This document shows, one piece after another, positions 1 through 64,000 of a DNA stretch of 64,000 nt (position 1 is its first letter; each line of letters opens with the position of its first letter). The notes under the pieces were generated by a model that had not been told where the DNA came from, did no database searches, and was given only the letters and a program-made list of their open reading frames with translations. Source of the DNA: Octopus sinensis (taxonomy: Eukaryota); assembly GCF_006345805.1 (NCBI RefSeq), contig NC_043003.1, positions 89,714,001 to 89,778,000 on the forward strand, in the 5' to 3' direction. The position numbers were made by a program, and so were the translations under genes.

Positions 1-184
1 TGATAAATGCATCTTAATAAGTGAGAAGAATTGCATATATCTGAACTATTTCAAAGAAAAGCATAAATTTAATGTTTAAAATAGCTTTAACCAAGGAATG
101 AGATCTAACATTTCTTCACTTTTTCCAGAATTTCTTCTCTTTATTTTTTTTTTTTGCGAAATACGGAGTTTATGATTCATGTGT

Positions 185-700
185 GAGTGTGTGTTCTTGA
201 TACTCGTTTAGAACAAGTAGTTTTACACCAATTACACTATTTTTTCTTAGTTTAAAGGCCGTGGACTGAAGATGTGAAATTTCCGAAGCCTCTCCCCCAC
301 CCCCCTTTCGCGAGCGCGCATTTTTTTCATGATAGTCGTTTAGAGCAAGTTGTTTTACACCTATTACGCTGTTTTTGTTTTTGTTTTTGTGCCCGGTTCA
401 GACGCTTTCGGAAATTCCCGATATAAATATTCCGAGGCCTCTCCCCCACCCCTCTTTCGCGAGAGCGCATTTTTTTTTGTCATATTCGTTTAGAGCAAGT
501 TGTTTTACACATATTACACTATTTTTTTTTTTGTTTTGGTGCCCGGGTCAGCTCCTCAGACGCTTTCGGAACTTCCCGATGTGAATTTTCCGAGGCCTCT
601 CCCCCACCCCCCTTTCGCGTGCGCGAATTTTTTTTTTCATATTCGTTCATAGGAAGTTGTTTTACACCTATTACACACATTTTTTTTTTGATTTTCTGAT
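185..700. repeat. Tandem array of about three ~150-bp units of a dispersed repeat family
   Basis: CTCTCCCCCACCCC-TTTCGCG-polyT-TTCGTTTAGAGCAAGTTGTTTTACAC recurs near 289, 439 and 597. The same unit occurs at 12190-12325 (-) and 13440-13725 (+). Confidence 0.8.
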
Positions 701-1087
701 ATTTGTTACGCCCTATATTAACCGATTTACTACTGCACTAGTCTCACGAGACGGACGTAAAAAGCTTTTTCCTGTCCGTAACTTTTCATTTTCGAACTTC
801 TTTTGGAATTTTTTTTTTTTCAGACTTTAAACATCTGGGATTATGATTCCTATAAAAATTTTAAAATATGCGTAACCTTTTAAATTTGAATTTCGAAAAT
901 AAAAAAAATTGAAAAAAAAAAAACAGGAAAGACGGGGTTGGCAAATTTTCTCTTTTGTGTGTGGCGCCATAATCTACGATTCTTAAAACATAATAGTAAA
1001 AAAAAGGGCGGGGAGTTTTTTGGCGTACTAGACATTTTCCGAATATTCTACATGAATGTCGAAATGTGGAATTTTATTAAATCATAC

Positions 1088-1802
1088 CTGGCAAAACCCA
1101 ACGAACAATTGCAGCTTCGAAAGCTTCTTTATTTCGATGTTCAATTGGCACTAGAAAACATTTTTCACTTCCTCGTTCAATTCCTCCAAAAACCTTATAT
1201 CCTTTCACATGTTTTTTCCCGTTAGGTTTAGGTTTGGAAATTGTGGTCACATCTATTTCGACGACTTTTGGTTTACCAGTTTGTGAATCGAAACCGCCTA
1301 TCTCCGGTGGGTCGTCACCTAATTCAGTCGGATGGTCTTCTAAGAATCCTTCCAATAATTCTCGGATATACTGACACAAATCATCGATAGTGTTTACATT
1401 GACTTTTGTTTCGTGAGCTATTTCAGAATTTAGATGCTCTCTGGACCACATATACATAAGCCATATAAATGTTGTCAGTGAGACGTCACTATCCTCAAAA
1501 ATCGATCCGATGCGGACTGACTGAGTGAAGGAGTCCAGATCACATTTCCATCTCTTTCCGTCAATATCTTCCGGATGATCGACCAGTGTACATAAATTGC
1601 TACAGGTGGAACACTTCACGCAATTGCTAATTAGCCGGTGTTTGGCTAACCATGTAATTGCTACTTCATTTGTGTTAGTTTGGGGGATTAGATCAAAGAA
1701 TTTCCATGTTTCTTGTCGAATTTCTTGGTCATTCATGACATCACTGCATATTGTTGTTGGCTCTGCTTGTCCGGCAGGATCAATCATTTCAGAAGAAGTC
1801 AA
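1088..1802 (-). CDS. Merlin/IS1595 (ISXO2-like) transposase-derived exon; in-frame ATG at 1787; gene probably continues beyond the left edge of the window
   Basis: Open frame with CSTC..WKC zinc ribbon, SVRIGSIF, an HTH-like region, IGG..KVVEID, VFGGIERGS and IVRWVLPG, all typical of ISXO2/Merlin transposases. Acceptor tttgttttataaaAG (1803-1804); donor CAG|GTATGA (1087) falls exactly at LP-G. Confidence 0.8.
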
Positions 1803-2369
1803 CTTTTATAAAACAAATAATTCATGTGTCAACTACAAGCAATGTGTTTATATGGAATTTTTGTTTTAGTAGTGTTAGTTTCGTATTGCTTACCGGCAGA
1901 GCTTTTGTCACATTTTGTATTACAGGCTGTTAGCTTCGTATTATTTCATTAAATTTCATTGCAAACCAGGACATCAACGAATCCTTCATATGTTTATCAA
2001 TTACAAATTTGATGAAGATGTATTTCTCAATAATTTTGGTTGTAGGAAAGAATAAAAATGATTTAAAATTTTGACATAAGGCAAATTTAGGGGTAAGATT
2101 GAAAACAACATATTACATGCATGATAGTAATGCCTGTTTCATTGATTATATGATGTGAAAACTAGAGTACACAACTCTCTCTCTCTCTCTCTCTGTACAC
2201 ACACACACACACCCCACACCACACTACACTACACCATACATTACAAATCACATCACAACACACCACCCACACATCCATCCCCATATCTTCACACCTACAC
2301 ATACATACACGCACAAGTGCAGACCACCAGCCCTCTTTCGCATGCACATACATACTCTCTTATATACAC

Positions 2370-2610
2370 ACGCACCTTCGTGTTGCGGGTCATCTTTACC
2401 TTGTTATCTTCCCTACTTTCCCTCTTGTGTTTGATTCTTCTGTCCGGCACTAGTCGCCATGATAGATCGTTAGCCACTACACGCATTTTTTCTGTGTACC
2501 TTTCTGTAGAAGAGCGTAGGCTCGAAACGTAAAAGACTTTATCTATTCCTGAGCGTTATACTAATACATCTGTTTGTTTTGTACACCACCTGTCTTCGTA
2601 AACTCTCCAT
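2370..2610 (+). mobile_element. Penelope-like element pseudo-LTR remnant with minimal hammerhead-like motif (2500-2535)
   Basis: CTTT-CTGTAGA-A-GAGC-GTAG-GCTC-GAAAC-GTA-AAAG; the downstream TTCCTGAGCGT..AATACAT is shared with 28855-28877. Confidence 0.55.
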
Positions 2611-2629
2611 ATATATATAATAATAATTA

Positions 2630-4797
2630 ATTCTTTTTATTGGCCACAAGGGCTGACACACATGATTAGTAAACATAAAGGGACAAAACAGGACGAAAGG
2701 TTACAAAGGGTTTTGTCCGTTTTTGAAAAAATTCGAGTAAAAACTGTTTAACAACGAAAGATTGTAACAATGAAAAACTCCCAATAGGGGGAGGCGCTTC
2801 GAAAGGTTCCTGGTGGAAAAAAAACCCCTTAAAAGCCAACGGGAGCCTGGTAGAGAGCCCCTTTCTCCTTTTATAAAACCTTTTTCAATCACAGGCGAAA
2901 CCTGAGAATTGGTCCATTTATACTGGCCATTCTCACACAATTCACCCATCTTTCAGAAAACTTACTATCGGACAGCACTCTCCTCTCTAACCTCATCTTC
3001 CTTTCCAAGTGAAACTTGAAATAGTTGATGAAGCCTTGACCAAAGAGGAAAGTGTCTGACTTTAGCCCTTTCAAACGGGTCCACCATACAACCTCTTTCG
3101 CCACAGCCACTAGGCACAAGATAACGGCCTCACCCTCCTTGTTAAAGGAGGTCGGCGGGGCAATCTTCACTATGGATTCGGCTGATAGCCGGATCCGTCC
3201 TACACGTGACAGTAGCTGTTCGACATAAACCCATGGTTCAGCAATACTCGGGCACTGGACGAGTGTGTGCAGAACGGTTTCGTCATCCTGGCAATACCTC
3301 GGGCAGGCCCGGCTGACGGCACTTCCGTGCCGGTAGAGTCTATCCCGAACAGGCAGAGCCCCTCGGTAGCACTGCCAGGCGAGCGACCTCTGGAAATTAT
3401 CCATTGGCCCCGGCCCGAAAGTCCTTCCGAACAGACCGCTCAGTTCGTTATCGTCAATGCCTAGAGTTTCCCCGAGAATGTCGTCGCATTTTTTCTCCAC
3501 TAACCCTCTATAGAACACTAGAGTGGAGCTGAAACCGATCGCATTGCCCGCCTGGTGGAGGGCGGAGAGAGCTTGACGGCACTCGAGGTGCCAAGCGCCC
3601 TTTCTCGGTCTACGTTTGATCCAGGTCTGCAGCTCTGTCAAGGAGACGAGCTGCGGAAAGTCGCGTCTGACAAAAGACGACCACACCTGTTCACCGTCTA
3701 GGAAACGCTTGAGATGTCGCAGCCTGAGCGCATGTCTGCGCATCAGTAACCACGGCATGCCAAGGCCTCCATTCAGCGATCGTTGACAGCAGATAGATCG
3801 CCTCCTAGATCGCGCGGGATACCCCTCAAAGCCTCCAACTTGCGCAGTAATGGCTCGATAGTCAATATGTACAAGAGGGAGGAGAGAGGGCATCCTTGGC
3901 GGACCGAACGCGAGATGTCGAACGGTTCCGAAAGGTGACCGTTCACCCGTATCACCGAGCAGATGTTGCTGTATAAAGCAGTGATCCACCCGCGGAAGAC
4001 TGGACCGAAGCCGGCTGCCTTGAGAACAGCTGCCAGGTACCGATGGTCGACCCTATCGAAGGCTTTACTCTGATCTAAGTTGATCAAAGCCCCACCCGCA
4101 CCAGCGTCGTTACCCACCCTCTCTATGATGTAGCGCATGAGATGGAGGTTGTCGTGTATCGACCTGGTTGGCACGGTGCATGTCTGCGTCTTGCCGACCA
4201 GCTTGTCCAAGACAAGCGCCAATCTCTTGGCTAGCACCTTGGCCAAAATCTTCAACTCTGCATTGAGCAGAGTGATGGGCCGAAAATTCCCTATAACGTC
4301 CCCCTTGTTTGGGCCCTTTTTTTAGCAAAGTCACCACCCCTCAACAGACAAAAGCAGGAATTCTCCCATTTTGCTGCCAGTTGCAGTAGACGTTTGCCAA
4401 CAGGCCCGCAAACAAGTCTGGCATTGAAGTGTAAAGCTCGTAGGGCAGACCATCCAAACCTGGTGATCTACCTCTCGTGCAACTCTTCATTGCTTCCTCC
4501 ACTTCCCAGGCAGATATCGGTCCTTCGCAGCACTCTGCCTCGCTGTCCAAGAGTTGCGGTAGGCCGTCCAGGTACACACCGAAGTCTGCACCATTGTGCG
4601 TTCCACTGCACGTCCCAAACAGTTGAGCAAAGTGCTGCTGAAACACCGTACACATCTGTTTCGGTTCGGTAACCTCGCGCCCGTTCTGGTCCACCAAAGA
4701 CCGAATGGTTGCTTTGTTGCCTCGCTTTGCTTCCGCCACGCGGGCCCATTGAGCGGCTCTAGTCTCCTCCCCACTTAGCCTTGTGCGAGCACTGATA
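2630..4797 (-). mobile_element. Tx1/L1-clade LINE, 5'-truncated and internally deleted (copy 1)
   Basis: ORF2 pieces: RSPGLDGLPYE, RPITLL, DQSKAFDRVDH, VRQGCPLSSLLY, GGLGMP and a zf-RVT CPRYC..HTLVQC. The YADD segment is missing (junction near 3787). 3' end CCCTTGTGGCCAATAAAAAG. Confidence 0.92.
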
Positions 4798-4799
4798 CC

Positions 4800-7620
4800 G
4801 AGAAAGGGGAATGGCACACGGTGCCTCCAAAAAAGAAAAGGAGGAAAAAACAAAAGGACACATAGGGGAAGCATGAATAAATAGTGCTTCCCAACATCAA
4901 CAACAACAACACACACTCACAACAACAAACAACAACAACACTTTCGACACCACTACTACCACTGCCACACACATCAACACCAACAGACACGATTACAGCA
5001 ATAAACACAAAAAATGAAAAACTCGTTGCATACCTAAAAGACAAAACAAGTACAACCTCTACCAACCTTCTATAAAAGGACGAGATGGAAGCCCTGCTGC
5101 TGGTATTAGCTGGGTGAGAAAGAAGCAAGAGTACTTGATGGCACTCCACATGCCATTCACTGGACTTTGGTCTATGCCTGATCCATGGTTCTAGCTTGCT
5201 AAGACTCATGAACCTGGGAAATAACGATCTGACAGAGACCACACCTGTTCACCATGTAGAGTCACAGATGCCTCAGCCTCAATGCATGTCTGTGCATCAA
5301 CAGCCAAGGTATCCCTAGCCCACCCTTTAGCGGGTGCTGGCAGCAGACATAGCACCTTATAAGAGGACTTCTGTCTTTCCACAAAAAGTCAAAGAGGAGA
5401 CGTTCCACCTTGAGCAGCCACGAACTGGGACTAGGCACGATGGTTAGGCAGTAGGTAATCACAGAGGCAATAAACACCTCTGCGACCTCCCTCTCTTTCA
5501 GAGATAGCCACCGCTCAGACCAGATCTGAGTTAAGTAGGTCACCCAACTCATCACTTTGCTCCAATTCTTCTCTGTCTGGAGGTCTGGACCAAACCAAAC
5601 CCAATAGCATTTTAACCAGCCTCTCTGTCCAACATCCTACAACGGTGTTAGGAGGTATCAACTTGACCTTCCAGGTGCCAAGTTGCAAACCAACTGATTT
5701 ATCCCGGTTGACTTTTGCTTCTGCCACCACCTCATATTCCTTCATAACCTCTCCCACATTCTATAGGTGATCCATCTTGGACACAATGATGGTGATATCA
5801 TCCACAAATGCAGTGACCACCCTTCCTCAACCAACATCACACAGGATGCCCCTCAGACTCTCCAACTTCCACAGCAAAGGCTCCAGAGCCAATACATACA
5901 GAAGTGGAGAGAGGGGACATCGTTGACAAACTGAGCACTTGATTTTGAACAGCCTTGACAGGAAACCGTTCACCCAGATGATTGAGTCAATGTTGCTGTA
6001 CAAAACTGCGGAAGATAGGGCCAAGTCTGAACATCACAAGGTACTGATGATCACCCCTATCGAATGCCCTAGACTGGTCTAAATGGAAAAGAGCCCCACC
6101 CATGCCAGCAGATCTATTAACTCTTTCTAAGTTGTAGTGGAGACTGTCGTGTATGGATCTGCCAAGAATGGCACAAGTTTGTGCCTCCCAAACAAGTCCA
6201 CCCACAACATGCACCAACCTTTTTGCTAATACCTTGGCCAAAATCTTCAACTCTGCATTAAGCAGGGTGATGGGCTGGAAATTATCTATATACCCCTTGT
6301 TTGGGTTCTTTCTAAGCTGCATCACCATTCTCAGGCTTACAGATCCGGGGATAAACCCATTCTGCCAGTAGGTGCCCAAACAAGTCTGGCATACTACAAT
6401 AAAGTTTGTAGAGGAGACCATCTAGACCTAACGACTTATCCCCGCTGCAATCTGCCAAAGCCTCCTCAACCTCTGCAGCTGTGATCAGCCCTTCACAGCA
6501 TTCTGCTTCCTGTCGTGAGAGATGCAGAAAATGGTGAAGAAGTCCGTGAGGTCCCTCCTGCACTGCAGCCCAACGCCCCACCTGTAAAGCAGTGCAAAAT
6601 GCACCCGAAAGACCTTGCACATCTTGGGTTCATCTATCAAGTTCCCCTGATCATTCGTCAAAGACTTTATTGAATTTTTATTTTCTTGTTGAGCCTCTAT
6701 CACATGGGCTCATCCAATAGCTTTGATCCCTTCTTGTCCCATTGCACGTTGCTTGGCCCTGACTATGCATCCCTCATATTTAACCTTGAGGTATTGGTTT
6801 GAAACCAATCTCAGGGTGCAGAGCCAGATCCCAGTACTTCAACTAGAGCCTTAACTAAAGCTCGTTCTATTTTTCTTAACAATTAACTTTTTGCTGGAGG
6901 ATTGATATTTTATCCTCCAATCCAGTTGTGATGGCAACCACTAGCTAAGCTGGATCCACCTGGTGGTTATATCTCCTACCCTAATCTTGGAAGTCAGCCT
7001 TCCAAGATAAGTGGGTAGGAGCACCACTTCTGCTGTTTTAAGTGAGTCAGTGGACACTTGCTTGACTTTCTTCTTGCTTCTATAGTGAACCTCAGTTGTC
7101 ACAAACTTGGATCCTCTGGTTATGTGCTCAATGTCGTTTTATTTGTTTTTAGACATAACTCTACAGCTTGTCTAGAAGCAATATCCAGTCTCTTGTTTTT
7201 TATTAGAAAGGATTTATATATAACCATATGCCTTGTGCGCAGTTTCACTGGGAGGGGTAATTTTTGTTTCACTCCCCTCGTTTTACCATTCCTTTAAATT
7301 TTTGAAGCTCATCATTGTCACAATTTATATCCCTTTTTTTAACTCCTGCAGTGTTGGTGAAATTGGTTCTTTTCCCTTTGATAAATTCTTCTTCGGTTGG
7401 CATATTCTGTATTTTCATAGTAAATCCGCTTGTACTAGGACCAGCTTCAACATTGGTCCTGACTTTCACTGGTGATTTATCCATTTCACCAGAAAACTTT
7501 TTTTTTTCAAGAATAATTTTCCCCCTTCACACAAAAGATAACAAAATCTGCTCTCAGCAGGCAACTAAGTGTTAGAAAAAAACGCTATTAAAAAATGGTT
7601 CAACAGTCAAACAAGCAAAT
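4800..7620 (-). mobile_element. Decayed Tx1/L1-clade LINE (copy 2) with ORF1 remnant (~6900-7484) and ORF2 remnants
   Basis: KSLGLDGLLY, FQPITLLNAELKILAKVLAKRL, DQSRAFDR, CQRCPLSPLLY, FVDD, GGLGIPWLL. ORF1 segment IEHITRGSKF..LLPTYLGRLTSKIRV at ~6968-7135. Outer boundaries approximate. Confidence 0.85.
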
Positions 7621-8159
7621 CAAACAGCAAAAATATTACTAACCATAAGTAAAAATCTCAACCATGATCCTGTAGTGATGGAATCAATTGTGTGTCCCTG
7701 TTTATTTTGATTGCAATATACAGAAGAAAAAAAAACAGACAAGTTCACATAAAACTCGTGCATGCCCTGTCACTGGCAGTTTTCAATTATTTAAACAAAT
7801 TTATAGCATTTGTTATATATTGATTAGGAGTTCAATACACAAAACCCTCACTGTAACTTATCCAAATTTTTTAATACTTTCTTTTTTATATTTCAAAACT
7901 TCAAAACAAAATAAAATTCAGATTGCAAACAATGGTTTTAAGAAGCATAAAATTCTTTTTTTTTTAGATTTGTAAAAATAAGCCAAAATTTTAAAAACTA
8001 TGGAAAGTGGGCTGCCAAAGTTCCACTCCTTCCCTTCCCTTGGAAAATATTAAACAACGGTATTTAAAATATACACATCAGAGAAGATCATGGTTTACGG
8101 CACGTTAGATATTGTCTGATTCTATTCTAAACGAACACCCTTACATTTAATGAATAAAA

Positions 8160-8530
8160 TGCAGATAAGCATGGCTGTGCGGTAAGCTTGTTGCCCAACC
8201 ACATGGTTTCAGGATCAGTCCCACTGCATGACGCCTTGGGCAAATATCTTCCACTGTAGCCTAGGGGTGACCAAAGCTTTGTGAGTGGATTTGGTAGACG
8301 GAAACTGAAAGAATCCTGTCGCATGTGTATATACATATATATATACACACCACATACACACATATGTATCTGAGTGTGTGTCTCCCCACAATTACTTGAC
8401 AACCGATGTTGGTGTCTCTATGTCCACGTAACTTAGTAGTGCAGCAAAAGTACTAAGCTTACAAAGAATAAGTCCTTGGGTCGATTTCTTCCGCTAAAAC
8501 CTTTTAAGACGGTGCTTCAGTATAACCAGT
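8160..8530 (+). mobile_element. tRNA-derived CORE-type SINE (two-part, internal microsatellite)
   Basis: TGGCTGTGCGG A-box-like head, CCTTGGGCAA CORE-like motif, GTGAGTGGATTTGGTAGACGGAAACTGAAAGAA; matches the other copies in the window. Confidence 0.8.
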
Positions 8531-8789
8531 CAAATAATTTCATTTAAGAGTTGTCTCCCCTCAACCATATGCGTTATAAATCTTGGCGGAAATAAGTCCG
8601 ACTGGCGTTCTCTTTCCTTTACAAGAACCGCTGCTTATTTCAGCATACCTGACGGTATAATGGATCTATTTTATACAGTGGTCAGGTGCACAACTTCTCG
8701 GCAAAGGGTAAAAGCGGAGACAGAGAGCAGACGTCAAGCAAAGACCATTTCTGAGCCCTTAAGCATCTTCAATTGAAATAACAGTTTCT

Positions 8790-9400
8790 AATAAAGGCTT
8801 CTTGGTCACAGGAATTCTTAGACTATAAGTACTTTTTGCAACAATTTTATATGGTGCAACAGTGCCTTCATCAAATTTGGTGTTTTTTCAAAAAATCTGA
8901 AGTTAAGTTGTTACTCAGAAACATTTTTGAAATTATTCACTGATTCTATTAGAAGTTTCCTTTTTAAAAGATAAAGAAGACTTGGAAGTTTTCAACCTTC
9001 ATTCAAATGAGTCGATTACATAAGGGACACACTTCAGTTTTCCGATCAAAACGGTTTTCATTAAAACCACAAGACAGGTTATGAATCTGGATAACACTTT
9101 CTTCACTCCACTTGATGTTACTGATTGTTGTGTAATTACAACAAAAGGTTTTTAAATATCTGATTTCTGCTATCTCTGTATCATAGTATAAGTATATACA
9201 TTGAAATACATGGTGCTGTTGTTTTTGTCTGAGATAAGCTCTTCGTTGGCTGGATCTTACAAGCATGAAGTGGATTCGATCCACCATAGCCGAATTTAAA
9301 TTAACATTGCACACGGTGGAACAAGACCACCAACTAAATCTATTGTTCTCAATGATATATCTATCCGTCTGGGTAGTTATATAAGCAAGCACACCCCAAG
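8790..9400 (-). mobile_element. Old LINE C-terminal remnant (tentative)
   Basis: HNLSCGFNENRFDRKTEVCPLCN resembles the C-terminal CCHC region of non-LTR ORF2; many stops. Confidence 0.35.
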
Positions 9401-9769
9401 CAAAAGGCAGTTAGTGGGTGACGACTCAACGAAGTCTGGCTGACCAGCTAGAACCTTGGTCAGAAGGAGAAATGAAGTTTACTGTCAGCAACTGTGAGAC
9501 ATCCCACTACCTCTAATTCTGTTCTTTTACATTATTCTTTCTCTATATATTTACTACTAAACGATGAAGAGGGCACAAACATGCTTTTGGATTTATAACC
9601 TGCCCGTCAAAGCAAGGTGTTGTAATGTAACGGTAAATAAATACCTTCTTAAAACTTTATGCATTGTTCATCTTTCACGTCCTACAGTATGCAATTATAA
9701 CAAATTATGGTCAAACCAGCTGACTCCAACATTTTATTATATTGTTTACAAATCAAAATCTCCCGTTGC

Positions 9770-10050
9770 ATATCTAACCAAAAATAAACTCCTGCACCTG
9801 GCTTTTGTTGACTTGGAGAAAGTCTTTGAGTCTCCCACTCCCTTATATGGTAGTCAATACGGAAGCTAGGGATAGATGAGTGGTTGGTGAGAGTTGTACA
9901 AGGATGCTGTTCATAAGGTAAAGGTTAGCAATGAGTATAGCAAGGAATTGAGAGTAGAAGTAGGGGTTTGCCAAAGATCAGTTCTCAGCACACCTCTTGT
10001 TCATCAGTCCTCCAGGCAATAAGAGGAATTTAAGGTAAGCTACCCCTGGA
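9770..10050 (+). mobile_element. Decayed RTE LINE RT fragment
   Basis: YLTKNKLLHLAFVDLEK; DNA similar to 22367-22665. Confidence 0.8.
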
Positions 10051-11266
10051 GCACCACTTCAAAGAATTTTTTTAGTTGACCGTATCAACCCCATTACTTT
10101 TTTCTCATTAATTTAATCAGCCTCTTCTACCAGATCACTATTACACACCAGCACTGATTGTCAAGCAAGAGAGGGCACAAAGACATCTGTATACACACAA
10201 CAGGGTTCTTTCAGCTTCCATCTACCAAATCCACTGAAGGATTTGGTTGCCCCAAGGCTATAGCAGAAGACACTTCTCCAAGGGGCAACGAACCTAGAAC
10301 AATGAGGTTGAGAAGCAAGCCTTTTTTTTTTTAAATAACATTTTAGCACTTTTTTCAGAGAAGGGTACAGACAAGAGAAACTGATCTCAGTGCAATCTTC
10401 CATCAGAGTATTCTTTCAAGCCTTCACATGTTCTCTACACTTACAGCCATGTAGCATTGCTATTCATACACAGGGATCATACAACCTCCCCTTCTAAGAG
10501 GCCTTTTGTTATCAATAGAGGTAGCAACTCCAAACCAACAATATTACTAATTCTAGATTCTGAATATTTGAAATAATAGTAATGGAAGGATTAATAGAAT
10601 GAACACAAGGTAAATCATCCTTTAATCTGAACTAATACTCATCTGGCTTTCCACAAGTCAACATTAGGGGGGAAAAAAAAAAAAAAAAAAAGTCTTTTGG
10701 TATTTAGTTTATCTTTGACATAAGAAATATTAGCATCCCAATGGGAAAAAATTTTAAGTTCACATTTGGCACCAAACATGACAAGAAGCAGTAATTACAC
10801 TAATTTTTTTTATGGTACCACTTCCTTATAACACTTTAAAATTATTTATCCTGCACCTACCCATAATGCAATATTTTTGCTCCAGTTATGTAGGCCCCCG
10901 CTAGGTGTATGGTACATAAGACTTAAGGCAGTGCTCAAGCATGGCAGTAAATAACAAACAAAACCTACTATTGAAAATATTGGTTAAACTGGCAGAATTG
11001 TTAGCACACCAGCAAAAATGCTTAGTGACATTTCAGTGTGTTCCGAGTTTGATGTAATCAATTTACACTGAATATTGCTGGCCAAACAATATTTATTGCC
11101 CACAGGGAGAAACAAGGACAGAAAAAGGGATTAAGCCGATTACATCAACCCTAGTGCATAACTGGTACTTATTCAATTGACCCCAAAAGGATGAAAGGCA
11201 AAGATATAAAACAAAGACAAGATTAAGAGATTTTATTGGAATAATTCAAAAAGTGCTCAATCAACA

Positions 11267-11399
11267 TTATAATACTCCAGCAGCCTTTATTGTCACTGTT
11301 TCTTTCAATGCACCACTAGCGGTGCCATAACTTTCAATTTTCTTAACAAAATCATAATTTTCCACTACTTTACCAAACACAACGTGCTTACCATCCAGC
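11267..11399 (-). CDS. PPIA: Cyclophilin A-type PPIase, exon 5 (last)
   Basis: tttacAG|G-LDGKHVVFGKVVENYDFVKKIESYGTASGALKETVTIKAAGVL-TAA; AATAAA at 11237-11232. Confidence 0.95.
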
Positions 11400-11753
11400 C
11401 TGTAAAGAGAAATAAAAGCAAAGCTCAGAACACAAGAAATACACATGGATGAAGCAATATTTTGAAAATATGAAGTTTTTATTTTGGAATGAAGAACACA
11501 AAAATAGATGTTGAGCCAGTGAGAAGACTTAGCATTTTGCTGGGATTAATCCAATGAATTGACAGCAAAACAATTGCTTCGATCAGAATCGTTTACCTTT
11601 AAAATGAAAAACATGCGTTCTGCCAAGCCCGAGGAGGGAACTTTCGGAAAATTCATAGCTGATTTTCCCATCATAACTCTGGGCAAAATGGATATATTTT
11701 TACGGAATCACGTTTTTGGTTATGAAGGATCTGATTTTGAAAAAATTTTCAAA

Positions 11754-11918
11754 TAGGCATAGGAGTGGCTGTGTGGTAAATAGCTTGCTTCCCAACCACA
11801 TGGTCCCGGGTTCAATCCCACTGTGTGGCACCTTGGGCAAGTGTCTTCTACTATAGCCTTGGGCCAAACAAAGCCTTGTGAGTGGATTTGGTAGACGGAA
11901 ACTGAAAGAAGCCTGTCG

Positions 11919-11960
<42 letters not shown>

Positions 11961-12146
11961 GTGTGCGTGTGTGTGTCCAACATCGCTTGACAACCGATGC
12001 TGGTGTGCTTACGTCCCCGTAACTTAGTGGTTCGGCAAAAGAGACTGATAAAATAAGTATCAGGCTTACAAAGAATAAGTCCTGGAGCCGATTTGCTCAA
12101 CTAAAGGCGGTGCTCCAGCATGGCCAAATAAAAGAGCAAAGAGTAA
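11754..12146 (+). mobile_element. tRNA-derived CORE-type SINE in cyclophilin intron 4
   Basis: A box TGGCTGTGTGG, B box GGTTCAATCC, CCTTGGGCAAGT, internal (TA)n, tail GGCGGTGCTCCAGCATGGCC. Confidence 0.9.
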
Positions 12147-12679
12147 AATGCCACACAGCCTCCACCATCTTCTGGCAAAGCAGCTTCCTCTAGACGAATA
12201 TGACAAAAAAAAAAATGCATGTTCGCGAAAGGGGGTGGGGGAGAGGACTTGGAAGATTCACAACGTGAATGTTCCGGGTCTGACCCGGGAACACACACAC
12301 AAAATTTTTTTTAAATTCTTTATGCACACAGTTTGTGTTATTAAATTCTCTTATAGAAATAATTATAACCTTGCGTTGCACATTTCTTGAGTACAAACAG
12401 CAAGTCCATTTCTTGGGTATAAACAAGCAGTCCATGTTTTAGGTATAAACAACAAAATTACAACTTATTATCTTCAGACCTGGCTGAGGTTTGCACCATC
12501 TCATTCAGGCATTTCTTACCCTTGTCTCTCTTCTCTAAAAATTATGTTCAATCCTTCCCTGAATGGTATCCCTCTGGAGCTTCTTCTCTACTCATGTCTT
12601 TATAGCACATGTTCACTTGCAATGACTCAAGAGGAGCATTAGAACACATTGAATGGTATAATCTTTGGTACACCACTCT

Positions 12680-13020
12680 TCTACTTGTTTCAGTTGTGCT
12701 AGGGTTTGCCTTAAAGGATTTTACTCAAACAAATCAACCCCAATGCTTATTTTTTTTAAACTCTCGTACTTATTCTGTTGGACTTTTTTTTCTGAACTGC
12801 TTAGTTACAGGGATGTAAACAAACCAATGCCAGTTGTCAAGTAGTGAGGGTGGGGCACAAAGACACACACACACATACAAAAGACTTCCACAGTTTCTAT
12901 CTACCAAATCCTCTCACTGGGCACTGGTCAGCCTGGGGTCAGGTAGAGTAGAAGGCACTTGCCCAAAGTGCCATGCAGTGGAACTAAACTTGAAACCATC
13001 TTAACCACACAGCCATGTCT
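12680..13020 (-). mobile_element. Older copy of the same SINE family, opposite orientation
   Basis: Reverse-complement similarity to 11754-12146. Confidence 0.7.
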
Positions 13021-13902
13021 AACAAAAAGAAAGAGAACCATTGAGATGGTCATGGTTAGGCTACCATTGGTTCATAAGTTTACTTGATTTGAGCAAAACT
13101 TTTGGCTAAACTACAACATGAAAAGATCAATGTAGTCCATAGCCAAACAACCTCTCTTCTTTTGTTAGGGAGATTTTAAACACAAGGGTTACTGTTTGGG
13201 AGAGGTCTTACTTCTTTACTGTTATGGATATCATATTTTCTTGTATTATATAGTCTGACTCAATTCAGCAGTGCCAAACCAAAAGTATAGAAACTATTAT
13301 TTCACTTCAATGGTATTGATATTAATAACCTCATCAACAAATACTAAAGATGGTGCTATGGCCTTTTCTTTGATAATAACTTTCTTGCTTATTTAAATTC
13401 AATTCATTGCACACTTGCCTTGAACCAACCATTTCGCTTTGCGTGTGTATGTTCTTGATAATTGTTTAGAACAAGTAGTTTTACACTACTTTTTTTCCAG
13501 CCCAGGTCAAACACTATAGTTTAAAGGCCATGGACCGAAGATGTGAATTTGTTTTGTTTTTGTGCCCGGGTCAGACCCAGAACATTCACGATCTGAAATT
13601 TCCGAGCCCTCTCCCCACCCCTCTTTCTCGAGTGCGCATTTTTGTCCTATTCGTTCAGAGCAAGTTGTTTTACACATATTACACTATTTTTTTAAATTTT
13701 TATGACCGGGTCAAACGCTATAGTTTGACCCCAGATTCTCCATAAAATATATTCACTTTCTTTTAAGTTGTGAGGGGAAAAATCGAATCTTGTGAATCCT
13801 CCAAAAGTCCCTCCTCGGTTCGTTTGCGCAACTTCTCCCGCAATATACATCACGGAGTAAAGTTGGAAACCTATAATGGTAACAATGACAAACAGGTCTT
13901 AC

Positions 13903-13978
13903 CAGTCAGTCTTTGCAGTTGTGATGAAGAACTGAGAACCGTTGGTGTTAGGACCAGCATTGGCCATAGACAACATAC
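13903..13978 (-). CDS. PPIA: Cyclophilin A-type PPIase, exon 4
   Basis: [26 protein letters not shown]; AG/GT boundaries, 76 nt, phases consistent. Confidence 0.96.
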
Positions 13979-14056
13979 CTATAAAAGACAAAAAACAGTT
14001 AGACGAAGTACAAAATAAAGAGCTTTTATTACAAAACTACTTAAATTAACACTTAC

Positions 14057-14242
14057 CAGCAACTAAATGTTTCTCCTGGAAGTTTTCGTCTTCAAACTTA
14101 TTACCATAAATACTTTTACCGCCGGTCCCATTTCCACGGGTGAAGTCGCCACCCTGAAGCATGAAACCAGGAATTACACGATGGAACTTACTGCCCTTGT
14201 ATCCAAATCCCTTCTCATGAGTACAGAGTGCTTTGAAGTTTT
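14057..14242 (-). CDS. PPIA: Cyclophilin A-type PPIase, exon 3
   Basis: [62 protein letters not shown]; 186 nt, AG/GTAAGT. Confidence 0.97.
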
Positions 14243-14323
14243 CTGAAAAATAAACATCCCGTTATTTTTAACTAGAACAAATACTAACATATTTCGGTAC
14301 TACTAGCGAACAGTGGTCCCGGT

Positions 14324-15038
14324 GCGCGCACTCGTTAGTCGTAAGTAGTCGATCCTACAACGACTTTTTAACCCTAGTTTCTTTATAAAGATAGGGATCT
14401 TTTCGCTTTGACCAGCAGATTTTTTAAATAACTTCTTTGTAACTAAGCACTTTTAAACTTCGTATACTGGTAGTGTGTTACATAAAACATCCTTTTCTCT
14501 TGGCTTTCTTGAGAAAATTCTGTGGTTTGTAAACTATTTGTTGTTTAATTTCTTGCATTTCGACAATTTCAACCAATCAATGACGTCTAAGTAGTCGATC
14601 CTACGACTTGTAAATATTTTTTTTTTTTTTTTTACACAAAGTAAATAAAAAGCAAATAAAAAATTGAATTTCTTTGGAGACAAAATGGAAAAAGTGGGAA
14701 GGAATGTTTTGAAAGCATTCTGAAGCCCCTTTCACATTCAATTTAAATCAAATGAACTTCATTTTATTTTATTGTTTGGTGGCATTTTCGAATGAATTGC
14801 AAGAACTGTGAGATATTCAATTTTTTATTTACTTTGTTCGAAAAATATTTAATTCGTGTAAGAAAATTATATACATTTAAAAAAAAAAACTGTTTATAAA
14901 AAATAATTTATTTACTTAGTTTAAAAAATTATTTACTTTGCGTTTTAATCGCGCATGTGCGAATCTATTCATTTGCATACGCCCAAGTCGTACGATCTAC
15001 TACTTACGTCTAGCCAGCCCAGATGCGCGGGTGCGCGC
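14324..15038. mobile_element. Foldback/MITE-like element in cyclophilin intron 2
   Basis: GCGCGCAC..TAGTCGTAAGTAGTCGATCCTAC..GACTT is inverted at 14985-15038 and repeated directly at ~14587; internal inverted arms ~14612-14670 and 14815-14850. Confidence 0.65.
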
Positions 15039-15081
15039 TCCGTAAAAAAAATGTCAGTAAAGAATTTAAAATTTCACTCAC

Positions 15082-15112
15082 CAACAGTTTTCGGCACAAT
15101 CTTGTCATAGAG
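15082..15112 (-). CDS. PPIA: Cyclophilin A-type PPIase, exon 2 (31 nt)
   Basis: ctcttcAG|LYDKIVPKTV-G|GTGAGT. Confidence 0.93.
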
Positions 15113-15189
15113 CTGAAGAGAAAAGGAAAAAAAAAACACAAAACAATAACATTACTATATTAAATTCTAAACATTAAGTATATAAAAAA

Positions 15190-16217
15190 AGGCTCACATG
15201 GCGGAGATGTAAATGGAAACCCCACCTTTTTTTTCATTTCTTTTTGACGGAATCCCATTTTAAGTTTTATGGAGATTCAGAGTCTCAAAAACATTTTCAA
15301 AAACTGCAACTTCAAAATTTTACCCCCCCCCCCCCATAATTTCATTTTTCTGAAAAAAAAAAAAAAAAAAAAAAAAATTTTTACGTACAAAAATACAGAA
15401 ATTATAATCCTGGGAAATAAAAAAAACCTGGTCTCTCGATTCTACGGTCTTGGTCTTCAAGCAGGCTATTCACATGCTAGAAATGACAGCCAAATCTCAC
15501 AAAACGGCGATGACAAAAGAAATATGTAATCAATCCTACATTTCTGCAAAGATTTCTTTCAGAGCAATTTCCAGCAGTAATATCAAAATGTAAAATTAAA
15601 GTGTTAACATTTGAGGAAATATTGAAGCAGCTTGCTCCAGAGAAAAGAACGGACTTTTTGAAAACTGCCACAAGTGAAACGGGTTTGCACGAGGTCTTAA
15701 TGAACACTTTCATTTTACTGCCACAGTATCTCTTTGCTATTTTTCGAAAGAGTTTGCGGTTATATTTCTGCTCTCATATTTTTTGCAACTTTCACAAAAA
15801 AAACAACCCACCCCACACACAATTTCACTTTATATTCCTGCGGGAAATTCCTTTCTGCAGAAAGGTGAATAGATTGATTACAGATTTCTTTCCTGGTTAT
15901 CGCAGTTGAGATTTGGCTGTTATTTCTAGCATGTGAATAGCCTGCAATGAAGGCCAAGGCCGGAGAATCGAGGAGGTTGGGGTACTTTTTTTTTTTTTTT
16001 TTTTTATAGAATTGAAATTTTTACAATTTTTCAAAATAATTTTTGTACGTATTTTGGGAATAAAAAATCCGGAAAAAGTGAAATATGAAGGAATGAGGGG
16101 AAGGGAAAAGTTCCGATTTTAGATTTTTTTTTTCAGAATCGGAATCTCCATAGCCTAATTCCTGGGATTCCGTAATGGAAAAAAAGGGTTCCGTTTATAT
16201 CTCTGCCATGTGAGACT
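15190..16217. mobile_element. ~1-kb foldback element with long imperfect inverted arms in cyclophilin intron 1
   Basis: CTCACATGGCGGAGAT.. versus ..ATCTCTGCCATGTGAG; GCAGGCTATTCACATGCTAGAAAT (15461) is mirrored at 15920-15945. Confidence 0.85.
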
Positions 16218-16525
16218 AAACTTGCCCCATTCACAATTTACGAGAGAGTAAGAAGAAAAAAGAAGAAGAGCCATTTTGTATAATTGGAGAAAATTCTGTG
16301 CGCGCCATATTTAGAGCAGAAGTGGGAGCAAGTGAAAAAGAAAATCATCATTTTATGGTGAGATTTAAAATAAGTTCGAAAAAAAAAATGTAATTAGTAA
16401 TCTAAACTAGCAAGTTCTAGAAAAATCGTTGCCAGTTTCAAAATTAAAAAAGAAAAACATTCTCGCAGGCGACGCGTTAAATTAACTTAAATGAAACGAC
16501 GTTAAAACGAAAAAAAAGACCTTAC

Positions 16526-16612
16526 CTCAAATATAATCCTCTCGCTTCCGTGTCTTCCTCCCTCACCAATATCAACATCAAAATAGCATCTAGTAGAACC
16601 TTTATCAGACAT
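16526..16612 (-). CDS. PPIA: Cyclophilin A-type PPIase, exon 1
   Basis: MSDKGSTRCYFDVDIGEGGRHGSERIIFE|GTAAG. The five exons total 513 nt = 170 aa plus stop. The symbol is family-level; orthology is not proven. Confidence 0.93.
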
Positions 16613-16689
16613 TCTGGTAAAGAGCGAGCGACAGAAAAAACGGAGAATGATTGACTTCTTTGAAGATGCGAACACTGCAAAGGTACAAC

Positions 16690-16730
16690 GGTAATTGGAT
16701 GCAGCACGAATCACGCTCTATTTATATATA
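16690..16730 (-). promoter_or_regulatory. Putative TATA box and initiator of the cyclophilin gene
   Basis: TATATATAAA (16730-16721) lies ~30 nt upstream of CCAATT (~16695) and is followed by a pyrimidine-rich 5' UTR. Confidence 0.55.
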
Positions 16731-18609
16731 CGAGCCGTTCAGGAAGTTTCTATTATGTTCTGTCGGTTTAAAATTCGTCTCTTTCCCACATATTCTTCAT
16801 TTCAAATTCGTTTCGATTTTGAAAATCTTGTAAAATACATTTCTTTTATTAATCAAATATGGTTTTATAATCGGTAATTTTATTTCAATATAGGAACTAT
16901 TTTGTTTAGCGTAGCTTTTCGTAAATTCGGTCAGTTGGCGTGCTGGATGTCCTCAGCAGACAAAATGTTGACCCTGTATCTCTCTTATAATGGTTGCTCT
17001 GTAATAAATCATTAATTTTCTTTTACGAAAAAAAAAAATTCACAAGTTAACAATATAAGAGTTATGTTATATATACACACCTACTTATATTTGATTATTA
17101 ATTCCAGAGCATTATATAAGAAATCAATGTATATTATTATTTCATCGCATATTATGCATTCGAGAAATTTCCTCGTGCTTCTTTATTAGAAGAAAGCACT
17201 TCAGCCTTTATGGAATTCGTTTTACGTTCTGAAAATATTTCCATATCGAAGCTATTAACTATTAACAGTGTGGTAATTATACAATCAGAAACGGGAACCT
17301 AGTTGCCGCTTAAATAGCTGGTCGTCGGTATTTTTACTGTCCCACGTGTTATGTCTGAATTTTAAAATTGGTAGAATATGAACTCGCGGGCAAAGCTATG
17401 AGATTCATGCGTTTTTGCAAAAGAGCTTTAGCAATGAATGGAGTGAAAAAGAAATTACTATAATTATAAACCATCATTGAAATGTCTTGGACAAAAAATC
17501 GACTTAATAGTATTTATTTACCTCTACTTCAATCTGAAGTATTTAATAAATTATGCAAAATATGAATTGTTTTAATTTAAAGTTGTAGGTATTATTAAAT
17601 CATTGAAAAAAAAAGGTATTTTATTCTTTATGGTCACAATGCTTTTCTGGAGAGATTGTTGTTGAGGAAAGTGACAATGAAACAAAACTGAGGAGCATTT
17701 AAAACCATCGTATGACAGGGATGGCAATTAAAACCTCAACAGAAAAATTTATGTGGTCGCTCTACGAGAAAGTGGAATGTCCTTCAATCACACGACTATC
17801 TGAAGGAAAAACACGAACAATTTAGTTTTTATATGAATTTTCTAGGAAAAGAAAGGCGGATGGTTATGACTAGAATTTCTGTTCCATGGTCTGCTGGTTG
17901 AATGCGGATATGGACTAAAACAACAATACAATCTATCTCAGTACTACTAGAATGTGCAGGAAATCTCACACACTGGCGACATGATTGTCTATCGCTCAAT
18001 AATGGTGCAGAGGAAAAGAAAGGCCAATTTGACTTATTTCCAGTTATTTATTATAGAAAATAGGCTTATTTCTTAGATTCAAAAAATACCTACAGCTGAA
18101 GGGAACGTAAATGGTCCATGTTAGCAAAAAGGGGTTACTATTTCTAAAATATGATCGTCGCTAGCGGTAGAAGTGAATTCTGGTGTTGCACTCGGTTTCT
18201 TTATTCTTCCACATGATTTCAAAATATTTTTCATTCCTTCTGTGTCCGCTTACAATATATCAATTCATTGTATATGTATAAATGCGTAATGTATAAAAAT
18301 ATATCATGCATATCGCCCAGCTGTAAGGAGTGATTTTAATGATTTCAATAATTTATATTATGATTTTTTGTAATTGTATTACTATCTTATATGTATTGAA
18401 TTATAATGTATATATGTATGCTATTAAGGTTCTCATTTTTGTTAAATGAATAAATAAGTCAACATTCTAATATCCGAAAGCTGATGATGGCATAAAAAGA
18501 AAATGACTCCCCAGACACAACAGAATATACGGATATATATATATATATATTAGAAGAAATGAGGTATTCAGAAATTCGGGTGGTTTTATATTTACAGATA
18601 TTTATTTGT

Positions 18610-18973
18610 ATACTCTTTTACTTGTTTCAGTCATTTGACTGCGGCCATGCTGGAGCACCGCCTTTAGTCGAGCAAATCGACCCCGGGACTTCTTCTTTGT
18701 AAGCCCAGTACTTATTCTATCGGTCTCTTTTGCTGAACCGCTAAGTGACGGGGACGTAAGCACACCAGCATCGGTTGTCAAGCAATGCTAGGGGAACAAA
18801 CACAGACACACAAACACACACATACATATATACGACAGGCTTCTTTCAATTTCCGTCTATCAAATCCACTCACAAGGCATTGGTCGGCCCGGGGCTATAG
18901 CAGAAGACACTTGCCCAAGATGCCACGCAGTGGGACTGAACTGGGAACCATGTGGTTGGTTAGCAAGCTACTT
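18610..18973 (-). mobile_element. CORE-type SINE interrupted by an insertion; its head resumes at 21338-21372
   Basis: Colinear with the intact copy at 46855-47252; breaks at GGTTAGCAAGCTACTT. Confidence 0.92.
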
Positions 18974-21337
18974 TATTTCATCTAATTTGCCACAAGGGCA
19001 TTACACAGATGGCAGCTTTGCGGGCTGGACATGGACATTCATGGTATGAATGATGATGATGATGATGGGAGAAGACGAAAAGCGCCCGCCAACTTTCGCT
19101 TCTCTAAAACAATGTTCTTTTTTCAAAACACAATGAGGCAATAAACCTCTTACTTAAACAACACAATGCTCAGAATTCTTTCTTTTTTAAAACACACAGA
19201 AAGTCACATGTTTCACATTTTCTAGACTCGTTTAGGTTATCCGGCCGACCAGTATCCTTGCTTCATTGAAGCATGCACCCGGTTCCAGGCCGGACCACAC
19301 AGGTATAAATTTATTGGAGTCCTCCGGGAAGGAATTCATGATCCTGCACAGATCACTATCCCATAGGACCTCTGCAGCCACCTGCGAAGGCCACTCAGGA
19401 TCCTCCGTGCAGGACAGAAGCCCCTCCTTTCCATTTTCTTTACTTCGTTTTCTATGGTTCCTCCTTTGTGGAAGAGGACCACATATTCATCCTCCAGCGG
19501 CACACCCGCCTGAGGAGGATTGGGAAACGCCGTCCACGTGTCACCACCCGCCAGCGATGTCCCGTTTTTCTTCTTTCTTTTTTTCTTTTTTCCCTGGGCC
19601 GCGAGAGGGTGAGGTTCCTGTGACGCACGCAACAGGTCCTCCTTTTATCCCGCAGCCCTCGGGTCCTCCGGTGGGCTACCATTGTTGCACACCTTTCGTT
19701 TTCGTTTTTTGGAGGATGTAGAAACCTCCTCGTCATCCTTCTCCTTCTCTCCCTCCATTGAGGGAGCAGGGAGAGATTCCACTATTAACTGCTCCAGGAT
19801 CTTATTTTGGTCCTTGAGGCAGTTTTTCTTAATGTGGCCGGTCTCCAGGCACAGGTGACACTTGGGGGGGGGCGTCCTTCGAGCATCACCGGATACCTAG
19901 ACCCAGCCATCCTCGAAAAATCTGGAAAGACCAGACTTCCGACTGATTGGGTCCATAGGGTCAAAACAGCTTCTGACCCCTCCCAATCAGCCGCAGGCAA
20001 CACTTTCACATTCAGCAGCTTGGTACTGCTACCACCCAGACCCCGGCGGATAGAGTCCTCTATCCACTCAGGCTCAACTGCGGGTGGCAAACCGCAGATC
20101 CAAGCTTTCAATAATTTCTTTCCACAGTAGCTTGGAAGAAACATTATTTCCTCGCCCTCGAGGGGCTGACTTGCAAAATCGCAAGCTTCTTGGGGGGAGT
20201 CAAATAGCAACCAGACCATTGCATATTTGACTCCCCGTGAAATAAATTTAATGGCTGGCATGTAATCTGCCAGCTCATTCAAAATCATGGCCCTCGGGAA
20301 GAATAAGTCCTCAACACAATGGTCTTCCTTTCAAGCTCTTTTAACCATTTTTTGGGAGGTGTCAAGTCCCACACAAGAAATTCCTTTGCCATTTCAACAC
20401 AAAGTTCAATTACAGTTCAAAATGTAAGAAAATAAAATAGGACACAAAAAAAGAAGAAGGAAAGACACAACAGAAGGGAAGAAATAAAATAAAAATAACA
20501 GTTCAAAAAAAGTTCTTTTTTTTTTAATTAAACGAAAGCTTTGAAGAAGAGAGTTCAAATCCAGGCAAAGAAATAAATTAATTTTTGGCCGAAAAGGTAC
20601 TCCTGGCCAAATGTACATAGGTTCCTTGGTATGAATCGTTTTTACCCATAATTGGTAAAAGAAATCCAATGAATCCAAACACAATACTGGCTACAGCCAA
20701 CGGTAACTGCAACAGCAACTGTAACAGGTTCTAATCATTCGGGCGAGGATACGCCCCTCTACTGTTTTTTTTTTTAAAATGAATCCAAAAAATTCACACT
20801 AAATTCACAAAACAGCAGCCGCCAAGAGCAGGTGAAATTGTCCCAGTAATGGGCGAAATTTGTTAACAAAAAATTATAATATAACAAATTACACCCAGCT
20901 CAACCGAAAACAAATCCACCTACCTCTACGGTCTTATGTTGTTCTTTTTTTCCAGTTCAATATTGGCCAGAGCCAACACACTCACGTCCACCTTGCAAAA
21001 AGAGTCCTTCCTGCCTTGGTAATCCACAGACACGAAGATAATTTTCGCAAAGAAATTAATTTTTGCGGAGGGGCTACTCCTCCTCAAAAACACAATTCTC
21101 ACTGCAAAGTGAGTCTTTATAGGTGGCCACAGGCAGGCAAATGTCTGGAGCAGAGTGGAGTCTATTACTCACCAAAAAATATTAAATACATGGCAACAAA
21201 CTCCACTAAGCCCTCAAGAAAATACAACAAATGCCTACCTGTAGTCGAGTCTCAAATTTCAATATTTCACGACGAAAGACGTGACATCAAGCAGCAAGAA
21301 CTCTCCGCCAAAAACAAACACGTCCGTCTCCAACAAA
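18974..21337 (-). mobile_element. Full-length ORF1-only non-autonomous retroposon (HAL1-like), 2364 bp, 16-bp TSD
   Basis: TSD GGTTAGCAAGC(T/C)ACTT at 18958-18973 and 21338-21353; ~950-nt 5' UTR, one disrupted ORF, 3' end CCCTTGTGGC..AATAAA; no endonuclease or RT sequence. Confidence 0.85.
19232..20392 (-). pseudogene. Tx1-like ORF1 protein (RRM-like region plus CCHC zinc knuckle), frameshifted
   Basis: MAKEFLVWDLTPPKKWLKELERKTIVLRTYS / LNELADYMPAIKFISRGVKY..YPVMLEGRP / KCHLCLETGHIKKNC..LVGRIT*. Frameshifts near 20295 and in the G-run at ~19865. Confidence 0.8.
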
Positions 21338-21374
21338 GGTTAGCAAGCCACTTACCACACAGCCACTCCTGCGC

Positions 21375-21377
<3 letters not shown>

Positions 21378-21414
<37 letters not shown>

Positions 21415-21445
21415 TATATATATGTGTATATATATATTATATATG

Positions 21446-21526
<81 letters not shown>

Positions 21527-21533
21527 GTATATA

Positions 21534-21577
<44 letters not shown>

Positions 21578-21596
21578 TATATATATATATAATATG

Positions 21597-21652
<56 letters not shown>
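21378..21652. repeat. (TA)n microsatellite
   Basis: Seen directly. Confidence 0.98.
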
Positions 21653-21653
<1 letters not shown>

Positions 21654-21654
21654 T

Positions 21655-24206
21655 GTATCAGACTGCCAAAAGAGAAGCTAAGAGACAGGTTTATTTAGCC
21701 AGAGGGGAAGCAGATAAGAAAAAATTTGCCAATGTTCTGCGCCGTGAGGACCAAAGACTGGAGGTGTTTCGCGTTGCAAGACAGTGTGTGAGAGAGAATC
21801 GTGATGTGGTAGGAGAGAAGTGTGTTCGCATGGAAGATGGTTCACTTGCGCTAAATGAGGATGCAAAGAGAGAGGCTTGGAGATGCCACTATGAAAGTTT
21901 GCTGAATAAAGAAAATGAATGGGATAAAGAGAGTCTGCCGAATGTTGACCCAACAGAGGGACCAGCTATCCGAGTTGATAGTTCCGTGGTAGCTAAGGCA
22001 ATTAGAAGCATGAAGACAGGAAAAGCCCCAGGCCCATCAGGAATCACTGCAGAGATGCTCAAAATGTCTGGTAGTGTCGGCTATAGCCTAGTCACTCATA
22101 TAGTTAATCAGGTGATACACAAAGGAGTCATACCCAATGACTGGTGTAGCAGCATAATAGTCAACTGCTACAAAGGTAAAGGTGACGCCCTAGATACAAA
22201 TAATTACAGAGGTATCAAGCTGTTGGATCAGGTGATGAAAGTTACGGAGAGGGTCATAGCCCAACTAATTAGAGAGAGAGTTAGTTTAGATGAGATGCAG
22301 TTTGGGTTTGTGCCAGGGAAAAGTACTACTGATGCTATATTCCTGGTAAGGCAGCTGCAGGAGAAATACCTAGCCAAAGATAAGCCCCTGTACCTGGCTT
22401 TTGTTGACATGGAGAAAGCCTTCGACAGGGTCCCCCGATCCCTTATCTGGTGGGCAATGAGGAAACTAGGGATAGATGAATGGTTAGTGAGAGCTGTGCG
22501 GGCCATGTATAGGGACGCTGCTAGTAGGGTGAGGGTTGGAAACGAGTACAGTGAAGAATTCCGGGTAGAGGTAGGGGTCCACCAAGGCTCAGTACTCAGC
22601 CCCCTCCTATTTATCATAGTCCTCCAGGCAATAACGGAGGAATTCAAGACAGGATGCCCTTGGGAGCTCCTCTATGCTGATGACCTTGCTCTAATTGCTG
22701 AGTCGCTATCAGAACTGGAGGAGAAGTTTCAGGTGTGGAAACAAGGATTAGAATCAAAGGGCCTCAGAGTCAATCTAGCTAAAACCAAAGTCGTAATCAG
22801 TAGGAAGGTAGACAAATCACACACGCCTTCAGGTAGATGGCCCTGCTCGATCTGTAGAAAAGGTGTAGGTAGAAACTCTATAAGATGCACCAAGTGTAAG
22901 CTATGGACACATAAGAGGTGCAGCAATGTCAAAGGAAGGCTAACTAGGAAGATGGTTTTTGTATGTGGCAGATGCTCAGGAACAATAAACACTGAAAATG
23001 CTCTGAGACCAACTTCCGTCACTTTCCAGGGAGAAAAACTAGAAATAGTTGATAGTTTCCATTACCTAGGTGACCAAGTCAGCAGCGGGGGCGGGTGTGC
23101 TGAAAGTGTAACTGCTAGAGTAAGAATAGCTTGGGCAAAGTTCAGAGAGCTCTTACCCCTGCTGGTGACAAAAGGCCTCTCGCACAGAGTGAAAGCCAGA
23201 CTGTATGATGCGTGTGTACGAACAGCCATGCTACATGGCAGTGAAACATGGGCCGTGACTGCTGAGGATATGCATAAGCTCGCAAGAAATAAAGCCAGTA
23301 TGCTCCGATGGATGTGTAATGTCAGTGTTCATAATCGACAGAGTGTAAGTACCTTGAGAGAAAAGCTGGACCTAAGAAGCATCAGTTGTGGTGTGCAAGA
23401 GAGACGATTGCGCTGGTATGGTCATGTGGCGAGAATGGATGAAGATAGTTGTGTGAAAAAGTGCCACACCCTAGCGGTTGAGGGAACCTGTGGAAGAGGC
23501 AGACCCAGGAAAACCTGGGACGAGGTGGTGAAGCACGACCTTCGAACTTTAGGTCTCACTGAGGAAATGACTAGAGACCGAGTCCTATGGAAGTGTGCTG
23601 TGCGCGAGAAGACCCGGCAGGACAAGTGAGTCCATAACCCGTGGCCTTCTACTTGGGATGGAGCCAGCCTACGTATGCATACCTTCCCTTCTTGGGACAC
23701 AAAACTCTACTTGTGAAGACCTGTTGAGGCAAGTGAGGATCAGAATCGAAATCGATCAATGGAAATTGCAGATGTGTTACCAGTGCTGGTGGCATGTCGA
23801 AACTCTACTTGTGAAGACCCGTTGAGGCAAGTGAGGATCAGAATGGAAATCGATCAATGGAAATTGCAGATGTGTTACCAGTGCCGGTGGCATGTAAGAG
23901 AACCTTCCGTTTCGTGACCGTTGCCAGCACCGCCCCGTTTTGTGTCCGTTGCCAGCTTCGCCTGGCCCTTGTGCCGGTGGCACATAAAAAGCACCATCCG
24001 TTCGTGGCCGTTTGCCAGCTCTGTCTGGCATCTGTGCGGGTGGCACGTAAAAAGCACCCACTACACTCACGGAGTGGTTGGCGTTAGGAAGGGCATCCAG
24101 CCATAGAAACACTGCCAGATTTGACTGGGCCTGATGAAGCCTTCTGGCTTCACAGACCCCAGTAGAACCGTCCAACCCATGCTAGCATGGAAAACGGACG
24201 CTAAAC

Positions 24207-24247
<41 letters not shown>
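21655..24247 (+). mobile_element. RTE-clade LINE, 5'-truncated, young; intact 658-codon RT frame (21653-23629) with PHD finger; (GAT)n tail
   Basis: KAPGPSGI, NYRGIKLL, FVDMEKAFDRV, GVHQGSVLSP, LLYADD, RRLRWYGHV, GRGRPRKTW; flanked on both sides by (TA)n. Confidence 0.96.
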
Positions 24248-24297
<50 letters not shown>

Positions 24298-24679
24298 GAG
24301 TTTCTCAGTATGCTTGTCAGAGCGATTAATGCAGCAATAAAGAGTAGCAGAGGGAGTAAGCTAAGTATGAAACAAACATAAGCAAAAAAACCACCACCCA
24401 CCATTACCATCATTATTATTATAGTGAAGACACATGGCCTCGTGGTCAGGATGTTGTACTCACAATCATGAGATCGTGGCTTCACTTTCTTGAGCAAAAC
24501 ACTTCATCTTATGTTGCTCTGCAATCATACAAACACACACACACATATATATATATACGACAGGATTCCTTCAGTTTCCATCTACCAAAGCCAATCGTAA
24601 GACTTTGGTCGGCCCGAGGATATAGTAGAAGACACTTGCCCAAGGTTACATGTGATGGGACAGTATCCAGAAATATGAG

Positions 24680-26365
24680 GTGCTTTTTACGTGCCAGCTT
24701 GTTGCTCTGGCAACGATCACGCTCATATGGTAGCGGTCCACTAGCATGGATGCCAGTCATCGAATTTGATTTTGATTTCACTTGCCTCAACAGGTCTTCG
24801 CAAGCAGAGTTTAGTGTCCAATGAAGGAAAGGTACGCATAAGTGGATTGGTTACACCCCTAGCATAGGCCACGTGGTTATGGTCTCATTTGGCTTGCTGG
24901 GTCTTCTCAAGCACAGCATATTTCCAAAGGTCCCGGTAACTAGTCATTGCCTCAGTGAGGCCCAATGTTTGAAGGTCGTGCTTCACCACCTCATCCCAGG
25001 TCTTCCTGGGTCTCCCTCTTCCACAGGTTCCCTCAACTGCTAGGGTGTGGCACTTTTTCACACAGCTATCCACATCCATTCTCGCCACATGACCATACCA
25101 ACGCAGTCTCTCTTGCACACCACATCTGATGCTTCTTAGGTCCCACCTTTCTCTCAAGGTACTTACTCTGTCGAGTATGAACACTGACATTACACATCCA
25201 TCGAGGCATACTGGCTTCATTCCTTGTGAACTTACGCATGTCCTCAGCAGTCGCGGCCCATGTTTCACTGCCATGTAGCATGGCTGTTCGTACACATGCG
25301 TCATACAGTCTACCTTTTACTCTGAGCAAGAGGCCCTTTGTCACCAGCAGAGGTAAGAGCTCTCTGAACTTTGCCCAGGCTATTCTTATTCTAGCTGCTA
25401 CACTTTCAGCGCACCCTCCCCCGCTACTGACCTGGTCACCTAGGTAACGGAAGTTATCAACTACTTCTAGTTTTTCTCCCTGGAATGTGGCGGAAGTTGT
25501 TCTCTGCACATTTTCAATGTTTATTGCTCCTGAGCATCTACCACATGCAAAAACTATCTTCCTAGTTAGCCTTCCTTTGACGTTGCTGCACCTCTTATGT
25601 GTCCATAGCTTACACTGAGTACATCTTATAGAGTTTCTACCTACGCCTTTTCTACAGATCGAGCAGGGCCATCTACCTGAAGGGATTTGTGGCTTGCCTG
25701 CCTTCCTACTTAATAGGACTTTAGTTTTAGCTAGGTTTATTCTAAGGCCCTTCGATTCTTATCCTTGTTTCCACACTTGAAACTTCTCCTCTAGTTCTGA
25801 TAGTGACTCAGCAGTTAGAGCAAGGTCATCAGCATAAAGGAGCTCCCAGGGGCATCCTGTCTTGAATTCCTCCATTATTGCCTGGAGGACTATGATAATT
25901 AGGAGGGAGATGAGGACTGAACCTTGGTGGACCCCTACCTCTTCCCAGAATTCTTCACTGTACTTGTTGCCAATCGTCACCGTAATGTACAGCGTCCCTG
26001 TACATGGCTTGCAAGCTCTCACTAACCATTCATCTAACCCCAGTTTTCTCATTGACCACCAGATAAGGGATCAAGGGACCCTGTCAAAGGCTTTCTCCAT
26101 GTCAATGAAAGCCAGGTACAGAGGTTTATCTTTGGCTAGGTATTTCTCTTGCAGCTGTCTTACCAGAAATATAGCATCAGTGATGCTTTTCCCTGGCTTG
26201 AACCCAAATGCATCTTATCTAAACTGACTCTGTCACTAATTAGTTGGGCTATGACCCTCTCCTTGACCTTCATTACTTGATCCGACAACTTGATACCTCT
26301 GTAATTATTTGTATCTAAAGCGTCACCTTTACCTTTGTAGCAGTTGACTATTATGCTGCTACACA
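24680..26365 (-). mobile_element. Second, more decayed copy of the same RTE family, inverted
   Basis: ORF pieces nearly identical to the 21653-23629 protein (CYKGKGDALDTNNYRG, LLYADD, GRGRPRKTW), with frameshifts. Confidence 0.95.
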
Positions 26366-26366
26366 A

Positions 26367-27228
26367 AGCTCAATCATCCTCCTCCCCGACCAGACTGTAT
26401 GTTACCCTTAGGCACTGCTCCAGGTCCAGGTAGGGGCCCCAAAATGCAAATCTGAACATGTCCTTCAAGAAGGCGCCCATAACCCTGAACATACTGACAT
26501 CCATTATGATCTTTGTAGTCATCTGCGAAGGCCAATCCTCGTCCTCTGTCCAGGGCATGGGCTCCTCTCTCCGGTCATCCAGCTTCTCTACAAAGCTCTG
26601 TACTGCCCCTCCTTTCTGGAAGAAGATGACAATATCATCTTTCCTCCTTCTGGGAGGGGCAGCTGTTTATTCTGTCAGTGACACACATCCCACCGACAAA
26701 GTTTCCGGGCATGCCTGCAGTTCACCATCAACTGCCGGCAATGTCCCATTCTTCTTTTTTCGTTTCCGCTTTATCTTTACGATGGGAGGATGGAGTTCCT
26801 CCGTCTTGTCTGGAATCCTTCCATTCCTCCCACAGCCTCAGGATCCATTGAAGGGCAACCATTGTTGCCCACCTTCTTTCTTTTTCGATGGGGTTACCTC
26901 CCCCTTGCCTTCCTCCCTCCCTCCCCCTCCAATGGGGAAGCAGCAGGCTCTTCTATTAACTGTTCCAGGACCTTTGCTTGGTCCCGGTGGCAATTCCTCT
27001 TAATGTGGCCCAATTCCAAGCACAGGTGACACTTGACGGGGTGGGGGCGTCCCTCAAAGATCACTGGGTACCTGGAATCGGCCATTCTTAAAAAATCTGG
27101 CAAAACCAGATCATCGGCTGATTGGGTCCATAGGGTCGAAATTGCTTTTGACTCCACCCAATCAGCCGCAGGGAGAATTCTGACATTCAAGAGCCTGGCA
27201 GTGCTACCACCAAGACCCCAAAGTAGCT
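26367..27228 (-). mobile_element. Second ORF1-only family copy, 3' half of ORF1
   Basis: GLGGSTARLLNVRILPAADW..YPVIFEGRP..KCHLCLELGHIKRNC..LVGEEDD*; homologous to 19232-20045. Confidence 0.85.
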
Positions 27229-27232
27229 TGCG

Positions 27233-28161
27233 TACTTCAGTACAGTGGATGCATTTTTTCGTGGTGGAAGTCATGTTGGTGTGTCTCAGTGTCATGAAAT
27301 AGTGAAGCATGACTACTAAGTATATCTGTTTTTTGGGACCTAGTGGGGGTCTGTTGCTCGTATTATTTATTTTTTGTTGAACAAGAGGTCTCCACTGGGT
27401 TCCATGCATATGTCTGCTAGTGGTCATGCTTAAAGCCTCACTTAGTTGTGAGAAGTTTTTGGTGGGGAGGCGTATCCCTCCTGAAAATTGTGTTATTTTA
27501 ACTGCTATTTTTGACTGGTATTTCTGACTGTTTTTGTGCCCATGGATTACCATTTTGGCCAGTAAATTTACTGTTTTTGTGCCTCACTTAATTGTGAGAA
27601 ACCAAAATCGAAATTTTGTGCTGTGACAGTACACTGTGGATTACCTGAGTAGCAGAATTGTGTTGCCATTTGAACTGTCTTCCTTCGTTCTGTTTCTCTT
27701 CTCTGTCTTTCCATTCTTTTTTTTTTGTGTGTTTATTATTGACTTTAATTTGTATTTTTGAACTTTTGTACATTTTATTTATTTTTGTCAATATGGCAAC
27801 AAAAAATACTGTTTTGGAGTGGCAAATAGTGGCCCCAAAACAGTGGTTGCAAAATTTTTCTGAGAGAACAGTGGTGTTAAGAACCTATTCTAAGGTTCTT
27901 GACACCATCACTGTGTTCTCACAGACTGATATTGAAAAAGAGTTGGCAGATTACCTGTCAAAGATTAAGTTTATCCAAAGGGGTGTTAAATATGCAACAG
28001 TGTGTGTGTTGTTTGACACCCCTGTGGAGACTTGGGATTTCGCGAGCTGACCTTTGGAAGGGGAGAAAATTTTGTTTCTCCCCACTTATGTAGGGAGGAG
28101 ACTGACAAGAGCTTGGGTATGTGGGCTGCCACCTGGTATAGAGCCCGAATGGTTAGAAGAC
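27233..28161 (+). mobile_element. Second ORF1-only family copy, inverted 5' half (5' UTR plus ORF1 N-terminus from 27792)
   Basis: MATKNTVLEWQIVAPKQWL..LRTYS..ELADYLSKIKFIQRGVKY..LPPGIEPEWLED; 5' UTR similar to 21337-21050 read on the minus strand. Confidence 0.85.
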
Positions 28162-28439
28162 ATTTAATTAAGAATTAAATGTGAATTACGCCTAAAAAAA
28201 TATATATAAATGAAAAATATATACGAATGCGGAAAAAATATATACTAATGTATTATATACATGCGTAATTCACATTTACTTCTTAATTTAATTATGGCTT
28301 AAACTGCAGGATTCAATGAATTTACTTACACATCTATATGTTTTGATATACTAGGAATTTATTTATACATCTGTTTAGTTTGATATACTTTTAAGTTGGA
28401 ATATATAATGGTAAAGTTATAAACGGGTGATAGGTGGAC

Positions 28440-28932
28440 CTGCAGATTGGGGTTGTATATAAGGGGAGGCTTTGTAAGAGATTGCATGTCTCAAGAAGAG
28501 AGTATACAATCTCATGAAACACGTGTAGTCGACAACTTTGAACATGAATAGTAAGTATTAAATATAATATTCTATGACATGGTTGAATTCATATTCTGAT
28601 TTGATGAATTTATGGGGATTTCTATCTCTAATGACATACATACATTGTTTAATGTCCACTTTCCATGCTAAATGATGATAATGATGATGTATATTCATAT
28701 ATATATATATACACACACACATTATATATATATATATATGTGTGTGTGTAAACCACATGTGACTTGGCGATTTTCTTCCTCCATCTTCTGTTCTTTTGGA
28801 CTTTCCTCTATTTCTGAAGAAGAGGTTTGTTTGAAACATCAAATCTCTTTCCTTTCCTGAGCGTCTGATAATACATTACTTGTACCATGTCCTTGTGTTG
28901 TTGTTTTCATGTTTGTTCTTCTTTGTTTGGAT

Positions 28933-28940
<8 letters not shown>
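28440..28940 (+). mobile_element. Penelope-like pseudo-LTR remnants with two hammerhead-like motifs
   Basis: CTCAAGAAGAG..CTC-ATGAAACACGTGTA (~28490-28527) and ATTT-CTGAAGAAGAGGTTTGTTTGAAACATC-AAAT (28810-28844). Confidence 0.45.
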
Positions 28941-28968
<28 letters not shown>

Positions 28969-29009
28969 TTAAAATAAGAGAAATAAATACAAGTTAAAAA
29001 GTTTTTTTT

Positions 29010-31195
29010 AAATAGATGAGGAGTGGATAGAGCTCCTCTGCTTTCCCCAAGCCATGGTGAATGCAGTCTATCTAGAAGAAAGTAACTCTGAATTTGAATA
29101 CTTCACTCCTGTCTTGTAGTTAGCCTTTGGCTGGGCAAAGATTGGGAGAAGGACACTGATATAAAAAAATGCGACTGCAAATGCACCCAATGATGTCGAC
29201 TTGCTCTTCTTTTTTGACTTGACTTGAGTCAGCATTCACCTGGGGTGGGTTGAGCTGGCTTCGTTCATCCTCAATGCTGCATCTCTCACAAACGCCGACC
29301 AAACCTGGCGATTTGAGGCTAACGACCGCGTGATCTCCAACCACTCCTTATTCCAGCGGCAAATGCCATAGATATGGGGGGCCTAGGTTGGGTTCCAGAT
29401 CAGCCTTGACTGTCATCAGCCAGGTTTTTTGTTGTCCACCACATTGCTTTCACCAACCCTGAAGGGGAGCTGGGGCAATTGTTTTGTAGATGAATTTTCC
29501 TGGTTGACAATGGAGGCATGACCCAGTCAATGCAGACGTCTCGTTAGGATGACTTGGAGGGAGGTGATTCTGCACTGCATGTAGTCATTCGGATCGTTTA
29601 ATGTCTTTAAGGCTGCCATTAAGAAAATCACCAGTGCACTTCTTTTTGGATCATGCTTTGTAGTTTAGAGAGTGGGAATGGTTACTGTGCAAAACTTGTC
29701 CTCACTTTAAAAAGGTGTCAAGCACAGTTATTGCTGGGGAGGAAAAAGAAATGGACATCTTGTATGTACATGGCTGGCTGAAGCTTAAAAAGGCACACCT
29801 AAACGCTGAAAGTTCATATTAATAATGAAGTAAATGGCAAAAAGGACTCTGGAACATTTTGTTCTGTGATCTGGCCTGACAGGTGTCCCAGGGTACCACA
29901 GCCTGTATCCAGTCATCATCCTGCAACTATGAGTAAATTCAAGTTAAGATGCAAGCCTACGAATATAGGATGTTGGAATGTTCAAACATTATTAGACAAT
30001 AATTGTGTGAAATCTTGTCCGGAGAGAAGATCCATGCTTGTTTCAAAAGAGTTACAGCGATATGATATGGATGTTGTAGCATTAGCTGAAACAAGAATTC
30101 ATGGAAAGGGGAATTTTGTAGACAAACTGCTGGATCTCATTTAATTTGGAGTGGTAGAGAGGGGACCTATAAGAGAGAATCAGGAGTGGGATTTGCTATC
30201 AAAACCAATCTGGCTTCAAAACTTGAGGAACTATCATGTAGTCATTCGGATTGTTTAATGTGTTTAAGGCTGCCATTAAGAAAAGGTCGCTATGCAACAC
30301 TCATAAGTGTATATGATCCAACTATGAAATTATCAGAGGATGATAAACTTGCCTTCTATCTGTCACTTATAGAGATTATACGCAATATCCTCCATGATGA
30401 CAAAGTTGTCATTTTGGGTGATTTTAATGCTTGTGTTGGTGTAGATTGGGAGACATGAAGTGTCCTGGGAAAGCATGGGGTTGGGAGTTCCAACAGTAAT
30501 GGATTGCTACTATTACGAATATGCATAGAAATGGATTTGTGTGTCATGAATACAATGTTTCAACTAAAGAATAGGTATAAAATGACATGGATGCACCATG
30601 TTTCTAAGAAATGACATCTTATATATTACATCCTCACCAGGAAACGAGATACTAGAGACTTTGCTATAGAACAAGTAATGCGTGGAGCAGAGTGCTGGAC
30701 TGATCATAGGCTTTTGTGTGCCAAGGTGAATTCTGTCAAGCCTAATGTCAAATTACCTAAATGGATTGATGTGAATAAACTTAAGATTCTGTCAGTACGC
30801 AGTGAGTTTGTGAGTGAGATAAATAATTTGTCCTATGATGGAAGCTGGAAGTCATTCGAAGAAAGAGTGTATGAGATTTGTAGTAACATTCTTGGCTTTG
30901 TTGTGAAAAAACACCAAAATTGGTTTGATGATAATGATGAAGAAGTTAATCTTATCTTAGAGAAGAAGTGAAAAGCATTTAATATGTTGCAAAATGTTGA
31001 CATGTCAATGAACAGGACAGTGGCTACATATTTCAAGGCTGTAAATGCAACAGTGCAGAGGAAGCTACGGACGAGATAGGAAAATTGGTGGAGTGATAGA
31101 TGTGATGAAATCCAAGAAGCCTCAAATGCCAACAATTCCAAACTTTTTTACTCTCTCTTGAAAAAAGTTTATGGACCAGTTTCATCAAATGCCTG
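29010..31195 (+). mobile_element. RTE (BovB-like) LINE 5' part: long 5' UTR plus decayed AP-endonuclease
   Basis: IGCWNVQTLLD..PERRS..ELQRYDMDVVALAETR, GVGFAIK, ILGDFNA, ECWTDHRLL, HQNWFDDND; RTE-type UTR motif GCAGTC..AGAAGAAAGTAACTCTGAATT at ~29063. Confidence 0.88.
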
Positions 31196-33354
31196 CACTC
31201 ATTTTCATATATGCACGTACATAAACCATTATATGCATCCCCTATATATATGTGTTTGTGTGTGTGTATGCACATAGACACACATACATGGACAAACAGA
31301 TGCATGCCTACACCAACAGATATACATCTATACACACAAACTGTTTATATATATGTTCACACATGCAGGCACTCGCAGTCATTCATGCAGACACACACAT
31401 ATAGACACACAGGCATACAATCACATATACACTCATAAGTATACACAGTCATACACATATTATACACATCAGTATACATTTATATGAATATTTTAATTAT
31501 ACATATAAGTATATATGTTCATCCACCCATGGCTATTCATTCAAACAATTGGTAGCCTATCAGTTGTTGTGTGTAGTTGTATGCATAGATACATGAGAGT
31601 TTGCATACAGTGAGATACATTAAGCTCAAACAATAAGGACATGGTCAACATATATGCATTCATTGATTAGACAGTTAACAACCTCTATTGTGAAAAATAT
31701 ACAAACTTTAGTTTAAGTTTGCATACATTCTGTCTTGTGGAGCATCCACTGATCATCTGTTCATCGTTTACTAAATAGTATATGGTGACATGCTTAAATA
31801 CATGTAAATTTGCATACAATTAGCTACAATATCAACTTCATACAACACAGTAGGTTTTTCTAAGTAAATATACAGTACATATAACATTTATACTGGTGTA
31901 TTTCCACTAGAGGAGAGATTTGGTTAGCTGACTATTATTCTACATAATCCTTAATTAATTGCTTAATTACCTCTATTATATTGTGAAAATGTGATTTCAG
32001 CTTGTGTCTGCATCTTATTATTCTTTCTGAAAATTTGTTAATAGCCTTTCATCACTCAACAATATGCATAATGATTCCTCTTAACATAACCTGCACTTCT
32101 AAGAGAGGGCATCATATAGATGTGCATACTTTATTATTGACCAATTCAAGGTATATTTTACCCCATCCTCTTTTAATTTCCACATAAGGTCAGCTGATGA
32201 TGTTGAATACCTCTTATCAACCCCATTGAAACTGGCGATGTGATTTTGATATTAATTTTTTAGAAATCAGCTGATGCTCCTATATAGACATATGGGCTTC
32301 TTCTTGTGTTCACTTTGTATATCACATTCCGACACATACATAGGTTCTGCAAAGGACATTGTGTTTAGTCCCTGCATGTACATTTGTTGTTTTGTGTATT
32401 ATTATGCTTGTTATCCTCTTTTTTTCTCCTATTTTTGGTTTTTGTTGTCATTTTCTCTTTTATTATGTGGCCCTAACTGGTTGTTGTTAAATCGATTACT
32501 ACTGTAATTCATGTACTTAGCATTGGAATTTTCCATATATTTACTGTTGGTGGTATTTACACTGTGCCTATTTATGCTCTTGGTTTTATTGTAGCTACTG
32601 GAGACTTGATAGCTTATTCCTTCCTTATTTTCTGAGTCTTGGGTGGAAAAACTGACTGGTGTCTGGTGGCATTATTTAACCCCTGTGCTTGTCTCCCTTC
32701 TATGGCACTCTATAGTGATAGTTATTAATAGTATTAATATTAGCACTGTTGCATTGCTCAAAGGCTGACTCTTTACATTCATTTTTGTCATTCATTTGCA
32801 GGGGAGTAGTGATGTTGACTGATTTAACTATATTATGTGCCTAGTTATTATTTTTTAATAAAAGCATAGAGGCTAGGTCATCACTGGCAGGATTTCAATT
32901 CAGAATATAAACTATACTAGAGTGTTACCCATCATACAATGGGTAACTTTGAAAGTGTACTTTTGCCAACATTTGTATTGGCTATTATCAAATAGATATA
33001 CTGCAAGGCATTTAATTTGACACTTTTGTTTCTGCCATCTTTTTCCAACAGGATATCCTTTTAGTAAGAATTGTAAAATAAAAAAGTAAAAGAACCCAAA
33101 AAGCAAATATTTCAGGCATAAAATAAAAAAGTGAATTAATCTTATCACTAAACAAATCACATGAGACATGTGAAAGACAAAGAGATAAAGGAGGAATTAA
33201 TTTTATGTCTATTTTGTAAATGCTACAGAAGTTATAGTGAATGGTACAAGTTCATAAATGTTAAAGATACAATATCATGAAAGAATAAAACAAGTAATAT
33301 TATATCTTATTCATCATCATCATCATCATCATCGCCATCAGTTTTATTATTATT

Positions 33355-35165
33355 AATGCAGTGAGTTGGCAGAATCATTAATGCATCGGACAAAATACTT
33401 AGTTGCGTTTCTTCTTGCCCTTTATGTTCTTAGTTCAAATCCTGTTGACTTTGCATTACATCCTTTTAGGATTGATAAAATAGTACCAGTTAAGTACCAA
33501 AGCTGATGAAATCAGCTTATCCCATTCCTAAAATTACTGGCCTTGTGCTAAAATTTGAAAGAACTTATTATTATTATTAAAGCAGTGAGCTGGCAGAATC
33601 GTTACCACACCAAGCAAAATGCTTAGCAGTATTTTGCCCATCTTTACATTCTGAGTTCAAATTCCACTGAAACTAACTTTGCCTTTCATCCTTTCAGGGT
33701 CAATAAATTAAGTACCAGTGAAACACTGGTGGTGATGTAATCAACTTCCCCACAAATATCAGGCTTTGTGCCTATAGTAGAAAGGGTTATTATTATTAGT
33801 TGTAAGGTGGCAAGTTGGCATAATCATTAGCATGTTGCAGAAAATGCTTAGTTGCCTTTTTTCCAGCCTTTTAATTTCTGAATTTAAGTTCCACCAAGGT
33901 TGCCTTTCAACATTTTTTTGGTGGGGTTGGGGTGTCAATAATATAAGTTCCAGCTGAGCACCGGAGTCAGTGTAATTATCTCACTCCTCTCTCAAAATTC
34001 CAAGCCTTGTGCCTATGTTAGAAAAAATTATTTTGGTGAGCTGGCAGAAATGTTAGCACATTATGCAAAATTCTTAGTAGCATTTTCTTCTAGATATGTC
34101 CCGAGTTCAAATTATATCAATGTAAGAACCAGTCAAGAACTGAGGTCAATGTAATTGACTATTACCTTTCTCAAAATTTCAGGTCTTGTGCCTTTAGTAG
34201 AAAGAACTATTATAGTTATTAAGAAGGCAAGCTAGGATGATCATTAGTGCATTGGATAAAATGCTTAGCTGCATTTCTTCCAGCTTTTTACATTCTGAGT
34301 TCAAGAGCTACCAAGGTCAGCTTTGCCTTTTATCCTTTCAGGGTCGATAAAATAAGTACTAGTTGAGCACTAATGGCACATTGTCGGTTATGACAACAAG
34401 CGTTTCAGTTGATCTGATCAATGGAACAGCCTGCTTGGGAAATTAATGTGCAAGTGGCTGAGCACTCCACAGACACATGTACACTTAACATAGTTCTCAG
34501 GGAGATTGAATGTGACACAGAATGTGACAAGGATTACCAATACATTTCCCAACTGAGTGGACTGGAGTAACCTAAAAATGAAATGTCTTGCTCAAGGAGA
34601 CAATGTGCTACCAGGAATTGAACTCACAACCTTAAAATTGTGTACCAAATACCCTAACCACTTAGTCATATACTTTCATTATTTAGGACTAGGATCAATG
34701 TAATTGAATAGTCCCTTCTCCCAAAATTTTAGGCTTTGTGCGAATAGAAAAATTTATTATTACTCCTTTAGCATTTAAGCCAGCAATATCTGGCCAAAAT
34801 TATTCTCCGTTTTGTGTTCAAACAGGATGGATCTGATCTTTTACATTTACCCTACAATGTCATTCTACAAAAAAACAATCACATCATCAAAATCTCTTAG
34901 CTACAAATAATAGCTGATTAATTCAAAACAATGTGAATAGACAAGCATTTGACAGAAATAATCTGAATGCTAAAGAGTTAAAGCATCAAGCTGGTAGAAT
35001 TTTTAGCATGTTAAAGACTAGCTGTATTTCTTTCAGCTCTTCATGTCACTGAGATCAACTTCTCTTTCTTTTGCAATCAATAACATAAGTGCTAGCAAAG
35101 TACTGGAGTGGATCTAATTGACTTATCCTAAAACTGCTGGCCTTGTGCTAAAATTTGAAATCATT
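33355..35165 (+). mobile_element. Head-to-tail cluster of about six copies of a second tRNA-derived (Nin-domain-like) SINE, with nested insertions
   Basis: Repeated GGCAGAATC.TTAGCA..AAAATGCTTAG..GAGTTCAAAT..GCCTTTCATCCTTTC.GGGTC.ATAAA.TAAGTACCAG units, separated by (ATT)n. Confidence 0.85.
34765..34981. mobile_element. TTAA-type MITE (family B)
   Basis: CTTTAGCATT..AATGCTAAAG terminal inverted repeats; inverted homolog at 59890-60105. Confidence 0.6.
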
Positions 35166-35239
35166 ATATCATTCTGCTTTTCCTGTCATTTCTGTGTATT
35201 ATGCTTATGCCATCATAAGAAATTATAACTTGAATGAAG

Positions 35240-35242
<3 letters not shown>

Positions 35243-35292
<50 letters not shown>
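35243..35292. repeat. (GA)n microsatellite
   Basis: Seen directly. Confidence 0.98.
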
Positions 35293-35297
<5 letters not shown>

Positions 35298-36459
35298 GGA
35301 GGGGGGAGAAAGCATGACAAAGACAAGAATGGAAAGGGAATAGTTGAACCAGTGTTAAATACGAAAGAGAGACAGACTGGAAATTCTTTTATTCTTTCAC
35401 TTGTTTCAGTCATTTGGACTGGCCATGCTGGAGTACTACATAACAGAACAATGTCATGAAGATCTATAAATTTATGCTTTAATAGGTATTGATAGGTATC
35501 TTTTATCTTTTACTTGTTTTAGTCATTAGACTGCAGCCATGCTGGGGCGCCACCTTGAAGAATTTTAGTCAAATGACTCAACCCCAGTACTTTTTAATAA
35601 ATCCTGGTACTTATTCTATTGTTGAATTACTAAGTTATGGGGATGCAAACACACCAACACTGGTTGTCAAGCAGTGATGGGGAGACAAACACAAAGACAC
35701 ACATGCAGATATATACATGGGCTTCTTTCAGTTTCCATCTACCAAATCCACTCACAAGGCTGAAAGTGCCACGCAGTGGGACTAAACTTGAAACAAAGTA
35801 GTTGAGAAGCAGGCTTCTTGCCACACAACCATGCCAGTACCTAGTTAAATTAACGTGAAATAAACTTAGCAAAAAGCTGTGGAAGATGCATTTTTATATT
35901 TTACATGTTCAGACCAAACCCTGTGGCCATGTTGAGGCAATCTTGTTATTTTTATTTATTATTTTTTTTTGTGGGGTTTAAATGCTTATTGGTATTATGA
36001 AAGTGAACATACATTCATCAGCAAAATGGAAAGTAGATATGATAGTTACTTAGGCAGACAGGCAGACAGTGTAGGTAGGTGAGCTTGCTAATACATAAAA
36101 CAATTATGCAAATAAAAAGGTATATTAATAGATACACAAAACAGATAGATCGCTGAAGTGAAGTGAAATGAAAATATTCTCTATTAGTAAAGAACTTAGA
36201 CTGAGCTTGTTGGTGGTTGGACAGTGAACAGTGTACGTTTTTTACATATTTTTATTTTTTAAAATTCCCTCAATGCATTTGCTGTAATGCAATTAATTAT
36301 CATCTGCTCAATCAAAACATTTGTTTATAAAATATGAACAATGATAGACGACATTAGCTAAAACGAGAAAGAATGAAAAAGATTATTTTTCAAAAAATAA
36401 ACGTACTACATACAGGATGTAGTACATCCTACAGGTAGTAATTGCATTGAAGACAGTTC

Positions 36460-36839
36460 AACAACAAGTGCACTAGAAGGAACATGCTTCCTAATACCTT
36501 GCATGAAGCTGGCTCCAAATGACTCCAACCATTTCATTTTGGAACGAGTTCAGTTCCCTGTAAGGCTGCCCTACTCTTGGACAATACATAAGGTACAGGG
36601 ACACACATTTGACAAAATTGTAAATAATAAACATTTAATTAATATATATAAGTTTTATCTTTTTAATTTGTCTTTTATTTCTTTAAGCTATAAAGCACAT
36701 CATATCTGTCAAATGTATTACAAGGAGGTATATAAATGGTAGGATATCAAAAGAATTTTTAGCAATTCCTTGCTTGTGTTTAATAACATATTTTCCAATG
36801 TGCCAACTTATACCATGGAATTTCCATGGGTCCTGCTAG
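36460..36839 (+). mobile_element. Helitron 3' end with PIF1-like helicase remnant (5' boundary uncertain)
   Basis: LIPCMKLAPND..ERVQFPVRLPYSWTIHKVQGHTFDKI; subterminal hairpin CCATGGAATTTCCATGG (36813-36829), then CTAG|T. Confidence 0.85.
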
Positions 36840-37011
36840 TTATTATTATTACCATTCTTTAGAGTGGTGAGGTAGAATCATTACGGCATTTCTTCTGGCT
36901 CTTCACATTCTGAGTTCAAATCCCACTGATTTTAACTTTCCCTTTCTTCCTTTCAAGGTTAATAAAAGAAAGTGCCAGTTAAATACTTGGGTCAATGGTA
37001 TTGATTACACT

Positions 37012-37706
37012 CCATCATCATCATCGTTTAATGTCCTCTTTCCATGCTAGCATGGGTTGGACGATTTGACTGAGGTCTGGCAAACCAGATGGCTGCACCA
37101 GACTCCAATCTGATCTGGCAGAGATTCTACAGCTGGATGCCCTTCCTAACGCCAGCCACTCTAAGAGTGTAGTGAGTGCTTTTACGTGCCACTAGCACGA
37201 GGGCCAGTCAGGCAGTACTGGCAGCAGCCACACTCAAATGGTGCTTTTTATGTGCCACGTGCACAGAAGCCAGTCCAGTGGGACTGGCAACAATCTCACT
37301 TGAATGTTTTTTCATGTGCTACCAGCACAAGTGCCAGTAAGGCGACGCAGGTAACGATCACGCTCGAATGGTGCTTTTTACATGCCATTGGCACGGAGGC
37401 CAGCTTGTTACTCTGGCAACGATCATGCTCGTATGGTACTCTTAGCGCTCCACTAGCACAGATGCCAGTCATCGAATTTGATTTCTATTTTGATTTCACT
37501 TGCCTCAACAGGTCTTCGCAAGCAGAGTTTAGTGTCCAATGAAGGAAAGGTACTCATAAGTGGGCTGGTTACACCCCTGGCATAAGCCACGAGGTTATGG
37601 TCTCACTTGGCTTGCCAGGTCTTCTCAAGCACAGCATATTTCCAAAGGTTCCGGTCACTAGTCATTGCCTCAGTGAGGCCCAATGTTCAAAGGTCATGCT
37701 TCACCA
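37012..37706 (-). mobile_element. 5'-truncated RTE 3' end inserted into a SINE
   Basis: (CAT)n tail, GGATGCCCTTCCTAACGCC; matches 23530-24240. The host SINE resumes at 37707. Confidence 0.9.
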
Positions 37707-38365
37707 TCCCCTCAAAATTGCTGGCCTTGTTCCAAAATTTGAAATAATCATCATCATCATCAGCAGCAGTATCATTTGTACTAAAATTAGAAAGAATTTT
37801 TATAATTATCATTATTAAAGAAACACATTGACAGAATCGTTAGCATACTGGAAAAATGCTAAGTGGCATATCTTCTGGTTTTATATTCTGAGTTCAAATT
37901 CTGCCAAGGTTGACTTTGCCTCTCATTCTGTTACGAGTCAATGAAATAAGTATCAGTTGAGTACTCTAGTTGATATGGTTCACTTCTCCCCCCCCCCCCC
38001 CAATTTCAGGCCTTGTGATTATTGCTATTATTGAAATGTGGAATGAAAAATTCCTGTAAAGCCAAGACAAGTGATTTATGCAGTCAACATTGTGATCAGA
38101 AGTTGGTACTGAAAGGACTTAATAAACTAAAAAATATCTATAACAGACAGACTAAAGTTCTTGCAAAATAAAAGGTATGCAGTGAGAGAAAAAAAAATTA
38201 ATTGTCAAATCCAGCAAGTAAAACTTAAGCTAAGATGGGAAAGTATGCCTACCATTTAATTGTATAAAAAAGTTGCATAGAAAAGCTGCTGCTACTGTAC
38301 CACAGAATCTTTGGTAAACATTTAAAAAATTTTAGCAAATTTCAGCCAATTAATTTTTATGTTAA

Positions 38366-38585
38366 CCCTTTCGTTACCAAACCAGCTGAAACCGGCTCTG
38401 ACTCTGAGTACAAATGTCTTGTTTGCATAAGTTTTGAATTAAAATCTTCCACCAAACCTTAGTCACAATTTGTGTTCCTAACACTAGCTGAATGATAACT
38501 AAGTTATTTTAATAAATTCTTTGTTATATTTAAAGTAATTGAAAGAAACACAGAGCTTCTGAAAATAAATACAGTAACGAAAGGG
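38366..38585. mobile_element. piggyBac-like MITE (family A), TTAA TSD
   Basis: TTAA|CCCTTTCGTTAC..GTAACGAAAGGG|TTAA. Confidence 0.88.
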
Positions 38586-40944
38586 TTAAGGAACAAGATT
38601 CTGAAATTCATCTTCTAAGAAGTATTTGAAATGTATTATCATGCTTTGAGCTGATGAATATATATCAAATAAAAATCTGAGTATTCTGAATGCTCTAAAA
38701 ACAAAATATGCATGCTTATGATTTTTATATAAAAAAACAAAAAAAAATTTTAAGCTCTCTAAAATACAAGGATTATATATAGTCTATTACATGCATATAG
38801 CTATCTATTTAAAGACACGAATATAATGTTCTAGACACCAACAAGTACACATATTTCATCAGAAACATGCATTCAGGAACTGTCAGAAACTCTCTGTTGA
38901 CTGTACATTGTATAAACATGACATGTTATTTTACCATATGACATTTATTTTATGAAACAATATGCAGCTTTATTCAGCAATGTTAAGTTCACATCTTCTC
39001 AGTATCTATTGTATGCACATTTATACAGCACAAAGTCTGGTTTTAAAAATAAAATCCTGTAGTAACTAAAGTTTCTACTGGTTACTATGTTGTTTAACTG
39101 CTTTTGATTAAATTAGTATTGTACAATGCTTCAGTAAGAAGTGATTTGGATACATAAATTAAAAACAGAAATTATATTAGGAACACAAAATAGTTACTCA
39201 GTGAATTTTCCTATGTTTGTAAGTTTAGTAACACCAATCCATTATTAATTTAAATAAATGCTGAACTATCTAGCTAGACTTAATTATTAATAAATTACTG
39301 AACAAATCTAGTTTTCTAGTTTATACAAGGTTATTAGTCTTGCAATGCCTAAGTGAAATATTGAAACAATTGGAAAAAAATTATAATTTCTTTTAAAAAC
39401 TTTAAAATATTCTTTTCTACTCTAGGCACAAGGCCCAAAATTTTGGGGAAGGGGGCCAGTTGATTAGATTGACCCCAGTACACAACTGGTACTTAATTTA
39501 TTGACCCCCAAAAAGATGAAAGGCAAAGTCACCTTGGCAGAATTTGAACTCAGAATATAATGACAGATAAAATCCCGCTAAGCATTTCACCCAGAGTTCT
39601 AGTGTTTCTGCCAGCTTGCTGCTTTAAAAACTTTAAAATATTGAGTTGGAATTGATGAATGGCAAAATAACCTGGCCTTACTTTGGTTAGGGGCTTCCTA
39701 TACCAGGTTGTATCAAAATGCATTTAAAGAAGTTACAGAGAGCAAGCTGAAAGATTTGAGTTCCAATGGCTACCAGAGATGTTATTTTTCCATCAAATTC
39801 CTGCACTTTCATTTTTTCAGCTCTATGCACAAGCATTGAGACTGCTCACATCCACCTCAGTCCATAATATCACATACCCATTTGATCTAAAGATTACTTC
39901 ATGCAACAGTAAACTAGAAACAAAATTTAAACAACCAGAAAAGAACCCCTCAACAATGATCTTCATTTCTAGGTACATTCATCTACAATTGAAAAAATCT
40001 AGCCTAATTCTAACCTTCACAGTATTTCTTAATCACTTGTTCACTGAACTAGACATTACTTTTTCTGCAACCTTAATTACACCATGAAGTTGGCTTAATC
40101 ATCCAATGAGCTGACAACATTATGTGACAACATTTCATCAACAGAAATTTTATTCCACCAATTAGACTTTGTCACACTGCCATTCAAGTCACTTCACCCA
40201 AACCTTATTTCCAATCTGGACACATACAGATCCTTCTTCCTTCCCAATTCCCATGGTACCCTGTTTGGATGTCTCCACTCATACCAAAACATTGCTATGG
40301 TACTAACTTCTCCAGCTGGCCTGACTTAGATGACATGTTATACTCAAACACTGGTTTGACTGAGGAGAGACTCCTTCTTCCAGTCATGGTCTTGATTATT
40401 TGACGGTATCTTTCTATGATTCCATTCCCACTTGGTCTGCATGAAACTGAAGAAATGTTTGACATTTTCCTTGTCTAGCACTTCAGCAATTCAGAATGAC
40501 ATATGGTACAGTTGTTTATCAGCATTTCATCCACTGGGTCTCTCTAGAAAAAATATTCATCCACGACCTTTAAAACCTCAACCATAGTCATCATCTTAAT
40601 CTCCTTCCATATAATCAAATCTCCAGGGTCCACAATCAATCATAGAGAGATACAAACTTTGCTGATAGTGCATCATATCAACTGTCAATCACTTCCACTC
40701 ATATCCCTCTTGCCTCAGGTATACTTGGTATAAAGTAACCTCTCACAACTCTTCACCAAACTTCTTAAAAACTCTTCCTAATGACATCAGGGTCAACTTT
40801 TCTGGTTAAAAATAAAGTCCTATCACCTCCATATGGTGCATTTTATGTATTCTCTTCAGACCCTGATTCTTCAAATAGCATGCTGTGGCTATTCACCTCT
40901 GTAAATCCTCTGGCACCTCCAACTAGGTTTTCCTTGCCCAAGTA

Positions 40945-43432
40945 AAAACATGTTATATTCACTGACCATAAACCATTAACATATGCATTAAAAAATTCTT
41001 CGGAGAGATATTCTCCTAGAGAAATTAGACACCTTGATTTTATTTCACAGTTTACTGTGGATATACGTTATATCAAGGGTGTTGAAAATTCAGCAGCAGA
41101 TGCAACTTCTAGAATGAATATAGATGCATTAAACACTATAAATTTGGAAGAAATGTCTAAGGATCAAGTTGCAGATAAAGAATTTTCTTTATATAAAAAT
41201 TCTGATTCAACTTCTTTAAAATTTAAAATGTTGCCGATACATTCGTGTAATTCACATATTTGGTGTGATATTTCTACAGGTTTTTCGAGACCATTTGTGC
41301 CTGAAAAGCATAGAAAAAAAGTTTTTTCTAGCTTACATAATTTATCTCATCCAGGTATAGAAGCTTCATTAAAATTAATATCAAGTCGTTTTGTTTGGCC
41401 TGGTATGAATAAAGATATTCGTTCATGGGTAAAGTCATGTATACAATGTCAGAAATCCAAAGTGCAGCGTCATATCAAAGCACCATTAGGTACGTTTGCA
41501 AATCCGGATGCGAGATTCCAACATATCCACATTGATATAGTTGGACCCTTACCTCCATATGTATTTGTTGACATGTGTCGATCACTTTTCGAGATGGCCC
41601 GAGGCTCATCCGATAAAAGACGTATCTGCAGTAACTATAGCAAAAACCTTATTTACCAATTGGATGTCTAGATTTGGCATCCCAAATACAGTGACAACAG
41701 ATCGTGATAGACAATTTGAGTCTAGCTTGTTCGCAGAATTCAATAAATTGTTGGGAATTAATAGAATTCGTACAACTTCATATCACCCACAGTCTAACGG
41801 AATGGTAGAAAGATTCCATAGGCAGTTGAAATCTTCATTAAGAACTTATTCTGATTCTAACTGTTGGCTAGGAATTAGAAGTGCTGTTAAAGAAAATATA
41901 CAATATTCTCCAGCTGAACTTTTGTACGGAACAACATTAACTCTACCTGCTCAAATGTTCGAAGAAACTAATTTTTTCAATGGAGATGTTAATGATTATG
42001 TAACTCGTCTAAAAAGATTTCTTACCAATATTCCTTCTTTTACAAGAAAGTTGCAGAATGTTAAAAGTTTCGTTCCTTCGGATATAAAATCTTGGACACA
42101 TGTATATGTACGTAACAATGCAGCTCATAATTCACTAAAATATAAATACACCGGACCCTTTAAAGTCTTGTCAGTTACAGACAAAACTATGATTTTGGAA
42201 ATGAATGGAAAGAAAGAAATTGTCAGTGTCGACAGAGTAAAAAAAGCTTATTTCGACCAATATCCATGTCATAAAAACGGTGATATGAGCAACACACATC
42301 AACATAACGTGAAAACAAGTGACAGTCAAGGAAACAAATCCGATGTTGATGGAAAAACAAAATCAATTCTAAAGTTACCTACAAATGTAAAAAAAACTAG
42401 AAGTGGCAGCATTGTACATTTTCCCAAAAAACTTTCTCAGTTTGTTTGAGGATTTAAAAAAAAAAAAAAAATTGGTTTATATTCATGGATTATATATATA
42501 AAAAAAAACAAGAAAAAGAAAAAAATTTTTTTTTTTCAGTGAAGGAAAGGAACAGTATACAAGCATGATAAATGTAAGCCGTATTGGAAAGGCTAAATTC
42601 ATGTTTTAACATGTAAATGCATTTGTATATATATAAAAAAAAAAAAAAATATATGTATAACGAATTTCCTTCGCAAAATTGTAACAATTTTTCTGGCGAG
42701 AGGCTGATGTAGCATGGCAGTTTCAGCCATTTTGAAATATGACTGTAGCGGTTTGATATCCTCACTTTTTGAAAGACACAACAGGAATGATCTCGTTTGA
42801 GGTTACAGCCATCTTTGGCCGAGTTGTTCCTGTTGTAACCACTAACCTGATTGGTTGACAGGTGAAGCGATTTGTCTCTACTCATTTCGCACCACTGTCC
42901 CAAGTCAACCAATCACGCCCTTTGGTTAAGGTCCCATTTCTTAGGCTCGTTTGAGCCACCTTACTTGTATATAAGGGAGTGAATCCCTTCACCAAGCATC
43001 TTTGGTTCCAGTCCTTGTACACTCACCACAGAAAGCCTACTATCTTCACCGTTGCCACCATCATGTACCAACTTCAAGTCGCCTCTAACATCTTCGCCAT
43101 ACGAACTGTAAACCAATTTCCATTATTAACTCTATATTCTGTACCTTTCTATGCCACCCGCATTCACCCCGATTGTTCTGTCACACACACGAACACACAG
43201 ACACAAACACATGTTGCATACACACATATGTGCTAACGCTTACAAACTTCCGACATCAATACGGTTGTAAATAAAATAATATTTATATCCCAAACAGAAG
43301 GCTTGTCGTCAATTCACTTATGTTCTTATGGTACTGCATGGTATTTATGGCTTATAATAATTCGTTAAGAATATGACCACATGCGATCGTATTTCCTACA
43401 CAATGCGACCACGTGCGTTCATATTTCTTACA
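40945..43432 (+). mobile_element. Ty3/Gypsy LTR retrotransposon 3' half: RNase H end, integrase (frameshifted near 41555) and 3' LTR
   Basis: FTDHKPL..RHLDFISQF..NSAADA, HNLSHPG..CIQCQ, HIDIVGPLP, TTDRDRQFES, YHPQSNGMVERFHRQLK, YTGPFKV. Confidence 0.95.
42708..43400 (+). repeat. Putative 3' LTR
   Basis: TGTAG..CTACA termini, purine-rich tract just upstream, CCAAT (~42909), TATATAAG (~42968), AATAAA (~43270). The terminal ~30 bp is duplicated out to 43432. Confidence 0.7.
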
Positions 43433-43997
43433 CTCTCACTGCTTCAGGTTAAATTCAGTAGTCAACTTTCTCAGAAGTTCCAGACATCACTTAATAAGTA
43501 CCTCCACATCTTTTGTTCAAACTTTTCTTTTCACTGATTTTCACCCATCCAAACCCTGAAGCCAAATCAGTACAGATTTCAATATCATGCAACCACCACT
43601 TCAGGGTCAAACTTATACCCATTGACAAAGTATTCAATACATTGATGTTATTGCAATAATTTTTTTTTCATCTTAAGTGAATCTGTATTCTCAATCTCAA
43701 CAACACTTTTCTCTAAACTACAACCCCATTGCTGTACTACAAGCATCACACCATATAACTCACTTCTTCAACTTAGCCACATACCAGTTTCCTCATCTTT
43801 TCCACAATGTCTTTCTTTCATATCTCTCCTGTTCACTGTTAGATATCCTCTTCATATAGCTACACGCAGTTTTCAGTCATTCAACAATATGGCAGCCTGA
43901 CAGCCACACACTGAGAACAGTTCTGTTAACTCAGATTGGATTTCAGATCTGGAATTTCATTTCCTTCAAAATACCAGCATACCTGTCTTATCTTTCT

Positions 43998-44960
43998 ACA
44001 GCTGAATTTAGGAGTGGAAGGGAGAGTCTTGAAGATGATCCAAGGTCTGGACATCCAGCAGCTGCCATCTCTGACGAAAACATTCATTATGTTCACCACA
44101 TGGAGAGTGACTGTAAATCAAAATAGTCAATGTTATAAGCATATCCTGTGAGAGAGTTGAGAATATTCTGCTCAATGAACTTGGCCTGATAAAGGTTTCT
44201 GCTTGGTGGGTGTCATGTCTTCTGATGCCTCATCAAAAGCATACCAGGCTGATTACAACATGGGGAAATCTGACATTGTTTCAAGCAGATCCACCTGATT
44301 TCCTTGAACATTTCCAAAGCCAGGATGAGTGTTAACTTCATCACTTTGAGCCAGAAACAAAGAGTCAATCCATGCAGTGGAAAAACTCCTCCTCATTTGC
44401 TCCAACGAAGGCAAGGTCACTTCATCTGCAGGGAAGGCAATGGCCTCAGCTTTTTGGGGGTGCAAAAGGCATTGTTTATTGGCTGTCTTCAAAAGGGCCA
44501 CACCATCAACAGAGAGTACTATACCAACTTACTGAGGCAGACATGAAATGCTATCAAGACCAATCGTCCAGGAAAACTGATGAAAGGTGTCTTATTTCAG
44601 CAGGACAATGCTCCAGCACACGTCCTTAGTTTCAATGGCTTCTGTGCATGGCTGTGACTTTGAACTGGTTGAGCAGCCTCCCTAATCGGATTTGGCTTCA
44701 TCTAACTATTATCTTTTCCCCAATAAGAAAAATCACTTGGCTGTGAACCAGTATTGCAGTCATGATGACATCATATCTGTTGTTGATGACTTTCTTGACC
44801 AACAGGATAAAAGCTTCTTCATCAATAGGATCCAAGCTCTACAACACTGATGGAAGAAGTGTGTGGGCTGCAAAGGGGACAATGTTGAAAAATAAACCTC
44901 ATATGGTCACATTCCATGAAAGTATCTTACTCAGCCTATGAACTATTCAACCAACTCTTG
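43998..44960 (+). mobile_element. Decayed mariner transposon, 3' part with right TIR
   Basis: EDDPRSG, WVSCLL (WVPRLL-like), QDNAPAH, decayed YSPDLAPSD-like motif; TIR TCAGCCTATGAACTATTCAACCAACTCTTG|TA. Confidence 0.88.
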
Positions 44961-45841
44961 TACATTGCTAATTTGTTGATGGGGTGATGTGTATGGATGT
45001 GATTGACCAGCTAATAAATGTTATGGTTAGTAAAGATGGAAGGGTATGATATACCATGTGCAAAGAGCAGGCTCTATGAAACTGCAGAAATGAACTCTGA
45101 GTAAGGAAATATTTTTTCTGTGATTGAGAATAAGAATTTCTCTATTAAGTTTGACAGCAAACAATAGAGAGTCTAATGGTTCTGGAAGGAAGAGCTTCTT
45201 GTGTTAAATAAGGCAAGCTTCAACAAGTATTTTTTAAAGGTGGGCAAGAGTCAATTTTGAGAGAGCGGCAGAGAGATGGGCTGAAGAATGTATTACAATG
45301 TGAGGTAAGAAGTTGAAGGTGGACTGTTGCCATTCTCCACTTCTCCCCATTATTCAGTCAATGAAAGACAAAATCCTGTTGGTGGGAACTGAATGAGCCA
45401 TGTGACATGTCATGTTGAAAATGAGGTCACAAGATATATATTGAGAGTGGGCACTACAATTATTAACAGACAATGTGTGTTATTATTTATGTCTAGAACA
45501 TAACATTTTGCAAAAAGGTCTTGATTTAGATTACTTTAAAAATAGAGAATTTATATCATAGTAGTTTCAGTCTTAGGTGGGCTGGTTTCAAAAGGATTAA
45601 TATTATATAATGGAGAAAGCATATCACGATTCAAATTGTACTGCCTGATTAGCATGGGGTTTGCACTGAACTCTGTGCCAAATATGATCACAATCCTCAA
45701 GACAATATTGGATAAAGTGGAAGGAATCACTTATGGTGAATGAAATGGTCATGACAGCAGCAGAAATCCTATATTAATTGTAAAGTTTGGGGCTGACTGT
45801 AAACCACTGGAATTGATTGTAGGTGGGTGGGTAGACATAGG

Positions 45842-46197
45842 CTGAATGTTTTCATTATAGATGGCAGTTGATGGATGTCTAGACCTTGGATCATCTTCAA
45901 GACTCTCCCTTCTACTCCTAAATTCAGCTGCACACTTTTGAACTGTTGATAAAGCTGGAGTATCATCCCATAATGTAGCAACCATGTCAGCATGAATGTC
46001 CTTGGGGACTAAACCCTTTTTTTGAAGGTACTTAATAACACCATGATGCCAAATTTTTCTCAGTTTTCAACAGAAGTTGCTACTAGTTACTTTTGAAGAG
46101 TCAGATGTCAGTTTACTTGGAAGGAAACAACGAAGTTATTAATAAGAAGAGTTGCACTACTTCATAGTCAGCTTATGAACTTTTCAGTTCACCCTTG
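45842..46197 (-). mobile_element. Mariner 5' part with left TIR, inverted
   Basis: DMVATLWDDTPALSTVQKCAAEFRSRRESLEDDPRS; TA|CAAGGGTGAACTGAAAAGTTCATAAGCTGA. Confidence 0.85.
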
Positions 46198-46854
46198 TAA
46201 TTGATCATGATCATCTTGCTCTTCAATCAATTTCCACATACTGTCAACTCTAAAGTTTTGGTACCCTTATGCTTAACCTGCCAGCCAGTTACTGCCATTG
46301 TGCTACCCATCTATCTACCAACAATGGAATCACTAAAGTGTTCATGCAGCCTGGGTCAATGAGGTCTCACTCTCTCCTTTCACTTGAACTTCCATTGTGA
46401 ATAATGAATGTAAGAGCACCTCTCTTGGTTGATGGGGTAGCTACCAGCACAGCAGGCTCTTGTCATTTCTTCCCTGACAATAGCTTGCAATATGACCAAC
46501 TTGGTCACATCAGTAGCAATTCTGACCAGAACTTTTACAATCCATGACCACATGCCATCTTTGGTATCTAAAGCACCACTCCTTGAATATTTGTAGTTGT
46601 TCTCTTTGCTCCTGTTGGTTCCTCACTAATCAAAGCTTGTTACCTCATTATACCTGATACCACTATATCCACTTTCATAAGAGCTTTATTTTGTTCACTG
46701 ACACCCTAGTCCTACTCACTAAATAGTTCATGGCCATTGTCTCTATGTCCAGCAACTGTACAGCCCTACTGAAATGCCACAAGAGAAGCCAGTTGTGAAC
46801 CCAAATGACTACATTTTCCAACCCTTCTATAGTAAATCAAGCCAATCACACCAA

Positions 46855-47252
46855 ACTCTTACTCTTTTACTTGTTTCAGTCATTTGACTGCGGCCATGTT
46901 GGAGCACCACCTTTAGTCGAGCAAATCAACCCCGGGACTTATTCTTTGTAAGCCCAGTACTTATTCTATCGGTGTCTTTTGCCAAACCGCTAAGTGACAC
47001 GGACGTAAACACACCAGCATCGGTTGTCAAGCAATGCTAGGGGGACAAACACAAACACACACACACATATATATATATACATATATACGACAGGCTTCTT
47101 TCAGTTTCTGCCTACCAAATCCACTCATAAGGCATTGGTCGGCCCGGGGCTATAGCAGAAGACACTTGCCCAAGATGCCATGCAGTGGGACTGAACCCGG
47201 AACCATGTGGTTGGTTAGCAAGCTACTTACCACACAGCCACTCCTGCGCCTA
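46855..47252 (-). mobile_element. Intact young CORE-type SINE
   Basis: Full head-to-tail copy; gives the empty-site reference for the 18974-21337 insertion. Confidence 0.92.
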
Positions 47253-47379
47253 TTGAAACTTCTGATTTCAATAGCAAACACATTCACTTACTCTTTGACC
47301 TCACTATAGACTTTCAACCCCGGTACCTTTTCCATTTCACTTTGTATTTAGTAGGTCTTCCTTATTTAATTCTATATTA

Positions 47380-48189
47380 CTTGTGTACGAACAGCCATGC
47401 TACATGGCAGTGAAACATGGGCTGTGACTGCTGAGGACATGTGTAAGCTCGCAATGATTGAAGCTAGTATACTCTGATGGATGTATAATGTCAGTGTGCA
47501 TACTCGACAGAATGTTAGTACCTTGAGAGAAAAGTTGGACCTAAGAAGCATCAGATGTGGTGTGCAAGAGAGACAACTGCGCTGGTATGGCCGTGTGGCA
47601 AGAATGGATGTGGATAGCTGTGTGAAAAAGAGCCACACCCTAGCGGTTGAGGGAACCTGTGGAAGAGGTAGACCCAGGAAGACCTGGGATGAGGTGGTGA
47701 AGCATGACTTTCGAACATTGGGCCTCACCGAGGCAATGACTAGTGACTGGGACCTTTAGAAATATGCTGTGCTCGAGAAGACTCAGCAAGCTCAAGTGAG
47801 ACCATAACCTTGTGACTTATGCCAGGGGTGTGACTAGCCCACTTATGTGTATCTTTCCTTCATTGGACACTAAACTCTACTTGCGAAGACCTGTTGAGGT
47901 CGAAATTGAAATCAAATTTGATGACTAGCATCCGTGCTTGTGGAGTGCTAAGAGTACCATATGAGTGAGATCATTGCCAGAGTAAAAAGCTGGCCTCCGT
48001 GTTGGTGGCACATAAAAGTACCCTCTACACTCTTGGAGTGGTTGGTGTTAGGAAGGGCATCTAGCTGTAGAAACTCTGCCAGATCAGATTGTAGCCTGGT
48101 GCAGCCATCTGGTTCGCCAGACCTCAGTCAAATTGTCCAACCCATGCTAGCATGGAAAGCGGACATTATATGATGATGATGATGATGAT
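47380..48189 (+). mobile_element. 5'-truncated RTE copy with (GAT)n tail
   Basis: LREKLDLRSIRCGVQERQLRWYG..GRGRPRKTW. Confidence 0.92.
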
Positions 48190-50109
48190 TACAAAACCAG
48201 CAACTCCCCTTCTAAATACAATGACATAAAACTTGCTAGACCTTGCACTTCCTGCAGCTTCACTACCAGTTGCACTTCCTTTAATCCTGTGTCATCACAT
48301 TTTGTTACTTCCTTATTCTAACCTTCCCCGGCATGCTCTATCTATTATTCCCCAAAGCAAGTAGAATAAGTAAACAACAAAATAATCTGAACTTACCTTG
48401 ATTAATTGTTCCCTAATAAAGATCAGTGCAGCATGACTGTCTGGTTAAGAAGCTTGCTTCCTAGCCATGTGGTTTCAGGTTCAGTCCTACTGCATATCAC
48501 CTAGGGCTTCTATATAACCTCAGTTGACCAAAGCCTTGTGAATGGAGTTGGTAGATTTGAAAGAAGCCTATTGTGTGTGTGTGTGTGTGTGCACTCTTGT
48601 CTTGACATCATGTGACAGTTGTAAATGAATATTATTGTCATACAAGCATTGTTTGTTTCTAGACTTCCATGAAAAACATGGGGAAATATTATCTTACTTC
48701 GAAACAAATAGGGATTGGCAACAGGAAAGCTATCTGGCAATAACCAAAGCAAATAAAAACAGCAGAGCACCCATGACTTTTGGAATCATTTTTCATGTTC
48801 AAAATTGTCGAAGCATGAAATAAATTATCAATGTTGGTTATTTGCTGTCAGGACATGGCATCCTTCAAAAGTTTCTTGCTTTGCAAAATGCTATTCCCAA
48901 CATGCCCTGTGCACTTTTTCCTCAATTCGCTCTTTTACTGTTTATTTTCTTGTCTCGTATTATTAATGTGTACTGTGCATGCACTATCGGCTTTCATTGC
49001 CATTTTTCTTTACTTATATGTCTACTTTCTGACTCTTCTTGTAACCTTTTTCCAATGACTTGTGTATCTGAGCATAACCTGGAAGAATAGTTAGCACAAT
49101 GGAAAAATGCTTAGCAGCAATTTCCCAGTACTTTATGTTCTGAGTTTAACTCCTGATGAGGTTAACTTTGCCTTTTATAATTGATAAAGTACCACTTAAA
49201 TACTGGGGTTAATGGTATTGACTAACGCATTCCTCTTGTTGGCTTTGTGTCTAAATCAAAAACATTATTATTTTAAGTAAAATAAACTTCATGTTAGGAT
49301 TCAGACAATGATACTGTTGTGATTTATCACACCTTTATCTCACTTATAGAAACAAACATTTTTTCTTCCAACACTAATTTTGTTTTGTGAAAATACATAA
49401 AATAAATAATTTTAAGTTTCACATCAGCTTGACAAACCTTTTATTTAATGGCATCAAAAAGAACTGGTAAACCACATTAAAAAAGATAGTCTGGAGTATT
49501 TTAAATTTAAAAAAAAATCATTATTATATATTGTTTTCTCAATGTGTCTATTTTTAAATAGGTGTGTTGACCTATAAAAAATAACTAATCTATGAAATAA
49601 TCTGAAACTTGAGGAGGATATTGAAGATAAATGAAAGTAAAGTGTAGCTAATATAGCAAAGTATTAATGGTTAAAGTGAAAAATAAATGGCTGGTCCACA
49701 TTTGAAAATTTGCATGAGATACGAGTGGTTAAGAATAAAGCACAATTATATTTCAGTTAGTAGAGAGTTTTGCCCTCAAAACATTTTTTGAAATAATATA
49801 TCAGACTATATATAACTTTAAGATGCAAACAAGATTTTACAAGCAACTTTGATGAACCAGTCCTATTTATTATTAATGGTGTCTTTTCACTAACCACAAG
49901 CCTAATTGTTTACAACTAGATTTAACTTTATCTGATCAAAAACCACAGATAAATGATAAGTAAAAGTGATCTTGACAAGATTTGAACTTAGAATATCAAG
50001 GGACAAATATATATATATATATTTTAAGGTCTCTCAATCACTGATACTTTAATGTTTTCTGCCTTTTTATTGGATAAATCTTTCTAGAATTATTTTAGTG
50101 GCTTCAACT

Positions 50110-50320
50110 TTAACCCTTTTGTATTTCTGTTGAATATACTGCCTTCATTTCAATTAATTTTCAAAAATAATGAAAAATTTATTGAAGTAACTTTGTCATT
50201 ATTATTTATGTCTGGAACATAACATTTTGCAAAAAGGTCTTGATTTAGATTACTTTAAAAATAGAGAATTTATATCATAGTAGTTTCAGTCTTAGGTGGG
50301 CTGGTTTCAAAAGGATTAAT
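50110..50320. mobile_element. TTAA-type MITE (family C)
   Basis: TTAACCCTTTTG..CAAAAGGATTAA. Confidence 0.65.
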
Positions 50321-53300
50321 ATTATATAATGGAGAAAGCATATTACATGATTCAAATTGTCTAGTTTAATTCATATGATGTGCTTCCTTATAATTTGGAT
50401 AATTTGAAACTGCACCAACTCAACTTTAAATAACTGAATTTATGTACCATAGAAAAGAATAACTATCAACAGCCTCATAGATGCCAATAGTTGAAAGATT
50501 AATTTTATAAGTTTACTGCTACTTAGATATCACAACTGATTGTGATACGAGGGTGCCAGTTTAGTGAAATACAGGTTGATGCATATCCCATTATTGGTAC
50601 TATGTTGTTGGTACATTTTATATCAATCACTCTTCAGGTTATTGATAGTACCTGAATCAAGACAAAGGCATATAATGTCTGTTTCTTCCTTATATCATAT
50701 CTGGAGAAGACAAATAAAACATAGACAGATTTATCCAGATCTAGTTTTCTATTTTCAGACTGTGCCAAAGTTTATAGACAGGTATAGTTGTGTGGTTAAG
50801 AAGCTTGCATCCCAACTGTGTGGTCTCAAGTTCAGTCTCCTGTGCAGCACCTTGGGCAAGTGCCTTCTACCATAGTCTTGGGCTGACCAAAACCTTGTGA
50901 GTGGATTTGGTAGATGGAAACTAAAAGAAACCCATCATGTGTATATATTACAGTTGTAAGGCACAAATAAAGGTTGCACTTACCTTGAGATGCAATTGGC
51001 AACAATCCCTCCAAGCATAAGGTCACTGGAACCAGCAAAACTTAACAGTTATATTCACACAAGCCTCCTACCCAAGCTCTAGCCAGAAAGAACTACTACT
51101 CCAAGATTGTTCTCAAACACATTTGTCACAACACACCAAAGAAGAGTCTTGAACCTGTTGCTTCTTGAAGTGTGTGTGTGTGTGCGTACCCTTGCCTTGA
51201 TATCACGTGATGGCTGTAAATGAGTATAACCATCATAAGAATGATGTTCATTTTTAGTCTTCTGTGAACACGTGTTTGCTAAGGGGCAGATTATTACTTT
51301 GTTTTCGTGAGAGCTGGCAAGAGGAAGGGTGTCAGGCCATGCAAACATAGACATTAAATGAAATGATGAAAGTGAATTGCTAACAGATGGGAAAAATGCA
51401 GTCTTTTATCGTTTTATTTATTTGAATTTCAAGCATAGAATATAAGGAAAGGAAGAATAAGTTGTATGTCATTGTGATTTAAAGAATTTCTGTAATGTAG
51501 AGAGAAGTACAAGTCACAGCATTTGGGACGTCATAAATACAATTACAACTAGGTTATACTCCAGTAACCAATAAGAAGTGTATGATTGTTGAATTGGAAT
51601 AGTAAAATTAAAATGTTTTATCAGAGACACTGGACAAAATCATTCATGGGTCTTTAACTTTTCTGCATAGCCACCAACAATTCCCATACTCTTTGGAATA
51701 GAGCATAGGCAATTTTTAGAAAGAAAAAATACAACTATTCAAAAAGAATAACTAAAAATGGATATGTGACTACAAACATGAGTTAGCAATCATGCTAGGC
51801 ATGTATAACAGTTTGGATGTTCTTGATATGAAAAGATTTTAAAATACTCCATGTATTCATGTAAAACTCTTTTTGCACAATCTTTAAAATTAGAAAATTC
51901 TTTATTGTTATTTTGTTTTTTAATTGCTCCAGCTTATGTTTACAGGTTACTTTGAAATTATGGCATTATTCCTGTCTAGTAAGCATGTAGACAGAAAATT
52001 TCACTGTTAAATATATATTAAAAAAATAGTGTTGTTAAAATACAGCAATTTACAAAACCAGAAATAACACATTTTCGTTGCTGTTTATATCATGTATCCT
52101 TTACACACACACACACACATTATATACACACTCACACACATACCATATCATGTTACCATGGGTTCTGAAAATTCTTACATTATGGGGAATTTTAAAGCAG
52201 CTCAGCTTCTACTGTATTATCTCAGAACACAATATTCTGAACCTGTGACCTTGATTGATTGGCTACTGGAACCTTTTCCCATTAACATTATTGGCTACTG
52301 TAAGCTCTTCCATTAAGAGATCATACTGCACAAACATATTTTAAAGGAAAACATAAATGGAACTAATACTGACAGTAATATAAGAATGTATTCTTCTATG
52401 GCTGCTGGCTTCAATCACTGGACTGCAGCCATGCAATCCAATATTTATAGAAACCCTCAAGGCATTTTTGTTGAGCATATCAACCCAATTACTTATTTTA
52501 TTGATCTTCAACAATCATAAAAGGGTGTAACTTGACACTGGTCAACAATAAAAACAGACATAGTCATAGATATACATATACACACACACATAGACGTTTG
52601 TATATAAATAACGGGCTCTCATATGGTCTCCACTAATTAAATTTCATTTAGAAGGCAATGACCAGCCCGAGGTTATGTTAGAAGACATTTGCCCAAGATG
52701 ATGCATAGTGAAATTGAATCTGGAACCATGTGGTTGTGAAGCAAACTTTTTAATCACATAGCTATGCATGTAGCCCAGGAAATACATTTAGTAAGAAGAT
52801 AAGACAGTTGTATTTTCATTAGAAGTAGCCAATATGCTTAAAGTATGTGATAAGTGAGATTTAATTATAGAAAACAAAGGCTTAACATAGAATATATCAA
52901 AGAATGCATCTAGAGACTAAGTGGAAAAGTGAGAATAGATATAGTGGCCTAAGAAGAATGTACCTGGATGTTTAAATGAATGCACAATGATGCTAAAGCA
53001 CATCAGATAACTTCTCAAAGAGACCCTACAATCTACACACAGACAGACTAAATATTAAATGTTCGAATATATTTCAAACCTCAACAACTACTAAACTAGC
53101 ATTAAAATATAGCTCATATCTAAAAGAGTGCATGTACCAGAGACACATTCTAGAGTTGCTAGATAATGCAAACCTGTATGAAGATAATCAGGAAAAAATG
53201 TTTTAAATGCTAAGGTTTTCTAGATAAATTAACAATCTACTTATATTACTAATAATTTTACATTATTCAACAGAATCGTTTGATTTTCTTAAATCTATCA

Positions 53301-55672
53301 ATTAAACATTGTGACCTAAATATCTGATCATCTGATCAAAATAATATGTTTTCCAATTGAGAAACTTGACAATTAGAGCTGTTTCTAAACATGAAATAAA
53401 AAAAAAAGTGAAATCAGCAAATCATAATATAAACTGAAAACATTGAACAAATAAAATTCTGAAATGTGTAAAAAAAAATACTGAAGCAAGTAATAAAAAA
53501 TTTGAAAAAACAGTTTTTTAAAATCTGATATTTAAGAAAATCTAGAAACAGTTTGCAAACTTATCACTCTTTTTCAGAGGTAAATTGATAAAAAAAAAAA
53601 AAAAAAATGTCTAATCAAGTGCAAAAAATGTCTTCTTCAATATCCAGAATAAATATTTTAAGTGGAGACTAACATTGACATGGGGACAACTGTAACAATG
53701 TAAAACTAAAACACAAAAATGGTGAGTTATACTGATGCATATGATCATGCATACAGACTTAACTCATCAATCAACAATGTATCCTCCCCAGAACTGAAAA
53801 ACAGAATAGTTACAAAAATTGTACAATGTGAATTATACTGTACAATTTCATTGTACTAATTATCTATATATCAAAATTTATGCAAGTAATGAGTTAATTG
53901 ATGTTAAACCCAGGTGAGAAGTAATCTCAGTACTCAGCAGCCAGCTCCTAACGAAATACCTCAAAATTGATACAAAATGAAAAGAAACAAAAGGAGCTGG
54001 GACCTGACTGAGGTGAGTGGTGAATAAATAAAGGTTAAAAAAAAAAAAGATTCAAATATCTTGAAACAAAGAGTTATAGGAAAGGTAGTGAACATTAGTT
54101 AATGCTCATTAATCAATTATAGGGAAAGTAATGACATTGGTTAATATTTACCTCTATTATATACAATTTAATAATACAAAATATACAACACCAACTTTCA
54201 AGACACTGATGGTCTGCAACCTCTTATAGTCCTCACTAATTTATGAGCAGGAACTTCAACTTCCTGTAGCTGCCAGACTAGTTAGCAGGAATCTTGCCTA
54301 GTACAGTATAAATTAGTATCATTTATACTAATGTACTTGTATTTCATTTAATTAAGCAAATTTAATATTTACTTAATTTAGAGTGTGATATGTAAAAATC
54401 TGTAATCCTGAATGGTTCTGGAAGGAAAGGTTCTAGGAAATAGAAGTTGTACCTACACCTATATTTTAGGTAATATACACTGTAGAATGTACTACAGCAA
54501 GAAACATTTGGATGTATTATTCAAATAATAGAAAATACTAAAATTAATAAAAAATAAATAATACTATTGTTCATTTTATGCCTCTCTTTTTTTTTTCATG
54601 CTTGCATGGGTTAGATGAATATGATATTGAGGCTCCATTTTACAGTTGAATGCCCTTCTGCTTGCTACTTACCTGTTTTACATGTAATCTGACATGGTTT
54701 CAAAGGCATAAAGCAAGTGAATTTGTTGACAAGAGAACTGACATCAACAACATTGCCTGTATTTTGCAAGTTTCATACATCATAAAAACAAACACACACA
54801 CATACATATATATGGTAGTCTTCTTTCAGTTTCCCTCTTCCGAAGCTATACAGAAGGGCCATAGTAGAAGACACTTACCAAAAGTGTTGCACAGTGAGAC
54901 TGAACTAGAAAGCGTATGGCTATGAAGTGAACTTCTTAACTACACAGCCATGCCTACATCTGTAACAAAAGCTTGAGTAGTTAAAAAGGATGAAGAGTGA
55001 TCGGAGGGGGGGGGGTAAATGAAGATTATTTGATAGGGCATAATTGCTAAAAATAAAAGTTCTTTCAGTACATTTATTCTTTAATTATTATATTTAATGT
55101 ATTTCCTTTTATATTTGTTACAATTCTAAAATGACAGCATGACTTTCAACATGTCAGATATCTACACACACACACACACACATCATTGGGATTTACTAGT
55201 CTACCAATTGAAAGATTTCTATTTTTAATCTACTATAGGCATTGCATTCAGTGAAAAAGATGTTTTATTTTCAATAATATTGTCCATTTAGACCTAACTG
55301 GATATCAGGGAATACAAGTTATTACTTTATAAATAGCAGGCCAGTCCATGAATGTTTTATTATATACATTCTATAATTTTCAAAGATAAATGTTACATAT
55401 TATGTAATTTTTATATATAAAAGTTATACATTCCATAATTTTTAAATATAAAAGTCATATATTCAAAAAGTTTGTTATATTCTAATTATGTTTCACCAGC
55501 TTTTGTTGCGCTAAAATCCTCAAATGGACCTAGACAAAGAAAGTGCTAAAAAATAAATGGCTACTCAAAAATATCTTTCTTTGATTTAGAGCATGAAGAT
55601 GAAATTATCAGTTTTCCAGTGACCTTAAAGTGATATGAGGCATTACATTTATTTATTTTTTTTATTAGTTAA

Positions 55673-55893
55673 CCCTTTCATTACCGTATTTATTTTGAGA
55701 TGCTCTATGTTTCTTTCAATTATTTTAAATATTACAAAGAATTTAGTAAAATAACTTAGTTATCAATCAGCTAGTGTTAGGAACATAAATTGTAACTAAG
55801 GTTTGGTGGAAGATTTTAATTCAAAACTTATGAAAACAAGACATTTGGACTACAGAACCAGAGCCGGTTTCAGCCAGGTTGGTAACGAAAGGA
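55673..55893. mobile_element. piggyBac-like MITE (family A), inverted relative to 38366-38585
   Basis: TTAA|CCCTTTCATTAC..GTAACGAAAGGA|TTAA; internal sequence is the reverse complement of the 38.4-kb copy. Confidence 0.85.
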
Positions 55894-57310
55894 TTAAAGA
55901 GATTCAAATAAATGGTTAAGTCATCCCTGGTTTGTTTGCTACTATCTTATTAGAACACAGGCACAAGTGTACAGATGATTATTTTCTCCTTTCTACCATA
56001 CAAAGTCTATTCTCACTCAATATCAATAAAATTATTGAATTAATCACTGAGCCATAGAAGTGACAGAAATAACATTGACAAAGTCACAACATAAGAGCTT
56101 CAGCCATGAATCAGGTAGAGGCCAGCCCTTATTTTTGAGTTTACTACTGCAAGCTAGGCACAAGTAAAATATGGCTAAATGGTTAAGAAGTTTGTTTTGC
56201 AATCAAGAGGTCCTAGGTTCGATCTCACTATATAGCATCATCCATTATAGCCCCAGATTGAGCCAAGCCTTGTTAGTGAAACTAGGAACTGTGTGGAAGC
56301 CCACTGGAAAGATTGTAACTGTAATTCAAGATTAACAGCCCAATACCCAATCAACTTTTCCAGCAGTAATAATCATAATATTAAAAAAAAAAAAATTACG
56401 AGTATGGTATCTTTGTATTTCTAGTTTAAAGGTTAGATGCAGAAGATCCCTCAAAGCCCAAATTGGATTCATTAGCCACCTTCAAGTGCACCAACAATCC
56501 AACATGGACTAGAATGATCATCATCCTCTGAAGAAAGAAGGATAACTACAAAAACCCAATCAACTTTTCCAGCTGTAATTTTAAGATTTCGTCTAATAAG
56601 AATAATAGTAAAAAAATTATGAGTTAGGTGTCTTTTTATCTTTAGTTTAAGGTTGGAAGTAGGTTTTGTTGATAGCAATATTTCTAACATGAAGATAATA
56701 TAATGTTAAATTATATTATGTAATATGTTAAATTAACATGCTTAAGTGCATGTGTGTGTGTGGTTGTATATAATCATTGTTTTGTACGTCTACTTTTTCC
56801 ATGTTAGCATCGATCAGATAAAATTTTGGAAGGCAGTAAGGCCAGATTCCCTTTCTGACACCAATCTTTAATTATTTTCAAGTAAGATCACTTATTCCAC
56901 TAGTTTTTCCATCTCAAACCACAAAGAAGCAGTATAGAGAATCTATATGGAGTATAAACAAATGCCAATGATGTCTAAATATGGTCAATGACACAGGGAT
57001 CACACACACAGGACTGGCTTTTGCACATTTTCCATCTACCAAATTTTATGCACGTAGCTTTGGTCAATCCAAGGTGTCATGCAGTAGGATTAAATCTGAA
57101 AGTACTTTGTTGTGAAGTGAAGCTCTTAAACACTCAACTATACCCGTTTCAAACACACACAAATAAGTTCTGGCATAGGTGTGTGGTTAAGAAGTTTGCT
57201 TCCCAGCCATATAGCTTCAGGATCGAATTACACTGTGGCATTTTAGGCAAGACATGTCTTCTCCTACAGCTTTGGGTTGACCAATGACATGTGAGTGGAT
57301 TTAGCAGAAA

Positions 57311-57312
<2 letters not shown>

Positions 57313-57346
<34 letters not shown>

Positions 57347-57490
57347 TATATATATACACACATATATATATATACACACACACACATACATACATATATA
57401 TTTATATACACACACACACATACATATATATTTATATACACACACACACATACATACATATATATATACATACACACACATACATACATT
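57313..57490. repeat. Compound (TA)n/(CA)n microsatellite within a SINE
   Basis: Seen directly; SINE head at ~57170-57305. Confidence 0.95.
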
Positions 57491-59889
57491 ATGTCATAGA
57501 TGTAAATAAGTATCACCATCACAGAAGTGATGTCATTTATTTCCAATCTTACCTAAAAACATGCCTGGTCAAAGCAAAATATAACTGTGCTTGGAAACAG
57601 TTGGAGGCTGATGACAGGAAGGCATCTGGCCATAGAAAATCTGCTTCAAAGAATTCTGCCTGACCCATGCAAGTATGGAAAAGTGGATGTTAAAACAATG
57701 ATGATAAACAAAAGCTCTTCCTACTTTGTAAGTAGGTTATTTTGCCAAACATATTGTGGTACTGCCAAACCCAAAACAAAATACATCTGCTCTAGCACTG
57801 AGATAGCCATCTGCAGGTTTGTGGGTGGCCTATAAGTCTAGGACCATGCAATACATACACATAGTCAAGGAATTGTAAGCAGAATGATAATGTATATTGT
57901 TTTAGCATATGCAGTGCAGTTTAAGACAGTATTTTTCTGATTCTCATCTGTAGAAAATTTATGAAAATCTTTGTTTAGCAAAAAGAAAACACTGAATGAA
58001 ATAATAACCCATGCTGATCATGTAAAACAATCAATCACTTCCTCTTACATGTGCATACACTATTACATGCTGGATACTTCTTCAATAGTTGCTTTGTAAC
58101 TTTCAACAATGTACAGCAGATGTTTGTTGTTGCAAAAGAGACAAGTTAACCTTACACATCCTATAAATTACACAGCCAAATCTTCAAGTTGAAGGTCCTA
58201 CCTGAAATGTCAGACCTGGCCTTCCCCAAAGCCAACTAACTTATTCTCACTTTGTAACCATTTTGCTTTTACTATTTGTCAATGCAGACCACCATTGGTT
58301 ACTTCAGATTCTATTGTATTGTTTTACTTTCAAACCTTCTTCAAAATATTGGTTCGTTCTCACATCATTTTTAAAAAACTGATTAAGTTATCACAATAAA
58401 AGATTTCAGCGATTTCAAAGATGGAATCTTTATTAATAAATCAATCATCTTCATAACAATCACTACTTGTAAGTAAAGTTGTTGAATCCAATTTTCTTTT
58501 AGAATGGTTTCACTTTATTTACAGTATTACTTTATTTGGAAAAGGCATGAAAAGCACTTAATTCCATATTTTTAAAATCAATTTCAGGTCCTATACCTTC
58601 AGAAAAGAAATACTATTATATTATAAATGGTAAAAAGTTCAAGTAAGTACTGTAGTGCTGAAGATATGCCTCCAGCAGACGGAACCTAGAATCTAGTCAA
58701 GAGAAGCTATTTCACTTCCATTCTGTGAGTAATGTTTAACACAATTCTCATGACTACTGGGAGAGGACAATGAGAAACCACTTGATCATATCTTTCAAAG
58801 TAAACAGCAACAGTGTGCCATTGTAATAATATACATCTAAGGCTGGTTATGTAACTTAAATATATTTCAAAAGTTATACATATTTGAGTAAATAGAAGGG
58901 TAAATAATGTAATAATACTTCAGCAGTGGTATTTCATATAGGGGTTGGATGAAAATATGACAGATGGGCTAAATCTCAAGGTGTCGATGGTAATTTGTTG
59001 CAACAAAATAGCTCAACTTGTGTGAACCAAATATTTTGTTTGCAACTGCTTTTTTTTTCATCAACAATATTCTTTAACTTTTTAAGGAATTGACTCAAAT
59101 AGTGTTTTAAATTGTAAGAGTAAGGAAAATAAGAGAAACATTTAAATCATTAAAATTAATACTTCAGCCCAATGATTAAAAGGCTGCTAAATTTTCATAT
59201 TTCCAAGTCAGTATTAAAGTCTTAACTATCCAATATCTTTATCACAATTATCACAGTCATGTGAAAAGCAATAGGAAGATATGATCTCAATGAATCAGAT
59301 CTCTGGATCATATGCTCTCGTTATCATTTGGAGCAGGTTTATTTGTGCTGCTGAAATCCAAGAAAATGCATGAAAATTACAACCCTATTTGTATTCTCCC
59401 ATAAATCTCAGGTTTCACATCTATGTAAAATATAAGTTCGACCTTATATAGTTGCTCTAAGATGTACACAGACACACACAAAACAAACACACAAGCAATA
59501 TATGTGTATCTCTGAATATAAAAATGTTAATATTTTAAAATTACAAACACTCCCAATCTCTGGCCCATGGATGTACAAATCATTTTCCACTACCTTTTTA
59601 ACTATTACTACAGAAACCACTATCCCATGGAGATGGCTGGTCTTATGACACCTCTACTCAGGCACTCCCAAACCCTTTATCTCTCTGCACCTCTTCACCC
59701 ATATTATATCCACCCACTAGGATCCTCACTAACCACTATACCTAGTCCTTTCTTTCCCAGAGTGTCACTCTCTGGATTTCTCTCCCTGCACATGTTAACT
59801 TCTAAGGGTTTAGTTGAAGATCAATGGCATTAATCTTTGAGACTTTGCAAACACTTGGGCATGGTCTTCTCTTTCAGAAAAAAAACGTA

Positions 59890-60105
59890 TTAACCCATTA
59901 GCACTCAGATTATTCTGTCAAATGTAATGCTTCTTTATATATTTGTTTTGAATTAATTATGCATTGTCTATAGCTTCAAGATTTTGATGATACGACAGCT
60001 TACTTTTAGAATGTAGGGTAGATGTGAAAGGCCAGATCTAGTCAGTTTGAATATAAAACAGAATATTTGGGCCAGATATGGCTAGTTTAAATGCCAAAGG
60101 GTTAA
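59890..60105. mobile_element. TTAA-type MITE (family B)
   Basis: TTAACCCATTAGCA..TGCCAAAGGGTTAA. Confidence 0.7.
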
Positions 60106-63062
60106 ACAAAGTTTTGATAAAACAAGCAAATTTTGGAAAAAGTTTTATCAACAGAGGACTGCCTACATTATAAGTCTAAGTCCATGATCAACCACAAAGT
60201 GATTGAACATACCTTGATACATTAAATGTACATGAAGAGTCCATAGGGAAAGTGAGCTTGAGTTTTTTAATGCAATTCACTAACAAACTGTGTGTATGTT
60301 TCTCAACTCATAAGATAATTTTACTCAGTTACATTTGATATTTCACAATTCAATGAGTGTGATTAGGAGGAAAAAAGTATCTGACATACTTCTAGCTAGG
60401 ATTAACAGCATGTCTTATGAAATCAGCCATTACTGTACAACAATTTCTATTTGTATAAATTATGCTAAGATAAAAAGGGTCTGCAAATGTCAAAGGCACA
60501 ACAGCTTCCACCAGACCAATCCAATTAAAGACAAAAAAAAAAAAACTAGTACCAGTTGTGTGTGTTGATAAACAAGTTAAATCTAAAAAAAAATATTAAG
60601 TAGCTCTTCAATTCTAATTATATAAAAAAAATTTTATATACTCATTTTTTTTTATGCCTGATTCATAAGAAATTAAGCCTAAGAAATTTTTTGATATTTT
60701 TCATTTAACAGTAAACTTAACATTTGTATTAACAAAAATTGAGATATTTTTTCCCATTTGTCCAGGACTTTGTAAAAGGCTCCTGCAATTTTCTGCTAAT
60801 CCATTATCCTAGTCACAGTTCTACTGACTGTAAAATCTCTATTGTATTACTGCCTGCAGTGCTCCTAATATTGAATTTTATCTTGGGGAAGTAATGTTCA
60901 TTATTGGGACTTTTCAGCACAACATAGTTCTTTAAAGTAAAGACATTTACAAAATTATGGAAAGAGCCTGCAATTGAAGTGGTCTTTATAACTTGCATTA
61001 CTGATCACTGACAAGACCCACATCAATAATACAGGGGACTGTATTATATAGATGACCATTAAAAACATCTGAGCAGATCTGTTAACTTCAGACTAAGAAT
61101 AAAACTTGTGAAATCAAAGAGTATTAACTACTCAAAAATTTTCTTTACAAGGAAGAATTCTGACAGAAAGGCAACATGTCCTAATATCATGCTTATGTAA
61201 AATAAATTCTACTAAATTTTAGCCTTAAAAAAATTCTCAAATAACACTTAATATCTATTCAAAAATATAATTTATTTATAACAATTTTTTACTTTGATAT
61301 TTAAAAAGCATTTCAATTAACCATTCTACCCTCATTCAAAACCCAACTCAATTGGTTAGTGATAGACTAAAATTTTTTTTTCTCCAGATGTTAATTATAA
61401 TTTATTCAGTTCATGAACATGTGGCAAGTTTTCCTGACTTCAAAGAATTATGTACCAGCATTTCCTTAAAACACCATTCTAGTTAATGAAATCAGTTAGA
61501 GCAGATAGAAAATTTTCTCAGATGAAAGTATTTCACCAATCAATCTTAAGTAAAACAGTCAAAACACAGAGTTTTATAGAATCAGCTCAAAGATGAAAGT
61601 TGCAAACTTGAAATAACATCAACACATAAAAACTGTAAAGTAACAGTTCTTTTTCATTTTTTTTTTAAAGCAAATGTTAAACAATGAAACATCAAGAATG
61701 CCAATCTTGGTCTAAAGATTATATTTGAATCAGGGTGAAAACAAGCTAGGAATATTGCTTAGCTATTGATAGTTGAGAAAGTCAAATAGTTTTACTGATG
61801 TATTTTTGGCCACAAAGTAAATAAACTGACAATTACTTGGGAAAAAAAAGAAGACAAGTTTTATTTTGGTAAACTAACGAAATAAAGTGAAACAAACGGT
61901 GCAACCACATGAAAAAAAAAAAAATTCTGTCTGTTGTTCATTTTCTTTTTTCAAAAAGCTGAGTGCTTCAAGTTTTGGGTAACATACTTTGTGAGTACAA
62001 ACTTCATTAACATTGAACACAAGGTAAGACATGTTTCTTATTTAAGCCAACATAATAACTAAAAATATGTAAATTTAATTTCTTTGTTAATTGGATGGCA
62101 TTAAGAACAGCAATAAACATGTAAAATATTTGCTCCCATGATTCTGAATTTGCATAATCATTTCAGCAAGGACAACTGGTGCTTTTCAAATATCATGGTA
62201 ACCAAAGATTCCATAGTAAGTTACTTTAGTTTCATGTTGCTACTAGTCAAAGTTTAACAGAATACCAACACAAAGTAACTCACTGTGAAGTCTTGACTTA
62301 AAAAAGTAAAAAATTGTATTAAGCATGTTTTTCTCAAATTTGCAAATGCACTTTCTATTTTTATATATACATTTCTCCATACACGCACACTTAATTATTT
62401 CTCCATACACACATACTTAATTACCATAAAGAACCCGTACCACATTTTAATTGGAAGCTGGAATTCTATTCAATAAAAGAAATAAGAGTACAACATTTTT
62501 GCTTTTTTTCCTAAAAAAAAAAAAGATGCAAATATTTTAAATGACATCAAAATTTAACAATTTATATTGATAAAAGAATAGAATTTCAGCCTCTGAACTT
62601 TGATTACAAATAGAATTTTAAATTACAACCAGAAATACTTCAAAGTTGTCACATTTTAAGTGCAAGAATCTTATAAGTTATCACAGTTGAAATTTTGGTT
62701 GAAATCATAAAGTGTAAAAAAAGAAAAATCATAAATTTGGTGGAAGAAAGAAAAAAAACTTTAAAATATATTATTTACAAACTTCTTGCAAATAATAATA
62801 ACAGATTTGAAATTCTAAACAGACTCCTTAATCTTCCAAAAAGAAAAGAAAAGAAAAAGAAAATTTTAAAAATGGGAGAAGCAATTCTATAAGTCTTCTT
62901 ACACAGTTTCTTTTCATGGTGTGTTGTATATTCTGATTGATAAGGCAACTGGAGAATAAAATGGAAACAGATTCTTGTTCACTTTTGGAAAGATTGGTAA
63001 TGTAATGAAAGGCATCGAAAATTTCAATGTTGAAAGGGGACAAAAATAGAGTGAATCTCCAA

Positions 63063-63185
63063 ATATATATATGCATACATACATACATACATATATATAC
63101 ATACATACATATATATATATATACATACATACATATATATACATACATACATATATATATACACATACATACATATATACATACA

Positions 63186-63237
<52 letters not shown>

Positions 63238-63244
63238 CATAAAT

Positions 63245-63286
<42 letters not shown>

Positions 63287-63295
63287 ATATATACA
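63063..63295. repeat. Compound (TACA)n/(TA)n/(CA)n microsatellite
   Basis: Seen directly. Confidence 0.97.
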
Positions 63296-63539
63296 CAATC
63301 TATTAGTGAACAATGTTCTGATTACAAATTCATGGAAAGGAGACAGGGGAAAATGTGCACAGGCCTAATACATTGATATTTCTTTAATTGTTTTAAGATA
63401 AATGTTTGTTGAAATGAAGGCTGAAGATGGTTGTATAATATATTGAAGTTTGATCCCCTGTAAATCCAAGAGTATATAAGGGGCAAGATGAATGGTCAGC
63501 AATTAAAAATAGGAATTTAATTTTATGAAGTTGAACTTT

Positions 63540-63643
63540 TTAACAAGCACTGGTAGCAACATAGATTCCTTTCTTCTGTTCAGCATCAATGGCTCGCTTG
63601 ATCTGCATGCACATCTCGGCTAAATTCCCCCCAGGAATGACAG
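63540..63643 (-). CDS. DLG5: Last coding exon of a DLG5-like MAGUK (end of guanylate-kinase-like domain)
   Basis: Long polypyrimidine tract plus ttttAG|, then (A)VIPGGNLAEMCMQIKRAIDAEQKKGIYVATSAC*. This resembles the DLG5 C-terminus as I recall it (GVIQGGALSSICTQILAMVNQEQNKVLWIP). Confidence 0.8.
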
Positions 63644-64000
63644 CTAAAAACAGAAACAGAAGGAAAAAAGAAAAGAAAAAAATGAGAAACAATTAATTTG
63701 TTACAGTTGAAAACAATTATTAGTACTTGAATGAACAGTAATTGTTACCATAACTGGATACACCAAACATAACTATTGTTAAACATGCCAACGTGCTATC
63801 CTTGTTATAGAGTGGCAAATATAAGGCAAAACAGTGTAATATCTCTAAGTATGACTGTAATGAATATTTACAAAGGTTCTGTGCAATTGGTACTTTTCAT
63901 ATTAAGAGGTGCCAGCTGATATTTCACCTAATTGGCTTATATCAGTGCCTAGTAATGAACAGATTTTGCTTAGACAGATCTCTGGTTTAGAGATAGATGA

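What the first reader, a model, noticed from the sequence alone, without database searches (positions are those of the whole stretch)
1088..1802. Spliced, catalytically degenerate Merlin/ISXO2 transposase: candidate domesticated gene
Seen: a 715-nt stop-free frame among otherwise decayed DNA transposons. The apparent stop (LPGMI*) follows a strong CAG|GTATGA donor exactly where ISXO2 proteins continue (LPG-x-I-x-SD), and an AG acceptor precedes the frame. The conserved VEIDE motif reads VEIDV and the basic RKYxRG-type motif is altered. No TIR is visible upstream. Inference: a host-co-opted DNA-binding protein. I know of few domesticated Merlin genes in animals.
Basis: partly seen in the sequence, partly recalled or inferred. 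Interest (0 to 1): 0.72.

Follow-up and report, generated by a model that had tools for sequence, protein, structure and literature searches.

The report
Charge-flipped tamed Merlin transposase in octopus
This is the first coding exon of a spliced octopus gene, conserved between species, that descends from a "jumping-gene" enzyme and has lost two of its three cutting residues; unlike its sister genes it has an acidic rather than basic front end, so it likely works as a pairing partner that dampens those sisters rather than binding DNA on its own.

Summary
The frame is the first coding exon of Octopus sinensis LOC115214311 (233/233 residues identical). RNA-type contigs from three studies leave the genome at the 1088 donor; they run straight through the proposed 1802 acceptor. 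The O. bimaculoides ortholog is 319/330 identical: 8 exon differences against about 54 expected neutrally, so purifying selection is likely. It belongs to a monophyletic family of eight Octopus paralog groups that share a 7-residue insertion; the same donor shows in four lineages. The triad reads D/G/D instead of D/D/E; the decisive losses lie in downstream exons, not in VEIDV. New here: this paralog alone has an acidic N-terminal zinc/HTH module (net -4 against +1 to +9 in sisters), and a model supports a dimer with a sister paralog (0.66, best control 0.01). Best reading: a domesticated, cut-dead transposase acting as a DNA-binding-poor partner; that mechanism is inferred. The protein is a listed Merlin hit in a 2021 supplement; my searches found no paper calling it domesticated. 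The scan noted what is probably this family before, on other DNA (e1-8669966).

The parts
1088..1787 (-). First coding exon, ATG at 1787 to the phase-1 donor: residues 1-233 (+1 nt) of the 330-aa protein LOC115214311
   Evidence: Translation identical to XP_029639343 residues 1-233; RNA-type contigs cover it
1082..1087 (-). Splice donor GTATGA, start of an intron that runs off the left end of the window
   Evidence: Contigs of X12, X14, X16 stop matching at 1085 and go on with 238-302 other letters; genomic read-through LPGM also in P0006, P0012, P0030, P0031
1788..2163 (-). Transcribed 5' non-coding stretch (5' UTR or retained intron); holds 11 upstream ATGs; its true 5' end is hidden by the microsatellite at 2164-2272
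   Evidence: Continuous in the contigs of 4 of 4 runs; ATG list
1803..1804 (-).
   Evidence: Present in the sequence; contigs read through it
1479..1622 (-). Zinc-ribbon-like module, residues 56-103: C59, C62, C82 kept, fourth ligand position is D85; net charge -4
1338..1478 (-). Three-helix (HTH-like) region, residues 104-150, net charge -5; holds part of the predicted dimer interface (R116, E122, H125, E126)
   Evidence: Model helices 104-115, 120-127, 131-151; interface
1302..1322 (-). 7-residue insertion (TELG-DDPP-EIGG region; 6 residues in three paralog groups) that marks the octopus family
   Evidence: In every octopus row and in 0 of 162 other relatives by pattern
1251..1253 (-). Codon for D179, first acidic residue of the DDE triad (kept); the other two positions, G240 and D276, lie in exons outside the window

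Best explanation
This is a spliced octopus host gene descended from a Merlin/ISXO2 transposase that has lost two of its three catalytic residues and likely acts as a DNA-binding-poor dimer partner that would dampen or redirect its more basic sister proteins. Shown: it is transcribed, leaves the genome at the 1088 donor, is conserved between species and has a D/G/D triad and an acidic N-terminal module. Inferred: one Merlin element was captured, gained introns and duplicated into at least eight paralog groups before the O. sinensis / O. bimaculoides split; most paralogs kept a basic zinc/HTH front end and are predicted to bind DNA; this paralog replaced many of those basic residues with acidic or neutral ones while keeping a predicted dimer surface, so a mixed dimer would carry one working DNA-binding arm instead of two. 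I put domestication with loss of cutting at about 0.9 and the partner mechanism, given that, at about 0.5.
For: Identity and orthology: 233/233 to XP_029639343; O. bimaculoides XP_014784396 in the same 90% cluster, 319/330 identical; an unnamed third sequence P0012 is 210/233 identical and keeps the acidic residues. Selection: 8 differences in 233 residues; neutral simulation at distance 0.12 gave a mean of 54 and a minimum of 31 in 1000 runs, and only 15 of 1000 pairs stayed free of stops; published mean autosomal dS for this species pair is 0.123 (PMC10925132, passages); a neutral distance of 0.015 reproduces the observed count, a rough dN/dS near 0.12. Over 7 ortholog pairs, changes avoid columns conserved in the other paralogs (21 of 934 against 71 of 1320, p = 0.0002). 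Splicing. Family: 22 octopus-type rows form one clade, support 100/100, stem 0.71. Catalysis: D-D-E in 82 of 124 relatives of 230-450 aa; third E in 0 of 19 octopus rows; this gene D179/G240/D276; the model keeps the integrase-type RNase H fold (pLDDT 92; best VIA match 1asu Z 12.6, rmsd 3.8, 141 aligned). Charge: residues 56-103 net -4 in P0001 and P0011, +1 to +9 in 17 paralog rows, -1 to +12 in 68 DDE-intact relatives; residues 1-15 net -2 against +4 to +6. Dimer: P0001 with the O. sinensis paralog P0021 scored 0.66, best of 3 controls 0.01, runs agreeing in at least 92% of contacts, partner pLDDT at least 81; the mark was reached by 51 of 78 solved complexes and 2 of 108 mismatched pairs.
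Against: No DNA binding, dimer or phenotype was measured for any member. The complex score cannot tell a mixed dimer from a homodimer: close relatives of a true partner also pass (10 of 12 in the tool's older test), the calibration is mostly microbial and the interface is small (25-31 contacts); only 4 of its 11 residues on this protein are family-invariant, no more than the 116 of 330 background. This copy keeps basic charge elsewhere (loop 181-196 net +5, C-terminus +9) and is the only paralog group that keeps R218, so it may still bind nucleic acid. For this gene alone, ortholog changes do not avoid conserved columns (4 of 142 against 6 of 180, p = 1; with P0012 p = 0.10). dN/dS was not computed from DNA. 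The runs are RNA only by the tool's guess and are contigs. No O. vulgaris record is among the 3 members of its cluster, and the O. bimaculoides ortholog lies on a 57-Mb sequence while three of its paralogs lie on a 110-Mb one, whereas in O. sinensis this gene and LOC115214512 both lie on a 117.5-Mb sequence, so conserved position is not shown.
Confidence: 0.47

Rival explanations
1. Domesticated gene that is itself a DNA-binding regulator, as a homodimer with a changed target.
For: Zinc-ribbon cysteines C59, C62, C82 and the three-helix region are kept; loop 181-196 and the C-terminus stay basic, and R218, present in all 68 DDE-intact relatives, is kept only in this paralog group; the predicted symmetric interface fits a homodimer as well. 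Transposase-derived transcription factors of other superfamilies are reported in octopus (PMC10027918, passages).
Against: N-terminal module is more acidic than in all 17 paralog rows and all 68 DDE-intact relatives; whole-protein net charge -9; fourth zinc-ligand position is D (C in 101 of 124 relatives, H in 15 of 19 octopus rows).
Confidence: 0.33
2. Domesticated scaffold, DNA mimic or RNA-binding protein whose job is unrelated to pairing with paralogs.
For: Acidic patch conserved in three sequences; 37 positions are invariant in the family but rare in transposases, many in the core and C-terminus, which suggests a new surface.
Against: No partner of that kind was tested or suggested by any search.
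Confidence: 0.12
3. An intron-bearing Merlin family that is still mobile, or a copy mobilised in trans.
For: O. bimaculoides has 191 Merlin-like proteins (PMC8101967 section 10) and O. vulgaris has 11 recent Merlin insertions in 2 families (PMC13282606, passages); the ortholog may lie on a different chromosome; TIRs could not be tested at the 3' end.
Against: D/G/D triad; one-to-one orthologs for 7 paralog groups across species rather than species-specific bursts; paralogs only 60-65% identical; only 3 members in its 90% cluster.
Confidence: 0.04
4. A neutrally decaying transposon relic that happens to be transcribed and spliced.
For: 11 upstream ATGs in the transcribed 5' stretch could block translation; no protein-level evidence.
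Against: 0 of 1000 neutral simulations gave 8 or fewer differences at any distance of 0.048 or more, against a published dS of 0.123; both species keep a full 330-aa frame.
Confidence: 0.04

Closest known systems
Merlin DNA transposons (eukaryotic branch of IS1595/IS1016; Pfam PF12762 DDE_Tnp_IS1595)
   Same: Pfam hit 30.4 bits, cut-off 27; same length and layout; up to 40% identity to DDE-intact relatives; integrase-type fold. XP_029639343 and four family members are listed as Merlin hits in the supplement of PMC8101967.
   Different: Triad D/G/D; RKY motif, HxxFV motif and the E after the first D lost; introns inside the catalytic domain; 7-residue insertion; one-to-one orthologs between species.
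Putatively domesticated Merlin genes of Stentor, Symbiodinium, Perkinsela and Bodo (PMC8101967; abstract, passages, section 13 read)
   Same: Conserved Merlin-derived frames without signs of mobility.
   Different: Those are protist cases argued mainly from missing TIRs and some synteny, several with DDE intact; here an animal family with splicing, a cross-species selection estimate and paralog specialisation.
Transposase-derived transcription factor families ZBED, CENPB, THAP, HTH-Psq, FLYWCH, FHY3 (PMC10027918, passages)
   Same: Host genes from DNA transposases, with lineage-specific expansions, also in octopus.
   Different: Other superfamilies; that paper's main text has 0 occurrences of Merlin, IS1595 or ISXO2. 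This copy's DNA-binding module looks disabled.
Dominant-negative partners such as Id proteins for bHLH factors and the KP repressor of P elements (recalled, not from a call)
   Same: Works-like comparison: keeps the pairing surface, loses DNA binding or catalysis.
   Different: No homology; KP keeps DNA binding and loses the catalytic part, whereas this protein is full length.

Membership tests
Merlin transposon (active element) | DDE_Tnp_IS1595 domain | tested here: met
   PF12762, 30.4 bits against cut-off 27 on the 330-aa protein; the exon alone has no hit
Merlin transposon (active element) | Intact D-D-E triad | tested here: not met
   D179/G240/D276; D-D-E in 82 of 124 relatives
Merlin transposon (active element) | Terminal inverted repeats | tested here: inconclusive
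   None convincing among the 25 longest of 39 pairs in 1-8500; the 3' end is outside the window
Merlin transposon (active element) | 8-9 bp target-site duplication | not testable with these tools
   No genome held; one flank missing
Merlin transposon (active element) | Many near-identical dispersed copies | tested here: inconclusive
   Protein level: 3 members in the 90% cluster, from at least two species; paralogs 60-65% identical. DNA copy number not testable
Domesticated transposase gene | Intact ortholog in other species | tested here: met
   O. bimaculoides 319/330; unnamed P0012 210/233
Domesticated transposase gene | Purifying selection | tested here: met
   8 differences against about 54 expected at dS 0.12; indirect, no codon alignment
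Domesticated transposase gene | Transcribed and spliced | tested here: met
   3 of 4 runs laid leave the genome at the donor; unique flanks at 5337-7337 have depth 0-5; RNA status is the tool's guess
Domesticated transposase gene | Same genomic position across species | not testable with these tools
   No octopus genomes held; contig lengths hint at a different chromosome in O. bimaculoides
Domesticated transposase gene | Demonstrated host function | not testable with these tools
   Needs experiment
Transposase-derived sequence-specific transcription factor | Functional DNA-binding domain | tested here: inconclusive
   Fold kept but charge reversed and fourth zinc-ligand position changed; binding not measured

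The most novel reading that the evidence does not exclude
Octopuses built a private regulatory network out of one tamed Merlin transposase: at least eight paralogs that dimerise in combinations, most carrying basic DNA-binding arms and this one serving as the built-in off switch, possibly also poisoning the transposases of still-active Merlin elements. It would be the first worked-out animal case of Merlin domestication and a transposase-born analogue of the bHLH/Id system.
Probability: 0.25. Interest if true: 0.8.

Novelty: new variant of a known kind. Interest (0 to 1): 0.55.

Why it matters
Transposase domestication is common, but the papers I could search propose it for Merlin only in protists. 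Here an animal lineage with still-active Merlin elements keeps a family of cut-dead, spliced, selected Merlin genes, found so far only in Octopus records and unnamed sequencing runs. One member appears specialised as a non-binding partner, which gives a sharp test (DNA binding of this copy against a sister, and mixing the two) and a candidate lineage-specific regulator or transposon brake in octopus.

Tried and rejected
Whole-genome copy number, synteny and the downstream exons: no genome is held; tblastn finds no downstream exon in the window. A closer look at the junction letters at 1088 and at minor use of the 1803 acceptor was not obtained, so both rest alone. Pfam on the exon alone: no hit. 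First fold with 15 octopus rows: pLDDT 43.6, discarded; the 96-row alignment gave 92.2. Sequence search of solved structures: no Merlin-like structure, 2 weak unrelated hits. Argonauta Merlin proteins P0067 (degenerate) and P0212 (DDE intact) as orthologs: they group with other transposases, not the octopus family, though a joint clade is not rejected (p-AU 0.134); no squid, cuttlefish or nautilus member appeared, which is not proof of absence (word-limited searches, lengths 130-583, 50% clustering). The 150-bp tandem repeats at 194-700 as a Merlin subterminal array: not supported, they lie inside the intron. VEIDV as the catalytic loss: rejected by the column analysis. Enrichment of invariant residues in the predicted interface: none (4 of 11 against 116 of 330). 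Literature: no paper with Octopus + ISXO2 or with five of the gene/protein ids in the main text; searches listed none that, by title or start of abstract, describes this family; subscription journals and bioRxiv supplements are not covered.

Full report
Observation. The minus strand has a stop-free frame at 1077-1805, 242 codons; 0 of 300 shuffles of bases 1-2900 gave a frame of 238 codons (maximum 184). From the ATG at 1787 to 1089 it translates to residues 1-233 of the named record XP_029639343, Octopus sinensis LOC115214311, 330 aa, with no difference. So the gene is already annotated, as uncharacterised. The exon alone has no Pfam hit; the full protein hits PF12762 at 30.4 bits, cut-off 27.

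Splicing. Four runs guessed to be RNA were laid on 1-20000. In X12, X14 and X16 (three studies) one contig matches 1085-2163 and carries 302, 238 and 274 further letters beyond 1085 that do not lie in the stretch. The annotated protein goes on G-T-H, so the next exon would begin GT-AC and share three letters with the intron start GTATGA, which explains the stop at 1085 rather than 1088; 293 nt are needed to finish the protein. The same runs skip the introns of the neighbouring cyclophilin gene and have depth 0-5 over 5337-7337, so they behave as RNA. X6 reads 912-2163 unspliced at depth 2. All four contigs run through the AG at 1804-1803, so that acceptor is not shown to be used. It is not excluded: 27 joints were not listed, the stretch 1803-2163 has 11 upstream ATGs, and the read-through peptide in front of the start of P0006 looks like a pyrimidine tract (my inference from protein letters).

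Family. Three searches and cluster look-ups give eight paralog groups of 327-333 aa in O. bimaculoides, seven in O. sinensis and six in O. vulgaris, 60-65% identical to this protein, several with consecutive locus numbers. Twenty-two octopus-type rows form one clade (100/100, stem 0.71) with species nested inside paralog groups (the 162-aa rows and isoform models were left out). All carry an insertion before EIGG (7 residues, 6 in three groups) that 0 of 162 other relatives show, and genomic read-through products ending LPGM occur in three lineages (P0006, P0012, P0030/P0031), with alternative splicing at the same point in a fourth (P0003, P0013). One capture, intron gain, then duplication is the simplest history (inference). 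The best outside relatives are 40% identical or less. Two Argonauta Merlin proteins group elsewhere (a joint clade is not rejected, p-AU 0.134).

Selection. The O. bimaculoides ortholog XP_014784396 is 319/330 identical, with 8 differences in the 233 exon residues; seven ortholog pairs differ at 93 of 2302 positions. Published mean autosomal dS for this species pair is 0.123 (PMC10925132, passages). Neutral simulation of the exon at 0.12 gave 54 differences on average, never fewer than 31 in 1000, and 15 of 1000 pairs without a stop; a distance of 0.015 matches the observed count, a rough dN/dS near 0.12. This is indirect: no ortholog DNA was available. A rate-free test agrees for the family (21 of 934 conserved against 71 of 1320 variable columns, p = 0.0002) but not for this gene alone (4 of 142 against 6 of 180, p = 1). 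Position is not shown to be conserved, and contig lengths hint that the ortholog sits on a different chromosome from the paralog cluster in O. bimaculoides but not in O. sinensis.

Catalysis. Among 124 relatives of 230-450 aa (of 162 held), 82 have D-D-E at the three triad columns. None of 19 octopus rows has the third E (16 D, 2 N, 1 S); this gene and its ortholog also replace the second D with G, giving D179/G240/D276. Of 39 positions conserved in at least 85% of 68 DDE-intact relatives, 12 differ in this protein. A model from a 96-row alignment has pLDDT 92 and matches integrase and transposase cores (Foldseek best E 1.8e-4; VIA best Z 12.6, rmsd 3.8, 141 aligned), with D179 on the first core strand, G240 after a later strand and D276 on the following helix, as expected for this fold (established knowledge). 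The fold is kept, the active site is not; cutting is very unlikely (inference).

What sets this copy apart. Residues 56-103 have net charge -4 here and in the ortholog, against +1 to +9 in 17 paralog rows and -1 to +12 in 68 DDE-intact relatives; residues 1-15 are -2 against +4 to +6; the whole protein is -9. Positions that are mostly basic in the sisters (3, 11, 72, 84, 89, 93, 132, 139, 147) are neutral or acidic here, and new acidic residues appear at 9, 70, 74, 83, 85, 99, 101, 135; the unnamed P0012 shares this pattern. The fourth zinc-ligand position is D. Against a full loss of nucleic-acid binding, loop 181-196 (+5) and the C-terminus (+9) stay basic and R218 is kept only in this group. 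A complex model of this protein with the O. sinensis paralog LOC115214512 scored 0.66, best of 3 controls 0.01, runs agreeing in at least 92% of contacts, partner pLDDT at least 81; that mark was reached by 51 of 78 solved complexes and 2 of 108 mismatched pairs. The interface is symmetric and N-terminal (29-38, 116, 122, 125-128). No solved Merlin structure was found by sequence, so memory of a like complex is less likely, but a pass among close relatives does not say which member binds, and a homodimer fits equally.

Mechanism. Best reading: a domesticated, cut-dead transposase that keeps its pairing surface but has lost much of its N-terminal DNA grip, and so would dampen or redirect basic paralogs, or active Merlin transposases, in mixed dimers (0.47 overall; domestication alone about 0.9).

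Known or new. PMC8101967 (abstract, passages, section 10 part 1, section 13, supplement search) counts 191 Merlin-like proteins in O. bimaculoides and lists this very protein and four family members in its supplement; the passages I read discuss domestication only for protists. PMC10027918 (passages) covers transposon-derived factors in octopus with no mention of Merlin. PMC13282606 (passages) reports 11 recent Merlin insertions in O. vulgaris. PMC10294476, PMC13669787 and bioRxiv 2023.05.16.540928 were seen as passages only. Searches found no description of this family; subscription journals and unseen supplements may hold one. Verdict: new variant of a known kind, interest 0.55.

Noticed in passing
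window 10702-16700 (-): Highly expressed cyclophilin A-like gene, introns at about 11399-13901, 13976-14053, 14243-15081, 15113-16525 (Pfam PF00160); same strand, about 8.5 kb upstream of the Merlin-derived gene.
   Followed up: partly
window 194-700: Four copies of a 132-157 bp tandem unit inside the first intron, followed by an AT-rich element at 700-1030; covered as a multicopy repeat in the runs.
   Followed up: no
window 2034-2038: All four runs carry a 14-nt insertion relative to the window in the 5' non-coding stretch: allele or assembly difference.
   Followed up: no
window 2889-7570 (-), 21593-23629 (+), 40946-42449 (+): Two decayed LINE copies directly upstream, a 678-aa reverse transcriptase + PHD LINE frame, and gypsy-type integrase pieces.
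   Followed up: partly
proteins P0007, P0009, P0032 (LOC115219239 X1-X3); P0015, P0019: Gene models join the first exon of one tandem paralog to the last exons of another; one has a duplicated 20-codon exon; one O. vulgaris model fuses a paralog to RPS10. Could be exon sharing across the cluster or annotation artefacts.
   Followed up: no
proteins P0036-P0039: Four unnamed sequences of the LOC115214035 group all end at residue 162: a possible pseudogenised ortholog in some species.
   Followed up: no
proteins P0058, P0064, P0066, P0067, P0070, P0072, P0077, P0078: Other full-length Merlin-like proteins with degraded motifs, from a scorpion, a caddisfly, a beetle, Argonauta and unnamed runs: candidates for independent Merlin domestications.
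   Followed up: partly
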